DNA of 64,000 nucleotides from positions 64,703-128,702 of the forward strand of contig CAYVDC010000002.1 in NCBI GenBank assembly GCA_964450735.1. The letters are read 5' to 3'. A model generated the notes under the pieces. That model was not told where the DNA came from and searched no databases. It worked only from the letters and a program-made list of their open reading frames with translations. A program made the position numbers and the translations under genes. Positions 1 through 64,000 of the stretch are shown piece after piece (within the stretch, counting starts at the first letter, position 1; each line of letters starts with the position of its first letter). Origin of the DNA: an uncultured Candidatus Saccharibacteria bacterium. Lineage in GTDB: Bacteria; Patescibacteriota; Minisyncoccia; Phycocordibacterales; UBA9973.

Positions 1-734
1 AAGTCGGAGACCTTGCTTCCATTCTCACCAACCTCGCGCCTGGCGACATTATTTTCATCGACGAAATCCACCGCTTGAACAAAATGGTTGAGGAAGTCCT
101 CTACCCTGCTATGGAATCAGGCGTTTTGGATATCATCATCGGCAAAGGACCTTCGGCTCGAACCATTCAGCTCGAACTTCCTCCGTTCACCCTCATCGCC
201 GCCACTACCCGAATTGCGCTTCTCTCCGCTCCGCTCCGCTCGCGCTTCGGCGGCGGCGTCTTTCGCTTGGAGTTTTATTCTCAAGAAGAAATCCAAAAGA
301 TCATCCACCGCTCTGCGAAAATCCTCGGCGTTACCGTCGACGATGAAGGCGTAGCAGAGATCGCAAAACGCGCGCGCTTTACTCCCCGCACCGCGAACTA
401 TTTCCTCAAGCGCTGCCGAGACTACGCTCAAGTCCACAAAAAAGACCTCGACAAGAAAACAGTCTTCCTCGCCCTCTCACTCCTCGGCATCGACGAAGTC
501 GGACTTTCAGAATCAGATCGCAACATCCTCCAGACTATTATCGAAAAATTCAACGGCGGACCAGTTGGCTTGAACACAATTGCGGCTGCAACAAGCGAAG
601 AAGAAGCGACTATAGAAGAAGTCGTAGAGCCGTACCTCATTCAACAAGGATTGCTTGAACGAACAGCACGAGGACGTATTGCGACAAAAAAAGCGTATGA
701 TCATTTGGGATTTGAAGGGTTTATGGAGAAATAA
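1..734 (+). CDS. ruvB: Holliday junction branch-migration ATPase RuvB (5-prime partial; N-terminus outside the window)
   Basis: Translation in frame from nt 3 reads ...[63 protein letters not shown].., which matches the RuvB sensor/arginine-finger region and the C-terminal winged-helix domain. The track ORF 75..734 merely starts at an internal TTG. Confidence 0.85.
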
Positions 735-737
735 AAA

Positions 738-770
738 AGAGAAGCTTTTTAGGGCTTCTCTTTTGTTTTA
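738..770. terminator. Bidirectional intrinsic terminator between convergent ruvB and the downstream minus-strand gene
   Basis: Perfect 8-bp stem agagaagc/gcttctct with an 8-nt loop, followed by a T-run on the plus strand and an A-run upstream (approximate coordinates). Confidence 0.6.
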
Positions 771-786
771 TATACTTTCTTATTTT

Positions 787-1287
787 TTACTGAACGTTAA
801 TTGTTGCAGTAAACATAGTATTAGTACTTCCACCGTCCCAATACTGCGAGCAAGTTATGGTAAGCACTGTTGTACCGCTTGATTGTGCGATAAAGTGAAA
901 AGTATCTGTACCAAAATCTCCCATTATGTATGGAGGTTGTGCCGGCTGTACTGGCCCTGTGTGCGATTGCGCACTCAAAGAAAGGATTGCTGCATTAAAT
1001 GCAGGCGGATTAATACTAAATCCTCCATCACCCGGGTTACCTAGCGTCAAAATAATCTTTTGGCCCTTAAAAACAGTAAATGTTTTATTGTTATCGCTGT
1101 GGGTCAAAACCAGTGGCGAAATTTCTGGCTTAGGTATACCAACAGTATCTACAGGTTTGGGGTGTATGGTGTCGATGTTGTAGTAGTTGTTGATAATTAT
1201 ATCCGGTTCTTTTTTGCAGCTATTAAAAGCGGCAAGGAAAACGATTGCAAGAATTGCGGCGGAAAAGGACAGGCGGAAAGTTTTCAT
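787..1287 (-). CDS. Secreted or lipo-anchored hypothetical protein (signal peptide; beta-rich)
   Basis: Start taken at the internal ATG, giving MKTFRLSFSAAILAIVFLAAFNSC (signal peptide ending in Cys) and a 166-aa product. No family is confidently recognised; a chagasin-like inhibitor fold is possible but unsupported. Confidence 0.5.
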   Translation of the reverse strand: MKTFRLSFSAAILAIVFLAAFNSCKKEPDIIINNYYNIDTIHPKPVDTVGIPKPEISPLVLTHSDNNKTFTVFKGQKIILTLGNPGDGGFSINPPAFNAAILSLSAQSHTGPVQPAQPPYIMGDFGTDTFHFIAQSSGTTVLTITCSQYWDGGSTNTMFTATINVQ

Positions 1288-1366
1288 ACTTGTTTGTTTT
1301 ATGTTTTTAAATAATGTGATGAATATCATATCACACTATTTTGTATTTGTCAATTTAGCCTATTCC

Positions 1367-1963
1367 CTATTCTTTGAGCATTTCAAGCGCCTCTTCCAAA
1401 ATCTCCGGGGTTCCATCGCCTATATCTACATGGGCAAAGTGGCCTTTATTTTTGAGAATAACCATCTTTGGATTGAGCCCTTCTTCAAAAGCCTGTTTAT
1501 TTTTTTGAACTGGAATAAGGTAATCGTCTTCGGAAAGAATGACAGTCGATCGTATTAGATTTGCTTTCACTTTTTTAAAATCTATTTTTCGGAGAAGCCA
1601 TCCAATGATAATAAGACGCGCTCCGAGGGAAATTAAAAAATTATAAGGGAATGTAACATAGTTCCATCCGCCACCCAACGCTCCCACCAGAAGAGCGCCG
1701 CCAGCTTTATTATTCTGCGATTGCAGCAAAAACATGGTTGCTCGAGTTCCGAGACTGTGCCCGATGAAATAGGTGTTCTCATCTATCACGCCAACCTTGC
1801 GACGAAGATATAACATCCAAAGCCATACCGGCGGAGTATAGGTCAGCGGCATTTTCAAGGCTTCAACCTGATATCCTCGCTCCAAAAGCTCCTTCGTAAG
1901 CCATGGAATAAAATCACGTTTCGGGCTCCCAGACCAGCCATGAATGATGAATATTCGTTTCAT
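1367..1963 (-). CDS. Alpha/beta serine hydrolase, RBBP9/YdeN-like family
   Basis: Starting at the internal ATG the protein begins MKRIFIIHGWSGSP..DFIPWL.. and contains the nucleophile-elbow motif GHSLG; the track start is an upstream non-ATG codon. Confidence 0.6.
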   Translation of the reverse strand: MKRIFIIHGWSGSPKRDFIPWLTKELLERGYQVEALKMPLTYTPPVWLWMLYLRRKVGVIDENTYFIGHSLGTRATMFLLQSQNNKAGGALLVGALGGGWNYVTFPYNFLISLGARLIIIGWLLRKIDFKKVKANLIRSTVILSEDDYLIPVQKNKQAFEEGLNPKMVILKNKGHFAHVDIGDGTPEILEEALEMLKE

Positions 1964-2047
1964 ATAAATCAGTATAACAAAAATGGAAATAAAAAATGCG
2001 CCGCATCTGTTTCCAGACGAGCGCATTAGGTAAAATCTAAATGTAAA

Positions 2048-4555
2048 TTATTGAATCGTTTCTCCTTTGTGTACATACGGACACCGTTCGTTAAACAGAA
2101 CCCATAGTTGTCTTGTTTGAGAAATGAATGTCCAAACGGTCATTGCTATTTTTTTAATAAACATGCCGGTAGGGGTAAGCACATATTGGTATAAAAGCAT
2201 TGCGGGTACGCGGATTGGGGTTGAAATAATCAGTGCCGCGTTCTTCCATTTCTGGTCGCTAACTTCCCTTTCTGCTATATATACTTTTTGTTTTTCAGCT
2301 ACTTCGGAAACCGCTTCTTCGAACGATTTTTGTTGTACGAAAACCATTTCAAAAACCCTAAAGATAAAGTACCGTTCTACTTTCACATCGCGGACGTGAA
2401 AGTAATCTGCCAGTCTTTTGGTTTGAGCACACGTCGTTTTAAACCGACCAATATTATCCTTGGTTAAAAGCGGAATAAATGTGCGCACAAACTTCGCTTT
2501 GTCATTTTTTATTTCAGAGTTTGTTGAGTATTGATAATCATTTCCGCCAAGCGATTTCGTATAGTGGTCAAATAGTAAGAACAGTCCAGTAGCTATTTCA
2601 GAAAGTACGTAATTCTTTGACTCTCCAGCTAGTTCCATAAGCCATGGGTTACTTTGTAAATCCTCAGCCGATAATACTTGTTGACCATATTGAAGTTTCT
2701 TCATAAACACAGCATTCAAAACCGAGGCATTTTTCCGGAAAATAAGCGTTTCTTCGTTTATTTTTTCGGTACCAAACCAGATGAATACCATCATTACTGC
2801 GGTCATAACCACAATTAAAAATGTTATCTGGCCATACTCTGTATATATAAGGCCTTGGCCTCCATATGTATACATTTCTTTCAGAAGAAGAAGGATGATT
2901 GCAGCCGATGTAGTTAAGCATACTTTACGTACTGACTGTGCATATTTGGCGAAACGGTCTTCGTTACTCCAAAGCCAGGTAACAAGTACAAGCGAAAGCA
3001 TGAGGAAAGCAAACGAAATTGAAACAACAAGGAACAAGCCTACTGCCAATTGAGCAAAAGCAACAATACCAGACCAAATACTTTGTATAAAGTGAACGGT
3101 CTGAAAAAGAAACACCAGAATATCCCACCACGCATACAACATTATTATCTGCTCCAGTGCGGGCAAAAAAGTAGCGAGGCTACAATACCAGAGTATTCTT
3201 TTTGCTTTTGCATGTTCACGGCCTCCAAATACATGAAGTAGTATAGCGCTGCCGGCAGTAAATACTGCTACTGTCGCCGCAACTTGCGTAAAGATATTTG
3301 CACCTATTATGCTCATACCTAAGAATACAACAAGAGTCCAGAAAAGTGCGAAAAGTATAGCAAGCACTATCACTACTCGTTTCCCCCAATACCATAAACT
3401 AACCTCGTTTGAATTAACCCAACTACCTAGTCGGTCGAAAATATCTGGTTGAGTTTTGGTAGTACTTTTGTCCCCCGCCATAAATAGAGATACAAAGTGG
3501 AGTAACCTATTTAGTATTAGGTAAGGCCCTGGGTATGCAGTTAGTGGTAGCAGCCATAAGGCCCCATTCCATCCTGTGCCTACCTTCATGCTGTAGTAGT
3601 GATGAAACACGGTAGCTCCAATAAATAGAGCTGGTGAAACAATCCAAAGCAGTATGTGTATCAACCATGTCATCCAGAATCCTGGGCAAATGGCTTTGTT
3701 TAATACAACTATTTTCTTAGGGAACCAGGCGGCATTGCTTCTGGCGCTGCGATACAGCATCCAGTAGATCCCGTCTTCCTGATTTACAGCAAAGTCACTT
3801 GCGTGGTTTTTTACCGAAAGAAATTTCTTATAACTTCTGTCTTCAAGCTCGCGGTCATCGTTCACCCCTTTATCATAAAGAGAGAATCCGAAATCTGCGT
3901 GCATGAATTCATAGGCCCAAGCTGGTTTTGTTTCGTCGCGTTTTGGTTCTAAATAATTTCCATCCAAAATTGTTTGGACAGTAATTAATTTTAACCGTAT
4001 TTTCAGCCTGTCGAGTTTGGTTTTGTAATATACTTTCGGGATCCGAGGCTTTTCGCCATACAGCGCGTCATACGCTTCGTATATTGCTTCCATTTGCACA
4101 ACAGTCAGCCTGCGTAGAGTTGATTCCATCGACATAAAGTCAATGTTTTCCCTCCATAAAAGCTTGCGGAATACTTCATCCGGCAATACTTCTAAGCGAC
4201 TGATAAGCCGTACAAAAACATTTTCGTGGTCGAAAAAGCTTTTTAGCTCATCTTTCCGTATTGCATGGTTCTGATAGGTGCCATTATGAAACCTGTGTAA
4301 ATATTTCCAAAAAGCAACTCCGGTAAGTACTGTTTCTTTGATGTGTTTACCGTTTAAAAATCCAAAGGGTTCGGTTTCCTTTTCTCCGGAAGTTTTAAAC
4401 GACGTATCAACAACTTTAGCGTCCGGTTTTTTGTTTCCGGGAAACATTTTGTTTAGGTGCAACGTGCTGTAATTAAACGTAGAAGCATTTGTGATTCTTC
4501 CAATGTTTAACTCGTAGTAATCTCTGAAATCCTGAAGTAGGTCTTTTTTATTCAT
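2048..4555 (-). CDS. Large polytopic membrane protein of unknown function (835 aa)
   Basis: ATG start. About 280 aa at the N-terminus are soluble, followed by at least 10 hydrophobic helices (about aa 300-600) and about 230 aa of soluble C-terminus. No recognisable catalytic motif. Confidence 0.6.
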   Translation of the reverse strand: MNKKDLLQDFRDYYELNIGRITNASTFNYSTLHLNKMFPGNKKPDAKVVDTSFKTSGEKETEPFGFLNGKHIKETVLTGVAFWKYLHRFHNGTYQNHAIRKDELKSFFDHENVFVRLISRLEVLPDEVFRKLLWRENIDFMSMESTLRRLTVVQMEAIYEAYDALYGEKPRIPKVYYKTKLDRLKIRLKLITVQTILDGNYLEPKRDETKPAWAYEFMHADFGFSLYDKGVNDDRELEDRSYKKFLSVKNHASDFAVNQEDGIYWMLYRSARSNAAWFPKKIVVLNKAICPGFWMTWLIHILLWIVSPALFIGATVFHHYYSMKVGTGWNGALWLLPLTAYPGPYLILNRLLHFVSLFMAGDKSTTKTQPDIFDRLGSWVNSNEVSLWYWGKRVVIVLAILFALFWTLVVFLGMSIIGANIFTQVAATVAVFTAGSAILLHVFGGREHAKAKRILWYCSLATFLPALEQIIMLYAWWDILVFLFQTVHFIQSIWSGIVAFAQLAVGLFLVVSISFAFLMLSLVLVTWLWSNEDRFAKYAQSVRKVCLTTSAAIILLLLKEMYTYGGQGLIYTEYGQITFLIVVMTAVMMVFIWFGTEKINEETLIFRKNASVLNAVFMKKLQYGQQVLSAEDLQSNPWLMELAGESKNYVLSEIATGLFLLFDHYTKSLGGNDYQYSTNSEIKNDKAKFVRTFIPLLTKDNIGRFKTTCAQTKRLADYFHVRDVKVERYFIFRVFEMVFVQQKSFEEAVSEVAEKQKVYIAEREVSDQKWKNAALIISTPIRVPAMLLYQYVLTPTGMFIKKIAMTVWTFISQTRQLWVLFNERCPYVHKGETIQ

Positions 4556-4659
4556 TGTTTTTAATTTTTTCGCATTCTACTTTGGTTTTAGGGTGTTGTC
4601 AATATTAAGCTTGGGGGCATTCTTGTCATTACAACTTCTTTTCGGTAAGCTGTACCAAT

Positions 4660-5184
4660 ATGAGCCACTCTCAATGGGAAAAGAAAAAAGGCAAAAAGGC
4701 CTCACAGGGCGACCGGATCAGCAAGCTCTATACGAAGCTTGTTCGTGTTATTACTCTTGAAGCAAAGAAGTCTGGCGGCAATCGTGAAAGCCCAGGACTT
4801 AAAGTCGCTATCCAGAAGGCGCGCGATGTTGATATGCCAAACGACAATATTGAACGGGCAATCAAGAAAGCGACCGATACTGCCGAGCAATTTGAACGAA
4901 TGACCTATGAAGCATACGGACCAGGCGGAGTTGGCATTATTATCGAAGCTCTCTCAACAAACCGAAACAAAGCTGCACAAGAAATCAAACATATTCTCTC
5001 CGAACACGGAACTGCCTTTGCCGGTATCGGTGCGGTTACTTGGGGCTTTGCCAAAACTGAAAACGAATGGGCACCGACAATGACCATTCCCCTTTCAGCG
5101 GAAGATACGGAAAAGTTGGAAGAGCTTGTTGATGAATTGGAAGGAAACGATGAGGTGCAGGCTGTGTTTACCAATGTGGAATAA
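4660..5184 (+). CDS. yebC: YebC/PmpR-family probable transcriptional regulator (compact 174-aa form)
   Basis: N-terminus MSHSQWEKKKGKKASQGDRISKLYTKLVRVITLEAKKSGGNRESPGLKVAIQKARDVDMPNDNIERAIKKA matches the YebC signature (HSKWANIKH..KIFTKL..), and C-terminal motifs YEAYGPGGVGIIIEALSTNRN are present. The middle domain is shortened relative to 240-aa homologues. Confidence 0.8.
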   Translation: MSHSQWEKKKGKKASQGDRISKLYTKLVRVITLEAKKSGGNRESPGLKVAIQKARDVDMPNDNIERAIKKATDTAEQFERMTYEAYGPGGVGIIIEALSTNRNKAAQEIKHILSEHGTAFAGIGAVTWGFAKTENEWAPTMTIPLSAEDTEKLEELVDELEGNDEVQAVFTNVE

Positions 5185-5201
5185 AATCTATACTTCGGGG
5201 G

Positions 5202-5987
5202 TTACTTTTCCTTTCCCCAAACAAACCGCGCCCATCTTTTATATATTTTTTCTTGGTTCTTGTAGTAATCCTTTTCGAATTTTGGATCTTTTTTAAAAAT
5301 ATCAATTTCCTTATATCCCTTTCCAGCTTTTGCGAGCCTAGGCAATGCCCTGACAACAACATCTTTTGGTGTAAGCCAATAAGTTGTATCAGATTGCGGT
5401 CGTACTGCCAATGCTGACTTTGTAACTGTTGAGCTAATATTAATCACCAGGCCGGAAATCCAGCTGTGGTGCCGGATTGCATTTTGTATGTACGCGCGAA
5501 CAATATTCTTAGATTCAGAAAACGACGTAAGGAATATAATATTGTGCTTATCCGCAACACTCCCTACCATTGATAGAATGAGTTTAATTCTTAGCCCTCT
5601 TTCAACCAATTGTTCAATCTTGTCAGTAACGATCCACGCTAAATACTTATAAGTGTTTACGTTTGATTGATATACAACAGGGTCTATTGTCTTAAGGGGT
5701 TCTATCTGCGGGAAGTTAACGTTTTCAAACTTATCAACTCCGATTGAATGTATGAGAGTGATTTTGTTGTATTTTGAAAAATCTACTTTTGAAAAGGCCG
5801 CCCTCAGGTCATCGGGCTTTGAGAGGTCCGCATAAATCCATAATAGGTTGTCTCTCTGTATGGATGAAATTGTTTTTCTTGATATACCAAGAACATCGGT
5901 ACCTTTCTGATTAGAAAATTTCCTTACAAACTCGGCTCCGATTTCTCCGGTTGCGCCTGCAACAATAACTAGATTTTTATTTACCAT
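5202..5987 (-). CDS. NAD(P)-binding Rossmann-fold protein (SDR/epimerase-like)
   Basis: ATG start; N-terminal dinucleotide-binding motif VIVAGATGEIGAEFV; 261 aa; substrate specificity unknown. Confidence 0.55.
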   Translation of the reverse strand: MVNKNLVIVAGATGEIGAEFVRKFSNQKGTDVLGISRKTISSIQRDNLLWIYADLSKPDDLRAAFSKVDFSKYNKITLIHSIGVDKFENVNFPQIEPLKTIDPVVYQSNVNTYKYLAWIVTDKIEQLVERGLRIKLILSMVGSVADKHNIIFLTSFSESKNIVRAYIQNAIRHHSWISGLVINISSTVTKSALAVRPQSDTTYWLTPKDVVVRALPRLAKAGKGYKEIDIFKKDPKFEKDYYKNQEKIYKRWARFVWGKEK

Positions 5988-6088
5988 AGTCTGTATTTTA
6001 CAATATTTGCGAAAATCGTCAAATTATCTTTTAAAAAACGCTAGTTAGTAGTCCTTTAGTTTACTATTATCTCTATATATGTTAACCT

Positions 6089-6925
6089 GTGTTAATGTTA
6101 GCTAAAGCATTAAAAGTAGAAGATCATATCTTGGATGTCTTGAACGAAGGTCAACAAAATACTTTGGATTTAATTCAGAAAGTTAAAGTAAGGCGGCCTC
6201 AGACAACCAAACAAGCCATCTATAAAGCCCTACGAGTCCTCAGGGGAAACGAAACGATTGTACAAAATAGAGAAGAGGTTGCGCTTTCCAGCGTATGGAT
6301 TAGGCATCTTCTAGACTTCGCCCAAAAAGCTGAGCTCAACTACAAGCATGGTGACAGGCCGAGCATTAACTTTCTCCAGCTCAAGCAAGGAGAGAAAATT
6401 TCATATACATTTACCACGTTCGAGGCTACGGACATGTTTTGGACGCACGCGGTGGACGTACTGTCGGATGTTGTGCCATCTTCATACCCTATCTTTCTCT
6501 ATAATCCTCACGAATGGTTTCTGCTCGCTCGTCACGAAACTGAAATGGATTTTTTCGATCACGCTACCAAAACCGGAAAAAAGATATTTCTCATCGCTGG
6601 CAATAAGGATCCACTTGATATACATGTATCAAAATATTTCGATGGAAAGAAAAGTAATTATTACGCTTCCCAAAAAGCGCTCTTTCCTAAAGATAATTAC
6701 TACTGCAATGTTTTCAATGATTTTGTCGTTGAAGCTTGGCTGGATCCTAAAACCTCTAAAATGATTGATGTTTTTTACAAAAAGACAAAAGGGTTCGATA
6801 AAAACATACAGCGGGATCTTTTGGAGATAATCCGGCAAAAAGGCCGGAATAAATTAGTTATCAGCAGAAATAAGCGCAAAGCGGATACGATACGGCAAAT
6901 TTTTAAAGGATATTTTTGGATTTAA
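6089..6925 (+). CDS. Hypothetical protein (278 aa), possible N-terminal winged-helix
   Basis: Long ORF with no competing overlapping ORF; no family recognised. It is divergent from the SDR-like gene across a 100-nt AT-rich promoter region. Confidence 0.45.
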   Translation: MLMLAKALKVEDHILDVLNEGQQNTLDLIQKVKVRRPQTTKQAIYKALRVLRGNETIVQNREEVALSSVWIRHLLDFAQKAELNYKHGDRPSINFLQLKQGEKISYTFTTFEATDMFWTHAVDVLSDVVPSSYPIFLYNPHEWFLLARHETEMDFFDHATKTGKKIFLIAGNKDPLDIHVSKYFDGKKSNYYASQKALFPKDNYYCNVFNDFVVEAWLDPKTSKMIDVFYKKTKGFDKNIQRDLLEIIRQKGRNKLVISRNKRKADTIRQIFKGYFWI

Positions 6926-6942
6926 TATGATACTATTCATTT

Positions 6943-7422
6943 ATGAAAATTCTAGGCATCGATCCCGGCTTTGAGCGTCTCGGCATCGCTATCATTGAAA
7001 AAGAAAAAGCTTCAAAGGAGAAGCTGCTTTTTTCTGAATGCTTTAAAACTTCCAAGTCGCTTGAATTTACCGAGCGATTAAAATTGATAGGTGCGCGAGT
7101 AGAAGAGCTGGTTTCTGGATACAAACCTGACTATCTTGGAATTGAAACGCTTTTTTTTGAAACTAATAAAACAACGGCTATGCGGGTCGCTGAAGTTCGA
7201 GGAACGATACTCTATATTGCAGCCAAGTATGGATTGAAGATCTGCGAATATTCTCCCCTTCAGATCAAGTCAGCTGTAACCGGCTATGGCAAAGCAGACA
7301 AGCAGGCTGTCATGATGATGGTGCCAAAATTGATCAAGATCGAAGGCGATCGTAAGATGATCGATGATGAGTTGGATGCTATCGCCATAGCTATTACGAC
7401 AAGTGCGTCTGAAAAACTGTAG
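6943..7422 (+). CDS. ruvC: Holliday junction resolvase RuvC
   Basis: MKILGIDPGFERLGIAIIEKE.. (catalytic Asp in the GIDPG motif), 159 aa, and ..ELDAIAIAIT at the C-terminus, typical of RuvC. Confidence 0.85.
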   Translation: MKILGIDPGFERLGIAIIEKEKASKEKLLFSECFKTSKSLEFTERLKLIGARVEELVSGYKPDYLGIETLFFETNKTTAMRVAEVRGTILYIAAKYGLKICEYSPLQIKSAVTGYGKADKQAVMMMVPKLIKIEGDRKMIDDELDAIAIAITTSASEKL

Positions 7423-7531
7423 GTTTTCCACAACTTTATCCTTTCTGTCTGTTGCGGCGCCTTTCTGTATTTGTTACAACATGTGCACGTTAGCAGTAGA
7501 GCCAAGTTTTGGCACATAAATTAAACATACT

Positions 7532-7720
7532 ATGAGTGAAGAAGAGGAAATAAAAGAACCGGTCATCGATGGAGAAGCTATTCCGAATTTGGATGATGCG
7601 TTTGAAGTTGAAGACGTAATTGTTGGAGAAGACGACCTCGGTGTTTTGACTGAAGCAGAGGAAGACGACGAAGATCTCGACACTGACTTTTTGATCGAAG
7701 ACCGCGATGGCATGCTTTAG
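7532..7720 (+). CDS. Small, extremely acidic hypothetical protein (62 aa)
   Basis: MSEEEEIKEPVIDGEAIPNLDDAFEVEDVIVGEDDLGVLTEAEEDDEDLDTDFLIEDRDGML. The ORF fills the gap between ruvC and the terminator with no overlapping alternative, but low complexity makes the call uncertain. Confidence 0.3.
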   Translation: MSEEEEIKEPVIDGEAIPNLDDAFEVEDVIVGEDDLGVLTEAEEDDEDLDTDFLIEDRDGML

Positions 7721-7730
7721 GATTTGTTAG

Positions 7731-7773
7731 CCAAAAATAAAATACCACGATTTTCGTGGTGTTTTATTTTTGG
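7731..7773. terminator. Bidirectional intrinsic terminator (convergent acidic ORF/ruvC operon versus tyrS)
   Basis: A stem of about 19 bp, ccaaaaataaaataccacg/cgtggtgttttatttttgg (one G-U), around a short loop, with U-runs on both strands (approximate coordinates). Confidence 0.55.
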
Positions 7774-7783
7774 CTTTCCGTAT

Positions 7784-9148
7784 CTAGATTGCTTTGACGC
7801 GTACGAATGTCATTTTGCCGATCTTCAAAGTTACTGTCTCAGTAACTACATATGTTGGATCGGTAATCTTTTCTCCGCTTTCAAGGTTGGTGACAGCGCC
7901 GCCCTCGATCAATCGTCGGAATTCGCTTTTTGATGGTACGAGATTGTTTGCCACGAGAATGTCAGCAAGCGATCCTTGTCCTGCAATCTCTGGGATCTCG
8001 TCTGGGATTTCTTTCTTTTGGAACTTGGTTACAAAGTCGTTTTCTGCATCGCGCGATGCTGCCTCGCCATGGTATTCAGCAACAATCTGTCGAGCAAGCT
8101 CCATTTTGAGATTCTTTGGATTTACTGAACCAGACGCAAGCTGCTCCTTGATCTCATCGAGGCGTGCATATGGCGTGTAAGTGCAGAGTTCAAAGTAATG
8201 AAGTATCGAAGTGTCAGGAATTGAAAGTATTTTGCCGTACATGTCTGCCGGATCATCGGTAATGCCGACGTAGTTATCCAAGCTCTTGGACATTTTTTCT
8301 TTGCCGTCAGTTCCTTCGAGGAGTTTGAATGAAAGCACTGCCTGCGGTTCTTTGCCATTCATGTCCATGACATCGCGTCCGACAAGCATATTGAAGTGCT
8401 GGTCTGTTCCACCAACTTCCAAATCGCATGAACCGTAGATGTCGGCAAGAACATTTGAATCAATACCCTGGAGAACTGGGTACATCATTTCATGCATGAA
8501 GATTGGCTCGCCTGCTTTGATGCGATCCTGGAACATATCGCGTTCAATCAATCGTCCATGACTGATGCGTCGGAGAACTGCGAGAATGTTGATAAGGGAG
8601 TAGTTCTTGATGCTGCCTTTTTGCATGCGGGTGCTTGCCCATGCGTTTGCCTTGGCGAGAATATTGTCGCCTGGAAGCGGTGGAGTTGTCACCTGCTGCC
8701 CATTGAGATCAATAGTAAGAGGAATACCGTCTTGCGCTACGACGTCGTTGATAGAAACAAACCAATCTGAGTTGCGGATCCATGAAAAAACTGAAGGGTC
8801 TGTTAGGAGAATTTTCCCTACCTGATCAAGATAAGTTCGCATATTGGCTTCAATTGTCTCTTGGCTGATCTCTGGACGGATCTTGCTTTTGCCGGTTGGG
8901 TCACCGATGGAACTCGTAAGATCTCCTACCAGGAAAATTACCTTACAGCCGAGATTCTGAAATTGGCGAAGCTTGCGCAAAACAACCGCATGGCCGAGAT
9001 GGAGATCTGGGCGCGTAGGATCCACACCAAATTTAATAACCACTTTTTCAGGGTTTTCGAGGATTTTCTTGCGGAATGATCCGGTTGGGTCGATGAATTC
9101 GCCAACGCCGCGGGACAATAATTCGTCTATGTCGATACTCTGTTTCAT
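7784..9148 (-). CDS. tyrS: Tyrosine--tRNA ligase
   Basis: HIGH-type motif ..GVDPTRPDLHLGHAVVLRKL..; KMSKS motif (KMSKSLDNYVGI); C-terminal S4-like tail. The track ORF starts 3 codons upstream on GTG; the first ATG is used here. Confidence 0.85.
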   Translation of the reverse strand: MKQSIDIDELLSRGVGEFIDPTGSFRKKILENPEKVVIKFGVDPTRPDLHLGHAVVLRKLRQFQNLGCKVIFLVGDLTSSIGDPTGKSKIRPEISQETIEANMRTYLDQVGKILLTDPSVFSWIRNSDWFVSINDVVAQDGIPLTIDLNGQQVTTPPLPGDNILAKANAWASTRMQKGSIKNYSLINILAVLRRISHGRLIERDMFQDRIKAGEPIFMHEMMYPVLQGIDSNVLADIYGSCDLEVGGTDQHFNMLVGRDVMDMNGKEPQAVLSFKLLEGTDGKEKMSKSLDNYVGITDDPADMYGKILSIPDTSILHYFELCTYTPYARLDEIKEQLASGSVNPKNLKMELARQIVAEYHGEAASRDAENDFVTKFQKKEIPDEIPEIAGQGSLADILVANNLVPSKSEFRRLIEGGAVTNLESGEKITDPTYVVTETVTLKIGKMTFVRVKAI

Positions 9149-9242
9149 AGAAATCACTTTAGCATATATGCGTAATTTTGTCCTTTCTCAAACGTCACCA
9201 ATAGCAAGTAGGGCCGAACACTAATATGGTATTATTAACAAC

Positions 9243-11774
9243 ATGCACACAAAGCACAAACAACCACATAAACATGACAAAAAAGTCATTGTTAGAAATT
9301 TGATCATCGGCGCACTTTCCGCCGTTCTTCTTTTTGGAGGAATTTTGATCATCTGGCTAGCAACACTCCAAGTCCCAGACCTAAAATCATTCGAGCAGCG
9401 ATCGATCGCCAAATCAACGCAGATCTATGACAGAACCGGCAAGATCCTCCTTTATGATTTTCATGGCGACATCAAACGAACTGAAATTCCTTCGAGCGAA
9501 ATGTCCATGTACGTCAAAAACGCCACGGTTGCGATCGAAGACGCACAATTTTATACCAACAGCGGCTTCCGTCCCCTCTCATTCATACGTGCAGCTCTCG
9601 TAAACCTTACGACGGGTAAATTTACGCAGGGAGGATCGACTATTACACAGCAAGTAGTGAAAAATGCTGTACTGACGCAGCAGAAAACAATCATCCGAAA
9701 GCTCAAGGAGATCGTCCTTGCTCTCAAGGTCGATCGACGGCTTTCCAAAGATGAAATTCTCCAGATTTACTTGAATGAAGCTCCGTACGGCGGAACTATT
9801 TATGGCGTCGAGGAAGCATCTCAAACATACCTCGGCAAAAAAGCGAGCGAACTTACCCTTGCAGAATCAGCATACCTCGCTGCAATTCCTCAATCACCAA
9901 CCCGTTACTCGCCTTTTGGAACACACCTCGACCAGCTTGAAACACGAAAAAATCTCGTTCTTTCACGAATGCACGAACTAGGATTTATTACTGATGCAGA
10001 ATACGCGAGCGCCAAAGCGGAAGTCGTTACTTGGCAGCCACAATCAGCTGGCGGTATCAAAGCTCCGCACTTTGTATTTTTCGTAAAGGATTATCTTGAA
10101 GAAAAATACGGTGAAGAAATTCTTGATTCAGGACTAAAAGTCGTCACAACACTTGATTACACTATGCAGCAAGACGCTGAAGAAATCACCAAGCGCCGCG
10201 CTCTCGCAAACGTCGTGAATAATGCTACAAACCAAGCGATGGTTGGTATTGATCCACGCAACGGTCAGATCCTTATGATGGTAGGCTCACGAGATTTCTT
10301 CGACAAAGAAATTCCTGGACAGTTCAATATCGTCACCGCAAAACGCCAGCCGGGTTCATCGTTCAAACCATTCGTCTATGCATTGGCATTTAACAAAGGC
10401 ATGACTCCCGACACAGTACTCTTTGATGTGCCAACGCAATTCAATCCTTCGTGTGGACCATACGAAGGCACCATTAATGCGCGAGGTTGTTATGGGCCAC
10501 AAAACTATGATGGTATTTTCCGCGGACCGCTCACTATCCGTTCTGCCCTAGGACAATCAATTAACGTTCCTGCAGTAAAGACCCTTTATTTGGTCGGCGT
10601 TCAAAATGCAATCAAGCTCGCCAATGACATGGGTATCACGACCCTCAAAAATGCATCTGACTATGGTCTCACACTCGTGCTTGGAGGCGGCGAAGTGCGC
10701 TTGCTTGATATGACATCTGCATACGGTGTATTTGCAACTGGCGGTATCCGACATGAACCAACACCCATATTGTCTGTAACAGATTCAAAAGGAAACATTC
10801 TTGAACAAGCGAACCCTGAAGACACGGGAACAGAAATACTTCCAAAGCAAACAGCGCTTCAGATCAGCGATATACTTTCTGATAACATTGCCCGACAGCC
10901 AGAATTCTCACCTCACTCTGCCTTAGTTGTTGACGGCCATGACGTAGCGGTAAAAACTGGTACTACAAACAACTTCAAGGATGCATGGATTATTGGCTAT
11001 ACTCCATCGCTCGTTGTGGGCGCTTGGGCCGGAAACAACGACAACACTCCAATGGTAAAAAAGATTTCAGTGCTGCTCGTCGCTCCAACCTGGAATGAAT
11101 TCATGACAAAAATACTGAAAAACGTTCCCAATGAGCCATTCGAAAAACCAACCAGAGATCCAAGCTATGATTCGCTCAAACCAGTACTCCGCGGAGTCTG
11201 GCAGGCTGGCGATGGATACACAATTGATACTGTCTCTGGATTGCTTGCAACAGAAAACACACCCGAGCAAACTAGAAAAGAAATTCTCTCTCCAAACGTC
11301 CACGATATTTTATTCTGGGTAAACAAAAATGACATCTTGGGACCAAGCCCTGCAAATCCGTACAACGATCCCCAGTTTAAGAACTGGGAAACAACAGTAC
11401 AAGGGTGGTGGGCAAGTCATGCTGGCGAGTACACCTTCGCGCAGCCAGGCCTCAAACCAACTGAATACGACAATGTACATGTTCCTGCAAATAAACCTCG
11501 TATCACGATTCTGGCGCCTCAGGGAGGCATTACAGTAAGCAAGACAGCTCCGCTGACCGTATCAATCAGTTCTCAAGGAATATACCAACTAGCAAAATTC
11601 GATATATTCTTCAACAACAGTTATGTTGGATCACAAACAAATGGTACATCAACATTTACTTTTGTTCCTGATGCTTCGGGAAATGTAAAACCAATAAATG
11701 AATTACGAGTTGTTGGATATGACACCGTCTTCAATACTGGAGAAGCAACAATTCAAATCAATTCTTCAAATTAA
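9243..11774 (+). CDS. Class A penicillin-binding protein (bifunctional glycosyltransferase/transpeptidase, PBP1A-like)
   Basis: N-terminal membrane anchor; GT51 motif AIEDAQFYTNSGF; transpeptidase SxxK (GSSFKPF), SxN and KTG(T) motifs; extra C-terminal beta-rich domain; 843 aa. Confidence 0.85.
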   Translation: MHTKHKQPHKHDKKVIVRNLIIGALSAVLLFGGILIIWLATLQVPDLKSFEQRSIAKSTQIYDRTGKILLYDFHGDIKRTEIPSSEMSMYVKNATVAIEDAQFYTNSGFRPLSFIRAALVNLTTGKFTQGGSTITQQVVKNAVLTQQKTIIRKLKEIVLALKVDRRLSKDEILQIYLNEAPYGGTIYGVEEASQTYLGKKASELTLAESAYLAAIPQSPTRYSPFGTHLDQLETRKNLVLSRMHELGFITDAEYASAKAEVVTWQPQSAGGIKAPHFVFFVKDYLEEKYGEEILDSGLKVVTTLDYTMQQDAEEITKRRALANVVNNATNQAMVGIDPRNGQILMMVGSRDFFDKEIPGQFNIVTAKRQPGSSFKPFVYALAFNKGMTPDTVLFDVPTQFNPSCGPYEGTINARGCYGPQNYDGIFRGPLTIRSALGQSINVPAVKTLYLVGVQNAIKLANDMGITTLKNASDYGLTLVLGGGEVRLLDMTSAYGVFATGGIRHEPTPILSVTDSKGNILEQANPEDTGTEILPKQTALQISDILSDNIARQPEFSPHSALVVDGHDVAVKTGTTNNFKDAWIIGYTPSLVVGAWAGNNDNTPMVKKISVLLVAPTWNEFMTKILKNVPNEPFEKPTRDPSYDSLKPVLRGVWQAGDGYTIDTVSGLLATENTPEQTRKEILSPNVHDILFWVNKNDILGPSPANPYNDPQFKNWETTVQGWWASHAGEYTFAQPGLKPTEYDNVHVPANKPRITILAPQGGITVSKTAPLTVSISSQGIYQLAKFDIFFNNSYVGSQTNGTSTFTFVPDASGNVKPINELRVVGYDTVFNTGEATIQINSSN

Positions 11775-12037
11775 CGAAGTTCCAAAACAACCAATGTTGT
11801 TTCAGAAGCGATCCTAGCGAGGATCGCTTCTTTTTTTGTAGCAAGAACTCCTTTTTTAAGCGGGTTGAGTTTGAGTGTAAGTACACCTTTTTTAAAAACG
11901 ATATCATTTTCTGAAAGCTTGATCTTTGTTTCTTCTAAGATGATTTTTGATATCTGCGCACGTTCAGCAAGGTGTTTTGAAAGCTTGGCGCGCAAGCCTT
12001 GAAAAAGATTACTGATGTGCTGATTTTCCATAAACAA
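11771..12037 (-). CDS. Small protein downstream of dnaN, possibly DUF721/DciA-like
   Basis: 88 aa, ..AERAQISKIILEETKIKLSENDIVFKKGVLTLKLNPLKKGVLATKKEAILARI... Its position immediately 3-prime of dnaN is where DUF721 proteins are commonly encoded. The similarity is by eye only. Confidence 0.35.
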   Translation of the reverse strand: MFMENQHISNLFQGLRAKLSKHLAERAQISKIILEETKIKLSENDIVFKKGVLTLKLNPLKKGVLATKKEAILARIASETTLVVLELR

Positions 12038-12044
12038 TATCGTG

Positions 12045-13142
12045 TTAGCGATTCATTGGCATAATGAGGTAGAGGAACGTGGTGTCTCCAACTCCCTTAG
12101 CGAGAATCGGACGTGATGGTGCTGTACATTCAAGAGCGATACTATCGGTTGGAATAGCATTGAGACAGTCGAGCAAATATCGGTAGTTAATTACAATTGA
12201 AATTGGTTCACCAGAGAGGGCGGCATCAAGATTAGCTTCGTTTTCACCAATGTCGCTGTTTTTTGCCGAAAGAACGCATGTTTTCTTTTCTGGGTTTATG
12301 GCAATAGTAATCTGGTTGAACTTGTCACTAAAGAGTGTGCTAGTTTTTACGGCGTTTTGAAGTTCAGATTTGAGAATAATCATTTCGCTTGTTTTTTCTT
12401 TTGGAAAAATCTTTCGGTAGTCTGGAAACACCCCATCAACAACACGTGACGTAATATAATAACCATTAAATGAGATAGAGAGGAGGTTTTTTGTTATGCA
12501 AAATGAGATGTCTCCTGAAACACCAGCAAGGATGCGCTGGAGTTCTACAGCATTTTTGTATGGGAGCAATATTGGCTGAAAACCATACAAGCCTTTTACT
12601 TTTATTTTCTTCTCAGCAAGCCGGAATGAATCAGTTGCTACGAATGTAAGAACATCTTCTTCGGGATAAATATAAATACTTCCAATTTCAGGTTTGATAT
12701 CTGTCTGGGCAGCGGCGTAGTAAACAGATTCAAGACCATCAAGAAATGAATTAGTAGGTATTTTAATAGTTTCTCCTTCTACTGTTGGAATAGTAGGGAA
12801 GTCTTCGTAGGGGAATGTTTTAATCTGAATGCGTGCTTGTTTGGTTTTTACTAGCAATGTTTCGCCAATCTGTTCCATTGATACTTCTTCGTTCGCTTTG
12901 CTGTTTGCAAAGAATCCAGAGAGTACTGTTCCTGAAACAGCTACAACACCCTCTTTCTCTACCTTTGCAGGAATTTCAATTTCAATACCGAGGCTCAAGT
13001 TTGTTGCGCGAAACTTTAGGGTTGATCCTGATGCAATACAAAGAACAGATGAAAGTATTGGCAACGTTAGATTTTTGCCGGTTGCTCGTTCTGCGTGTAG
13101 CAGTGCATTCTTAACTTGTTCACTGTTGCATTGTATTTTCAT
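12045..13142 (-). CDS. dnaN: DNA polymerase III beta sliding clamp
   Basis: MKIQCNSEQVKNALLHAERATGKNLTLPILSSVLC.. (typical DnaN N-terminus); 365 aa; three-domain length; located directly downstream of dnaA. Confidence 0.9.
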   Translation of the reverse strand: MKIQCNSEQVKNALLHAERATGKNLTLPILSSVLCIASGSTLKFRATNLSLGIEIEIPAKVEKEGVVAVSGTVLSGFFANSKANEEVSMEQIGETLLVKTKQARIQIKTFPYEDFPTIPTVEGETIKIPTNSFLDGLESVYYAAAQTDIKPEIGSIYIYPEEDVLTFVATDSFRLAEKKIKVKGLYGFQPILLPYKNAVELQRILAGVSGDISFCITKNLLSISFNGYYITSRVVDGVFPDYRKIFPKEKTSEMIILKSELQNAVKTSTLFSDKFNQITIAINPEKKTCVLSAKNSDIGENEANLDAALSGEPISIVINYRYLLDCLNAIPTDSIALECTAPSRPILAKGVGDTTFLYLIMPMNR

Positions 13143-13361
13143 ATATATAAACTATTACTACTATTAGTCCTGTGGATTAGTGGATAACTTTTTAAAACTG
13201 ATTTCTAAAGGATATAATCATACTTTTGAAAAACATCTGTTGGGTATAACTTTTATTTTTATTTTTTCTTGAAGAAATCTAGATTTTTTATCCACACCAC
13301 TTTTTTTATTTCCTTACCTTCTGCCTCTTTCTCCACAAACTTTTCCCAAACCTTATCCACA
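13143..13361. promoter_or_regulatory. DnaA-box cluster plus AT-rich tract in the dnaA-dnaN intergenic region (candidate oriC / DNA-unwinding element)
   Basis: A head-to-tail pair TGTGGATTA-GTGGATAAC near 13171-13188, exact consensus TTATCCACA near 13288-13296 and again near 13353-13361, plus ctccacaaac-type degenerate boxes. There is a T-rich run (..ttttatttttatttttt..) near 13245-13270. Approximate coordinates. Confidence 0.6.
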
Positions 13362-14753
13362 CTATTTGAACATAATTCGAAGCTGTTCCACCTCGCTTAC
13401 AAGTTGTGGATCAGTCTTCATGTCATTTTTAATCTTGTCGCATGAGTGGATTACCGTTGTATGGTCTTTGCCTCCAAGTTTTTGGCCGATGAGTGGATAA
13501 GAAACATTGAATTCTTCACGGAGGATATACATAACCATCTGTCGAGCTTTTACTATCTCTTTGCGGCGAGTCTTTTCATAGATAGATGCTTCCTCGACAT
13601 TATAAAAATCAGCGACGATTTTAACTACTTCTTTTGAAGAAATGTTTTTCTTTGGCTTGATGCTATTTTTTATAAGGTTTTTAACCTCTGCAAGAGCCAA
13701 GGCGCGGCCTCGAACCTGCGTTTGCATGATAAGCGTGTTGAGATTTCCTTCTAGTTCACGAATATTACTCTCTACAGACGCTGCAATATATTCAAGTACG
13801 CCTTCTTCCACTGCTATTCCCTTTTCTTTGATTTTGGAACGGAGAACGGCTACGCGTGATTCATAGTCTGGTTCAATAACGTCAACGATCATGCCCTGTG
13901 AGAATCGGGATCGTAGGCGGTCTTCGAGTCCTGGGATGAAGTTAGGGTGTTTATCTGATGAAAAGATAATCTGCTTGTTTGCTTCGTAGAAAGTATTAAA
14001 GAGGTGGAACAATTCTTCCTGGCTTTTCTCCATTTTGCCGATGAATTGGATATCATCCATGATTAAAACATCGTATTTTCGGTACTTTTCTTTGAAAACA
14101 TGAGGTTTGTTGTTTTGGACAGAGTTAATATAGTCCATGGCAAACTTCTCGAGAGTAATGTAATGAACTCGTTTTTCGGGATATTTGTTTTTGACTGAGT
14201 TTCCAAGGGCCTGAATAAGGTGTGTTTTGCCGAGACCAGTGTTTCCGTAGACGAAAAAGGGATTATACGCTCGGCCTGGCTTGGCTACTATGGCCTGGGA
14301 AGCGGCATAGGCGAGTTCGTTGAATGGTCCAACGATGAATGTATCAAAAGCGTACTTTGGGTTAAGGTTATCGTCTTTGTTTATAGGGGTTTCAGCTAGT
14401 GGAAGCTCTTGGGGAGCATCGGTTTTTGGTGCATTTGCTGCTTCTGCCTGCTTGCTGATGCGCATTTCAGGCTTCATGATCATATATTCTACGGTACGAA
14501 TATGGTCGGCAATATTCATAAGTGATTTAAGAATAAGCTTATGATATTTTTGGATGAGCCAGTCTTTGACGAATTCGTTTGGTACGCCAACAAAAACGAC
14601 GCCCTCATCCTCTCGGATAACTGCAGTGTTTTTGAACCAGGTGTTAAAGTTAGCTTTCGAAACCTCTATCTCGATGTCTTTGAGGCATCGCGCCCACAGC
14701 TCTCGTGTATCGGTTACTTCCATAGTTGGCATATTATAGTACGGCTGGAACAA
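13362..14753 (-). CDS. dnaA: Chromosomal replication initiator DnaA
   Basis: AAA+ Walker A GNTGLGKTHL, Walker B VLIMDDIQF, sensor and C-terminal HTH (..EIVKARQMVMYILREEF..GQKLGGKDHTTVIHSCDKI). The first codon of the track ORF is non-ATG; the true start may be one of the ATGs 7-10 codons downstream. Confidence 0.9.
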   Translation of the reverse strand: MFQPYYNMPTMEVTDTRELWARCLKDIEIEVSKANFNTWFKNTAVIREDEGVVFVGVPNEFVKDWLIQKYHKLILKSLMNIADHIRTVEYMIMKPEMRISKQAEAANAPKTDAPQELPLAETPINKDDNLNPKYAFDTFIVGPFNELAYAASQAIVAKPGRAYNPFFVYGNTGLGKTHLIQALGNSVKNKYPEKRVHYITLEKFAMDYINSVQNNKPHVFKEKYRKYDVLIMDDIQFIGKMEKSQEELFHLFNTFYEANKQIIFSSDKHPNFIPGLEDRLRSRFSQGMIVDVIEPDYESRVAVLRSKIKEKGIAVEEGVLEYIAASVESNIRELEGNLNTLIMQTQVRGRALALAEVKNLIKNSIKPKKNISSKEVVKIVADFYNVEEASIYEKTRRKEIVKARQMVMYILREEFNVSYPLIGQKLGGKDHTTVIHSCDKIKNDMKTDPQLVSEVEQLRIMFK

Positions 14754-14774
14754 TCCCGGTACTTTACAGAATCT

Positions 14775-14803
14775 GTGGATATTGTGGGGATATAGTGGAT
14801 AAC
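14775..14803. promoter_or_regulatory. Second DnaA-box cluster immediately upstream of dnaA (autoregulatory site or oriC half)
   Basis: Three same-orientation boxes TGTGGATAT, TGTGGGGATA and GTGGATAAC within about 30 nt (approximate coordinates). Confidence 0.5.
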
Positions 14804-14868
14804 TATTTTTTGGTAGAAAAAGAAGATTGCCTTCCCGTATCCCCTCTTTTGTTCTATTATGTATTCAT

Positions 14869-16503
14869 ATGTTGAAACAACTTTGGAAGCCGGTTGATCT
14901 TTTGATCGCCTACGTCGAAAAACATCAAGGCGTAACTGTTGGCACGGGGATAGGATTACTTGCAGCGATTACTCTTCTTCGAACTTTTTTTGAAAACTAT
15001 TCAAACCCCGAACCATTTGGCGGATTTACTGCATGGTTTATTGTTCTTGGATTCTTTTTATATTACGCAGGGGTAATGCTCCTCCTGACTGCGTTTTTAA
15101 GTTTTTTGCTTAAGAAAAAAAGCAGCATAGTATATGGCGCGCTTATCCTTACTTCCCCTATCATTATTTCTGCTCCCCTTTTTGATCTCGCTGTTTCGCG
15201 AGGTGAAGGATATTGCATGTCGTATCTCGGCGACCATGGATGGTTTTTGGTCAAAGATTTCTTTACATACTTTGGCCCGATGGCAAACTGCGGCATCACT
15301 CCAGGAATCCGCTTTGAAATTATTTTGGTTTTGATTGGGATTGCGATGCTTGTGTATCGCCTTACAAAAAGTTTTTGGAAAACTGCCATTGGTGTTATAG
15401 GTACTTATACTATTCTCTTTGCAAACTTGGCGGCTTCAGGAATTATTATCACTGTATCAAAAGGTTTTGGATATGTGGACGCTAACCTTTTCTTCAGCAA
15501 GCTGCTCCATACTAGCTTGATTCCATCTATCCAGACATATGTAACAACAACAAATATTTACCTTGAAAACTATGCAGCGGGCGCAATTTTCATGGCACGC
15601 TTTTCCTGGGTTATCTGCCTGCTCGCCCTTCTTGTCGTTTGTTACCAGCAAAATAAGCTTGCATTTAAAGCTTTTTTGAGGGATTTCCGACTTGCACGCG
15701 TTATCTACTATGCGTTCCTTGCACTCTTTGGTATGCGGATCGCATACCAAATCGGCGGCTACCCATTCATTCCGCATACTTTTGCAGATATACTGGGTTA
15801 TAGTATTTTCTTTGTTGTTATTGCGCTTAACTTTACTTTCGCAGCGACTGTTAATGATATTGTTGATGTTCCGATTGATGAAGTTTCAAATAAACATCGC
15901 CCACTTATCAGCGGAGCGCTTACCGTCGATCAATATCGATCGATCGCCCTTATTCTCGGAACAATGATTGTCACCGGCTCTCTTCTTATAAATTACACGG
16001 TATTTATTTGCACAGTGTTGTTTCATATTTGTTTTTACTTTTACTCAGTTCCTCCGCTACGGCTCAAGCGTCACTTTATTCCAGGAGGAATTCTGCTTGC
16101 CCTCGCAGGACTTATTACCGTCATGTCAGGATATGGATTCTTCTCTCTTAATACTGCTTTTCAATCCTTCCCACTAAAACTTTCTATCTTTATTTTAGTG
16201 TTCCTCTTTCTGGTTGTACACATCCGCGACTTCAAAGATATCGAGGGAGATGCGAAAGAAGGCATTCAAACACTACCTGTCGTGCTAGGAGAAAAGAAAG
16301 CTCGCATTTTAATTGGGGCACTGGTTCTCATTGGAGGAATTATTACTGGTATTGGTCTGTATAAATACTTCGAAATTTTTAGCTTGGCGATTTTTGCACT
16401 CAGCGCAACATTCTTTGTTTCAATGGTGGCTCACAAAGTAGACGAAAGAATAAGTTTTGGGCTTCTCTATATACTCGCTATTTTGGCTATCATTTTCCTT
16501 TAA
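14869..16503 (+). CDS. Polytopic membrane protein with C-terminal UbiA-family prenyltransferase domain
   Basis: First ATG used (the track starts on TTG). About 300 aa of N-terminal multi-helix membrane domain, then UbiA motifs NDIVDVPIDEVSNKHRPL (first Asp-rich motif) and HIRDFKDIEGDAKEG (second Asp-rich motif). Confidence 0.7.
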   Translation: MLKQLWKPVDLLIAYVEKHQGVTVGTGIGLLAAITLLRTFFENYSNPEPFGGFTAWFIVLGFFLYYAGVMLLLTAFLSFLLKKKSSIVYGALILTSPIIISAPLFDLAVSRGEGYCMSYLGDHGWFLVKDFFTYFGPMANCGITPGIRFEIILVLIGIAMLVYRLTKSFWKTAIGVIGTYTILFANLAASGIIITVSKGFGYVDANLFFSKLLHTSLIPSIQTYVTTTNIYLENYAAGAIFMARFSWVICLLALLVVCYQQNKLAFKAFLRDFRLARVIYYAFLALFGMRIAYQIGGYPFIPHTFADILGYSIFFVVIALNFTFAATVNDIVDVPIDEVSNKHRPLISGALTVDQYRSIALILGTMIVTGSLLINYTVFICTVLFHICFYFYSVPPLRLKRHFIPGGILLALAGLITVMSGYGFFSLNTAFQSFPLKLSIFILVFLFLVVHIRDFKDIEGDAKEGIQTLPVVLGEKKARILIGALVLIGGIITGIGLYKYFEIFSLAIFALSATFFVSMVAHKVDERISFGLLYILAILAIIFL

Positions 16504-16521
16504 TCCTATTGTTGGATGCGC

Positions 16522-16554
16522 AAAAGCCTGGCCGACTTCGTCGGCCAGGCTTTT
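16522..16554. terminator. Bidirectional intrinsic terminator (UbiA-fusion gene versus yidD)
   Basis: Perfect 14-bp stem aaaagcctggccga/tcggccaggctttt around a cttcg loop, with T-runs on both strands (approximate coordinates). Confidence 0.65.
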
Positions 16555-16561
16555 GTATTTG

Positions 16562-16801
16562 CTATACAAGCGGATCGTAATGGTTTCGCTGCCAAGGATG
16601 GCACCGAGCAATTCTTTTGGCTCCGATCCAGATTCCTTTGATTGGGCCATATTTGGCAATAGCTTCTTTGGTATATTCTGAGCAAGTCGGCGTAAAGGCG
16701 CAGTTTCCTCCTCTAGTAAGGCCTAGTTTTCTTGGTAAGCCCTGGTCAGGAGAAAGGTACTTTTGGTAGAAATTAATGCAGGCAATAAGAAATGTGCGCA
16801 T
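16562..16801 (-). CDS. yidD: Membrane protein insertion efficiency factor YidD
   Basis: From the internal ATG the product is 79 aa, MRTFLIACINFYQKYLSP..GGNCAFTPTCSEYTKEAIAKYG..RCHPW (the conserved YidD CxxxPxCSxY core). The ATG overlaps the rnpA stop (TGATG-type coupling). Confidence 0.75.
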   Translation of the reverse strand: MRTFLIACINFYQKYLSPDQGLPRKLGLTRGGNCAFTPTCSEYTKEAIAKYGPIKGIWIGAKRIARCHPWQRNHYDPLV

Positions 16802-17130
16802 CAGTTTTTTGAGAAAAAGCTTGTAAATGCTCGGTTTCTGTCGATAGGAACGGCCGAAATTGCCTCTTTTTTGAGAACAAAAGCGTACATACCCGGCTTT
16901 GGGGAAACTGAAGCTAAGGCCTGACGAAGTGATGCATACCACTTACGACGTAGTGAATTACGTAAAACCGCAGTCTTTGCAATGGTTTTTGGTGCAATAA
17001 CCGCGCATCTAATGCCAGTCTCCCCCTCTTTCGTGTATCTGGCAACAAAAAAAGGCATTCCGGTCGTTTTACCACCTTTGAATAGTTGGGTGATGTCTCG
17101 GCCAGAAAGCCTTTTTTGTTTTGGAAGCAT
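16801..17130 (-). CDS. rnpA: RNase P protein component
   Basis: MLPKQKRLSGRDITQLFKGGKT..FVARYT..RCAVIAPKTIAKTAVLRNSLRRK.. (basic, RnpA-like, about 110 aa). First ATG used; the track ORF starts on GTG 10 codons upstream and would overlap rpmH. Confidence 0.7.
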   Translation of the reverse strand: MLPKQKRLSGRDITQLFKGGKTTGMPFFVARYTKEGETGIRCAVIAPKTIAKTAVLRNSLRRKWYASLRQALASVSPKPGMYAFVLKKEAISAVPIDRNRAFTSFFSKN

Positions 17131-17140
17131 AGGTTTATGG

Positions 17141-17275
17141 TTAAACAGTGAGTTTCGCACGTCCTTTTCGGCGGCGGCGTGCTACGACTTTTTTACCCGC
17201 GGTTGTTGCCTTTCGGACGAGGAAACCGTGTGTAGTCGCGCGCTTTTTCTTTTTTGGCTGATACGTGAATGACAT
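17141..17275 (-). CDS. rpmH: 50S ribosomal protein L34
   Basis: The internal ATG gives [44 protein letters not shown] (44 aa), a near-consensus L34. Confidence 0.85.
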
Positions 17276-17361
17276 GGAGAGCATAATAGAACATTTTTGT
17301 AAGAATTGCAATAGGCACGAAGCACCTTTCAAAATACCCCTCTTTCAGGTACAATGGCTCT

Positions 17362-18081
17362 ATGCGATACCTATGGAATGTAGTGCTCTACCAGCCCCTC
17401 TTCAACCTCCTTATTTTTATAACAAACCTTATGCCGGGCAAAGATGTCGGTCTTGCTGTTATCTTGCTTACTATTCTTGTTAAGCTTGCCCTTTATCCCC
17501 TTACTAAAAAATCTATCGAAAGCCAGGTTGCCATGGCTCAGATGCAACCGGAACTTGAACGCATCAAGAAAGAATTCCCTGATAAGCAAGAACAAGCAAA
17601 GCGGACAATGGAATACTATAAAGAGCAGAAATCAAGTCCATTTGCAGGATGTCTGGTTATGCTTATCCAGCTTCCGATCATTTTCGCCCTCTATTACGTT
17701 TTCCTTGGTGGATTCACTGACATGTCCTATCTCTACTCATTCGTTGCAAATCCTGGCGTCATCAACATGAACTTCCTTGGATTCCTCGATATTTCAAAGC
17801 CGCATATTGTACTTGCAGTACTAGCTGGCGCCTCGCAGTTTCTCCAAATGAAAATTTCGTTTAGTGGTCAAAAGCCAGCATCAGCTTCGGTTGGTGGCAT
17901 GGATATGACCAAAATGATGCAGACACAGATGCAGTACGTGCTCCCTATTGTTATTATCTTTGCTGGATTGAAATTCTCAGGTGCAGTCGCCCTTTATTGG
18001 ATTACGAGCAATTTGATCGGTGCGCTTCAGGAATATTACATTCGTAAAAAGCTTGCCCCTATTCATATTAAGCTTGTCTAA
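17362..18081 (+). CDS. yidC: Membrane protein insertase YidC (short form)
   Basis: 239 aa with 5 predicted TM helices; conserved YidC/Oxa1 core (..ILLTILVKLALYPLTKKS.., ..LGFLDISKP.., C-terminal basic tail). It is immediately followed by jag, the canonical neighbourhood. Confidence 0.85.
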   Translation: MRYLWNVVLYQPLFNLLIFITNLMPGKDVGLAVILLTILVKLALYPLTKKSIESQVAMAQMQPELERIKKEFPDKQEQAKRTMEYYKEQKSSPFAGCLVMLIQLPIIFALYYVFLGGFTDMSYLYSFVANPGVINMNFLGFLDISKPHIVLAVLAGASQFLQMKISFSGQKPASASVGGMDMTKMMQTQMQYVLPIVIIFAGLKFSGAVALYWITSNLIGALQEYYIRKKLAPIHIKLV

Positions 18082-18093
18082 TATATATCACGT

Positions 18094-18582
18094 ATGCATA
18101 CCACACAGATTGAAAAAATCGTTTCAGAATTCTTCAAAGAAACCGGTATTCATTCGGGAGATGTTTCTTTTTTGTACGACGAGGACACTAAAACTATGTG
18201 GTGCTCGATCTCTGTAGCAGATGGACGGTTGCTTACTGGCAAAAATGGAGAAACGCTTGCAGCAATCAATCACCTCATTCGTAAAATTGTTGATAAAAGC
18301 CTTGGTTTCAGCGAAAGTGATAAATCCTCCGTCAATATTATTGTCGATATCAATGGTTTTCAAAAAAAGCGCGTTGACAGCATCAAAGCAGTTGCCCACA
18401 TGATGGCTGAACGGGCCCGATTCTTTAAATCAAGCATTGAAGTTGATCCAATGACTCCATTTGAACGTCGTATTGTTCACGAATTCCTCTCTACTATGCC
18501 TGATCTCAAGACTGAATCTGCCGGAGAAGGACAGAAGCGACATGTTGTCATTAAATATATCGGAAATCAAAACACAATCTAA
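18094..18582 (+). CDS. jag: Jag/KhpB-like RNA-binding protein (KH + R3H domains)
   Basis: R3H motif FERRIVHEFLSTMPDLKTESAGEGQKRHVVIKY at the C-terminus; gene order yidC-jag. Confidence 0.75.
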   Translation: MHTTQIEKIVSEFFKETGIHSGDVSFLYDEDTKTMWCSISVADGRLLTGKNGETLAAINHLIRKIVDKSLGFSESDKSSVNIIVDINGFQKKRVDSIKAVAHMMAERARFFKSSIEVDPMTPFERRIVHEFLSTMPDLKTESAGEGQKRHVVIKYIGNQNTI

Positions 18583-18621
18583 AACATAAAAAGCGCACCG
18601 ACGGTGCGCTTTTTATGTTTT
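18581..18621. terminator. Bidirectional intrinsic terminator (jag versus the minus-strand T4SS-like block)
   Basis: A 41-nt perfect palindrome aaaacataaaaagcgcaccg-a-cggtgcgctttttatgtttt, with U-runs on both strands. Confidence 0.7.
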
Positions 18622-18628
18622 AATAGTA

Positions 18629-20254
18629 TTAGATTGCTGTTTCTATTTTCGGAGTAAGATCGTATTGCCACAGTATGTCTGTATTTCTATTTATATAGTA
18701 GAGATATTTGTTTGTTGCATCTACATAAAGTCGAACACCATCTGTCGCATCTCCTCCTTCTGTGATAGGGCTAAAGAGGCGCTGATTATCATATACTCCG
18801 GTTGCATCAATAAGCCAAAATGAGTCATTGAACGGTACAGTGCCCTGGTACCAATCATCAGGATATATATGACCAGCTGGAATTGCTGTCGGTACTGCAC
18901 AATAGATGCTTAAGCTATTGGTTGACCAAACGCATTTTTCAGGCAGCGTATTCAATCCAAGGCCTCGAGTATTTTTTGTTTCAATATTCATGATAGCTAG
19001 GGCTGGACCACTTGCCGTGTTTCGGCTGATAAGCAGATATTTGCCGTCCGGGCTTCCGAGTGTCGTCAGTCCAGTGATCGGTCCAGCTACTTTTGTGAAG
19101 TCTCCTTTTGTAATGTCAGTGCTATAAGCAAAACCTGTAGCATATCCAGTCGCTTTGATTGTAAATATGAGCTTATTGGTGGTATTCCATTGGCTGAGCC
19201 AGCCAGAGAATTGTGATGAAAAGACACGTTGTTGATTTTTGCCATCAAGATCGCTTGTAAACCCAAGGAGGCTGTTTGCGGAAGGTAGTAAGAAAAGGAT
19301 ATGTTTGCCATCGGGAGAAATTGAAAGATCGGTTATGTTTTTTGGCATGGAAAGCACTGCTAGCTCTGGGAGTGAGTCTCCCCCGACAATTGGTTCAGTG
19401 ACTTTCCCAATAAGTGTATCAATTGTGGTGTTGTCTGCTTGGAGGGATCGAAGGAATACTGTTTTGCCTTGATCTGCAAAGAACGCTTCATGTACTCGAG
19501 GAATCGTCGTGCTAGAGAGGCGGCGTGTCGCGAGTGTGTCTGCGAATGCGTCAAAAATATTGCTTGTTCCTCGTACCACATATCGAACAACGTCTTTGAG
19601 TACTGTTTCTGGAGTTTCCACGGGGTATGTACAGACAAATCCAGCTTGGATTTTTTTCAGAGTTAATTCGTCCATTACGCCATTCCCTTTGGTTAGATTC
19701 TGTGGTTTGAGAATGTCATCAGTAAAAAGTTCTTGGAATGTCGTAACTGCTTTTGCCGTAGTTGGTCCATAGGTAGTTCCCTCCTTGCCAGGAGAACCTG
19801 CTCCCGTTGCCGCTATTTGCGTCTGTGGGCACTGATTCAAGAACTTTTGGAGCTCTGTTACGTCTGCGCCTTTGTCGCCGGATTTGAGTGTTTTAGAAAA
19901 TGCGTACGATGTTGTTACTGTCACTTGTTTTGGTGCCGGTATTGAGTTCGGATCGACAGGGAATTGTTTTTGGAGTGTAGTATATCCAGTAACTGGGGTC
20001 TCAGATACTTTTCGCAAGCGAGGAGTTGGTCCTGTTACTGGAGGATTCTGGTCAGGATTACTTGGTTCCCCCGTCGAGCCAGTGCCGCCTGGCGTTACTT
20101 GGGGAGTTCCAGGTCCAAATGGAAATAGGTCTCGGATAGTAATCTGTTCGCCAGGGTGATTTTTCTGGGCATTTTTGTAAAGAAAAAAGAACAAAGCAGT
20201 GAATGCTAGAATGATCGCGATGATTATGAGAATGGTGAATGATTTTTTCGACAT
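18629..20254 (-). CDS. Membrane-anchored peptidoglycan-binding beta-propeller protein (TolB-like repeats), last gene of the T4SS-like block
   Basis: N-terminal TM helix (FTILIIIAIILAFTALFFFLY); Pro/Thr-rich linker; a PG_binding_1-like segment (LKSGDKGADVTELQKFLNQ...TTYGPTTAKAVTTFQELF); then repeated SPDGKxxLF-type beta-propeller blades (SISPDGKHILFL, GSPDGKYLLIS). Confidence 0.6.
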   Translation of the reverse strand: MSKKSFTILIIIAIILAFTALFFFLYKNAQKNHPGEQITIRDLFPFGPGTPQVTPGGTGSTGEPSNPDQNPPVTGPTPRLRKVSETPVTGYTTLQKQFPVDPNSIPAPKQVTVTTSYAFSKTLKSGDKGADVTELQKFLNQCPQTQIAATGAGSPGKEGTTYGPTTAKAVTTFQELFTDDILKPQNLTKGNGVMDELTLKKIQAGFVCTYPVETPETVLKDVVRYVVRGTSNIFDAFADTLATRRLSSTTIPRVHEAFFADQGKTVFLRSLQADNTTIDTLIGKVTEPIVGGDSLPELAVLSMPKNITDLSISPDGKHILFLLPSANSLLGFTSDLDGKNQQRVFSSQFSGWLSQWNTTNKLIFTIKATGYATGFAYSTDITKGDFTKVAGPITGLTTLGSPDGKYLLISRNTASGPALAIMNIETKNTRGLGLNTLPEKCVWSTNSLSIYCAVPTAIPAGHIYPDDWYQGTVPFNDSFWLIDATGVYDNQRLFSPITEGGDATDGVRLYVDATNKYLYYINRNTDILWQYDLTPKIETAI

Positions 20255-20258
20255 AGTA

Positions 20259-21320
20259 TTACCATTGTTTTATGTGATAGTGATCAGATTCTTTGACAAA
20301 AACTGTAGATCCAACGGTGTAAAAGCCGGCTTGATTCATTGGGCATCCATCTGAAGAGGTTCCATCAATCCAATGACCACATACTTTTGTTGTTAATCCT
20401 ACGATATATGCACTTAATTCTGGCGTTATGGAAAGGTCTACGATGCCACTGCCAATTTCGTGTGATTTGTGAAGCCAGCATTCAGTACCGCCAGTGACAA
20501 CAATCTTGCAGTTTGCTTGAGCTGCTGCAGAAAGGTTGCCGCAAACCTTGGTTCGCAGGTCGCCCAGCTTGAGAAGAGCTGTATTTCCAAGTTTGTATAC
20601 TGTTGTGCAGTTTGATGCGCCAACAGTAGGACAATTACTTTTATTAACGGTGACTCCAACGCCAAGCAGTCTGCTGCGATAGTCAGCATCATTATTGTTG
20701 ATCACTGGACGGCCTCCCCATGGAGTATCTTTGTCGAGAGCAACACCGTCTGCCGCTGCAGCATTGATGCTGGTTTGTGAGCAGTTAATATTAACAACTA
20801 CTTGCTGTCCATTGATTGTTGCATTTTTAGGTACATACGGTGCGGGCAGATCATCTGCGCCAGTTGTTACAACAGCCAGTCCTTTGGGAGGATCAAGGCG
20901 AATTTCGATGAGTGCTGGGTTAATCGTGTTAAGCAGAAGCCATGATACGAGAGCCAAGATGAGGCCAAATATTGCATTTGAAATCATTTCTTTGCCACCC
21001 TCTTTTTTGGAGATAGCATCTGTTGTCATGTATTGAACACCACCCAAGACAATCATGATAACCCCCAATACTCCGATGATGCTGATGATAACTTTGATCG
21101 CGAGGTTAATATAATCAGCCGCTGTGGTTACCTTCGGGTCGTACTTGTCATAAACTTGTCCTCCCCCCATTGGTAGTGGCTCTAGGAGGCAATACTGTCC
21201 AGAACCAGTTTCTTGGCAATCAGCAGATGCTTTTTGTGGTGCTAGCACTCCAAAACCAAGGCTGGTAGCCAGGAGTATTCCGAAGACTGTAAGCGTTATG
21301 TATGAAGCAAGTTTACGCAT
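20259..21320 (-). CDS. Pilin-like (TrbC/VirB2-type) protein with C-terminal Cys-rich extracellular domain
   Basis: Signal peptide (..LAPQKASA), then two hydrophobic helices flanking a short polar loop (..DYINLAIKVIISIIGVLGVIMIVLGGVQYMTTDAISKKEGGKEMISNAIFGLILALVSWLLLNTINP..), the topology of VirB2/TrbC pilins. This is followed by about 200 aa containing about 10 Cys. Confidence 0.45.
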   Translation of the reverse strand: MRKLASYITLTVFGILLATSLGFGVLAPQKASADCQETGSGQYCLLEPLPMGGGQVYDKYDPKVTTAADYINLAIKVIISIIGVLGVIMIVLGGVQYMTTDAISKKEGGKEMISNAIFGLILALVSWLLLNTINPALIEIRLDPPKGLAVVTTGADDLPAPYVPKNATINGQQVVVNINCSQTSINAAAADGVALDKDTPWGGRPVINNNDADYRSRLLGVGVTVNKSNCPTVGASNCTTVYKLGNTALLKLGDLRTKVCGNLSAAAQANCKIVVTGGTECWLHKSHEIGSGIVDLSITPELSAYIVGLTTKVCGHWIDGTSSDGCPMNQAGFYTVGSTVFVKESDHYHIKQW

Positions 21321-21322
21321 GA

Positions 21323-22336
21323 TTATTTTAGATTAATGGTAATGCTCTTTTCTGCATCAAGGAATAATTTTGAAATATTTTCTATTCGAAGCTTCAGGTT
21401 GGATATTCCTTTTGTTTCTCCACTTTTCAATGTCAGCATGTTTGCGGTCACTGGTGTCTGCACGTCGCTTCCGTTGATTGTCCAGCTATATGCAAGTTGA
21501 GATGAAAGCGGATTTGCTGGAGAGAAGAAGTATGGGATTGCTAAAATTGTCTTTTCGGCCGTCGTGACATCGTAGTTTGTACCTAATTCATGATTCCAGT
21601 CGATGCCATTAATCGGGTCTCGATTGTACATGAGGATTTTGGGTTTGAAGACGTTTACTGTTGCTGTTCCTATCGCAGTAGATCCTGAGGAATTGTCTTG
21701 CCCTATTACTTCGATTTTTTCTGATGGATTCAAATAGTCTTGGGCGAATAAAAGGATGCTCTTGTTGTATCCAGAGTTGTTTGATAGAACGTTGTCATTT
21801 TTTTTCCATCTAAAAACGTATTTAGTTATGTCTAGCGTTCCTGCCCCGTTGTTGATTTGAGGTATGGCTAGTACGCGGATAACCCCTTCTGAGCTTGGGA
21901 GAGCTCTTCCTTTGTAAAAAGGAGGAGTGTATGAGTCAGCACCTTCCCATACTATGTTAATTTCTGATGGATTAAAAACAAAGTTTTTTTGCAGCGTTTC
22001 TCCGCTTGCAAGAAGCATCATGAGGGTAACCGTGGTTCGTTCACCAATCCCTTTGGTGGTAAAGGTGAATTTATATGCTCCTGTTTGCGACAATACTGTC
22101 TTGCCGTCTATTTTCCAAATGAAATAGGCACGAGAAACATTTGTTAGATAGCTTTCTGCTGTAATAGTGACTTCTTGAAAAGGTCCTGGTACTTCTGGGT
22201 TTGCTGAAAAAGAAATATCGTTGTCGTTGATTTGAGCTGCCTGTTCTGGAGATGATTGTGCGAGTGCAATAATAGGAGAAAACGCCACTCCTACGAGAAG
22301 CAGCCCAACGAGCATTAGTGCATGAATGCGAGTCAT
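21323..22336 (-). CDS. Secreted beta-rich hypothetical protein (338 aa)
   Basis: Start moved to the internal ATG, which gives a clean signal peptide MTRIHALMLVGLLLVGVAFSPIIALAQS; the track ORF extends 55 codons upstream into the VirB4 gene. Repetitive Thr/Asn-rich beta-strand pattern. Confidence 0.5.
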   Translation of the reverse strand: MTRIHALMLVGLLLVGVAFSPIIALAQSSPEQAAQINDNDISFSANPEVPGPFQEVTITAESYLTNVSRAYFIWKIDGKTVLSQTGAYKFTFTTKGIGERTTVTLMMLLASGETLQKNFVFNPSEINIVWEGADSYTPPFYKGRALPSSEGVIRVLAIPQINNGAGTLDITKYVFRWKKNDNVLSNNSGYNKSILLFAQDYLNPSEKIEVIGQDNSSGSTAIGTATVNVFKPKILMYNRDPINGIDWNHELGTNYDVTTAEKTILAIPYFFSPANPLSSQLAYSWTINGSDVQTPVTANMLTLKSGETKGISNLKLRIENISKLFLDAEKSITINLK

Positions 22337-22400
22337 ATTCACCTGTATAGTATACCGTGAAAAGAATAAATACAGAACCCTTTTTGTGGGTTTCTCGGCT

Positions 22401-24236
22401 TTATTTTCCCTCGGCTTGTTCGTGTTCTTGTTTAGCTTTTCGGATCGCAAGGATTTGGCTCGGATCCGAGGTAACAATCTGTTCCTCGGTATAGGACGCA
22501 ATAACTTTGATAGCTACGTGCTTAAGACCGGCAAAGAAGATGCCTTCCCCTACGCCTGATTCAAGAAGCAGGTACTTTTCCTCATCCGTCAGATGGAAGA
22601 CCTTTTGAAGGTTATCAATCGAGCTCGGCGACTGTTTGAGGAGGATTTGAATTGAAGAGTTTGAAACGATCGGAACACCGTATGGGCTCTTCATAAAGTC
22701 GTCGATGTTTTGAGTAATTGTTGAAAGTCCGAGATAGTATTTTCGTCCTCGTTTTGCGATGCCGAACAAGAATGACGCAGTATCTTCGGATTTCATCATG
22801 ATCCAGGCCTCGTCCACAACCAAGAGGCGCTTTTTGAGAGTACGGCGCACAGCGGTCCAGATATGGTGAGTAACGATGTACATAGCAACTGGCTTCAAGT
22901 CTTCTTCCATATCTCGGATCGAAAAGACGACAAGGCGCTTGTTGATATCAACGTTGGTTGGCTGGTTCAAGAATGTTGACCACGAACCTTTAGTAAACTT
23001 TTGGAGGCGCTGCAGCAACGACTCAGAGCCTTCCATACCAGCAACCACCATTTCAAAGTCAGAAAGAAGCGGAGGTTCTGCATTTGTAAGGTCACTGTCA
23101 GGAGTGATATCTTTGAGGGCGTAAGTTTCGGTGATCGCGCGGTCGACGATAGCATCTTCTTCTGGGGTCAATCCCCCGAGCATGATGCGGAACAATCCGA
23201 CAAGCTCGATAACGTTCTTGCGGATAACATCGGCGGTTGTCTCGTCTTCGGTTGCAACTGGCAAGTCAAATGGATTGATGTGGTGGTCAGATGAAAGTGA
23301 AATATTAAAATATCGTCCGCCTACCGCTTCAGCTAAATATTCATATTCTCGTTCTGGGTCGATAACGATCACGTCAGTATCGAACATGAGCGTTCGGAGA
23401 ATTTCAAGTTTTGTGGTGAAGGACTTTCCGGAACCAGAGGTTGCAATAGTAACCGAGTTGTAGTTTTCGAGAGAGAATCGATCAAAAATGATCAGTCCTG
23501 AGTTGTGGCGGTTAACTCCGTAGAGAATTCCCTTGTCTGAGGTAAGATCGAATGAAACAAATGGGAAGATGCTCGAAAGAGGCTCGGAATTGAGCTTCTG
23601 GTGGATAGAAAGCATGTCGTTTCCAATTGGAATAACGCTCTTGAAGCCTTCTTCCTGTTGGAAAAGAGCTGGTTTGAGGTACACTAGTTTGGATTCGAGG
23701 ATAGATTTGATCTCATTCTCTGTTTTGAAAAGCTCCTGTTCGTCATCGGCGTAGATAGTGATATAAAGACCGACATCGAACATTTTCTGCTGAGCCTGCA
23801 TCAGGCTGTTGCGGAGGTTTTCCAAGTCATTAACCGCGGTATCAAGCATGGGGTCTCGAACGAGACCCTTCCCCTCGCGCACATTGATCTGGCTCTGCAC
23901 CTCGGCTACTTTTTTCTGGAAGTCGCGAAGAATCTTTTCTGTTTCGATTGGGTGTATGAAAATGGAAACATCAAAAATTTTATCGAGGTTAATGACGGGA
24001 GAGAACCAGTTGTCAGTTAAAAATCGTGGGTAGGAAATAACGAAAAATGTTCGAGCAACCTTTGATCCAAGATTGATCTGTTTCGGGTCTATCTTGAGCG
24101 CTGAAGGCGCAATGATGTCGCGAAATTCAAGCGTCGCAGCCTCGTAAATTTCAGACGGCAAAACAGGCATAATGCCGCTTGCCGTCTGCGTCATGCCCGA
24201 GTTCTTTTTTCCAAATAATGCGTCGAAGATTCCCAT
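22401..24236 (-). CDS. virB4: VirB4/TraC/TrbE-family type IV secretion ATPase, middle and ATPase domains
   Basis: Walker A TIATSGSGKSFTTK; the VirB4-characteristic DPEREYEY (DPxGEY-like) motif right after it; Walker B LLVVDEAWIMM; 611 aa with about 260 aa before Walker A (..VISYPRFLTDNWFSP..SIFIHPIE.. resembles the VirB4 middle region). Confidence 0.75.
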   Translation of the reverse strand: MGIFDALFGKKNSGMTQTASGIMPVLPSEIYEAATLEFRDIIAPSALKIDPKQINLGSKVARTFFVISYPRFLTDNWFSPVINLDKIFDVSIFIHPIETEKILRDFQKKVAEVQSQINVREGKGLVRDPMLDTAVNDLENLRNSLMQAQQKMFDVGLYITIYADDEQELFKTENEIKSILESKLVYLKPALFQQEEGFKSVIPIGNDMLSIHQKLNSEPLSSIFPFVSFDLTSDKGILYGVNRHNSGLIIFDRFSLENYNSVTIATSGSGKSFTTKLEILRTLMFDTDVIVIDPEREYEYLAEAVGGRYFNISLSSDHHINPFDLPVATEDETTADVIRKNVIELVGLFRIMLGGLTPEEDAIVDRAITETYALKDITPDSDLTNAEPPLLSDFEMVVAGMEGSESLLQRLQKFTKGSWSTFLNQPTNVDINKRLVVFSIRDMEEDLKPVAMYIVTHHIWTAVRRTLKKRLLVVDEAWIMMKSEDTASFLFGIAKRGRKYYLGLSTITQNIDDFMKSPYGVPIVSNSSIQILLKQSPSSIDNLQKVFHLTDEEKYLLLESGVGEGIFFAGLKHVAIKVIASYTEEQIVTSDPSQILAIRKAKQEHEQAEGK

Positions 24237-24237
24237 G

Positions 24238-24885
24238 TTATTGTTGCAACTTTATTGAACTTGATATTTCGCCTGGGTTGAAGACCTTGTAGTACAGCTC
24301 GATCGCTTCTTCTGTTCCAACCTGCACTGATCGTACGCCAACTCGAGTAAGTCCTTGCTGTACGACGCCGATGCGTTGGTCGAGCTGCGTGCGATGCTCC
24401 TCAAAGCTGATGAGCGCATCGCTCTTTGCTCCCTGACTTGGGGCTTTGGTTCCGCCAAACAATGATTTGCTCAGAGTTCCAGCAGATCCAAGCGGCGAAG
24501 AGCTATATGGGACTACGACAATAAATGTCTTTGTCATGATGGCAACTTCATTGGTGAAATTTTCTATGAAGTGCGTGTACTCTTCTGTCTGAATCTTGAG
24601 CAGTGGTTCGAGCTGCGCCTTTTTGCGTTCTTTGAGAAGTGCGATGTATGGGCGGATATCAAGACGGCGAGACTGTACAACGATCTGTACTGAGAAGTCG
24701 AGCGAGTTCAAAAAGTTTTGGAACTGCATGATCGTTCCCTGCTGTTCGTCTGCAGACTTGAGTGAAAGGTTAACTGACGAAGCAAGCAAAAGAGCGCGCA
24801 TGCTGCCATCATTCAAAATAATGATGCCGTCGCGCACCTCCCTGATCGGAACGAACTCTTGAGTTGCTTTTGCGTTGAGTGCCAT
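24238..24885 (-). CDS. VirB4 N-terminal domain-like protein (separate ORF abutting the ATPase ORF)
   Basis: 215 aa, ..FVPIREVRDGIIILNDGSMRALLLASSVNLSLKSADEQQGTIMQFQNFLNSLDFSVQIVVQSRRLDI.. resembles the N-terminal region of Gram-positive-type VirB4 proteins. Its stop is separated by a single nucleotide from the ATG of the 611-aa ORF, in a different frame. Confidence 0.5.
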   Translation of the reverse strand: MALNAKATQEFVPIREVRDGIIILNDGSMRALLLASSVNLSLKSADEQQGTIMQFQNFLNSLDFSVQIVVQSRRLDIRPYIALLKERKKAQLEPLLKIQTEEYTHFIENFTNEVAIMTKTFIVVVPYSSSPLGSAGTLSKSLFGGTKAPSQGAKSDALISFEEHRTQLDQRIGVVQQGLTRVGVRSVQVGTEEAIELYYKVFNPGEISSSIKLQQ

Positions 24886-24914
24886 CTGGTACTTAGTATA
24901 TCATAAACCCATTG

Positions 24915-25337
24915 TTAGCTCTTCTTGTTCTTGTCCATATCAAGCACATCGAGGCTCCACGAAAGATCCTTGAGCTTAGAATTGGAGAGTTTGGGTATAT
25001 AGTTGAAATTCGCCAAGCTGTCCTCTTCTTTCTTTTCCTCGGGCTTCTTTTTCTTGGCTTGTTTTTGCTTCCATACGTACAGCTTTGCCCCAATATAGTA
25101 ATTGAATGCTGATTCCATTATAGAAATGAACGGGCGATTGTTGACCTTGTAGAATGTGAGTGCGAGAGCAAGCGTTGCGATAGGAATAATGAGCGGAATC
25201 GCAATATAGAATGGCAAGAGTTTCCAGAGCACAAAAGATCCTCCTGCTCCTCCAAGGAGATAGATGAATTGCTTGAACGTGAACGGTCCAAAGATTTTAT
25301 CCTCCACATCGATAAACTGAGGAACTTGAAATTGCAT
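24915..25337 (-). CDS. VirB3/PrgI-like small membrane protein
   Basis: 140 aa with two adjacent TM helices (..FIYLLGGAGGSFVLWKLLPFYIAIPLIIPIATLALALTFY..) then a basic tail. It sits directly upstream of the VirB4 ORFs, the VirB3-VirB4 (PrgI-PrgJ) arrangement. Confidence 0.45.
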   Translation of the reverse strand: MQFQVPQFIDVEDKIFGPFTFKQFIYLLGGAGGSFVLWKLLPFYIAIPLIIPIATLALALTFYKVNNRPFISIMESAFNYYIGAKLYVWKQKQAKKKKPEEKKEEDSLANFNYIPKLSNSKLKDLSWSLDVLDMDKNKKS

Positions 25338-25404
25338 GAATATAGTATAGCAGTTCCCAAAAGAAAAATCAGGGTTGTCCCTGATTTTTCGTGGTATACA
25401 TAGA

Positions 25405-26223
25405 TTATTCTATCGGTTCTCGGTACGAGTCACCTGATTTTGGAACAGATGCTCCACCTACGTTTTGTATCGAGTGGTCTGTTTCTTTTGCAGGGACTGA
25501 GAATGTTCCTCCGAGCTTGCCTGCGAGGATATCGCCTGCTGGTTTTGCTGTCATTGGAATTGGCTGCCTGATCGCGTCTACGGTTGGAGCGCCTCCTGCG
25601 TATGGAGCTCGCGGAACAGGAATGCTTGCAGAAGCTGACTTCGCGATTGGCATGGTTGATGGAGCTTGTGCTGCCACCTGAGGCTTAGGAGTGATTTCAT
25701 TGAGCACTCGAGGCTTTGACGGCGTAGGATTTTCAATGCTTGCGAGCATGTCGCTGCGGTTTTCGGAAACAGATGCTGTCGGTGTTGTCGCTGGTGCATC
25801 GCTTTCGATAGAAACGCCAGACTTTGCAAACATGCTTGCTTCAGTAGGAGTAGTTTCTGTGGTTTCTTCGTCAGAGGTCTCGTCGTTTTTGTAGAGATTC
25901 ATGAGCGATGTATGGATAGGACCAAAGATTTGGTTTTTGATTTCCTCGATCATCTCAGAAATTTCCTCTGGCTTTTTTTTGAGCTCTCCGGCTACTGTAG
26001 CCTGATAGTTGTTTGGGTTTGATGTGCCGAGCAAGACCATTGTTGTTTCAAGTTCAAGTGTCCCAAGCTGTTCATAGGTAAGTTTGTACTTCTTGGCTAA
26101 TTCGAAAAGCTTGATCTGGTAGTCGCTTGAAGAAACAATGTCTTGGATTTCTTGCGGCAAAAGAGCAAACCGAGTTTGGAGGTCTTGGCGCACATCTTCG
26201 TAGTTGTCTAGTGTGTTGTCCAT
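25405..26223 (-). CDS. Hypothetical protein, folded N-terminal domain plus disordered Pro/Ala/Thr-rich C-terminus (272 aa)
   Basis: No TM segment; the C-terminal 150 aa are low complexity. Co-oriented within the T4SS-like block. Confidence 0.5.
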   Translation of the reverse strand: MDNTLDNYEDVRQDLQTRFALLPQEIQDIVSSSDYQIKLFELAKKYKLTYEQLGTLELETTMVLLGTSNPNNYQATVAGELKKKPEEISEMIEEIKNQIFGPIHTSLMNLYKNDETSDEETTETTPTEASMFAKSGVSIESDAPATTPTASVSENRSDMLASIENPTPSKPRVLNEITPKPQVAAQAPSTMPIAKSASASIPVPRAPYAGGAPTVDAIRQPIPMTAKPAGDILAGKLGGTFSVPAKETDHSIQNVGGASVPKSGDSYREPIE

Positions 26224-26262
26224 ATAGAATGTATTACTTGATAATTATATCATGTGAATTGA

Positions 26263-29200
26263 TTAGTGGTGTGCTCCGTGATCGTCGTGTCCGCCTCCAT
26301 GGTCATCATGGCCTCCTCCCCCACCACCTCCGCTGCCTACTTTGGTAAAGGCATCAAAGAATCCAGCGCTCGGTCCCTTGTATGTGTCTTTCGGATGCGC
26401 ATGATCGTGCTTCTCTGTGCTTATTGCATGGTGAACAGCATCATGTTGAACATCACCAAGGTTTAATGCCTGAGGTAAATGTCGGACTTGGCTCGCTACT
26501 GCTGCAAGTCCACCTGCGAGTACTCCAATACCAATTGTTGCAGGTCCTCCCACAACCGCGCCAGCTAGTCCTGCAGCCAAACCTGCTTTGAGCCCAGTCT
26601 TTATGTCGTTGCCCATATTTCTGTATGCTCGACTCCATCGATCGTTGCTGCTATGATCATGATCCATTTCTCCAAGATCTTTGATGTTTCCAAGTTCGTC
26701 TCGTTTCATACCTGTAATTCCGAGGCCAGTGCCTTTCATCAAGTTATGATGGTACTCTTTCATGCGTGCAACCTTGATGTTTTCAAGATTTTTCTGCATC
26801 TTATCCAAACCTCTCGAGGATTCAACTTCCTCAAGGGTAACCTTTCTGACGGATGAAGTCCCATCAGCCTTAAGAACCTCAAGTGATTTACCTTCATCTT
26901 CTTTCGTAAGAGCTCGAGTTGTAGGATTGCCCTTGGCATCTTTACCTGTTATCACTTTTTCTCCTGAACCCTTCTTCATTTCGCGGAGTTTCTGCTTGTC
27001 AGTGTTTACCTCACTTTGTTTAGCAGCAACATCCGCGTTGATCTTAGCTTTCTCTTTAGTCTTATTTTTAGGAAGAGCTCTTTCTTGGGCTTTTAATTTT
27101 TCTATCTCCTCTTGTTTTCTGGATATCTTGTCTTCTTGGTTAGAAATATCTGTTTCTTTTGCTTCTATCTTTTTCTTTTCCTCATCGTATTGTTTCTTGT
27201 CGTATCCGCTTCCAAAGATCTTTGCCTTTCTCTCCATTTCAACTTTTTCTCGCTCAACATGTGCGTCATATCCGCCAGCTCGTGCTCCCGTGCTGAAGTC
27301 TGCACCAGTAACTGACTTGAGAGCGCCTGCTCCCATGTTCATGTTTACCCCAGTTGCTTTTGAGAGACCGTTTCCGAGACTAGTCTGGCGAACATCAAAA
27401 CTAGATCTCTTGAGCTTGTCAGCAGCAAGGAGCTGTCCTTGAGCCTTGAATTTTTCCCACTTTGTAGATGGGATTTGTCCTGAAGCGATACCTTTGAGTT
27501 TGTCATCGTTAGCAACTCGATTTGCCATGCCTCCGATTGTTCGTGCACCCAGTGCGGCCGCTCCGCCAGTGATAGCCATAGCTCCCAATCCTGCGCCTGC
27601 TGCAACGATACCTGCAAATGCCGCACCAAATTCACCCGCCATATCCTCGGCGATCTTTTTGGCTGCCATAAGGAGTCCGACGACAATCATCGTTGGGAGG
27701 AGAATAGCAACGAGGAATGTCACCCAGTTGCCACTATTTGCATTGGTGACGGCAGCAATTGTCGTGCCCATTAGTCCTTTGTCTCCCCCTCCTACAAGGT
27801 TTACGATCAAGTAAAGGAAGAAGAAAAATATTGGTGCGTTGAAACATGCCTTCATAAAACCAGAAAGCCATTGATGCCAGCCGAGCTGCTTGAGATTTTT
27901 CTCGAGCCCTGGAACGATGCTAGTCACAAACGCTAGTGGCGCAAAAATCATCGAGAACCAGATAACGCCGATACGCCCAGCAAAGAATGCCGCGCACATA
28001 AAGAATATCCACGCCATGATCAAGTTCAGTATGAACGAGATAAGTAGGATAGTAAGAATACTACCTGTTCCCATATCTGCTTTCCCCAAGCTTTCTGGAC
28101 TCAAGAGTTTCTGTGGCTGAACACCTTCGATGATTGCTGCTGAGATAGGCTGCTCGACTGGACCTGCTTTTGTTGCCGCAACGTTTCCTTTTGAGGAAAT
28201 ATTCATTGCATTGTAAAAGACACGCGATAAGACGTTTGATGTATCAACCATGATCCTACAGAAGAACAGACTGAAGTTGATGATGATGGCTATAATGATA
28301 ACTTGGGCGACGATCTTTTTGGTGTCGAAATGGTGCAAGGAAAGAACTAATCCGATCGCTGCGTAGAGAAGAATAAAGATGAAAAAGATGTTAGAAATGT
28401 CACGAACCAAACTCCAGCCGTTTTCTACGAATGATGCGATCCCCGCGCCGTTTACCCCCTGGCCATAAATGGTGCTACCAAGCGATACTGCAGCAAATGC
28501 GTCAAAAAGCGAACCTGTTAACCGGTTAATTCGGACTGCTACTGGAACAAGAAGGTTGTTGAAGAGTTCGGCAAAACAACCGCTCACATCGAGACTTGGA
28601 AGGATTGCTCCCTTCTCCACCCAAAAACACTTCAAGTGATCTGCAATCTGTTTGTTTCCCTGAGTTGCATTTACTACTTGGTTTGTTTCCGCATATGCCT
28701 GTGTAACTTCATTACTGATATCGGTATTTGTTTCTGCAGCCGCAGCGTCGGTTAGGGTGGTAATTTTTTGGACTGGACCGAGAGCAACAGAGTGAACGCC
28801 AGCTATGGTGTCTTCCTTGAGGGCGAGCTGAACATAATAGTCTTTGCCAGGGAGGATTTGTGGACCGCTGATACGAATTGGCGCAGCGGTAACTGTTGTT
28901 TGATTAAAGAAACGATGGCCAGGATCTAGTCTCCAGAGGTATACACCGATGTTGGTTGCAAGTGTTTTACCTTGGGAAAAAACGAAAGCATTGCCTTGTT
29001 TTGGAGTAAGACTAGTATTGGCTCCCCCGCCGCTGACCTGGAGGGGTTGAACTGTATAGACAAGATCACCGACTACTGTAGAAAAAGGAGCTCCTTGGAA
29101 ATCTGCAACGATATCCGCTGTGCTAGTACCAACAAGCAAAAAGATTCCTTCTGATATGCTATTTTCGAGCCTATCTCTATCTAGAATTTTGTCCCATGCT

Positions 29201-29475
29201 CCCAAGTCATCGCCATAGCTATCAAGCTTATCTACAACTGAACCTGAATCTTGTGCCGCAGGGGTCGCCAAGATCTTTATATCGGCAACAATGTTGTGTG
29301 CGTCGGAATGAAGCACCATGTTGCCACCAATAAATTTAAAGAGATTGCTCTGTACTTCTGTTACTGGAAAACCGGTAAATTCAGCAGCGTAAGCTTTCTG
29401 TGTTCCGCCAAAGGGAAAAATCATACTAGCGAGTATGAACAGCAACAATATTCCTGCGCGGATTTTGCTTCGCAT
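26263..29475 (-). CDS. VirB6/TrbL-like giant polytopic membrane protein (1070 aa) with His-rich C-terminal tail
   Basis: Signal peptide (..GGTQKAYA). About 370-aa extracytoplasmic domain. At least 6 TM helices (..IFFIFILLYAAIGLVLSL.., ..ILTILLISFILNLIMAWIFFMCAAFF..FSMIFAPLAFVTSIVPG.., ..WVTFLVAILLPTMIVVGLLMAA..). Gly/Ala-rich segment. About 300 aa of K/E-rich coiled coil. Terminal GGGGGGGHDDHGGGHDDHGAHH. Confidence 0.5.
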   Translation of the reverse strand: MRSKIRAGILLLFILASMIFPFGGTQKAYAAEFTGFPVTEVQSNLFKFIGGNMVLHSDAHNIVADIKILATPAAQDSGSVVDKLDSYGDDLGAWDKILDRDRLENSISEGIFLLVGTSTADIVADFQGAPFSTVVGDLVYTVQPLQVSGGGANTSLTPKQGNAFVFSQGKTLATNIGVYLWRLDPGHRFFNQTTVTAAPIRISGPQILPGKDYYVQLALKEDTIAGVHSVALGPVQKITTLTDAAAAETNTDISNEVTQAYAETNQVVNATQGNKQIADHLKCFWVEKGAILPSLDVSGCFAELFNNLLVPVAVRINRLTGSLFDAFAAVSLGSTIYGQGVNGAGIASFVENGWSLVRDISNIFFIFILLYAAIGLVLSLHHFDTKKIVAQVIIIAIIINFSLFFCRIMVDTSNVLSRVFYNAMNISSKGNVAATKAGPVEQPISAAIIEGVQPQKLLSPESLGKADMGTGSILTILLISFILNLIMAWIFFMCAAFFAGRIGVIWFSMIFAPLAFVTSIVPGLEKNLKQLGWHQWLSGFMKACFNAPIFFFFLYLIVNLVGGGDKGLMGTTIAAVTNANSGNWVTFLVAILLPTMIVVGLLMAAKKIAEDMAGEFGAAFAGIVAAGAGLGAMAITGGAAALGARTIGGMANRVANDDKLKGIASGQIPSTKWEKFKAQGQLLAADKLKRSSFDVRQTSLGNGLSKATGVNMNMGAGALKSVTGADFSTGARAGGYDAHVEREKVEMERKAKIFGSGYDKKQYDEEKKKIEAKETDISNQEDKISRKQEEIEKLKAQERALPKNKTKEKAKINADVAAKQSEVNTDKQKLREMKKGSGEKVITGKDAKGNPTTRALTKEDEGKSLEVLKADGTSSVRKVTLEEVESSRGLDKMQKNLENIKVARMKEYHHNLMKGTGLGITGMKRDELGNIKDLGEMDHDHSSNDRWSRAYRNMGNDIKTGLKAGLAAGLAGAVVGGPATIGIGVLAGGLAAVASQVRHLPQALNLGDVQHDAVHHAISTEKHDHAHPKDTYKGPSAGFFDAFTKVGSGGGGGGGHDDHGGGHDDHGAHH

Positions 29476-29533
29476 TCTGTTGTAAGTATACCCTAGATAC
29501 TATTTTTTAGGAATGCATAGAAGGCTTGGGGAT

Positions 29534-29567
29534 AAACAAAAACACCCACAGCGGGGTGTTTTTGTTT
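29534..29567 (-). terminator. Intrinsic terminator between the 950-aa gene and the VirB6-like gene
   Basis: Perfect 14-bp stem aaacaaaaacaccc/gggtgtttttgttt with a 6-nt loop. On the minus strand it is followed by a U-run (approximate coordinates). Confidence 0.6.
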
Positions 29568-29574
29568 ATGTGTC

Positions 29575-32427
29575 CTAATAGCTTATACGATAGTCGCTTT
29601 CTCTTGAATCATAGAACTTGCTGCACTGGATCTCCACTTTGTCTCGCTTGAACAATGAGTAGTAGATGCCTCGTGCTTTGTTGCTCTGGTCATCATTAGA
29701 GTCGATGATGGATTGGCAATAGAAGACGCGTTCAGCATTTTGAGGGATTATTGTCGATGTGGCACCATTGTAATCCGCTACCAGGTCAAGGGCCCGGCGA
29801 AGGCGATCCACCCCTGTTGCGGCATTATCCCAGTCGCCTCCTAGGTCGTCGTATTGTACTGTTGATGTGACCAACGAGTATGCAAGGGTAAGGTTTGAAT
29901 CGCTCAGATCATTCAAAATGTCTTTGTGCTCAGCATCAAGCGAATCAGAATCATAATTGTCGTGGAATTGCTGGATGATCTGGGCTCTTGTTGTTGTGGA
30001 ATTGATCGTTACTTGTGAGAACCCGGAGCCGTTTCCTTCAGTGATGCCTGGTATGTTTCCTTGTGTGGAACCAACAAACGTGCTGCCATTTTGAATCTGG
30101 GCGATATCAGGGATTCCTCCCAGAGGCGAAATTAGAATAGTGGTGCTATTGATGACATAGTTGCCCGTTGCTCTAATCTGATTTATCTGAGCTATAGAAA
30201 GAGTGGTAGGATCTATCTTCTCAAATAACTGTGGCAGGTTTTGGTCTGTGTTTACAAAGAGGTTATGTCGTCCGCCGAAAGTAACTTTGTAGATATTATC
30301 CCTGAAAAACTGATCTTTTTCCTGGAGCACCTGAATCAAAGTTAGCGTAATGCTGTCGTACTGTGCCTTTACTTGAGCATATGTTGATTCCGCTTCGGCT
30401 ATTGTCGCCGTGTTTGGAAGATCTTTCATTAGAAGTCCATATGCCTTTGTGATCGATTTGAGCACTTGTTTTCCTCCTTCGTCGAGATAGTTGAATGGGT
30501 TTGGCGTTGGAGCTACTGTTCCTGGGTGTTCTGCAAGGAACTGTTGAAGATCCGTATCAATTGTTGTTCCTGTATAAAGAGGTGTGGTGTTATTGGCGAT
30601 AATGGAATCAAGTCTGCTCTTTATATTTTTGAGTCTGGATAGAATAGCCAAGGATTCAGTATAGCTGGTAACGTACTGGCTTTCTCGTGTGCTGAATGCC
30701 AAGCTATTTCTAATGAGCGCTTGTGTGTCAGGATATGAAGGGATGTTTGCAGCCAAGATTTGAAGTTTAATTTCTTGAGGCATTTCTGTCGTCAAATCGC
30801 CGAGTCTATCTGCTACTTCTGATGCATCTTCCTTTTTAGATTTGATAACAAGGGTTTGTGCCTTTTGTGCAAATCGCTGTTGTGCGCTTGCAATTCTATC
30901 TCCGAGACGTCGCTCCCAGCCAAATTTTGGTCCCGGAACTGCGTAATCAAGCTGAAGGATTCTATTGTAGAAGCTGAGGTTGCTTGAATCGCCGGTTAGG
31001 ATTTTGACAAGGCTCTTGTATGCATCGACTTGTCGTTGTGCTTGGTCGATGATGGTCATGCGAACTGGATTGCCGTCGTCATCTGTAAGTCCAATGTCTT
31101 CTCCAGTATAGAAGAGCTCTTGGAAATTGATATAACGGTCAGGAGCACTAGCCCAGTTGTCCCCGCTCAAGCTGTCGCTAGGAATTCCTGAAAGCGTGAG
31201 ACCGTCGTAGCTCCATGAGCTGCTGACTGGCTCCCCTTTAGTCAAGCTTGAAAGCGCGCTCAGGCCTTTGTTAAGAAGTGATGTTGTAAGCGCATTAATG
31301 ATGCTTGAAAGGCTGTTTCCCAATGCTTGTGCAAGTTCGCTCTGTGAAGTTTTTGATCCAAGAGCTTTGTTGATCTGTGATTGTACAACTGAACCTGGTG
31401 AAAGTTGTTTCCATTCGAGACAGTCTGCGTCAGTTTGAGCACCACCGAGCATGAATGAATGAGCCCCTCCAGATGTTCCCCCAGATGTTCCTCCAGATGT
31501 TCCACCTGTGGTTGTGCCTCCGGTTGTTCCAGTGCCTGAACCATCAGCGGTTGGAGGACTAAAACCTGTTCCGCCGCCTGTCCACTGTCCTGAGCCGCCG
31601 CCTGTTCCTCCAAGTTCAATTTCTTGCTGGCCAGCTGAAAGTTGTGGTGCTTCTACTGCTTCGCCTGCCTGAACCGCACTCATATTATTGTTGTAGTTTA
31701 CTGGGTCTCGGTACTGCGTACATGTTTTTTGTGACAAAAATCCTTGTCCTTGTGCCAGTTCATTTTGTACAAGAGCTGTTCCCTTTGCAGTTTGTTTTGC
31801 CGCCTCATTGATTCCTAGGAAGAGCGATCCAAAAGCGTTGTTTGCTGGGTTTGAGATAGATGCTTCGTAGCCGGCCCATCCTCCAACACCAAAGTCGGTT
31901 GGGAATTTTTTCCATTCTGATCCAATGATCTGGTCAAGAGTAGCCTTTGCTTTGTCTTTGTAGTCAGCTCGGTCATATATTGCGTCGTAGATCAAAAGCT
32001 TTGAAACCTCTCGTCCATATGGGAATTTTGCGGCATTATAGCCAATACCGTCAACGATGTTTTTAAGTTGAGTGTCGCCAATATCTTTGAAGAATGATTT
32101 TGGGTTCTCTACAAATTTTGGGCTTCCTTGGAATCCTCCGTTAATCCAGTTAACAGTAGCTTCGGTCATTTTGTTCAAAAGCACTTTAGCGATAGCCATT
32201 CCAACCTGCTTGAGCATCTGTAATGCGAAGTCTTTCCAAGTTGCAGCAGTGTTAGATGCTTGCGATCCAGCGTTGGTTCCGTGGGTACCAGCGTTTCCTA
32301 CGTCAGTTACGGGCCAGCCGGCATGTGCAACCTGCGATAATGGCGCAGTGTACATTCCTACGACTAGAAAGAGGCTTGCGACGGCAAGTCCGATCTTTTT
32401 TGTGAGAGGAGAGAAATAGTTGAACAT
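29575..32427 (-). CDS. Large secreted protein with Gly/Thr/Ser-rich linker (about 950 aa), unknown function
   Basis: First ATG used (the track starts on TTG 7 codons upstream). N-terminal hydrophobic anchor/signal (..IGLAVASLFLVVGMYTAPLSQVAHA). Central ..GGTGGGSGQWTGGGTGFSPPTADGSGTGTTGGTTTGGTSGGTSGGTSGG.. linker. Long C-terminal region with no recognised motif. Confidence 0.55.
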   Translation of the reverse strand: MFNYFSPLTKKIGLAVASLFLVVGMYTAPLSQVAHAGWPVTDVGNAGTHGTNAGSQASNTAATWKDFALQMLKQVGMAIAKVLLNKMTEATVNWINGGFQGSPKFVENPKSFFKDIGDTQLKNIVDGIGYNAAKFPYGREVSKLLIYDAIYDRADYKDKAKATLDQIIGSEWKKFPTDFGVGGWAGYEASISNPANNAFGSLFLGINEAAKQTAKGTALVQNELAQGQGFLSQKTCTQYRDPVNYNNNMSAVQAGEAVEAPQLSAGQQEIELGGTGGGSGQWTGGGTGFSPPTADGSGTGTTGGTTTGGTSGGTSGGTSGGAHSFMLGGAQTDADCLEWKQLSPGSVVQSQINKALGSKTSQSELAQALGNSLSSIINALTTSLLNKGLSALSSLTKGEPVSSSWSYDGLTLSGIPSDSLSGDNWASAPDRYINFQELFYTGEDIGLTDDDGNPVRMTIIDQAQRQVDAYKSLVKILTGDSSNLSFYNRILQLDYAVPGPKFGWERRLGDRIASAQQRFAQKAQTLVIKSKKEDASEVADRLGDLTTEMPQEIKLQILAANIPSYPDTQALIRNSLAFSTRESQYVTSYTESLAILSRLKNIKSRLDSIIANNTTPLYTGTTIDTDLQQFLAEHPGTVAPTPNPFNYLDEGGKQVLKSITKAYGLLMKDLPNTATIAEAESTYAQVKAQYDSITLTLIQVLQEKDQFFRDNIYKVTFGGRHNLFVNTDQNLPQLFEKIDPTTLSIAQINQIRATGNYVINSTTILISPLGGIPDIAQIQNGSTFVGSTQGNIPGITEGNGSGFSQVTINSTTTRAQIIQQFHDNYDSDSLDAEHKDILNDLSDSNLTLAYSLVTSTVQYDDLGGDWDNAATGVDRLRRALDLVADYNGATSTIIPQNAERVFYCQSIIDSNDDQSNKARGIYYSLFKRDKVEIQCSKFYDSRESDYRISY
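31469..31504. repeat. 12-nt tandem repeat (3 copies, ccagatgttccN) inside the 950-aa gene, encoding (GGTS)n
   Basis: Three consecutive ccagatgttcc units, each followed by a variable nucleotide, read directly on the plus strand (approximate coordinates). The repeat is in frame, so copy-number change would alter linker length without a frameshift. Confidence 0.55.
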
Positions 32428-32451
32428 ACGATGGTGTAAGTATAACAATCT

Positions 32452-33330
32452 TTAGAGATTGTCGGTATCGCTAGTGTTAATAAGTGTGCTATAAGGGATT
32501 TTTGTTGTAAATGGGCTGATGAATTCTACAAGGTTGCTGAGCGTTTCAGGATAGTTTACGAATGTGCTCATCGCCAATACTGGGTTTACAAAAGCGTTTC
32601 GCATTGTTTCAATCTGTCCACGAGCTGTTCCAAGAATGTTCAAAAATCCCAGATGGTCAAGCTTGTGGGATTCTGGCACAGGAAGCGCTTTGAATGCTGC
32701 GATTAGGTTTTTGTATCGTTCTGAAATTGGTTGAAGCCCAGCTAACTGCGAAGGGTCTTCTGCATCGAGTGCAGTTTTGAGAATAACGAGGGAAGTGTCA
32801 ACATTTAGAGGATATTTCTTGTCGAGGAGGTTGGTGATGCTTGCAACGTATGCGTCTTCATTCTTTTTGCTGTCAGGAACAGTTTTGAAGTCGCTAGTAT
32901 CAAATGTTTCTCCTGTTTGAGTTGCCGCAATACGGTCTGCAACCTGGGCTGCTAGATCGTTTACTCCTTGTTCAGACAAAGGTGCGATCTGTCCAGTTGA
33001 TGCGGCAGTAGTGAAGATGTCTCGAGCAAGTTGTTCTGTTTCGTTTACTTCTGCTTGAGCATCTCCCGACTGAGTTGGTACGGTATCGCCGTTTAGATGT
33101 TCAATCCAGTCTGCAACAGAGTTCTGATTCCCGTCGAGGGTTGCAATGTCGGTTAGGAGAATTGGTTTTGCCGTCGCCGCATTTTCGGTAATTGCTTTGA
33201 TTGCTTGTCGTTTTGAAATATATCGTACTAGTAACGCAACGCCGAAGCAGAGCAAAAGTACTGCGATCAAAAAACCGACTTTTTTTACAAAAGATTTGCT
33301 TGGAAGGTACGCTTCAATATTCATCGCCAT
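32452..33330 (-). CDS. Membrane-anchored extracytoplasmic hypothetical protein (292 aa)
   Basis: ATG start; single N-terminal TM (..VGFLIAVLLLCFGVALLVRYI..) followed by a soluble domain; first gene of the 18.6-33.3 kb co-oriented block. Confidence 0.5.
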   Translation of the reverse strand: MAMNIEAYLPSKSFVKKVGFLIAVLLLCFGVALLVRYISKRQAIKAITENAATAKPILLTDIATLDGNQNSVADWIEHLNGDTVPTQSGDAQAEVNETEQLARDIFTTAASTGQIAPLSEQGVNDLAAQVADRIAATQTGETFDTSDFKTVPDSKKNEDAYVASITNLLDKKYPLNVDTSLVILKTALDAEDPSQLAGLQPISERYKNLIAAFKALPVPESHKLDHLGFLNILGTARGQIETMRNAFVNPVLAMSTFVNYPETLSNLVEFISPFTTKIPYSTLINTSDTDNL

Positions 33331-33381
33331 ATGTGGAATAAGTATAACTTATTTTTATATGCAATACTATTTTTTAAAAAG

Positions 33382-34173
33382 TTATTTTTGCAGCTGTGCG
33401 TAAAACTTTTTCCAATCTTCGATGCCAAGTTCTTCTGCGCGAGCCTGTTCCCCTTTAGTGAGCTTGTGAAGCACCTGCTTTATTGCTTCTTTTGGGTATG
33501 TTCCGCCCAAATTGTGCATAATAGTCTTTCGTTTATGGCCAAAAGCAAGTTTTATAAGCTCAAAAAAGGCTTTTTCGTCTTTTTCATTATAAAAATGACC
33601 GATATTCCCTATATATAGTATAGCCGAGTCCACCTTTGGAGCAGGGCTAAAATAGCGTTTTGAGACAGTTCCCCCGTACTTTGGAACTCCAAAAACCTTT
33701 ACAGATATGGATAAAATGCTTTCTTTGCCGTCTTTGGTGACAATCCGCTCTGCTACTTCCTTTTGTACCAAAATAGTCATGGATTCTGGCTGATTTGCTG
33801 ATTCGAGGTACCGGCGGATGAGCATTCCCGTTATATAGTAAGGGATATTTGCTACGAGCTTCCATTTTCCTGGTTTGAGCTTGAGGTCTGCGACATCAAA
33901 CTCTAAAGCATCTCCGTGTATCAGAGTAAGTTGCTTATTGGCTATTTCCGCGGCAAAAAGCTCCTCCAATACTGGAATAAGGCGATCATCCTTCTCAATT
34001 GCTATGACGGTAGCCCCAGTTTCAAGCAATTCCGTTGTTAGCGCGCCTTTGCCGGGGCCGATTTCAAGAACAGTATCGCCCTTTGCGATATTTCCAGAAG
34101 AAACCATCTTTTTGAGGGCTGGCTTAGATTTGAGAAAGTTTTGTCCAAGGGATTTTTTTGCGCGGTGTTCCAT
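33382..34173 (-). CDS. rsmA: 16S rRNA (adenine1518/1519-N6)-dimethyltransferase RsmA/KsgA
   Basis: MEHRAKKSLGQNFLKSKPALKKMV.. (the KsgA N-terminal signature GQNFL), SAM-binding motif VLEIGPGKGALT, 263 aa. Confidence 0.85.
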   Translation of the reverse strand: MEHRAKKSLGQNFLKSKPALKKMVSSGNIAKGDTVLEIGPGKGALTTELLETGATVIAIEKDDRLIPVLEELFAAEIANKQLTLIHGDALEFDVADLKLKPGKWKLVANIPYYITGMLIRRYLESANQPESMTILVQKEVAERIVTKDGKESILSISVKVFGVPKYGGTVSKRYFSPAPKVDSAILYIGNIGHFYNEKDEKAFFELIKLAFGHKRKTIMHNLGGTYPKEAIKQVLHKLTKGEQARAEELGIEDWKKFYAQLQK

Positions 34174-34178
34174 AATGC

Positions 34179-36116
34179 TTAATCTAAGTAGATAGTTTTT
34201 ATTCTACCACCCGTACGGACTTCCCGCTCGGTCAGTTCTTCTGGGATGTCATAAAAGAATTCTGATGGTGTTGTGACCTGCCGCATGCCAAACAATGTGC
34301 GGATTGTTGCGTAGGTCAGATATAATTTTTCTCCTGCTCGAGTGATCGCTACATAAAACAATCGGCGTTCTTCTTCTCTGTGTTCTGCGCTCTGATTTTC
34401 CCGCGGCGCATGCGGAAAGAGATCCTGCTCAAGTCCAGTAACAAATACATATTTGAATTCCAAACCTTTTGATGCGTGGACGGTCATGAGGCGAACGCTT
34501 TCGTGCTCGTCTTTGATTCCATCCTGGTCAGATGCAAGTGCTGCATCGTCAAGCATTTTTTCGATTCCTTCCTCGATTGGAAATGCGTCGTATCGAGTCG
34601 CAAGTGAAACCATTTCTTGGATATTTTCTAATCGTTCTAAATCAGTCGCATCCCCCGCTTTGAGTTCTGCCTCAATGCCGGAAATTTTGATGACTTCGCG
34701 GATAAGTTCAGAAGGGTGTAGTTGTTCAGCCAATCCTTTTATTGTTTCGAGGATCACGTAGAATGATTGGATTTTTTTCTGCATTGCCGGCGGGAGATTT
34801 GCTTGTTCGCCAGCGAACAATTTTGCCAATGTTGTTTTGCCAATCCCTCTCGCGGGGAAATTGATAATGCGCTTGATATCTGAAAGATTGTCTGGATTTC
34901 GAGCTGCGCGAATATAGGCAAGCATGTCCTTGATTTCTTTTCGATCGTAGAATTTTGTTCCCAATACCTGGTATGGAAGATTTTTGCCGATAAGCGCTTC
35001 TTCGAGCACGCGCGACTGGAAGTTTGCTCGATACAGCACAGCAATGTCTCCTGCGCGAACACCTTTTTCTACGAGCTTGTCGATGGTCGTTGCAACAAAG
35101 TCTGCCTCGTCGTTCTGATCATACGCTTCAAAAATGCCGACTTTTTCTCCGTCGAGATTTTCGGTGAACAATGTTTTGTCCACGCGCACGGTATTTTTCT
35201 TGATGATGGCGTTTGCCGCTGAGAGAATAGTCTTGGTAGAACGGTAGTTTTGTTCAAGGAAAAATACTTTTGTTCCCGGAAAATCTTTTTCAAAATGCAA
35301 CATGTTTTTCAATCGTGCTCCTCTCCAGCTGTAAATGTTTTGGTCTGTATCTCCCACTACGCAGATGTTAAATTCTCCGTTGGCGTCAGGACCTGTCAGC
35401 AGTTTTGTAAGTTCATATTGAACCTCGTTCGTGTCTTGGTACTCGTCGATATGAATATATTTAAAGCGCTCTTGGTAGTGCTTTCGTACTTCAGGATGTT
35501 TCTTGAGCAGCAGAACTGTTTCGAGAAGAAGGTCATCAAAATCAAACGCTTTTTCGAGTTTCAATCGCGCTTCATATTTCTCCCATACCTTGCCGACGGT
35601 TTCTTCGACAAAGCTGTTCGCCTTTGCTTTGTATGATGCGGCTGTTATGAAATCTCCTTTCGCATGAGAGATGATGTGCTTGAATTTTTTCGCATCGTGG
35701 ACTTTTGGATCCAATCCAAATGAAATAATGCATTCCTTGATGATGCCGATGGCGTCGCTTTCATCGAGGATTCCGAAATGCCGATTGCGTCCAACAAGCT
35801 GGCAGTTGTCGCGAAGGATGTGCACACCGAGCGAGTGAAATGTTGAAACATGCGGCAATGTCGATAGACGGTCTTTCTCCAATGCTTTTCGAACACGGTC
35901 GCGCATTTCTGCTGCAGCCTTGTTCGTGAATGTAATTGCAAGAATATTGTGCGGAGCGACGCCATGATGAACGAGGTTCACGATGCGTGAAGTAATTGTT
36001 TTTGTTTTTCCCGCTCCTGCGCCGGCTACGATCAATAGCGGTCCGGAAAGCGTTTCGGCCGCTTTGCGCTGTGGTACGTTTAGTGTTGAGAGATGCTCGT
36101 GCATGAACGTCATCAT
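34179..36116 (-). CDS. uvrD: ATP-dependent DNA helicase UvrD/PcrA family
   Basis: ..LNVPQRKAAETLSGPLLIVAGAGAGKTKTITSRI.. (helicase motif I), motifs TFHS (Ia), DEYQDTN (II) and VGDTDQNIYSWRGA (III). The track starts on GTG; ATG 6 codons downstream is used, which also clears the terminator hairpin. Confidence 0.85.
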   Translation of the reverse strand: MMTFMHEHLSTLNVPQRKAAETLSGPLLIVAGAGAGKTKTITSRIVNLVHHGVAPHNILAITFTNKAAAEMRDRVRKALEKDRLSTLPHVSTFHSLGVHILRDNCQLVGRNRHFGILDESDAIGIIKECIISFGLDPKVHDAKKFKHIISHAKGDFITAASYKAKANSFVEETVGKVWEKYEARLKLEKAFDFDDLLLETVLLLKKHPEVRKHYQERFKYIHIDEYQDTNEVQYELTKLLTGPDANGEFNICVVGDTDQNIYSWRGARLKNMLHFEKDFPGTKVFFLEQNYRSTKTILSAANAIIKKNTVRVDKTLFTENLDGEKVGIFEAYDQNDEADFVATTIDKLVEKGVRAGDIAVLYRANFQSRVLEEALIGKNLPYQVLGTKFYDRKEIKDMLAYIRAARNPDNLSDIKRIINFPARGIGKTTLAKLFAGEQANLPPAMQKKIQSFYVILETIKGLAEQLHPSELIREVIKISGIEAELKAGDATDLERLENIQEMVSLATRYDAFPIEEGIEKMLDDAALASDQDGIKDEHESVRLMTVHASKGLEFKYVFVTGLEQDLFPHAPRENQSAEHREEERRLFYVAITRAGEKLYLTYATIRTLFGMRQVTTPSEFFYDIPEELTEREVRTGGRIKTIYLD

Positions 36117-36125
36117 ACCATAAAC

Positions 36126-36156
36126 AAAAAACACTCCCGAATCGGAAGTGTTTTTT
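36126..36156 (-). terminator. Intrinsic terminator downstream of the 937-aa gene
   Basis: Stem aaaaaacactcccga/tcggaagtgtttttt (one mismatch) with A/T runs on both sides (approximate coordinates). Confidence 0.5.
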
Positions 36157-36169
36157 GGTTGAGCTAGCC

Positions 36170-38983
36170 TTATCTAAAGAATCCGTGTCTACTGAGCCAG
36201 TTTTGACGATCAACGTTTACCTGGGCCCAAGCGTCTTGTGATTCGATCTTGGCTCGTCCGAGGTATTCTGCAACGCTTTCACCATTTCGCATTGGAACTG
36301 ATCTTTGCATGTGTCTCAAAGTCTCATAGAGAGGTCTTGCAGGATCATTTGCATGCTGCGCAAGGTATTCTTTGTCGATGTAGCGTACGTGACGATTCAA
36401 AATTCGGTCTACTCGTTCATTATCAAGCGGCTGAAGTGTTGGATCATGAGGCTGAGGCGCGTGATGAGTTGGATCATTGTAGTATTCGTCATCCCATTCA
36501 GCATCATATGGACCTGGTTTGCCTGGAGCATTGTCTGCAACTGATTGGCTTCCATGTTCCTGGTGGTGTTTGTACCAACGCTTGGTGTGGCCTTCTGCAT
36601 CATGGGTCTTGTACCAATGTTTGCTGTGATGTTTGCCGTCATGCCAATTATCGCGAGGATCATTCGGATCAGCTGGAGGCGGAGTAGGAGCAGGAGTATC
36701 ATGTGAATGATCGATGTGGCTCTGGAACTGGTTGTGATTCAATCCGTTATTGCCCATAAATCCGTTGGCATTAGTTTTGCCAAAGTTTGGGTCTTGCGGA
36801 TCATGAGTAGTGATGCCACTTCCAAAGTTTGGATTCTGAGGAGCAGCAGGAGCTGCTGCTGGAGCTTGTTTATAGTCGACATAGCGTTCATTGGTCTCAG
36901 CACCGTACGTTGCATTTCCTTTAGCATCAGTAGTTATAAGATTGTGGTCCTCGGCTGCACCACTAGCATTTCGCAAGCTGTGCGATACAACATTTCCATG
37001 ATCATCAAAGGTAATACCCGATCCCTCGAGCATGTTCAAGCTTTTACCAGTGCTATCTATGCCGCCAAATTCTTTTGCGAGCTGAAGTGGAGTCTTATCC
37101 AAAATATGCTGGTAACCGGAAGGAATTTTGCTTGCGTCAATAAGTTTTCCGTCTGCCCCAGTGTAAGCAGCTTTAATGTTGTCCTGCACATGTTTCCAAG
37201 TCGCGATAGCTCCATGGCTGTCGTACTTTACTTCGGCGAGTGGCTTGTATATATGTGTATCAACTGGTGCTGGAGGTGGAGTCGGTGCAGCAGGAGGTGT
37301 ATTCTTTATTGGATCTGGCGCATCTGTCTTTGCAGCGTGCTTATCGTCGCCATCTCCCATAAGTTTGTGATACCATTTTGAAACAAAACCTTGGTTTTCT
37401 GGTGTGCCACCCTTTACGTTGTCATGTGAATGATTAACATCATGATTTCCAGCGCCATGTTCTGCTGCATTACTGCCGCCCAAACCAAACCATCCGTTAT
37501 GTCCCACGGCATTGAGTCCAGCACTTGTTGCGCCCATGGTTACGCCTCGGATGACAAAGTCTGCGATAAGGTGTTTGAGTCGAGCGTTCTGTTCAGCGTC
37601 CATTCTTTTTTGAACAGCTGCTTCAAGTGCTTCGAATGACTTCTGATCCATCATTCCCTCATTAAACATTCCTACCTTCTCTCTCACCATTCCTTGTACT
37701 TCCTGAGCTCCTTTTTCTTGGATTTTCTTTACTGATTTTTCTGCGCTCGTGAAAAAGTTTTTAGCGGATACGGCAAGTTGTCCAGCAGCTCCACCTGCGA
37801 TGATTCGAGCTGCCCGGGTTGCGCCATATCCAAGCACGCCAATTGTAACTCCCTTTGCCGCAACCGCCGCGAAGCCCATAGCGAGAACCGTTGAAGTAGC
37901 CATTCGAACTGGTTTCGGGATTTTTGTGTAGTATTCCGCAGCAGTCCTTCCAATGCTTCGAATGCGTTCAGGAACAATCGGTTCGATGAGATCTTTTTTT
38001 GCTTGGAGTTCAGTATAGATCATGATCTCAATCTCTGCAGGTGTTGAACCGCCTCTAATCATTTCGTTTACTTTTTCGCCGAGGAATTTCTGGTATACCT
38101 TCTCAGCATCAACATTTTTGTCGATGAGCTTTTTCCCCTCTTCCGTATCAGGTGCGAAGAATAAGCTCTCCGCTTTTGTTCTTCCAAATATTTTGCGCTC
38201 TACTTTTGCTTGCCAGCCCATCTGTTTTTCGAGGTTTCCGTATGCTTCAAAATACGCTGTCTTTGCTTCTTCAAGGTTCTGCGCTTCTACCCAGTTTCCG
38301 TTTCCTACTTGTGCAGGTGCGCCGGTGGGATTTTGTTGTGGTCCGCCATTATTTGCTGCACCCTGGGCTCCTCCAGATGTATTTTGTTGAGTTCCAGAAG
38401 TTGTCTTAGTCTTCTTTTTTGGGCCTCCTGATGTAGTTTTTTTCGAACCCTTCTTGTTGGTCGTATCTTCTGGGTCGGCTGCTCCCCCCGCTCCACCAGG
38501 AGCAGTTGCGTCAGGATCATCTACTGGTTGATCTCTCAAAGCTTCCATGTGCGCCAAATTCTCCTCGCTGTAAGGCGCCTCGTATTTTTCTCCAACACCT
38601 TTTTTTGCTTCAGGTGTAGCGGTTGCCTCATTTGATGAAGCTTCTGCATCCTCGTCTTTTTCTTCTGTTCCTTTGCCGTGCTTCTTCTCGAAATCCTCGG
38701 CTTCTTGTTGGGTTTCTGCTGCTGATTTTTGTAACTCAGCTTCTGCAGCTTCGGTTTTGGTATCAACCTTTGTTGCGATTTTTGGGTTTTTCTTTGCTTG
38801 GGCTTTTTTCTTGGTTTCCTTTCCGATCTTTTCTATATTCGCCCCAAGGGTAACTATCATATTATTGAAAGCCTCCTTTGCCTTGAATTTTACCGCTTCT
38901 TTTCTAAATCGATTAAGCTCAGGTCCGTCTTTGGCCGAAGCGATCTTTTCATTAATATTGTCTTTTGTGATTTTTTCTGACAT
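36170..38983 (-). CDS. Large membrane protein with His-rich and Pro-rich extracytoplasmic C-terminus (937 aa), unknown function
   Basis: ATG start. About 330 aa N-terminal K/E-rich region with a GGxxTSGGxKKKTKTT stretch. Two Gly/Ala-rich hydrophobic segments (..TSTVLAMGFAAVAAKGVTIGVLGYGATRAARIIAGGAAGQLAV.., ..IRGVTMGATSAGLNAVGHNGWFGLGG..). His clusters (HDVNHSHDNV, HIDHSHDTP, HHSKHWYKTHDAEGHTKRWYKHHQEHG). Confidence 0.55.
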   Translation of the reverse strand: MSEKITKDNINEKIASAKDGPELNRFRKEAVKFKAKEAFNNMIVTLGANIEKIGKETKKKAQAKKNPKIATKVDTKTEAAEAELQKSAAETQQEAEDFEKKHGKGTEEKDEDAEASSNEATATPEAKKGVGEKYEAPYSEENLAHMEALRDQPVDDPDATAPGGAGGAADPEDTTNKKGSKKTTSGGPKKKTKTTSGTQQNTSGGAQGAANNGGPQQNPTGAPAQVGNGNWVEAQNLEEAKTAYFEAYGNLEKQMGWQAKVERKIFGRTKAESLFFAPDTEEGKKLIDKNVDAEKVYQKFLGEKVNEMIRGGSTPAEIEIMIYTELQAKKDLIEPIVPERIRSIGRTAAEYYTKIPKPVRMATSTVLAMGFAAVAAKGVTIGVLGYGATRAARIIAGGAAGQLAVSAKNFFTSAEKSVKKIQEKGAQEVQGMVREKVGMFNEGMMDQKSFEALEAAVQKRMDAEQNARLKHLIADFVIRGVTMGATSAGLNAVGHNGWFGLGGSNAAEHGAGNHDVNHSHDNVKGGTPENQGFVSKWYHKLMGDGDDKHAAKTDAPDPIKNTPPAAPTPPPAPVDTHIYKPLAEVKYDSHGAIATWKHVQDNIKAAYTGADGKLIDASKIPSGYQHILDKTPLQLAKEFGGIDSTGKSLNMLEGSGITFDDHGNVVSHSLRNASGAAEDHNLITTDAKGNATYGAETNERYVDYKQAPAAAPAAPQNPNFGSGITTHDPQDPNFGKTNANGFMGNNGLNHNQFQSHIDHSHDTPAPTPPPADPNDPRDNWHDGKHHSKHWYKTHDAEGHTKRWYKHHQEHGSQSVADNAPGKPGPYDAEWDDEYYNDPTHHAPQPHDPTLQPLDNERVDRILNRHVRYIDKEYLAQHANDPARPLYETLRHMQRSVPMRNGESVAEYLGRAKIESQDAWAQVNVDRQNWLSRHGFFR

Positions 38984-39002
38984 GAAGAGGTTGGATAGTA
39001 GG

Positions 39003-39167
39003 TTAGGCTTTTAATTGTTCGTTAAGCTCCTTGATCTGTTCCTGGCGCAGCTCCTCGAGACACTCGTCCATTTCCCGTTTGTGCTTGGCTGCGATAGCTT
39101 CGAGCCGCTCTATGCCTCTTTGATAGATAGCTTCAAGGGAGTCATTGTTCGACGAGCTTTGATTCAT
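39003..39167 (-). CDS. Candidate small coiled-coil protein (54 aa) immediately upstream of the 937-aa gene
   Basis: Hand-translated ORF MNQSSSNNDSLEAIYQRGIERLEAIAAKHKREMDECLEELRQEQIKELNEQLKA. It is below the 60-aa cutoff of the supplied track, co-oriented with and ending about 19 nt before the 937-aa gene ATG. Approximate coordinates; no clear RBS. Confidence 0.25.
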   Translation of the reverse strand: MNQSSSNNDSLEAIYQRGIERLEAIAAKHKREMDECLEELRQEQIKELNEQLKA

Positions 39168-39411
39168 GCATATAAGTATATACCAAAGACCCCGTTTACG
39201 CCTAGCTGTCTATGGGTTTTCCTGGGTATTGTGATAATTATAGCCCATTTGAAACCTATTGACAAGACTATCCAAAAGTGCTATACTACAGCTAACATTC
39301 ATTGATATGTGTTTATGTGGAGAAAAGTCTGCCGACATCGTTGTGGGCCTGCTTTTCTCTCATCATAAACATTCATAAATAAATATTCACGAAAACTAAA
39401 ACCGATCTACT

Positions 39412-40071
39412 ATGACAAAGTTAACTTCCCTTTTCGCCCTACTGTTTGTACTTTTTACTGTTAACGCTTCAGCCCAAAATCCGGGCAATAGCTTGCAGTT
39501 CACAAACCAAACACCGCCGGTGGTGAACAAACCGGGTACTACCACATCCGATCCAATGCTGCAGCAAAGGTATGCACAACAAGCACAGCAGGCCATGATG
39601 GCATATATGATGGATTCAATAAGCAAAGCGCTTAGCCATGATATTGATGCCAAGGTAAATGCTAAAGTAACTGCTATTGTTGGCGCCAAGCTTAAAAAAT
39701 CCGAAGCGCAGCAAAAGAAAATAATTTCGGGTATGAGAAGTGAGCTTACCTCTACGCGCAATGATTTTGCGTATAAATTAAAACAAAACAATCAGGCTCT
39801 GGTAGATATGAACGCTTCGGTTGATGCCAAGAAAGCAGATATTGAGAAAACTCTTACCACCTTTCAGGAAACTGCTAAGGGTATAGACAAAAAACTTGAT
39901 TCTTTTAATTGGAAACTATACGGTACTTGGGGTGGAGTTGCTATTCTGTTTATAATTTTGATTTTGGCTGGATTTAAGCTGAACACCAGAATTAATTTAG
40001 CAAGCACAAAGTATGACGCTAATATGAATAAATTAGTTGCCGACTACAACGCACGTCACAACCCAAGCTAA
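39412..40071 (+). CDS. Secreted/C-terminally anchored hypothetical protein (219 aa), lone plus-strand gene inside the minus-strand block
   Basis: Signal peptide MTKLTSLFALLFVLFTVNASAQN; Q/A/K-rich helical body; C-terminal TM helix (WGGVAILFIILILAGF). The gene appears more AT-rich than its neighbours by eye. Confidence 0.55.
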   Translation: MTKLTSLFALLFVLFTVNASAQNPGNSLQFTNQTPPVVNKPGTTTSDPMLQQRYAQQAQQAMMAYMMDSISKALSHDIDAKVNAKVTAIVGAKLKKSEAQQKKIISGMRSELTSTRNDFAYKLKQNNQALVDMNASVDAKKADIEKTLTTFQETAKGIDKKLDSFNWKLYGTWGGVAILFIILILAGFKLNTRINLASTKYDANMNKLVADYNARHNPS

Positions 40072-40096
40072 TACAAACAATAATTAGATAAAATAC

Positions 40097-40128
40097 AAAG
40101 GCCAGCAATTTATTGCAGGCCTTTTTTC
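40097..40128. terminator. Bidirectional intrinsic terminator (219-aa gene versus the 1120-aa gene)
   Basis: Hairpin aaaggcc-a-gcaat / attgc-a-ggcc followed by a T6 run, with an A/T-run on the opposite strand (approximate coordinates). Confidence 0.5.
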
Positions 40129-40142
40129 TTGCACCTATTTTG

Positions 40143-43100
40143 TTATGGTCGCAACACTCGTGGGAGCTTGTCTCCAAATCTATCTTTCATAGCTTTGTTA
40201 ACCGCTTCATCAATGCGACGTTCTTCTTCTGATACGATTCTTTCTCGTCGCTCAACATCACGCACGAACTTTAGTCTGCCGATATTCTTGTCTACGAAAC
40301 CTTCGTTCGAGACATAGCTCAGGTCGCCCTCCTCAATGTGGGTTGAGAATAGCGGGTCATCTTTTCTTGGGAAATTAATTCCTCCCTCAACTCTTATGCC
40401 CGTCCCGTCAGGAGTAACCATTTCATATTTAAACACAGAACCATATTGATCAAACCCTCGTAGTTTTAGGTTTCTGAATTTGAGACTTTCAGTTTCTGAC
40501 GATGCAAGCGTGTCCTTTAATACAGTAGAGATGAATTCAGTCATCTGTTCGGCAGTCACGGCTTCTGTTTCAAGATCACCCGCCTTTTTGTTTTCAGTTG
40601 TGTTCGCTTCAGAAGCTAAAAGATTTTCTGGTGTAACGTCTTTTGGTTTCTTTACGGGAGCAACGAGATTGTTAACTTCGTCCTGATTTGTTCGATACAG
40701 TAATCCTTCTGGTGGAGTAAGCGGCTCTTCTTTTTTTATTTTTTCAGCGATCTCTTGAAGACGTTCCTTGAGGGATTTAACAGGTGCTTCTGGCTGATTG
40801 GGCTCTTCAGTATTTTCTGGACCATCATCAGCTTTCTTTCCTGGAGCTAAATTTTCAGGAAGCGGCTCGGTTACTTCTTCTACTACTTCTTCTTTCTTCT
40901 CTTCCTCTTTTACGACAGGTTCTTCTTCCACTTCAACGACTGGAGCTTCTTGTGTCGCGGCTGCTGCTGGAGCTTTTGCTTTTGCATCTTTGATGATGTC
41001 GGACAAATGATTCTTATGGAATTCTGCCCACGTAAGTTCCTTTGGCTGCTCGCCCTTTGCCCCGTTCTGCAGGTAGTACGCCATATTGTAGAGATTGAAG
41101 TGGCGAAGAGACCATTCTTTCACTTCTTCAAGCGTGTTGCCTTTTGAGCCAAGCTTTTCAGTAAGGTCGTTGTATTCAACCATTACTTCTGCGTGCTTTG
41201 CTTCAATTTCCGCTGCGGTTAGTTCAAGTTTCTTGCCGAGGAGGTCTTTCGGCTTTTCATTTGTTCCAGTTCGCATCTTGCTGCGGTCAAGAATGCTCCA
41301 GTATGCTTTTGGATTATTTTTTATCTTTTCAAGTCCGGCGAGCTTTGAGGCCCAGGCGTTTTTTTCTACAGTAAGTACTTCAATTTTCTTTTCGAGATTC
41401 TTGAGTTTATCAGGAGTGTCGAAGCTGGTGTCTTTCTTTTTCTTTTCAATTGCCGCGAGATATGCGTCAATGTTTGCATTAATACGAGTGATGTTCGTTT
41501 CAATCATGTCTCGCACCCCAGCAATCTGGTTCTCATATGTCATGAGCACTCGGCTCTGAGAGTAGAGAATATCATTGAGTTCGTATTCTACTGTTCGTTC
41601 AGCTGCTGCAAACGATGTTGGAATGCTGATACCGATGAGGTTGGCCAACTGCTGTTCGGTCAATCCAATTTTTGAATTTGGATTTTCTTTGTCAGCTTGG
41701 CTGATTGCCATTCCTCCGCGAACAGGACGAATATTTGGATCAAATGCTTTGACATCCTCTATCCATGGACGGAGCTCGTCGCCTGGCTTGGAGAAGAAGT
41801 ATGATTTTGTGTCAGGCTGGTAGCGGCCGTATGCGTCATATCCCATATTGTATGCGGCATGGCTTCCGTGCGGGATTCTCCACTGGGCTTCATTGACTGA
41901 GTTTGGCTCGTAGAAAAGAACTCTTCCAAATCTGTTTGAGTATACTTTTCTTCCCTCTGCGATTGCTTTAGCTTCGTATCGTTCGACGTTGTAAATGCTT
42001 TTCTCTACGCGATTCTTTTCATTTTTGACAAGTTCGCTGATAGCTATTTTGCCATCTGGAGATTTCTTGATGTTTGGTCGATCTGGTCGTGTATCGGCAA
42101 TTCGGATTTCCATCTGTTCATCAGTAAATGGTTCGTACGGGTTTTTTCCTGCTTTGAAAAATTCAACAATGATTTCAGTCGGCAAAACATCTCGGAGTCC
42201 GAGGATTGTTTTCGGATATTCATTGCGGAACTGCTCCTTGCCTCCGCGAGGGTAAGACATGTTGTCGAAGTCAGTGACGAACTCCATGTACTTTTGCATC
42301 CATGGTTCGATGGTTTCGAGTTTACCAGAACGGTGGAGCACGCCCATCAAGATTTCAGCTGCAGATGTTTTGATTGAACGTCCTTCGAAGTGGTGATCGA
42401 ACTCCGCACGGCCTTCGGTGATAGTGGCGATTTCTTCTGATCCTCCCACATCGATCAAGATGCCGCGCTCGAATGTGCCGCCTTTTTCTATGGCAATGAT
42501 CTCTCTTCCCTCCAAGAGTCCTAATGAATCAAGAGTGTACAGTGCTGCTTTGGAGTCAGTATCGGGATTTTTGTGCGTTACAATTGGAACTGTCTTGTCT
42601 TCGAGAAGTTTGTTGACGATCTCGAGCATCTTTGCGTCAAGGATACGATTGAGTTCCCTGTTTGTAGGGCTCTGCTGGATCAAAGATTCTCTGATCTCTG
42701 CAATAGACATCTTGCTTCGCTTCTCAGCTTCGGCAATCTTTGCTTCTTTTGTTGTCAGTGTTTTGAACTTCCAATCAGGAATCTTGTTTTTGAGGTATTG
42801 CTCGGCAGTCGCAGCGTCTTGGGAGAGCTGGTACTCTTTGGAACCAACACGTTCATTGGTGGCTTTAGCGAGCAAATCTTCGAGTTCTGCCTCAGTTTTG
42901 CCCTTGAGTTTTGCTTCGCTGTGCCCTGCTGCCTTGAGTTCAGCAATGCGAAGTTCCTTGGCAAATTCTGCCGCTGCCTGTTTGTTGATCTTTACTTTTT
43001 CGTAGGATAGTTTTTCTTCAGTCGCTTCTGCTTTCTTTTCTTCTTCTCCGATCAGCTCAAATTCTCCCTCCGCAATATCGTAATTATCAGGATTAATTTT

Positions 43101-43505
43101 TTGCTTTTTTTGTGGTGTGTGAGTAACTTTTGCTTGGTTCGCCGACGCCGCTTTTTTCTTCCTTGAAGCTTCCGCTGCTTCTTTTTCGAGTCTCTCTTTT
43201 TTGGCGAGCAGTTCCTCATGTTCCTGCTTCATTGCATCGAACATGATCTTCATTCCACGTTTTGCTCGGTCAACTCCTTTTGCGTCTTTACTGGTTTCAG
43301 AAATTTTCTTTAGGAATGTGTATGCTGCGGCCTGAGGGTCGCTTTCTTCGGCTTCCAAAAAATTCTTGTACGCTTCTGAGTTTTTTCCAAATAATTCCTC
43401 GGCAATTTTTTTGTCAGCAGTCTGCTCTTTAAACCACTTCATTACTTCCGCCGCTGCGTCGTTTTTTTGCTCAGGTCCTGTTTGGTTGGGTTTTTTTTCT
43501 GCCAT
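40143..43505 (-). CDS. Giant soluble coiled-coil protein with internal DHH-family phosphoesterase-like motifs (1120 aa)
   Basis: No TM segment; extremely K/E-rich. Residues about 300-390 read ..TVPIVTHKNPDTDSKAALYTLDSLGLL..ILIDVGG..AEFDHHFEG.., which matches DHH motifs I (HxNPDxDS), II (D) and III (DHH). No clear GGGH (DHHA1) motif was recognised afterwards. Confidence 0.6.
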   Translation of the reverse strand: MAEKKPNQTGPEQKNDAAAEVMKWFKEQTADKKIAEELFGKNSEAYKNFLEAEESDPQAAAYTFLKKISETSKDAKGVDRAKRGMKIMFDAMKQEHEELLAKKERLEKEAAEASRKKKAASANQAKVTHTPQKKQKINPDNYDIAEGEFELIGEEEKKAEATEEKLSYEKVKINKQAAAEFAKELRIAELKAAGHSEAKLKGKTEAELEDLLAKATNERVGSKEYQLSQDAATAEQYLKNKIPDWKFKTLTTKEAKIAEAEKRSKMSIAEIRESLIQQSPTNRELNRILDAKMLEIVNKLLEDKTVPIVTHKNPDTDSKAALYTLDSLGLLEGREIIAIEKGGTFERGILIDVGGSEEIATITEGRAEFDHHFEGRSIKTSAAEILMGVLHRSGKLETIEPWMQKYMEFVTDFDNMSYPRGGKEQFRNEYPKTILGLRDVLPTEIIVEFFKAGKNPYEPFTDEQMEIRIADTRPDRPNIKKSPDGKIAISELVKNEKNRVEKSIYNVERYEAKAIAEGRKVYSNRFGRVLFYEPNSVNEAQWRIPHGSHAAYNMGYDAYGRYQPDTKSYFFSKPGDELRPWIEDVKAFDPNIRPVRGGMAISQADKENPNSKIGLTEQQLANLIGISIPTSFAAAERTVEYELNDILYSQSRVLMTYENQIAGVRDMIETNITRINANIDAYLAAIEKKKKDTSFDTPDKLKNLEKKIEVLTVEKNAWASKLAGLEKIKNNPKAYWSILDRSKMRTGTNEKPKDLLGKKLELTAAEIEAKHAEVMVEYNDLTEKLGSKGNTLEEVKEWSLRHFNLYNMAYYLQNGAKGEQPKELTWAEFHKNHLSDIIKDAKAKAPAAAATQEAPVVEVEEEPVVKEEEKKEEVVEEVTEPLPENLAPGKKADDGPENTEEPNQPEAPVKSLKERLQEIAEKIKKEEPLTPPEGLLYRTNQDEVNNLVAPVKKPKDVTPENLLASEANTTENKKAGDLETEAVTAEQMTEFISTVLKDTLASSETESLKFRNLKLRGFDQYGSVFKYEMVTPDGTGIRVEGGINFPRKDDPLFSTHIEEGDLSYVSNEGFVDKNIGRLKFVRDVERRERIVSEEERRIDEAVNKAMKDRFGDKLPRVLRP

Positions 43506-43517
43506 ATAAATGTAATA

Positions 43518-45065
43518 TTATTTTACCACACGTTCGAAATGTTCAAAAATCTTGTTGCGGCGAGCGATCTTCTTTTGGAGCTCCTCAAGTTCTTTTTCTA
43601 TTTCTTCTAGTTTTCTTTCTTTCTGTTCTTCAGGCTCGTTTGATTCTTCTATAGTTTCTTTTACTTCTTCTTTTTCCTCTACTTGCTCCTTTGGTGTTTC
43701 CGGTTCACTTGAATTCTCGGTCACTTCTTTTTTAGTTTGCTCCGCAGGTGTTTCTGGAATTGCTGGAAGATTTCGTTGCTGATCACCCTCAGCTTCTTCT
43801 TTGGCTGCTGCGTTAAGCTCTGCAACATCTTCTACACCGAGGTTTGTTTCAGGAATTTCAACCGTAGGAGTTTCAGGGATTTCTTCTGTTTCCTCGATTG
43901 GTGTTTCTTCAATTGCTGGAGCTTCTTGTTCTATTGGGGTGAACATGTAAGAGTCACCTTCCTCATCTGTCATAAGTACTGAATCAGTGTATGAATCCCA
44001 TTCTTTGAGGACGATTGCATCTTGCTCGCCATTCTCACTTTTTATTGCGATCTTGTATTTTTGCTCTTTTGGCAATGAAAGGATTCCCGTGACTGTCCAC
44101 TTCTCATTGTTGATATCAGTGTATGACTGTCCTCTTTCTAGTTTGAAAGCCGCATCTCCTGTGGTAAGCGTAAGAGAACTGATAGTGTATCGCTCTGGAG
44201 ATTGGTCAACGAGGTTTGCGGATTCAGGATCCATCACTCCGCTCACACTTCGAATAAGTGTCATGCGGTCGCCAAGGGTTCGCAAAACTTCTGAATTATT
44301 TTTATTTTCCCAGTCGCGGATATATACACGCTCATGTTCACCAAAAGCGTTTTCTACTTCAACAACAACCGAGCCATTATGCTCATCGATCTTGCCGATT
44401 TTCCACGGAGTATTTTTGCCATCCAGGAATGTTTGTCCGACATCGATGCTGATGATTCCATGAGAATGTTCAAGATCAATTCCTTCATGTGTTGCATGAG
44501 CAGGAACTGACAACCATAATCCGATTTCCTTTTTTCCGTATATGACTGTGATATGGCCTTCTTCCGAAGATGTAATTTTACATCCAGTAAGATATTTCCC
44601 TTGTTCGTCTACGACGTCGATTGTTCGAGGACCGTTATTGATCTTCTTGACCATAATCGGTTCATCTTTCTCGTTATAGAGTATGGTACCGATTTTTATA
44701 CCTAAATCTTGGATAGTCCCCATCTTCTCTTCTTGTTGTGGAGATTTGGTTTTAGGAACGAATGGAACTTTTTCATCGCTAATGTCTGTCGGTATATTCA
44801 TGAGCTTGTCTAGATCAGCTGAAAGCTTTTTGATTACCGCCTCGGTTGTATAGTCCTTGTATTGATACAAGAGGGATTCGATCTTTGCAGTATTTTTCTG
44901 CTTAACAAGTTTAGTAAGATCTCCTAGTAAGACAGTGTTAAATAATTCGGCTGTATTTTTGTTCTGAATAGACGAAATAGCTTTTCCAACTTCCAGGGAA
45001 ACATCTATGTCTTTTTTGGTTTCTACCGTATCGTTTTTTTGAACGATTGGGGTTTTTTCTGGCAT
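43518..45065 (-). CDS. Acidic hypothetical protein (515 aa)
   Basis: ATG start; no TM segment. The C-terminal 150 aa are E/P/T-rich (..EETPIEETEEIPETPTVEIPET..) ending in a K/E coiled coil. Co-oriented 12 nt upstream of the 1120-aa gene. Confidence 0.55.
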   Translation of the reverse strand: MPEKTPIVQKNDTVETKKDIDVSLEVGKAISSIQNKNTAELFNTVLLGDLTKLVKQKNTAKIESLLYQYKDYTTEAVIKKLSADLDKLMNIPTDISDEKVPFVPKTKSPQQEEKMGTIQDLGIKIGTILYNEKDEPIMVKKINNGPRTIDVVDEQGKYLTGCKITSSEEGHITVIYGKKEIGLWLSVPAHATHEGIDLEHSHGIISIDVGQTFLDGKNTPWKIGKIDEHNGSVVVEVENAFGEHERVYIRDWENKNNSEVLRTLGDRMTLIRSVSGVMDPESANLVDQSPERYTISSLTLTTGDAAFKLERGQSYTDINNEKWTVTGILSLPKEQKYKIAIKSENGEQDAIVLKEWDSYTDSVLMTDEEGDSYMFTPIEQEAPAIEETPIEETEEIPETPTVEIPETNLGVEDVAELNAAAKEEAEGDQQRNLPAIPETPAEQTKKEVTENSSEPETPKEQVEEKEEVKETIEESNEPEEQKERKLEEIEKELEELQKKIARRNKIFEHFERVVK

Positions 45066-45100
45066 ATGTTAATTATACAATATGTATATAAAAAGTCAAA

Positions 45101-45406
45101 TTACCCTACCTGGCTCATGATTGCGTCTCGTTCTGCTTTGAGTCCTGCTGCTTCTTCGGCAACAATGGCCTCAAAGTTAGGTACTTCGCTGTTCATGAAA
45201 GCCAACAATTCATCAGGTGCAGTGTTTGTTGAGAGGAGAGATTCGAGCTTGTCCTGAGCCTGTTCGCTCATGCCTGGGGCAACGCGCAAGATTACTGCCT
45301 GGAATACCAAGCCACCGATTTTCTCAACAAGCGCATCCTGTTCTTCGGGAGTTGCGTTTTCGAGGTTGTAGGTTTTGATGAACATGTCGCGAAGTGTGGT
45401 ATCCAT
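45101..45406 (-). CDS. Small helical hypothetical protein (101 aa)
   Basis: MDTTLRDMFIKTYNLENATPEEQDALVEKIGGLVFQAVILRV..; first gene of the 36.2-45.4 kb co-oriented block; preceded by a 300-nt intergenic region. Confidence 0.45.
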   Translation of the reverse strand: MDTTLRDMFIKTYNLENATPEEQDALVEKIGGLVFQAVILRVAPGMSEQAQDKLESLLSTNTAPDELLAFMNSEVPNFEAIVAEEAAGLKAERDAIMSQVG

Positions 45407-45708
45407 ATATATTGTATGTTTCCGCCAAAGCGGAATGATTAGTGATTAAGTTGCTGGAATAAGTATATCACACCACAGTATTGGTACTATTGGGGTTTTG
45501 ATTGTTATCCACATCGTGGGGATTACTAAGTTGACTAGATGGGCGTCTCGCGATACCCTGGATGAGCTAGGCACTTTTTACTTCACATTCGCCCGGCCCA
45601 CCGCACACAGTTAGCAAAAAAGCCTTATATAACAAGGTTTTCTAGCATCCAGAACGACAGTAACGCATTTGACCTTATATTTCAATACTCATTTGGGTAT
45701 TTGGCCAT

Positions 45709-46923
45709 GTGCTTTTAGATAGGCTTATAGAACAAAACCCACAAGAACCTGGAGAATACGCCTTTGGCAAGCCTTCTCCGGCGAAAAAACCTTTATTTTC
45801 CAAGCTTTATCTCATAAAGCTTATTCTTTCGTCCCAAGTTATCCTTTCCTCTGTACTCTTTCCAGTACTGGCTCAGGCATCCTTTCTCTCTATATTAGGT
45901 ATTGGAGGCGATGCTCTCCCCGTTCAGGCTATTACAGCGTCAGCTACGCTTAACTCTCAAACCCTTGCTTTGCCGCAAGCGCAAGCAATTCTTGCATTAC
46001 AAAATCCAGACGAAGATACTGATCTCACTGTTGCAGATAATGCTCTCATCGCCGAAACAGGACCGCTTGGTACTCAGGCTGATGTAGTAGAAGATGAACC
46101 TGATGCAGCAGACATTTATACCTATGTTGTCCGAAACGGAGATACTTTGCCTGTTGTGGCAAAAATGCTCAATGTTTCAGTTGGAACCATCGTTTGGGCA
46201 AACGACCTGCCAAGCAAAAACGCAAAACTCACCCCAGGGCAGGTTCTCACTATTCTCCCTGTTTCTGGTATCTCATATACAATCAAGAAGAATGATACTG
46301 TTTCCTCAATCGCAAGAGCATTCAAGGTAGATGCAGATGAAATCGGACGTTTCAATGGACTTGAGTCTGATAGCAAACTTCAGTCTGGTGCAACTATCAT
46401 TATCCCAGGCGCAGAACTTGCTTTGCCAACAAATACTTCAACAAAAACTTCTGGCGGAACTTCTGGCGGAACCAAGACCAATTCACAGTTGCCGCTCGTT
46501 GCATATGGAGCTACTCGATACCTCCCTGGTCATGATGGTCCTGACCTAGGCGGCTACTTTATCCGACCAACGAAGGGATGTACTCGAACACAAGGTCTTC
46601 ACGGAGCAGATGGCGTAGATATCGCTTGTCCAAATGGAGTTGATACTCCGATATTGGCTGCGGCAAGCGGTACAGTCTTGATTGCGAAAAGTTCTGGATG
46701 GAATGGAGGCTTCGGTGAGTATGTGGTTATCAACCATTCAAATGGCTCTCAGACACTCTATGGACATATGAGCCGAGTAGATGTTTCTCCTGGACAAGTC
46801 GTTACACAAGGACAACTGATCGGACTCATGGGCGCAACCGGACGCGCAACTGGAAAGCATCTTCACTGGGAAGTTCATGGTGCTATGAACCCTGTCGGAA
46901 AAGATCCACGATACGGACTATAA
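45709..46923 (+). CDS. LysM-domain M23 family peptidoglycan endopeptidase
   Basis: N-terminal signal/TM. Two LysM repeats (YTYVVRNGDTLPVVAKMLNVSVGTIVWANDLP; YTIKKNDTVSSIARAFKVDADEIGRFNGL). M23 catalytic motifs HGADGVDIA...GYMSRV-type HxxxD and HLHWEV (HxH). Confidence 0.8.
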   Translation: MLLDRLIEQNPQEPGEYAFGKPSPAKKPLFSKLYLIKLILSSQVILSSVLFPVLAQASFLSILGIGGDALPVQAITASATLNSQTLALPQAQAILALQNPDEDTDLTVADNALIAETGPLGTQADVVEDEPDAADIYTYVVRNGDTLPVVAKMLNVSVGTIVWANDLPSKNAKLTPGQVLTILPVSGISYTIKKNDTVSSIARAFKVDADEIGRFNGLESDSKLQSGATIIIPGAELALPTNTSTKTSGGTSGGTKTNSQLPLVAYGATRYLPGHDGPDLGGYFIRPTKGCTRTQGLHGADGVDIACPNGVDTPILAAASGTVLIAKSSGWNGGFGEYVVINHSNGSQTLYGHMSRVDVSPGQVVTQGQLIGLMGATGRATGKHLHWEVHGAMNPVGKDPRYGL

Positions 46924-46937
46924 ATCGAAATAAAAAT

Positions 46938-46966
46938 AAAAACGCCTTCGGGCGTTTTTATTTTTC
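46938..46966 (+). terminator. Intrinsic terminator after the M23 peptidase gene
   Basis: aaaaacgcc-ttcg-ggcgttttt: an 8-9 bp GC-containing stem with a UUCG tetraloop and a T-run (approximate coordinates). Confidence 0.65.
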
Positions 46967-47016
46967 CTACAACCGCATTTCATTTTTCTTTCATGAGTTT
47001 TGTTTAGTATACATAT

Positions 47017-48552
47017 ATGTCATATGCTCGCATCAACAGCGCTCAACCGCACTTGCTTGAAGGAAAGATAGTTACTATCGAAGTGGATTTATCTCGAGGA
47101 CTGCATTCTTTTTCAATTGTCGGTCTTCCTGATAAAGCAGTTGAGGAGGCAAAAGACCGCATGAGCTCTGCAATCAAAAACAGCGGCCATGATTCACCGA
47201 AAGCCAAGAACCACAAAATTGTCATCTCGCTTTCTCCAGCAGATATCAAAAAAGAAGGCGCCTATTTTGATCTCGGCATGGCGCTTGGATACTTGCTTGC
47301 TGCTGAGGTTATCGAGTTTGATCCGGCAGGAAAATTATTTCTTGGCGAGCTCAATCTCTCAGGAGACATTTTGCCAATCAAAGGCACGCTCGCATTAGCA
47401 GAAGCTGCACGCAATGGCGGAATGAAAGAAATTTTTGTACCAATGAAAAATGCTGCAGAAGCTGCATTGATCGAAGGCCTCGTTGTGTACGGAGTGCAAA
47501 GCTTGAGGGAAGTGATTGATCACATAACATCCACCAAAAAGAAATCGAAACTAATAACCCCAACGCCAAAAACAGAAATCTCTGTTGCACCAAAGCAATT
47601 TTCTGTAGACATCAAAGAGATTCGTGGACAAGAAGGAGCAAAACGAGGACTAGAGATAGCGGCGGCGGGCGGGCACAATATTGCAATGTCGGGCCCGCCC
47701 GGAACTGGCAAGACGATGCTTGCTCGAGCGTTCATCTCGCTCTTACCGGAACTCACACTTTCAGAAATGCTCGAAGTTACTCGCATCCACTCTATCGCCG
47801 GCAATCTTGATGCCACGCTTGTCACGCACCCGCCGCTTCGTTCGCCGCACCACACTGCTTCGTATGTTTCTATTATTGGCGGCGGAACGATTCCTCGGCC
47901 AGGCGAGGTTACGCTGGCGCACAAAGGCGTGCTTTTCCTTGATGAGTTCCCTGAGTTTGAAAAGAGAGTGATAGAGTCGCTCCGCCAGCCGCTGGAAGAT
48001 AATGTTGTTACTATTTCCCGCGCACGAGGTTCTGCTTTGTTTCCTTCAAATTTTATTTTAGTAGCAGCTATGAATCCATGCCCGTGCGGATATCGAGGAT
48101 CGCGCATCCGTGCTTGTAGATGCAACGGCACGGACATGGCTCGGTATGGCCGCAAACTCTCCGGTCCGATTCTTGATCGTATTGATTTATGGGTAACAGT
48201 TGCGCCAGTTGAATATGAGAAGTTGATGGAGAATACAACAGAAGGAGAATCAAGCGATATGGTTCATGCAAGAGTTGCGCGTGCTCGTACGATCGCCAAA
48301 GAACGATTTGCTAATCACCCTAACAACATCCAAGCCAACTCAGACATGCGCGCCAAAGACATCGCAAAATATATAGTTCTTGGTGATGAAGTTAAAAAAA
48401 TTCTTCATGACAGCGCCAAAAAATTGCAGCTCTCAGGCCGTGCCTATCATCGAGTGATCAAATTGGCGAGAACGATCGCTGACCTCGCTGGTTCTCAGAC
48501 AATAGAAATTTCTCATGTGCTTGAAGCATTGCAGTATCGACCCAAGATATAG
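47017..48552 (+). CDS. comM: YifB/ComM-family Mg-chelatase-like AAA+ ATPase (competence protein ComM homologue)
   Basis: N-terminal Lon-protease-like domain (..GKIVTIEVDLSRGLHSFSIVGLPDKAVEEAKDRM..), Walker A GPPGTGKTMLA, Walker B VLFLDEFPEF, C-terminal Mg-chelatase ChlI-like tail; 511 aa. Confidence 0.85.
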   Translation: MSYARINSAQPHLLEGKIVTIEVDLSRGLHSFSIVGLPDKAVEEAKDRMSSAIKNSGHDSPKAKNHKIVISLSPADIKKEGAYFDLGMALGYLLAAEVIEFDPAGKLFLGELNLSGDILPIKGTLALAEAARNGGMKEIFVPMKNAAEAALIEGLVVYGVQSLREVIDHITSTKKKSKLITPTPKTEISVAPKQFSVDIKEIRGQEGAKRGLEIAAAGGHNIAMSGPPGTGKTMLARAFISLLPELTLSEMLEVTRIHSIAGNLDATLVTHPPLRSPHHTASYVSIIGGGTIPRPGEVTLAHKGVLFLDEFPEFEKRVIESLRQPLEDNVVTISRARGSALFPSNFILVAAMNPCPCGYRGSRIRACRCNGTDMARYGRKLSGPILDRIDLWVTVAPVEYEKLMENTTEGESSDMVHARVARARTIAKERFANHPNNIQANSDMRAKDIAKYIVLGDEVKKILHDSAKKLQLSGRAYHRVIKLARTIADLAGSQTIEISHVLEALQYRPKI

Positions 48553-48558
48553 TGACGC

Positions 48559-48594
48559 AAAACAAAAACCGCACTTGCGTGCGGTTTTTGTTTT
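48559..48594. terminator. Bidirectional intrinsic terminator (comM versus the DksA-like gene)
   Basis: aaaacaaaaaccgcac-ttgc-gtgcggtttttgtttt: a long near-perfect palindrome with U-runs on both strands (approximate coordinates). Confidence 0.65.
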
Positions 48595-48954
48595 TTATTG
48601 TTGTACGTGCTCGATCTTGGTGCGTGCTGCTGGATTTGCTCGCAATCGCTCGATGTCGATCTCTTCGCCAGAGACTTCGCAGATGCCATAACCGCCCTTT
48701 TCGATCTTCTCGAGCGCATCGTTAACATCTTTGAGTCGTGCCTCAAGGGTGTTCATGGTTGCAGTTCGTTCTTCATATCCCTGGAATCGGTCTGCCATGT
48801 CGTTTTCATCGGAGTCCTCTCCCACGTCTACTGGAGGAGGAACGGCCTCCCAGTCCTTGTTTGCGGGATTCATAATGCCGAGATTTCCGAGTTCGTCCAT
48901 AAGGACCTTCTTTTCTGCTTCGAGTTTTGTCTTGAATTCTTGTGTGTCTTTCAT
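48595..48954 (-). CDS. DksA/TraR-family protein (non-canonical zinc finger)
   Basis: 119 aa; coiled-coil N-terminus with acidic tip (..DVGEDSDENDMAD..); C-terminal ..GGYGICEVSGEEIDIERLRANPAARTKIEH.. resembles the DksA/TraR C4 finger but has only one Cys. Confidence 0.6.
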   Translation of the reverse strand: MKDTQEFKTKLEAEKKVLMDELGNLGIMNPANKDWEAVPPPVDVGEDSDENDMADRFQGYEERTATMNTLEARLKDVNDALEKIEKGGYGICEVSGEEIDIERLRANPAARTKIEHVQQ

Positions 48955-48977
48955 GTGCCTAATGGTAGCACGTTCTT

Positions 48978-49952
48978 TTAATGGCGCAAGGTATTGGCCG
49001 TGAGGCGGTTGAGGACTTCTTCAAGGGTGTCGGCATTGTTAGTGATGATAAGGGTGCTCTTGTCTTCACCGATAAATGTGTAGAACAATACGACATTTCC
49101 TTTGCTATCAAGCAGGGCCCGAGTGTCTTGGTTTTTGATTGTCTTGTCTTTGAATTGTGCAGCAAAGAGCGCGGCACCATCCCCAGAAACATCGATATTA
49201 AAGACATTATAGAGCTCGTCGAACATATGCTGTTCCCATTCCAGCATGCCTGCGAGAGCGGTTGTATATGAATTTGTCTTGAATGCAAAGAAGAGTCCGT
49301 TGCCATTGAAAGAATGAACAGCAAGCGTGTATGTTGGATCAAGCGATCTGACTAGTCGATCAGGTACAACTGATTCGATAGATTTGAAGAATTCTTCGGT
49401 GGTGAGGATGTGCTGAGCGCTTGTTCCTGTTTCCTGGGTAAAAGGCAGGATTCTTGCGATTGTGTTGATGGTCTGTGTCGCATTTTTGTATTGCAGCCCG
49501 ATCTGGGTGCGAACATTGTCGCGTGTGAGGCCGGTAATGTTCAATCCAGAAACAGAATCAACTTTGATGATGCTTGATGAGCCAGTAGGATTTTGAGTGA
49601 TCGGAACTGTTTGTGGAACGCTCCGATATAGGGCGTAGCCGATTATTCCTAAAGCAACAAAAACAATACAGAGTCCCCCGATTATATACATTCTGTTTTT
49701 GCCTGACTGAGGATCAACATTTTCTTTCTCTCGCTCGTTGCGCTCGTTTTCGGCCATGGCGATTTTGATAAGCGATCCCTCGCCGGACTTGATCGTGTCA
49801 GCTAAATCGCTTTGAAATGTTCGCAGTGTTTGCAGGTTTGCGTTTTTGCCGGTTAGGCCGAGCGGCGCGCGCGAAACCTCCGAAGAAACTGGAGTTTCTT
49901 TTTCCTCATCCACTCTACCGTTTAGTTTTGGCATGCCCTCGAAACCTTCCAT
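48978..49952 (-). CDS. Single-pass membrane protein with extracytoplasmic domain (324 aa), unknown function
   Basis: ATG start; cytoplasmic N-terminal about 85 aa, TM helix MYIIGGLCIVFVALGIIGYALY, then a roughly 220-aa domain; 23 nt upstream of the DksA-like gene. Confidence 0.5.
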   Translation of the reverse strand: MEGFEGMPKLNGRVDEEKETPVSSEVSRAPLGLTGKNANLQTLRTFQSDLADTIKSGEGSLIKIAMAENERNEREKENVDPQSGKNRMYIIGGLCIVFVALGIIGYALYRSVPQTVPITQNPTGSSSIIKVDSVSGLNITGLTRDNVRTQIGLQYKNATQTINTIARILPFTQETGTSAQHILTTEEFFKSIESVVPDRLVRSLDPTYTLAVHSFNGNGLFFAFKTNSYTTALAGMLEWEQHMFDELYNVFNIDVSGDGAALFAAQFKDKTIKNQDTRALLDSKGNVVLFYTFIGEDKSTLIITNNADTLEEVLNRLTANTLRH

Positions 49953-49985
49953 ATAGATACATCATACTCTATTTGGCATAAACAG

Positions 49986-50014
49986 AAAAATGCTCGATAC
50001 TATCGAGCATTTTT
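49986..50014 (-). terminator. Intrinsic terminator downstream of pnp
   Basis: aaaaatgctcgata / tatcgagcattttt palindrome, with a U-run on the minus strand (approximate coordinates). Confidence 0.5.
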
Positions 50015-50030
50015 CTTGGTCTGTGTGCAG

Positions 50031-52211
50031 TTATATTTTTGGTGCAGCTGACGGATTGATTAGTGCTGCTGGAGGTGTGGGCGGCTTGATGAAGTTAGGA
50101 TCTGCTTCTTTGATTGAGAATGAGATGCGTCCTTTTTCTTTATCTACGTTTACTACCTTCACTGGAACCTTCATTCCCTCTTTCAAAACATCGGCTACGC
50201 GAGCAACTCGGAACGGTGCGATTTCAGAAATATGCACAAGTCCGTCAGCGAATTCTGAGACTTTCACAATTGCTCCAACTTCGATGATCTTCACGACAGT
50301 GGCTTCAGTGATATCGCCAACTTTCCATTCGTGCGTCATTTCCTGAATGATTGCGAGAGCAGCATCAGCTGCTCCGTTCTTTCCAGAAACATAAATCGTT
50401 CCGTCGTCTTCAATAGTGATTTCAGCGCCAGTCTTTTCGCGAATAGCTTTCACTGTTTTTCCTCCTGAACCGATGATCAAACCAATCTGATCAACCTGTA
50501 CTTTTGCAACCAAGATCTTTGGAGCGTTTGGAGAAATATCAGGACGAGCTTTTGGAATTTCCGCTTCGATGACATCGAGGATCTGCATGCGAGCTTCGCG
50601 TGCTTGTGCAAGAGCTTCTTTCAAAGCCTTCACTGGAACTCCGCCGACTTTGATGTCGAGCTGGATTGCCGTGACGCCTTCGCGTGTTCCTGCAACTTTG
50701 AAGTCCATGTCGCCGTAGTGATCTTCCGGTCCTTGGATGTCGGTAAGGATTTTGTACTCTGTAGGATTTTCAACATTAAGAATAAGTCCCATGGCGATAC
50801 CCGCTACCGGGCGCTTGATTGGAACACCGCCATCCATGAGGGCAATTGATGATGCACAGATAGATGCCTGTGAAGTCGAACCGTTTGAAGCGGTTGATTC
50901 TGATACGACACGGATGGTGTACGGGAAATCCATCTTATCTGGGATCACGGGAGTGAGCGCTTTCTCAGCGAGCATTCCATGGCCCATTTCGCGGCGGTTC
51001 ATTCCGCCAACGCGTCCTGTTTCACCGGCAGAGTATGGAGGGAAATTGTAATGGTGCATGAAACGCTTGGTTCCACGGACTTCCATTCCTTCGATGACGA
51101 GTGCTGTTTCAGGTCCGCCAAGTGTAAGGATTGAAAGCACATGAGTCTGTCCTCGGTAGAAGATTCCTGTTCCGTGCAATACAGGTGAAATGCCTCCTGC
51201 TTTTGCATAGAGTCCTCGAACTTGGTTCATTGCGCGTCCATCAGCACGGCGATTTTCCTTGAGAGCTTTTTCATGCACGAGATCATCGAGTGCTGCTTCC
51301 AAATAATCTTTTGAGTGTGAAACAAGTTCTTCATTGTCTGGAAACTTTTCGGCGACGATAGTATTCCATTCGTGTTCAAGCTCAAGGAATTTTGTTTTTC
51401 CAAGTGTTGGGTCGTCTCCTTCTTTCAAAAAGATAGCGTCAGTTTTTGTTCCAACAGTTGCCTTAAAGAGATCGCTGACTTCAGCAGGCACTTCAGGTTT
51501 TGGGAATTCCAATTTCTTTTTGCCGAGCTCAGCAATGATTCCTTTCTGCCAGTTTTCGATTTCCGCGATGTGCTTCATTGCAAAATCAATGTAGCTACCG
51601 ACATCTTCTTCCTTGTCTTCGTATGCCATCGCTTCGATCATGACGACATTGCCGTCTTTTCCGCAAACCGTAAGATCAAGTTCATAATTTGTTTCGCCAG
51701 TGTTTGCAGCGAATGGATCGTACACAACTTCTGTTGATCCTTTCACTCGTCCGATATGCGCTGCGCCAACTGGTCCTGCCCATGGAATATCAGAAACTCC
51801 GAGTGCGAGTGACGCTGCGTTGATTCCCAAAACTCCTGGGTCGCATTTTCCAACTGAGAGAACAGTGACGATTACCTGAACTGCATTTTTGATGTGATGT
51901 GAGAACAATGGTCGGATCGTTCGGTCGATAATGCGTGATGAAAGCACGGCCTCATCTGACGGTCGTCCTTCTCGCTTGTTATATTGACCGCCGAGGATCA
52001 ATCCAGAAGCGTAAAACTTTTCCATGTATTCGACAGTGAGGTTAAAGAACCCTCGATTCTCTTTGCCGTCCTTTGAAATGACGACGTTCGCAAAAACGAC
52101 AGTGTCTTCACACTTGAGCATGACCGAGCCATTAGCCTGATCTGCCAAGTCAGAAAACACGGCAGTCATCACTTTTCCGCCCACTGTGAGCGTAAATTCC
52201 TTGCTATGCAT
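50031..52211 (-). CDS. pnp: Polyribonucleotide nucleotidyltransferase (PNPase)
   Basis: 726 aa; two RNase PH-like domains, KH (..IGLIIGSGGKTVKAIREKTGAEI..) and C-terminal S1 domain (..KVGDITEATVVKIIEVGAIVKV..); N-terminus MHSKEFTLTVGGKVMTAVFSDLADQANGSV typical of PNPase. Confidence 0.9.
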   Translation of the reverse strand: MHSKEFTLTVGGKVMTAVFSDLADQANGSVMLKCEDTVVFANVVISKDGKENRGFFNLTVEYMEKFYASGLILGGQYNKREGRPSDEAVLSSRIIDRTIRPLFSHHIKNAVQVIVTVLSVGKCDPGVLGINAASLALGVSDIPWAGPVGAAHIGRVKGSTEVVYDPFAANTGETNYELDLTVCGKDGNVVMIEAMAYEDKEEDVGSYIDFAMKHIAEIENWQKGIIAELGKKKLEFPKPEVPAEVSDLFKATVGTKTDAIFLKEGDDPTLGKTKFLELEHEWNTIVAEKFPDNEELVSHSKDYLEAALDDLVHEKALKENRRADGRAMNQVRGLYAKAGGISPVLHGTGIFYRGQTHVLSILTLGGPETALVIEGMEVRGTKRFMHHYNFPPYSAGETGRVGGMNRREMGHGMLAEKALTPVIPDKMDFPYTIRVVSESTASNGSTSQASICASSIALMDGGVPIKRPVAGIAMGLILNVENPTEYKILTDIQGPEDHYGDMDFKVAGTREGVTAIQLDIKVGGVPVKALKEALAQAREARMQILDVIEAEIPKARPDISPNAPKILVAKVQVDQIGLIIGSGGKTVKAIREKTGAEITIEDDGTIYVSGKNGAADAALAIIQEMTHEWKVGDITEATVVKIIEVGAIVKVSEFADGLVHISEIAPFRVARVADVLKEGMKVPVKVVNVDKEKGRISFSIKEADPNFIKPPTPPAALINPSAAPKI

Positions 52212-52402
52212 ATATATAGTATGTAAGTCCCCGGACTTTAGTATTGAAACCGGTGTTTCACTACTACCTGTCCGAGGGCTTACGGAGCTTAAAAAGCTTA
52301 ATTAATAACATTCAAAATATACCACACAAGCAAGAAAACTCAATCGACGGCTTATTTGACACTACCTATAGATAAAGCTATTCTAAAAAGAAAACAGAAA
52401 CC

Positions 52403-52957
52403 ATGAAAAACAGCGACAGAACTCCTTTCAAAAACCAACAACTTTTGGCAGAAAACGGATTTGTATTTGATCCATTCAACAACTTCCCGATAGATATTAA
52501 CTTATCGCGGGTGGAAGAATTTGAGAAAAAATCTTACCGTGAACTTTTTAACTTACTAAAAGTTACTAAAGATTCTACAAAACGCTTATTGCCCGAACAA
52601 CAAATCGAACGTGATGAGATAACAATGGCATTGTTTAACAACATAACAACTGCTGAGGTTGATCCCATTCCCGTGGATGCTCCATTGCTTGCAAAAGGTG
52701 ACATTGTGGAAGTAAAAAGACTTGAGGACAGAAAACTCAACCCAACGTTCCATAAGCCTATTGCAAATGAATTCTTCCAGGTAATACCTAGTAGATACCA
52801 ACGCCGTGCACGCCAGCTACTTCTTCTGACTGGGCATTATTCCCAGGTAAACAGAACTACCTATGTAGCAGTATGCGCAGCACAAGGAGAAACCCTTGAG
52901 CTCGAAGCGTATCAGTTTTTAGATTCGTTACAAGTCCCCCTTGAACAGGCGGCATAA
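52403..52957 (+). CDS. Hypothetical protein (184 aa)
   Basis: Clean ORF with no overlapping competitor; no recognisable motif. Confidence 0.45.
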   Translation: MKNSDRTPFKNQQLLAENGFVFDPFNNFPIDINLSRVEEFEKKSYRELFNLLKVTKDSTKRLLPEQQIERDEITMALFNNITTAEVDPIPVDAPLLAKGDIVEVKRLEDRKLNPTFHKPIANEFFQVIPSRYQRRARQLLLLTGHYSQVNRTTYVAVCAAQGETLELEAYQFLDSLQVPLEQAA

Positions 52958-53018
52958 AGTATAACTACAGCATAGTATCTCATTCATAGCCCTGCACAAC
53001 AGCGGGGCTATTTTTTAT

Positions 53019-53543
53019 TTGACAAAAGTGATACGTGTGATAGTTTGTAGAAAAAAGACTTCTATGATAATCCAACTAGCTACAACGATAACTTCCCCAA
53101 TACAATCTCCAATCTTGTTAATCGCTACCCCGGTCATTGCTTTCAATGGGACACTGAGCACAAAACGCTATCATAAATTCAAAAAAGAAATGGAAAGCAA
53201 AGGTTGCGACTTTTCTTTTTTTCAGAAGCCTTTGATCCACCGCATAAAACAAAACGGAAATTTCGGACTGTTTTATTCGCTTAATGGTTTGGAAAATAAA
53301 AAGATGCTCGCGATTTTCTGGCACAACCAATATGCTAAACACGGAGAACGCTTGGAGGCGTATATTACCGCACTTGCATCAATCGAGCAGATCGTAAAAA
53401 CCGGAACAGCTTTTGATGACGATGTGACCATCGCTGTCGATCTTGCTAACGTTTGCCTTGGCGAAAGCATCAATAAGCAACGTGAGTGGCTAGATTTCTT
53501 TGCCAACTCAAAACGCGGATACGAAGTGTATTCCAAAATTTAG
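53019..53543 (+). CDS. Hypothetical protein (174 aa; start uncertain)
   Basis: ORF with several candidate internal starts (MIIQ.., MESKG..); no recognisable motif. Confidence 0.4.
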   Translation: MTKVIRVIVCRKKTSMIIQLATTITSPIQSPILLIATPVIAFNGTLSTKRYHKFKKEMESKGCDFSFFQKPLIHRIKQNGNFGLFYSLNGLENKKMLAIFWHNQYAKHGERLEAYITALASIEQIVKTGTAFDDDVTIAVDLANVCLGESINKQREWLDFFANSKRGYEVYSKI

Positions 53544-53570
53544 ATTTACCTACAACAAGAACTATTATAT

Positions 53571-53598
53571 AAAAGGCCGTCGCATGCGACGGCCTTTT
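53571..53598. terminator. Bidirectional intrinsic terminator (174-aa gene versus the NYN gene)
   Basis: Perfect palindrome aaaaggccgtcgcatgcgacggcctttt (approximate coordinates). Confidence 0.65.
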
Positions 53599-53610
53599 CT
53601 TCTATCTCTA

Positions 53611-54114
53611 TTATCTTCCGAGCAGATACTTTTTGGGATTCTCTGACATATCAATGAAGTCATCAACGACTTCTTTTAATTTCATACTTGTAGATTTTCC
53701 AAATGAAATCACTTCTACCTGCGTCATTGTCTGGAGATATTGCACAAGTGGAATAAAGTCACCGTCGCCTGATGCGAGAATAATTGCATCGAGTCGCGGC
53801 GCCATCTTGATAGCATCAACTGCCATGCCGACGTCCCAGTCTCCTTTCTTTGCTCCTCCTGCAAAAACTTGCAGGTCTTTTGTTTTTGTCTCAATGCCCA
53901 TTTTGGTAAGAGCATCGAAAAAGTTTTTTTCATCTCCTGCTTCAGAGGTGATAACGTATGCGATCGCGCGAACGAGTTTTCGTCCCGCTACTGCGTCTTT
54001 CAAAATCTGTGCGAAGTTTACGCGCGCCTTGTATAAGTTTCTTCCGCTGTGATAGAGATTCTGTGTGTCGATAAAAAGTGCGACGCGCTGTTCTTTGTGT
54101 TTGATTGCTGACAT
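53611..54114 (-). CDS. NYN-domain (LabA/DUF88-like, PIN-fold) putative ribonuclease
   Basis: ..RVALFIDTQNLYHS.. (acidic active-site start), ..AIAYVITSE.., ..GDWDVGMAVDAI.., ..ILASGDGDFIPLV..: the conserved Asp pattern of LabA/NYN domains; 167 aa. Confidence 0.7.
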   Translation of the reverse strand: MSAIKHKEQRVALFIDTQNLYHSGRNLYKARVNFAQILKDAVAGRKLVRAIAYVITSEAGDEKNFFDALTKMGIETKTKDLQVFAGGAKKGDWDVGMAVDAIKMAPRLDAIILASGDGDFIPLVQYLQTMTQVEVISFGKSTSMKLKEVVDDFIDMSENPKKYLLGR

Positions 54115-54317
54115 AAAAATAAAATACTAATGAGTCCGTTTATAAAAAAATCGATTCTAAGTAAAGTATACAGGATTAATCTCTTTCCTACACTTTGTGG
54201 CTGCACGCGCTTTGTTGCTAAAACCTAATGTACCACGTCGTGCGCGGTGTTTGCCTAAAGGCAAACATAAAACCCGTCTGTCTGCGTGAGCAAAACTGAC
54301 GGGTTTTATGTTAGAGC

Positions 54318-54584
54318 TTACGCTTCTACTTTGACTTTCTTCACAATAGCTTCGTGACGAGCCTTGTTGGTTCGTTCGAGGTATTTGAGGTGAGTTCGTC
54401 GGTCTGCAACCATCTTGATCAAACCGCGTCGTGAGTGGTTATCCTTCTTGTGCTTCTTGAGGTGGATAGCAAGCTCGTCGATGCGTGCTGAGAGCATAGC
54501 AACCTGTACTTCTGGAGATCCAGTGTCAGTAGCGTGGAGCTGGCTTTTCTTGATGACTGTTGTCTTTTTCTTTGTTTTTAACAT
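54318..54584 (-). CDS. rpsO: 30S ribosomal protein S15
   Basis: The internal ATG gives 88 aa, MLKTKKKTTVIKKSQLHATDTGSPEVQVAMLSARIDELAIHLKKHKKDNHSRRGLIKMV.., a near-consensus S15; the track ORF has a 15-codon N-terminal extension overlapping the promoter. Confidence 0.85.
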   Translation of the reverse strand: MLKTKKKTTVIKKSQLHATDTGSPEVQVAMLSARIDELAIHLKKHKKDNHSRRGLIKMVADRRTHLKYLERTNKARHEAIVKKVKVEA

Positions 54585-54619
54585 ATGTATATAAATTAGC
54601 TTGCGAAGGCTGTGGCTGT

Positions 54620-54648
54620 ATAATAACATACTTCAATTAAAATTGCAA
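54620..54648 (-). promoter_or_regulatory. Putative sigma70-type promoter of rpsO
   Basis: On the minus strand: TTGCAA (-35), a 17-nt spacer, TATTAT (-10), about 30 nt upstream of the rpsO ATG (approximate coordinates; by eye). Confidence 0.35.
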
Positions 54649-54688
54649 TACCCCACCCTTTAGGGCCTGTCAATGGTGTCTTTGTCAT

Positions 54689-54715
54689 AAAAAAAGCCAA
54701 AACTAGGGTTTTGGC
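54689..54715 (-). terminator. Intrinsic terminator of the 292-aa gene (its stop codon lies in the hairpin loop)
   Basis: On the minus strand, stem gccaaaac/gttttggc with a 4-nt loop containing TAG, followed by a U7 run (approximate coordinates). Confidence 0.6.
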
Positions 54716-55581
54716 TTTTGCTTGATAAGTTTGGTTTCTAAAATTTTGTAGGCATACTCTAGTGCCTTCTCTTTTGTTGCAGCAGTAGCAGTGCTAGTAA
54801 GAACTATTCCATTACGACGTGCCGCAAGATTGATTTTTTTTTGCGAATGCTTTGCTTCGTGGAATACATGGTAGAAATTCCAATCTTGCTCAATGTATTT
54901 AGTAAACATATCATGAACAATCAATTCACCAAGTAAATCACCAAATTTCAGCTTCTTCTTCTTTTTTTTAGAAGTATCCTGGCTTGCAGGTTGTTCTGGT
55001 TGTTTTTTCTCAGGAATAACTATTATTGCCGTTTTGGGTTCAAAATCGGTAAATGTTGTATGGTCCAAGAAAGTAGATAATACATTGATATTGTAACGGT
55101 CCAAGGTCTCACGCAGCGGAGCGCTGAATCTTGGATTACCACTTTTTCTCGCGCGACATTCCAAATTGTTAACCGTAGCAAATTCAGCAAGTGCCATGTT
55201 AACAAGAACGCTGGCGCTTTGTATCCACTGATGTACTTTTGAAATACCTTTCGGGGAATACGGATCCGTGTTGCATGCTTGAGCAAAGTGCTCTATCTGC
55301 GTTTTCCAAAATAGTTCTTCTTCGTTTTCAGACTGAAGATGTTCTATTGAATGGAACCTGCGTTCATGCATAACCGTATCTGTTGTTCCAATGCGCATGT
55401 GGGAAATAAATCCTTTGCCGATTGAATCTGCGGCAAGCTCCACCACCAAAAACATATTCTTTGTAATTGTTGGATTGGGTATCGGCAGAATGAAGTAAAG
55501 GCTCCCCTTTGAAAAATGTAGTAGCTGATCCGCAATAATTGTATATTGATCATCAAAGGAAAAAGTTCTGTATATTCTCAT
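54703..55581 (-). CDS. Hypothetical protein (292 aa from first ATG)
   Basis: The only ATG in the track ORF is 36 codons in (MRIYRTFSFDD..). Contains a poly-Lys stretch (SKKKKKKLKF); no recognised domain. Divergent from the recombinase gene. Confidence 0.45.
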   Translation of the reverse strand: MRIYRTFSFDDQYTIIADQLLHFSKGSLYFILPIPNPTITKNMFLVVELAADSIGKGFISHMRIGTTDTVMHERRFHSIEHLQSENEEELFWKTQIEHFAQACNTDPYSPKGISKVHQWIQSASVLVNMALAEFATVNNLECRARKSGNPRFSAPLRETLDRYNINVLSTFLDHTTFTDFEPKTAIIVIPEKKQPEQPASQDTSKKKKKKLKFGDLLGELIVHDMFTKYIEQDWNFYHVFHEAKHSQKKINLAARRNGIVLTSTATAATKEKALEYAYKILETKLIKQKPKP

Positions 55582-55671
55582 GGTAAAGGTGTTTTGCCGT
55601 ATTTTAACACATTTTATATAAAAAGTCAATAAACATTGTGCGACATCATTGTATCCCTTATACTTATATAT

Positions 55672-56643
55672 ATGTATGATCTCCAAAAACTCAAACGTGA
55701 ATTTCTCGAGTACATGGAGATCGAGCGCGGTTCAAGCCTCAAGACCGTTCGTAACTACGAACTCTATGTCACCAAGTTTTTAGAATTCGCAAAAGTCTCT
55801 GATCCCAAAGACATTACCGATGATGTTGTTCGAGAATTCCGTCTTCATCTCAACCGCTCCCCCGGATTGTTCATCAAAGGACAAGCGCGAGCAACAATGA
55901 AAAAAAATACGCAGAATTATTATCTCATCGCCTTGCGACGATTTTTAAAGTATTTGATGAAGCGCGGTATCACTACCCTTTCTCCTGATCGGATCGAGCT
56001 CGCAAAAGTTGGCGCACGACACCTCGATCTCATTTCCGTAGAAGAATTGAAGCGCCTAATGAAATCTCCGGAGCTAGTATTTGCTTCGGTAAATAAAGAA
56101 GATCCAAAAGCAATTGCTCGAGGCGAACTTATGATGTATCGCGACATGGCGCTATTTGAATTATTTTTCTCAACTGGCCTTCGTCTCGCAGAACTCTGTT
56201 CGCTCAATCGCGATCTCGATCTTTCCAAGGACGAGTTCTCAATCCGCGGAAAAGGAGAAAAGATCCGCGTGGTGTTTCTCTCAGATGAAGCAAAAAGCGC
56301 AATCAAGAAATATTTAGCAAAGCGAGTTGATATGGAAGAAGCAATGTTCGTGAGCGTCGTTGAACGGCACGGGAAAGCAGGAAGTACAAACGATCCACGT
56401 CTCACTCCTCGCTCAATTGAACGCATCGTCAAACAGCATGCCATCAACGCCGGCATTTCCCGCAAAGTCACCCCGCACGTACTTCGTCACTCATTTGCAA
56501 CCGACCTTCTCTCTAATGGCGCAGACATTCGTTCCGTGCAGATGATGCTCGGCCACGCTAACATTGCTACCACCCAGGTGTACACGCACGTCACCGACAA
56601 GCAGCTTCGAGACGTGCACAAGAAGTTTCATAGCAAACGATAA
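55672..56643 (+). CDS. Tyrosine site-specific recombinase, XerC/XerD family
   Basis: First ATG used. N-terminal SAM-like core-binding domain; C-terminal catalytic motifs ..GLRLAELCSL.. (Arg), ..HVLRHSFATDLL.. (HxxR), ..GHANIATTQVYTHV (Tyr nucleophile). Confidence 0.8.
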   Translation: MYDLQKLKREFLEYMEIERGSSLKTVRNYELYVTKFLEFAKVSDPKDITDDVVREFRLHLNRSPGLFIKGQARATMKKNTQNYYLIALRRFLKYLMKRGITTLSPDRIELAKVGARHLDLISVEELKRLMKSPELVFASVNKEDPKAIARGELMMYRDMALFELFFSTGLRLAELCSLNRDLDLSKDEFSIRGKGEKIRVVFLSDEAKSAIKKYLAKRVDMEEAMFVSVVERHGKAGSTNDPRLTPRSIERIVKQHAINAGISRKVTPHVLRHSFATDLLSNGADIRSVQMMLGHANIATTQVYTHVTDKQLRDVHKKFHSKR

Positions 56644-56681
56644 AGGTACACTACGAACATTAGATACGTGACGCCGAAGCA

Positions 56682-56769
56682 CCCCGCGATTTTCGCAGAC
56701 CCAAACTGTTCGAGCAAGCCGCGCAAGCGGCCCTGATCGCGAGTTTTTGGGTCAAGATAAATCGCGGGG
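56682..56769. other. GC-rich nested inverted-repeat element (candidate structured RNA, complex terminator or recombinase-associated site)
   Basis: An outer 11-bp pair ccccgcgattt / aaatcgcgggg about 65 nt apart, an inner pair agacccaaac / gtttttgggtc, and a central hairpin gccgc-GCAA-gcggc (GNRA loop). The atcgcg motif occurs twice, allowing alternative pairings. GC content is clearly above the AT-rich flanks. Approximate coordinates. Confidence 0.3.
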
Positions 56770-56831
56770 CGCGCAGGCATGAGCTCTCAAAGTTCGTTCC
56801 CTATTTATACATTCTGTTCTATACTATTCCC

Positions 56832-57482
56832 ATGGATTACTCCTCACAGAAAAAGTCATTTCAGACCTCATACGCAACAGGCAACGATTACTGGACAAGC
56901 CTCCCCTTTTTGCTCAAAGGAGGCGAACTGATCCAGTCGCTCAAGCCAGGCGATATCGTTCTTGATGTCGGAAGCGGCCGCGGCCGATTCCCCTTTGAAC
57001 TCGCAAAGCACGGATTGAAGGTTATCGGCATCGATGTCGTTCCAGCAATCGTCGAAAAGAACAATGAAGAAGTAAAAAATTTCAAGCTAGAATCAAAGAT
57101 CAGATTCATCGAAGGCGACGTGCTCGATATTCCACTTGCAGATGCAAGCTTTGACGCCGTAGCAGATGTCGGCTTGCTCCAGCACATTCACCCAGAAGAT
57201 TGGACTGAATACCGAAACGAAGTTTCTCGAGTGCTCAAGCCAGGCGCCTACTTTTTCCTGATCACGCTTTCCAAAAATACGACTTCATATCTTACCTGGA
57301 AGCCAAAGCAGAATCCATTCGGAGACTTCGCGCATGACGGAGTTTTTTACCACTTCTTTTCAAAAGAAGAATTGAATGTACTTTTTGAAAATGATTTTGA
57401 AATCCTCTCTGAGCGCATAGAAACTGTCTCACTTCATAACGACCAAGTTTCATACGTTGTCACACTAATGAAGAAAAAATAG
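56832..57482 (+). CDS. Class I SAM-dependent methyltransferase
   Basis: Motif I VLDVGSGRGRF, post-I acidic residue (IGIDVV), motif II/III ..FDAVADVGLLQHI..; 216 aa. Confidence 0.7.
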   Translation: MDYSSQKKSFQTSYATGNDYWTSLPFLLKGGELIQSLKPGDIVLDVGSGRGRFPFELAKHGLKVIGIDVVPAIVEKNNEEVKNFKLESKIRFIEGDVLDIPLADASFDAVADVGLLQHIHPEDWTEYRNEVSRVLKPGAYFFLITLSKNTTSYLTWKPKQNPFGDFAHDGVFYHFFSKEELNVLFENDFEILSERIETVSLHNDQVSYVVTLMKKK

Positions 57483-57483
57483 T

Positions 57484-58296
57484 ATGCGAATCATTTCATG
57501 GAACACCAACGGTTTGCGTTCGACAATCAAGCAGGATTACTTTGCTCCATTATTTACGCAGTTCAAACCAGACATACTTTGTTTGCAGGAAACCAAAGCG
57601 ACGCCTGAACAACTCCCTGACGAGGTTCGAAATGTTCCTGGTTACGTTTCATACTTTACACATCCTAAATTAAAGAAAGGCTACAGCGGTGTTGCGCTCT
57701 ATTCCAAAGAAAAACCGATTTCAGTGTCATATGATTTTCCAGCAGCTATTTTGAAAAAGTATGATATGTCCGGAGACAAATACGGCGACCCTGCGCATGA
57801 AGGAAGATTGCTCGTAGCAGAGTTCAAGGATTTGTACGTAGTAACTGTATATACGCCAAACTCCAAAGGAGACCTTTCTCGAATTCCTCTTCGCTTTAAT
57901 CACTGGGATCCAGCTTTTCTCGAACTTTGCAAAAAGCTGGAGAAGAAAAAGCCAGTTGTTTTTTGCGGAGACCTGAATGTTGCTCACCAAGAAATAGATC
58001 TGGCTCGCCCAAAGCAAAACGATGGCTCGCATGGATTTACTAAAGAAGAACGAGAAGGTGTTGATAAAATTATGAAGGCAGGATTTGTCGATACGTTCCG
58101 CTATTTATATCCAACAAAGACAGAAGCATATACGTATTGGGATCAATTCAGTCATGCCCGCGACCGCAATATCGGCTGGCGCATTGATTACTTCTTTATT
58201 TCAAAAAAACTTGTACCGAAATTAAAAAAGGCAGAGATACTTGGTGATTACTATGGAAGCGATCACTGCCCTATCCTGATAGAACTCGGAAAATAA
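57484..58296 (+). CDS. xth: Exodeoxyribonuclease III / AP endonuclease (Xth family)
   Basis: MRIISWNTNGLRS.. (N-terminal NxNG), ..DILCLQETK.., ..FCGDLNVAHQEID.., ..WDQFSHARDRNIGWRIDYFFIS.., ..SDHCPILIEL (catalytic His), the complete ExoIII motif set. Confidence 0.85.
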   Translation: MRIISWNTNGLRSTIKQDYFAPLFTQFKPDILCLQETKATPEQLPDEVRNVPGYVSYFTHPKLKKGYSGVALYSKEKPISVSYDFPAAILKKYDMSGDKYGDPAHEGRLLVAEFKDLYVVTVYTPNSKGDLSRIPLRFNHWDPAFLELCKKLEKKKPVVFCGDLNVAHQEIDLARPKQNDGSHGFTKEEREGVDKIMKAGFVDTFRYLYPTKTEAYTYWDQFSHARDRNIGWRIDYFFISKKLVPKLKKAEILGDYYGSDHCPILIELGK

Positions 58297-58303
58297 CAAT
58301 ACT

Positions 58304-58337
58304 AAAACCCTGTGTCTACGCATTGACACGGGGTTTT
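58304..58337 (+). terminator. Intrinsic terminator after xth
   Basis: Stem aaaaccctgtgtc / gacacggggtttt with an 8-nt loop, then a T-run (approximate coordinates). Confidence 0.65.
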
Positions 58338-58373
58338 ATTTGGCGTATTGTTAATCAAACAAATTATTTTACT

Positions 58374-58838
58374 ATGAACGTAATACTTTTAATGGTGACC
58401 GCAGCGATAGCTGTAGGCCACCAAATCGCGATTGCAATAATCGTGCCAGTATCAGTTTTAGGATTAATTTTATTCTTAACAAAGTGGCCAACAAAACACA
58501 ACAAAAAACTGGACCCCGAGATGGATGGTACAGCTGTTGAAAATAATGTGGGCACTACTTTGGAGAAGCTACAGGAGAATCTTGCACTTTTAACTACAGA
58601 ACTTAAAGATTGCGATTCAGAAACAGACCTGCCAGCGATTGCCACGAAATCCGAAACATATGAACGGATGCTGCAAGAGTTAACAGACCCTGAATTTTGT
58701 ACCATGACTGCCAGACAACAGGTAGTTCACCGTAAATTAACCAAAATATCAGGCGACCTTGCTTTGTCAATTTTCACCAAACAAAGATCATTTCAGGGTG
58801 TAACTGTTTTTAGAGGAGCCGGCTTGCAAACCACGTAA
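58374..58838 (+). CDS. Small membrane protein, unknown function
   Basis: First ATG used (the track ORF begins on TTG inside the xth terminator). N-terminal TM helices MNVILLMVTAAIAVGHQIAIAIIVPVSVLGLILFL, then a helical soluble tail. Confidence 0.45.
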   Translation: MNVILLMVTAAIAVGHQIAIAIIVPVSVLGLILFLTKWPTKHNKKLDPEMDGTAVENNVGTTLEKLQENLALLTTELKDCDSETDLPAIATKSETYERMLQELTDPEFCTMTARQQVVHRKLTKISGDLALSIFTKQRSFQGVTVFRGAGLQTT

Positions 58839-58901
58839 CTAACTTGCATTTAGATTTTTTTAAAATGGCCCTCATCTTTCGATGCAGGGCTATTTCTTTA
58901 T

Positions 58902-59570
58902 TTAGTTCTTCTTTATTTTAAATACTCCCGGTATCCATGTGCGCTCAGCCTTGGTCCCCGTTCGTGACAATGAGTACTCTCCAAATGTTATGTCTCGAAT
59001 GAATTTGGAAATGGCAATGAGTGCGAGGATGCCAATAACAATAAGAATGATGTTTCGGACAGTTCCAATTCCGCTGACAATATACTCAAGACGGTTTTGA
59101 AAATAATTTCCAAGGACCAAGAGTACTGGTACATAGATAAGGAGTGCGGCTAATTCGTACGCAAGAAACTTGAGATACGGCATCTTCTTTTGTCCTGCCA
59201 AAAATGGTCCGAGAAATCGAAACTGCATCATGAACCTTGTGAAAAAAATAACTCGTCCGGGATGCCGATCGATCCAAGCTTGTTTTGATTGAAGGGTTTT
59301 GGCAAAGAAGCGGTCATAAAAGGCAGTAAGAAGCCTTGCTCCCTTTCGGGCGAAGAGATACATAACTGTATCGCTCAAGATAAGTCCGGCAAGAATGATG
59401 GGAAATGCAATAAGTGCGTTGATATGCCCTGTTCCGATGACGTATCCCATGGCAAGAATGACGATTTCTTCTGGGAATGGCACTACGACATTGGCGAGGA
59501 TGGCGGTAATGAATATGCCGAGGTATGAGTATGCGCTCAGGTTTTGTATGAGGATCTGTGTTTCGGTCAT
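58902..59570 (-). CDS. DedA/VTT-family membrane protein
   Basis: 222 aa; ..LGIFITAILANVVVPFPEEIVILAMGYV.. (the DedA signature: F/Y-x-x-x-R-x-x-P followed by the re-entrant PGE-like region); multiple TM helices. Confidence 0.75.
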   Translation of the reverse strand: MTETQILIQNLSAYSYLGIFITAILANVVVPFPEEIVILAMGYVIGTGHINALIAFPIILAGLILSDTVMYLFARKGARLLTAFYDRFFAKTLQSKQAWIDRHPGRVIFFTRFMMQFRFLGPFLAGQKKMPYLKFLAYELAALLIYVPVLLVLGNYFQNRLEYIVSGIGTVRNIILIVIGILALIAISKFIRDITFGEYSLSRTGTKAERTWIPGVFKIKKN

Positions 59571-59647
59571 GGGGAAAGTATAGCAAAAGAGTAGTCCTTT
59601 GCCACTAGGATTTTTTTTATTGTTTCTTAATGTGATATACTTTACCC

Positions 59648-59905
59648 ATGCAAGACATTCTGCATGCGAATATTTTCTTCTTTATCACTGCGATCAGTGT
59701 GGTGGTCATCACCATACTCCTAGCTATTCTCCTCGTCTACGGGATAAAATTCATCAGAAATCTATCTGATATTTCCAACGAGGTCAAAGAAGAAGCGCAT
59801 GAATATGTCGAAGCATCTCGATCTGTTCGAGAAAAGATAGCATCGCTTCCTCTGATCTCATTCTTCACAGGAGGTAAACGTACTCGTAAGTCAAAGCGAG
59901 ATTAG
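59648..59905 (+). CDS. Small membrane protein (85 aa)
   Basis: Single TM helix IFFFITAISVVVITILLAILLVYGI, then a charged tail; no family recognised. Confidence 0.4.
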   Translation: MQDILHANIFFFITAISVVVITILLAILLVYGIKFIRNLSDISNEVKEEAHEYVEASRSVREKIASLPLISFFTGGKRTRKSKRD

Positions 59906-59926
59906 CAGTAATACTCATTTATATAT

Positions 59927-60310
59927 ATGGCAAAGAAAGCAATGTCTACAGGCACAAAGGTAATGGTTGGAACAGGATTGGCAGCTCTCGCAGTTGCAGG
60001 AGCAGCAGGCGCATATTTCCTTTACGGCAAGAACGGTGCAAAGAACCGCAAGGCAGTAAAGACATGGGCAATGCGTGCAAAAGCTGACGTTATCGACAAA
60101 TTGGAAAAAGCTAAAGTTGTTTCAGAAGAGAACTACCACATGATCGTTGATGGCGCACTCACCAAGTACGCAGCAATGAAAGGAGTTGCTCCAGAAGAAC
60201 TCGCAGCTCTCTCAAAGGAATTAAAGTCACACTGGAAGAGCATCAAGAGCCAGCTTTCTCCAAAGAAAGCAGTCAAAAAAGCAAAGGCTGCAGTAAAAGG
60301 AAAGAAATAA
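59927..60310 (+). CDS. Lys/Ala-rich hypothetical protein with N-terminal hydrophobic helix (127 aa)
   Basis: MAKKAMSTGTKVMVGTGLAALAVAGAAGAYFLY.. then a K/A-rich helical region; followed by a strong terminator. Confidence 0.45.
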   Translation: MAKKAMSTGTKVMVGTGLAALAVAGAAGAYFLYGKNGAKNRKAVKTWAMRAKADVIDKLEKAKVVSEENYHMIVDGALTKYAAMKGVAPEELAALSKELKSHWKSIKSQLSPKKAVKKAKAAVKGKK

Positions 60311-60323
60311 TTTTCTAAAAATA

Positions 60324-60366
60324 CAAACTAAAAGAGCGGCGCCTACGGCGCCGCTCTTTTAGTTTG
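60324..60366. terminator. Bidirectional intrinsic terminator (127-aa gene versus the 171-aa minus gene)
   Basis: 20-bp perfect palindrome caaactaaaagagcggcgcc-tac-ggcgccgctcttttagtttg (approximate coordinates). Confidence 0.7.
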
Positions 60367-60371
60367 TACTA

Positions 60372-60887
60372 TTACTTCATCACGTTAACCGAAAGCGTAT
60401 CCGGATTTCCTTGTCCAGAAACATCCTCTTCTTCAAATACGATCGTGAGCGGTCCAGTATATGAAGGATTTGTAAGAGTTGCGATCGTTGCTGTGAATAC
60501 TACTGGTCCCGTGGTCATCCAGTTGCCAGTCGTTTTTAGGTATGACTGGCCAAGTACGTTTCCGTTCGCGTCTTTGACGGTAACGCTTCCTGCCTGCGCT
60601 TCAAATACTGTCCATGAACAGCCAAGTGATTGCGACTGGGTATTGTCGACTGTCGCGCTAACTGAGAGTGGGAATGAAACAGTGCTGCCAGCGAGCGGGC
60701 TGTTAACAGTTAGTCCGCAGTGTGAAACAGGCAAGCTTGGCTGCTGCTGTCCCGCCGTTGTTGAAACGATTGGATCGTTTTGTGATGGGGCTACTGCTCT
60801 ACGCTGCATGATGGTGTACGCACCAAGAATAATGACGATGACCACGAGGATTCCCATAAGGGTGTTGTTTTTCATGTGTATGTTCAA
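60372..60887 (-). CDS. Membrane-anchored secreted beta-sandwich-like hypothetical protein (171 aa)
   Basis: N-terminal TM (LMGILVVIVIILGAYTI), then a Thr/Ser/Val-rich beta pattern with two Cys; no family recognised. Confidence 0.5.
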   Translation of the reverse strand: MNIHMKNNTLMGILVVIVIILGAYTIMQRRAVAPSQNDPIVSTTAGQQQPSLPVSHCGLTVNSPLAGSTVSFPLSVSATVDNTQSQSLGCSWTVFEAQAGSVTVKDANGNVLGQSYLKTTGNWMTTGPVVFTATIATLTNPSYTGPLTIVFEEEDVSGQGNPDTLSVNVMK

Positions 60888-60931
60888 CTAATTACTGCTA
60901 TGCATATAGTATATCATTCCAAGACCCCTAT

Positions 60932-61678
60932 TTGACAATACTCCGTATTGTAGTTAAGGTAAAAGAAAAACAATATATGAGACCAATCTACCACGAGATA
61001 ATCCCGACTCCAGTACCCGTTCCTTTACAAATTTTTATACTATTTTCAGGCGGTGCAAGCTTGATACGCTGGTTGATCATCAATGATCCAAACTACGGTA
61101 AACTATATGTTTTCGTTGGAGCATTGTGCGACAAAGCAGATGCTTCAGGAATTGCGTTCCTTACTGAACACAATATTCCCATAATCGTTGCCCCAAGAGG
61201 AAAATATGTTGCAGAAAATCCAGAGTCGCTTCCCGACTGTGTCGATCTTAAAATCGCATATTTTCTGTATTACGGCAAAAAGATTAAAACGGAGTACGAT
61301 CCGCATATCATTCTTTGCTCGGGGTTTATGAAAATAATTCCGGAGCCGTTTTTGAAATTATTCCCCAACCGCATACTAAACGTACATCCGGCTGACCTGT
61401 CGGTAAAAGACTTGGACACCGGTGAACGGTTATTTACCGGAGCAGATGCTGTTGCCAAAGCGTACAACCGCAGCGTAAAGCAAATGCGTTCTACTATCCA
61501 CATTGTAACAACCGAAGTGGACGGTGGTCCGATTGTCGCGCTATCACCAGCCTATGATGTTAATTATCACAAAAAACCTGCAGAAATTCAGGAGATAATG
61601 AAAATCGTATGCGATGGTCCTGCAGGCAAAGAAGCATTAGAAAAAATCTGCAAAAGCGAGAAAATTAAGATGAGCTAA
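60932..61678 (+). CDS. Formyltransferase-family protein (PurN/Fmt-like catalytic domain)
   Basis: ..ILFSGGASLIRWLI.. (PurN-like SGxGS(N)L motif) and ..ILCSGFMKIIPEPFLKLFPNRILNVHPADLS.. (catalytic N-x-HP-[SA]-x-L motif with Asn/His/Asp). The start is uncertain (an internal ATG 15 codons in is possible). Confidence 0.55.
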   Translation: MTILRIVVKVKEKQYMRPIYHEIIPTPVPVPLQIFILFSGGASLIRWLIINDPNYGKLYVFVGALCDKADASGIAFLTEHNIPIIVAPRGKYVAENPESLPDCVDLKIAYFLYYGKKIKTEYDPHIILCSGFMKIIPEPFLKLFPNRILNVHPADLSVKDLDTGERLFTGADAVAKAYNRSVKQMRSTIHIVTTEVDGGPIVALSPAYDVNYHKKPAEIQEIMKIVCDGPAGKEALEKICKSEKIKMS

Positions 61679-61705
61679 CTACAACAGTAACGTATATTTT
61701 TATGT

Positions 61706-61737
61706 AGTCCTTCTACCAAGAGGGACTTTTTTATTTG
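61706..61737 (+). terminator. Intrinsic terminator after the formyltransferase-like gene
   Basis: Stem agtccttc / gagggact (one G-U) with a 6-nt loop, followed by a T5 run (approximate coordinates). Confidence 0.55.
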
Positions 61738-61767
61738 CGGTATCCTGTTTTTTATGGTATTAAGTAA

Positions 61768-62175
61768 GTGATACTTATTTCAAAAACCCTTTTAACTTTT
61801 GACAACATGGCAAGAAAGAACGTGATGCTCCTTGGTGATACCCAAGGAAATTTTTATTCCCAACTTTTTACGCTCCTGTCCTCGGACAAAAAAATTAACC
61901 TCGAACCGCATCCAATTCCCCCGCACAATCTGGGGACTCCGAGCTTTGAGCAAAATTGCATTATTGAGGAAATCGATGTAGTTATTTTTTGTGGAAAAGA
62001 ATACTCAGATGAGACCAAAAAATCTTTTGCCAAAGAGAATGCAACAAAACCAATCATGGTAGTTTTGCCTGACGAAGCTGTAACACTGCATTTACAGGAA
62101 GGTGAAAAATTTTCAGAAACCATAATTGCTTTACACAACAAGCACATTGGTAGACGGCCTGTCCCTAAATCATAA
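61768..62175 (+). CDS. Hypothetical protein (135 aa; start uncertain)
   Basis: ORF with a candidate internal start MARKNVMLLGD..; no recognised motif. Confidence 0.4.
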   Translation: MILISKTLLTFDNMARKNVMLLGDTQGNFYSQLFTLLSSDKKINLEPHPIPPHNLGTPSFEQNCIIEEIDVVIFCGKEYSDETKKSFAKENATKPIMVVLPDEAVTLHLQEGEKFSETIIALHNKHIGRRPVPKS

Positions 62176-62242
62176 CCCAACCTATTGCAGATTATTTCTG
62201 CATCAATCATATCTGTCGCTTTCAAAAAAAGCGGCAGATTTT

Positions 62243-63001
62243 TTATTTCTCTACCTCCCATAATTTTTTAAATACTTCTCGCATGTTGTGCGCCAGCACC
62301 GCATCATGAATTTCTACGAGATAGAATGGCCGCTGTCCTGTTACTACAAGAATGATGTAATCTCCGCAGACCCATTGTGTTCCGGTGAATTGATTCTCTC
62401 CTTTCCAAAATTTTATAAATCGTTTTTCTGCATATCTACCTTCCATCATGTCTTCGGCTGCGGATTTGTTGCTCAATAATTTCAATATGATTTCTTTTGG
62501 CGCTCGATTCCATTCCCAATCAATAATATGCTTGAAGTGTTCGACATAGGTGTGATCCTGGAAACCCCAGTATGTTTTATCATGCAGCATCATGCTGTCG
62601 TGCCATCGTGGGATCGCTTCATAGAAATATGATTCAAGATCCGCTTCGTCAACGAATCTGATTTTTGGAATTGAAAACGTCTTGGATTCTGGAATGTTTT
62701 TGAGAACATCTTGGAGTTCGTGAATGGAATTTTCTTTTTCTTTCAATGCTTCCCTTTCCCGAGCAATGATTTTTTCAAGTTCTTCCTGTCGGGCAGGCAT
62801 ATAATAGAGCACTTTGCCGCCGAGGTCTTCGATGATCAGGCCTTTTTCTTGAAGTTCCTTGGCAACACTATATACAGTAGTTCTATTTATTTTAGTTAGA
62901 CGAGAAACAAGAGCTGGAGCAATCTTGCCCCGTTCGAGTATCAATTTGTAGATGATTTGCTCTTTATTTCCGAGCCCAAGCTTGGAGAGGATTTGTTCCA
63001 T
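62243..63001 (-). CDS. TrmB-like winged-helix transcriptional regulator with C-terminal effector domain
   Basis: N-terminal HTH MEQILSKLGLGNKEQIIYKLILERGKIAPALVSRLTKINRTTVYSVAKELQEKGLIIED.. (the TrmB/ArsR-type pattern), coiled-coil linker, about 130-aa C-terminal domain. Confidence 0.6.
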   Translation of the reverse strand: MEQILSKLGLGNKEQIIYKLILERGKIAPALVSRLTKINRTTVYSVAKELQEKGLIIEDLGGKVLYYMPARQEELEKIIAREREALKEKENSIHELQDVLKNIPESKTFSIPKIRFVDEADLESYFYEAIPRWHDSMMLHDKTYWGFQDHTYVEHFKHIIDWEWNRAPKEIILKLLSNKSAAEDMMEGRYAEKRFIKFWKGENQFTGTQWVCGDYIILVVTGQRPFYLVEIHDAVLAHNMREVFKKLWEVEK

Positions 63002-63159
63002 ATAGGCTTACTGTAGCAGAGTTGTTGAAAAACTGCCAACACTATTTGCAGAAATATGGATTTTATATTGATAAATAAGGTTATTTTAGTCATATATTTA
63101 TTGACATAATGTAGTTTTGTGATTAAATGAAGAAAATTCATTCAATAAAATTATAAATT

Positions 63160-63495
63160 ATGAAAGCTAAAGACTACCCTCTTTTATTAGTAATGCTACT
63201 AGGCACAAATTTACTGGTATTACATAAGTGGCATTATCCTGAATGTAGTTGTTTCTATAGTTCTTTAGTTGTAGGCATGGACGCTGCTATCAAATTTGCC
63301 TGCATGCAATGGACCAGCTTTTTTGCCCCTACCCTAAAAATTACTGTAGAACCCCGCGACACTATTTATTACTACGCATCTATGGCTATGCTCGTTATCG
63401 CCCTCTGCTGCTATTTTTTACCAGCCTTGATCGGTATCAGTATTGTCTTAGTTCTTTGTCTGTTTTTTATGATAGGTGGATATTTGTTTTCCTAA
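63160..63495 (+). CDS. Small polytopic membrane protein (111 aa)
   Basis: Three hydrophobic helices; no family recognised. Divergent from the TrmB-like gene across a 158-nt AT-rich region. Confidence 0.4.
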   Translation: MKAKDYPLLLVMLLGTNLLVLHKWHYPECSCFYSSLVVGMDAAIKFACMQWTSFFAPTLKITVEPRDTIYYYASMAMLVIALCCYFLPALIGISIVLVLCLFFMIGGYLFS

Positions 63496-63597
63496 ATACA
63501 GAAGTAATTCGTCATTAGGCGAATTACTTCCATTCTTCAGCTCACGAATTCTATACGAGCATTCGCTGGCTGATTATGGGATAATGGATTTACCAAT

Positions 63598-64000: not shown

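Follow-up and report, generated by a model that had tools for sequence, protein, structure and literature searches.

The closest described counterparts of the protein analyzed here are phosphoesterases of the DHH superfamily. The class of stand-alone phosphodiesterases formed by NrnA, PggH, Rv2837c and TM1595 has a two-lobed fold, as predicted for the core of our protein, and four DHH motifs, which that core carries in the same order; it also provides the best structural matches of the core. In DHHA1, a GGGH (or GGH) motif occupies the loop that precedes the last beta-strand, and RxRxR is the substrate-binding motif of Bacillus-type NrnA (PMC5593865). In RecJ and archaeal RecJ-Cdc45 (GAN), as in the model of the core, the DHH and DHHA1 lobes are linked by a long helix. 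RecJ has an OB-fold domain (PF17768) behind DHHA1, with a hole that threads ssDNA, and relatives of E. coli RecJ carry PF01368, PF17768 and PF02272. In concept the arrangement proposed here is that of GdpP, a membrane-anchored c-di-AMP phosphodiesterase of several parts, with N-terminal transmembrane helices and PAS and degenerate GGDEF domains ahead of a DHH/DHHA1 catalytic unit that is kept on the cytoplasmic side of the membrane. For the cultivated saccharibacterium Southlakia epibionticum, published tables list a canonical essential NrnA-type DHH family phosphoesterase (K06881), the oligoribonuclease Orn and a separately encoded canonical RecJ; neither a diadenylate nor a diguanylate cyclase is listed in its annotation tables, where the words diadenylate, DisA, GGDEF and PgpH do not appear (PMC10633639).

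In comparison with the NrnA/PggH class, the core falls below Pfam thresholds in sequence, has an insert of ~100 residues, including a long helix, between the lobes, and carries R-G-x-M rather than GGGH in the second lobe. The 1120-aa protein also has about 300 additional N-terminal and 480 additional C-terminal residues, whereas the short members of its family, at 340-380 aa, equal that class in size. Unlike RecJ, it has no OB-fold (no PF17768 match) and no GGH motif. Unlike GdpP, it has neither a transmembrane segment nor PAS or GGDEF matches, its tether would be a separate protein (giant937) that is fused only in some lineages, and no sign of cyclic-dinucleotide signaling is found in the S. 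epibionticum annotation tables.

The gene and its product

The window, i.e., the whole stretch of 64,000 nucleotides that was analyzed, contains an intact open reading frame at 40143..43505 on the minus strand, with an ATG start and 1120 codons plus stop. The strand was absent from the first-pass annotation. An identical protein is encoded in an independent public assembly (a Logan contig of SRR12404947), and also in an NCBI record of 132 kb. The GC content of the gene resembles that of the rest of the window, hence the gene is not an obvious foreign island. The product is predicted to be soluble: a Kyte-Doolittle scan of the whole protein in 19-residue windows gave no value above 1.01, which indicates no membrane segment and no signal peptide. 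Residues 1-290 consist of 16% K, 15% E and 15% A, so that the earlier description of a K/E-rich flank without a membrane segment holds.

Conservation of the DHH core

Residues 300-640 (41586..42608, minus strand, as are all features below unless stated) form a conserved core with 44% identity among orthologues. Motif I, HKNPDTDS, spans residues 311-318 (42552..42575) and includes H311, D315 and D317; motif II, ILIDVGG, spans residues 349-355 (42441..42461) and includes D352; and motif III, EFDHH, spans residues 368-372 (42390..42404) with D370, H371 and H372. These three motifs, which the first-pass annotation had placed in the middle of the protein, were recovered by alignment and by hhalign. 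The latter puts them in register with E. coli RecJ, motif I against DFDADG, although the pairwise E-value is 0.023 and the probability only 2%. Motif IV, FVTDFDN (42261..42281), contains D414 and N415 and was recognized from the alignment and the AlphaFold2 model, in which D414 stands at the C-terminal end of helix 401-414. The first-pass annotation had overlooked this motif.

Conservation was counted over 138 homologous domains aligned with MAFFT. D315 is conserved in 133/135 non-gap sequences and D317 in 135/135; D352, which the model puts at a strand end, in 136/138; D370 in 128/138, with N in seven; H371 in 131/138; H372 in 137/138; and D414 in 135/138. Given that these positions are near-invariant, the motif set of the 1120-aa protein, as judged from the alignment, is far beyond chance. 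D315, D317, D352, H371, H372 and D414 are also invariant in 8/8 orthologues, and 95-100% conserved in the 138 relatives. A degenerate DHH domain, which the first-pass annotation had offered as one option, therefore appears unlikely. D370 is N in four of the eight orthologues, in which both histidines of motif III are invariant; this substitution could reflect relaxed catalysis in the clade of the window.

No GGGH or GGH motif is present in the second lobe, either in the family alignment or in the orthologues. The last beta-hairpin of that lobe instead carries R596-G-G-M599 (41709..41720), R-G-x-M in the family, as seen in the alignment and the model; R596 is conserved in 132/136 sequences, and G597 and M599 (119) are also family-conserved. 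R-G-x-M probably occupies the canonical GGGH position of DHHA1. Given the absence of GGGH, substrate binding of the NrnA or RecJ type should not be assumed.

A family missed by curated profiles

The first-pass annotation had proposed a search with PF01368 and PF02272, and had held that the lack of a hit would speak against the domain. Neither profile matched the whole protein or residues 281-660, even at E-values of 1-10; NCBIfam and PHROGs gave no DHH match, and no curated HMM reached threshold on the 1120-aa protein. However, PF01368 matched 6 of 41 relatives weakly (best E 2.5e-4), and it is the sole Pfam family matched by more than one of the 41. Since some relatives do match, and since the tests of fold and conservation are passed, the miss is attributed to divergence rather than to absence of the domain. 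A profile search against the PDB gave as its top match 6mtz_A, an unnamed structural-genomics chain, over the DHH...D stretch (E 0.027), and also listed the pGpG phosphodiesterase PggH (E 1.4).

An exhaustive HMMER search, the only route by which the family surfaced, yielded 144 cluster representatives sharing one domain of ~330 residues, with E-values down to 1e-156. Clustered at 50% identity, the family thus comprises 144 clusters or more. Nearly all representatives match query residues 300-625 only, and the core is the sole part common to the 144. Members range from stand-alone, NrnA-sized proteins (~340 aa) to more than 2000 aa, and all those that could be placed by taxonomy or gene context are CPR/Patescibacteria. 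The core accordingly represents an uncatalogued DHH family, seen so far only in these ultra-small bacteria. In the Saccharibacteria-like clade of the window, it lies inside a protein that evolves fast, is about 1020-1140 aa long and consists of helical and disordered segments.

Predicted structure

The AlphaFold2 model of the core, built with the family alignment, has a pLDDT of 91.9 and a pTM of 0.89. Residues ~300-640 are predicted to adopt an alpha/beta DHH fold, with a DHH lobe at ~303-420, a helical linker insert and long connecting helix at ~421-520, and a DHHA1-like lobe at ~521-640. The best 50 Foldseek matches in the PDB are all two-lobed DHH/DHHA1 proteins, 44 of them with E <= 1e-3, and include PggH (E 2.6e-6), pAp phosphatase, NrnA, DhhP, Rv2837c, TM1595, and RecJ and RecJ-Cdc45, the last two with the longest alignments. 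Given that the alignments cover 340-490 columns, both lobes are spanned. The full-length model gave no other credible structural match besides DHH proteins. Together with the conservation of the ligands, the predicted fold bears out the DHH-superfamily assignment made in the first-pass annotation, and a metal-dependent phosphoesterase activity is putative for the core.

The flanks diverge far more, with 17-26% identity among orthologues, against 44% for the core and 59-96% for neighboring housekeeping genes. The N-terminal region (residues 1-299, 42609..43505) is K/E/A-rich and helical, with disorder at 113-165 and 22% identity. Residues 641-843 (40977..41585) form helical hairpins with pLDDT up to 94 and are moderately conserved (26% identity). 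They are followed by a disordered, E/P/K-rich linker (residues 844-976, 40578..40976) and by a weakly conserved C-terminal region (residues 977-1120, 40146..40577) with a long helix and a small alpha/beta domain, modeled at 977-1118, for which no structural match was found. The C-terminal tail of the protein is basic. A crude heptad scan flagged a single stretch, 641-787, with 101 residues, against a mean of 13 and a maximum of also 101 in shuffled sequences. Coiled-coil flanks, as previously described, are thus retained only for this heptad-like stretch, the rest being short helices, two disordered linkers and the alpha/beta domain. The helices of the full-length model are 8-45 residues long, hence the phrase "giant coiled-coil scaffold" overstated the architecture.

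Gene neighborhood

In Saccharibacteria the gene belongs to a conserved module with the order DUF5663, g515, DHH protein and the membrane protein giant937, which is identical in five related contigs (L002, L005-L008). The DUF5663 gene (101 aa, 45101..45406) is the first of a co-directional triplet. It is followed by g515, a 515-aa orphan with an acidic E/P-rich tail (43518..45065), which lies 12 bp from the start of the DHH-protein gene and directly upstream of it in all close relatives. The product of giant937 (937 aa, 36170..38983) has one hydrophobic segment, at 365-385. Between giant937 and the DHH-protein gene lies g219 (39412..40071, plus strand), which encodes a small membrane protein and is conserved in close relatives. 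In the window clade as well as in L010, L026 and L027, unrelated lineages included, a DUF5663 gene immediately precedes the gene of a long family member.

One relative, P0062 of contig L027, has a DHH-like domain at 33-418 fused to a giant937-like region that includes the hydrophobic segment (78.6 bits pairwise); the homology joins residues 236-680 of giant937 to the C-terminal part of P0062. The P0062 gene has M23/DUF5663 on one side and UvrD/KsgA on the other, which is the same syntenic position, and synteny as far as a giant957-like gene is kept in L008 and L027.

The first-pass annotation had located the gene inside a secretion-system block. The co-directional run that holds it does extend into type IV secretion system (T4SS) genes near dnaA, but the recognizable ones (pilin PF18895 and VirB4/TraG P-loop) are at 18629-24885, beyond KsgA and UvrD, with virB4 about 16 kb away. 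Pfam, NCBIfam and PHROG searches of the DHH protein revealed no homology to a known T4SS component.

Proposed function

On balance, and with somewhat more conviction than doubt, we regard the protein as a cytoplasmic phosphoesterase that is active and tethered to the membrane, and as a member of a new DHH subfamily specific to CPR, with a divergent but intact two-lobed core. Residues ~300-640 would be a catalytically intact DHH/DHHA1-type phosphoesterase with all four metal-binding motifs and R-G-x-M in place of GGGH. Given the lack of a signal peptide or membrane segment, the protein would be cytoplasmic, and giant937 and its partners may keep it on the inner side of the membrane, as suggested by one fusion and by synteny. 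There it would hydrolyze phosphoesters by the usual two-metal DHH mechanism, most likely on short nucleic acids or nucleotides arriving at, or produced at, the envelope.

Although small, the genomes of CPR/Patescibacteria abound in large orphan proteins. One of these now gains a testable biochemical handle, a predicted intact two-metal phosphoesterase site, and a family missed by Pfam and NCBIfam is defined, with DUF5663 and a membrane protein as recurrent partners and a fusion that links a DHH-like domain to the latter. Should its substrates be nucleic acids at the membrane, the enzyme would bear on how epibionts acquire nucleotides from their hosts. If it is a third, non-redundant DHH enzyme beside NrnA and RecJ, R-G-x-M in place of GGGH would widen the known substrate-binding solutions of the superfamily. 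A larger proposal, to which we give little credence, is that the DUF5663 protein, g515, the DHH protein and giant937 make up an unrecognized CPR-specific envelope machine, genetically and physically beside the origin-proximal T4SS, that processes host-derived nucleic acid on the cytoplasmic side; if true, import from the host would thereby be linked to the salvage of nucleotides, which these organisms are unable to make.

Alternative explanations

The DHH fold might instead serve as a non-catalytic binding or structural module, as in eukaryotic Cdc45, within a large assembly protein of helical and disordered make-up. The Asn at D370 in half of the orthologues, the loss of GGGH, the high rank of RecJ-Cdc45 proteins among the structural matches and the fast evolution of the long flanks are in its favor. 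Pseudoenzymes, however, normally lose metal or catalytic residues, whereas the six ligand and catalytic positions are retained here; in family II pyrophosphatase and RecJ, moreover, the triad's Asp is not known to be a direct metal ligand. The stand-alone members of ~340 aa resemble ordinary enzymes. We consider a scaffold unlikely.

The protein could also be an NrnA analogue with a housekeeping role, either a nanoRNase or a pAp phosphatase, that completes RNA degradation downstream of PNPase. NrnA, PggH, pAp phosphatase and TM1595 are its structural neighbors, and PNPase is encoded 6.5 kb away in the window. Among the short members, those of L023/L024 adjoin PNPase and an NYN-domain gene, that of L003 lies close to ComM and PNPase, and that of L011 is close to RNase Y and an S1-domain protein. 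A 2026 preprint has proposed that Patescibacteria live on host RNA via PNPase (10.64898/2026.06.21.733656). Yet inherited gene order, and not function, may account for the PNPase/ComM linkage, GGGH is missing, and about 780 additional residues and a membrane partner are unexpected for a soluble housekeeping enzyme. The S. epibionticum tables, with NrnA-type, Orn and RecJ enzymes present and no cyclase, argue against a simple nanoRNase as well as a cyclic-dinucleotide role. Hence, this explanation seems quite improbable.

Export through the T4SS as an effector nuclease that degrades nucleic acid in a host bacterium, which the first-pass annotation had raised, would fit the co-directional run, the lack of a Sec signal, the disordered and fast-evolving flanks and the basic tail. 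CPR T4SSs are without relaxases and thought to be repurposed (10.1101/2025.01.22.634366). The distance from virB4, with KsgA and UvrD between, weighs against it, and the fusion in L027 to a membrane-anchored protein suits a resident machine part better than cargo. The domain is also present in short proteins encoded next to S20/RuvA, trigger factor or PNPase, where the sequenced flanks contain no T4SS genes, and such housekeeping contexts argue against a dedicated translocated effector. We therefore judge it decidedly improbable.

A membrane-tethered phosphodiesterase of cyclic or linear dinucleotides, analogous to GdpP, DhhP or PggH, is very improbable. PggH, the best structural match, acts on pGpG, DhhP and Rv2837c are among the top matches, and the inferred membrane association resembles GdpP, but no cyclase gene was seen in the 64-kb window, the signaling terms are missing from the S. 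epibionticum tables, and the protein has neither GGGH nor PAS or GGDEF domains. Lastly, chance motifs in a low-complexity protein, as the lack of a curated HMM match might suggest, are refuted by the 144 homologues, the motif conservation, the confident AlphaFold2 fold and the Foldseek matches.

A candidate relative in S. epibionticum

The S. epibionticum tables also contain SEML1_0073, a hypothetical protein of 603 aa with no Pfam match and an N-terminal DHH fold (Tables S1/S2), which the structure-based annotation assigns to ECOD "DHH phosphoesterases" and which is absent from the main-text discussion (PMC10633639). Compared by annotation and gene context, it is a probable relative of the family: ribosomal protein S20 is encoded next to it, just as next to the short members in L013/L014, although its locus differs from that of the window protein and its DHH fold is N-terminal. 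The canonical NrnA-type gene is listed in the same organism alongside SEML1_0073.

Identification of a DHH/DHHA1-like core

Positions 40143-43505 of the window hold, on the minus strand, a single intact ORF of 1120 codons with an ATG start, and the encoded protein is also on record in independent public assemblies. The first-pass annotation had read it as an unusual large protein with a DHH catalytic domain. Its motifs lie where that annotation had placed them (HKNPDTDS at residues 311-318, ILIDVGG at 349-355 and EFDHH at 368-372), and EFDHH is followed by a fourth, FVTDFDN (D414), whose spacing is that of a DHH motif IV. The reading was right: three lines of evidence, namely homologues and their conservation, weak sequence links to known DHH proteins, and the predicted fold, show that the protein has a real DHH-superfamily core.

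With permissive E-values too, neither the entire protein nor residues 281-660 matched anything in Pfam, NCBIfam or PHROGs, so that, taken literally, there is no DHH HMM hit to the protein itself, which the annotation had named as grounds for refutation. Among 41 relatives, PF01368 was the sole Pfam family matched by more than one member, weakly and in six cases (best E-value 2.5e-4). A phmmer search of PDB sequences with the core yielded noise only. The homologues come from phmmer run exhaustively against 1.84 billion cluster representatives, which returned 144 proteins at the cut-off of E <= 1e-3, 58 of these at E <= 1e-10. Their matches are nearly all confined to residues ~300-625, and a local iterated HMM finds one domain of ~330 residues in 144 of 144. 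A word-indexed protein search recovered none of these relatives with a single sequence and two with a profile; given that nearly the whole family was missed there, its negatives do not equate to absence of homologues.

DHH motifs I-IV each contain a conserved aspartate, and motif III contains the DHH itself (PMC5593865). In a MAFFT alignment of 138 domains, the ligands proposed from the sequence are conserved among the relatives: D317 in 135 of 135, D352 in 136 of 138 and H372 in 137 of 138, together with D315 (133/135), D370 (128/138), H371 (131/138) and D414 (135/138). Judged from the alignment, D315, D317, D352, D370/H371/H372 and D414 are the positions that define motifs I-IV, and the ligand set of the protein is intact.

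Links from the family to canonical DHH proteins are weak but specific. With the family profile, the top PDB sequence was the unnamed structural-genomics chain 6mtz_A, over a DHH...D stretch (E 0.027), and the pGpG phosphodiesterase PggH was also listed (E 1.4). An hhalign comparison with E. coli RecJ placed motifs I-III in register, with a pairwise E-value of 0.023 and a probability of only 2%; the template was a single sequence because the proteins listed by a word-indexed search with E. coli RecJ were all at least 90% identical, and hence gave no canonical profile.

The AlphaFold2 prediction for residues 285-644, from a 41-sequence alignment, is DHH/DHHA1-like (mean pLDDT 91.9, pTM 0.89), which bears out the annotation. 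Each of the best 50 Foldseek matches of this model in the PDB is a DHH/DHHA1 protein; they include PggH (E 2.6e-6), a pAp phosphatase from an archaeon, RecJ, RecJ-Cdc45, NrnA, DhhP, Rv2837c and TM1595. The alignments extend over 340-490 columns and thus cover both lobes. The TM-scores are modest (0.35-0.48), which we tentatively attribute to hinge motion between the lobes, as documented for NrnA, RecJ and pyrophosphatase (PMC5593865).

In comparison with canonical DHH/DHHA1 proteins, the core has an interlobe insert of ~100 residues, including a 28-residue helix (489-516) that, in the model, recalls RecJ's long connecting helix. Unlike NrnA and RecJ, in which a GGGH / GGH motif marks DHHA1 (PMC5593865), its second lobe is without that motif; conserved in the last beta-hairpin of this lobe are R596 (132/136), G597 and M599 (119/138). 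Given its position in the model, this R-G-x-M would correspond to the structural site of GGGH. A more distant relative, P0011, has S-G-H at the place of the DHH triad. The protein represents a subfamily and an architecture that are new and uncatalogued, in a superfamily that is itself well known.

Architecture of the full-length protein

The full-length AlphaFold2 model, built on an 8-sequence alignment, has a mean pLDDT of 67. It runs from a low-confidence N-terminal helical stretch (residues 1-120) through a disordered stretch (113-165) and a run of short helices (156-302) to the DHH/DHHA1-like core (303-640), which is followed by helical hairpins (632-843, pLDDT up to 94), an E/P/K-rich disordered stretch (844-976) and a small alpha/beta domain with a long helix (977-1118). 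The flanks are rich in K, E and A. A crude heptad scan flagged 641-787 and nothing else, and the credible Foldseek matches of the full-length model were to DHH proteins only, with none for its N-terminal, helical and C-terminal parts. For these reasons, the "giant coiled-coil scaffold" of the first-pass annotation is too strong a term: the extensions are partly helical, and are accurately described as helical and disordered. Identity among the orthologues is 44% in the core and 17-26% in the flanks. The absence of a membrane segment was confirmed, and no signal peptide was found, since no 19-residue window exceeds a Kyte-Doolittle mean of 1.01.

Conserved module and gene fusion

Five related contigs (L002 and L005-L008) share the gene order PNPase, g324, ComM, an M23 peptidase on the opposite strand, DUF5663, g515 and the DHH-like gene, followed by giant937, UvrD, KsgA, g292 and giant957 to the limit of each contig. 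Across the loci of this conserved module, housekeeping proteins are 59-96% identical, and the DHH-like protein, g515 and giant937 (36170-38983, minus strand, in the window) 25-48%. The orphan g515 (43518-45065, minus strand) has no family match; its middle is beta-rich, and its acidic E/P-rich tail closes with a short K/E helix. The position of the gene is fixed though the g515 orthologues are only 25-48% identical. Between the DHH-like gene and giant937, on the plus strand, lies the gene of a small membrane protein, g219 (39412-40071), with a homologue in L002, L005 and L006 and none detected in L007 and L008. In Pfam it matches DotZ below threshold (E 0.004; 17 bits, with the cut-off at 27), a match that is probably not meaningful.

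The DUF5663 gene (~100 aa; 45101-45406, minus strand) has counterparts in distant lineages, where they too directly precede long family members: L010 (207-512; member of 1606 aa), L026 (3281-3595; 1787 aa) and L027, which has two copies (3122-3412 and 11822-12127), one of them downstream. In the cultivated saccharibacterium S. epibionticum, an essential helical orphan of 767 aa is followed by two DUF5663 genes (SEML1_0161-0163; PMC10633639). Giant CPR proteins may in general have DUF5663 as a small partner.

The frame of L027 is like that of the window, with M23 and DUF5663 on one side and UvrD, KsgA, a g292-like gene and a giant957-like gene on the other. Its family protein P0062 (8001-11795, 1264 aa) has the DHH-like domain at residues 33-418, and residues 518-912 are collinear with giant937 236-680, the single hydrophobic segment included (78.6 bits pairwise). 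On this sequence comparison, P0062 is a gene fusion of a DHH-like domain with a giant937-like region in the same syntenic slot, which is the main evidence that the 1120-residue protein and giant937 cooperate at the membrane. The DHH domain would share the side of giant937's N-terminal part, which is taken as cytoplasmic in view of the lack of a signal peptide in both proteins.

As the most likely mechanism, we infer that the core is an active two-metal phosphoesterase, acting in the cytoplasm at the membrane, where giant937 would tether it; g515 and DUF5663 are likely additional partners. The substrate would be a nucleotide or short nucleic acid.

Rival readings were ranked by weight in the order scaffold, housekeeping nanoRNase or pAp phosphatase, T4SS effector, dinucleotide phosphodiesterase and chance. 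The first, a non-catalytic, Cdc45-like scaffold, is unlikely. It is favoured by the Asn (NHH) that replaces the DHH Asp in four of the eight full-length orthologues (P0005-P0008; L007, L008), and opposed by the invariance of all other ligands.

Family distribution and housekeeping contexts

Among the 144 representatives, 32 have at most 420 aa (NrnA-sized; P0014, for instance, is a short homologue of 340 aa) and 28 at least 1000 aa. Short forms occur in housekeeping contexts. In L023/L024 the short form is flanked by an NYN-domain gene and PNPase, and ComM and XerC are close by; in L003 it is two genes away from ComM, with PNPase in the vicinity; in L013/L014 it diverges from RuvA and lies upstream of S20; and in L018 it is downstream of trigger factor. 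RNase Y and an S1-domain protein are encoded near a long member of 1240 aa (L011). The window itself has ComM, PNPase and an NYN-domain gene (53611-54114) within 47017-54114, a neighbourhood that in two other lineages houses short members; with the family HMM, no second member was found in the window. The ComM/PNPase/NYN linkage could reflect inherited gene order or a link to RNA turnover. As context for a nucleic-acid-processing role, a 2026 preprint, in which DHH enzymes are not mentioned, proposes that Patescibacteria feed on host RNA via PNPase (10.64898/2026.06.21.733656).

The one name found in source records is "hypothetical protein [Candidatus Paceibacterota bacterium]", and nothing on the family was found in literature on DHH, nanoRNase or DUF5663 in Saccharibacteria/CPR. 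Judged from table entries, SEML1_0073 of S. epibionticum is a plausible relative: a 603-aa hypothetical protein adjoining S20, with no Pfam match, the structure-based label "DHH phosphoesterases" and Tn-seq calls NE/GD/GD (PMC10633639); the main text of that study does not mention DHH proteins.

That the family is a housekeeping nanoRNase or pAp phosphatase is quite improbable. A simple "missing nanoRNase" role is weakened by the tables of S. epibionticum, which already has an essential canonical DHH family phosphoesterase (SEML1_0394, K06881) as well as Orn and RecJ, both non-essential (PMC10633639).

Type IV secretion genes and genomic setting

The window contains dnaN (12045-13142), dnaA (13362-14753), yidC (17362-18081), a T4SS-like PG_binding/PD40 gene (18629-20254), a CPR-type T4SS pilin (PF18895; 20259-21320), a 392-aa ORF with a weak PKD-like match (21323-22501), a VirB4/TraG-type P-loop ATPase (22401-24236), DUF5663, ComM, PNPase and an XerC-like recombinase. 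Among named genomes, the closest loci are in three MAGs of Candidatus Saccharibacteria and in one labelled Paceibacterota. Given this gene content and these loci, the window is chromosomal and origin-proximal, and comes from a Saccharibacteria-like CPR bacterium. T4SS genes of CPR bacteria are often near dnaA, and the T4SS of the window is of this origin-proximal type (10.1101/2025.01.22.634366). Horizontal acquisition of the DHH-like gene was rejected on the basis of its GC content, equal to that of the window, and of conserved synteny with core genes.

The placement "inside a secretion-system block" was only partly right: recognisable T4SS genes are present (18629-24885), but KsgA, UvrD and several large orphan or membrane proteins intervene between them and the DHH-like gene. 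Between VirB4 and KsgA lie a polytopic 1070-aa orphan with many hydrophobic segments (26263-29475) and the 957-aa giant957 with one N-terminal hydrophobic segment (29575-32448), both without a Pfam match; they may belong to the channel or surface of the T4SS as components that have gone unrecognised. Homologues of giant957 are syntenic in L008 and L027. A translocated T4SS effector is a decidedly improbable reading of the DHH-like protein.

Scanning the window with Rfam and for tRNAs gave no hits, and a promoter/terminator scan did no better than shuffles. An 835-aa ORF on the minus strand (2048-4555) has no Pfam match. As listed, the 392-aa and VirB4-like ORFs overlap by ~100 bp, and VirB4 probably starts further downstream.

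Remaining readings

A dinucleotide or cyclic-dinucleotide phosphodiesterase, for which the PggH matches might speak, is highly improbable; the cyclic-dinucleotide role is weakened by the S. epibionticum supplementary tables, in which the words diadenylate, DisA, GGDEF and PgpH are absent (PMC10633639). Chance motifs are refuted by the 144 relatives with the domain, the conserved ligands and the DHH/DHHA1-like predicted fold.
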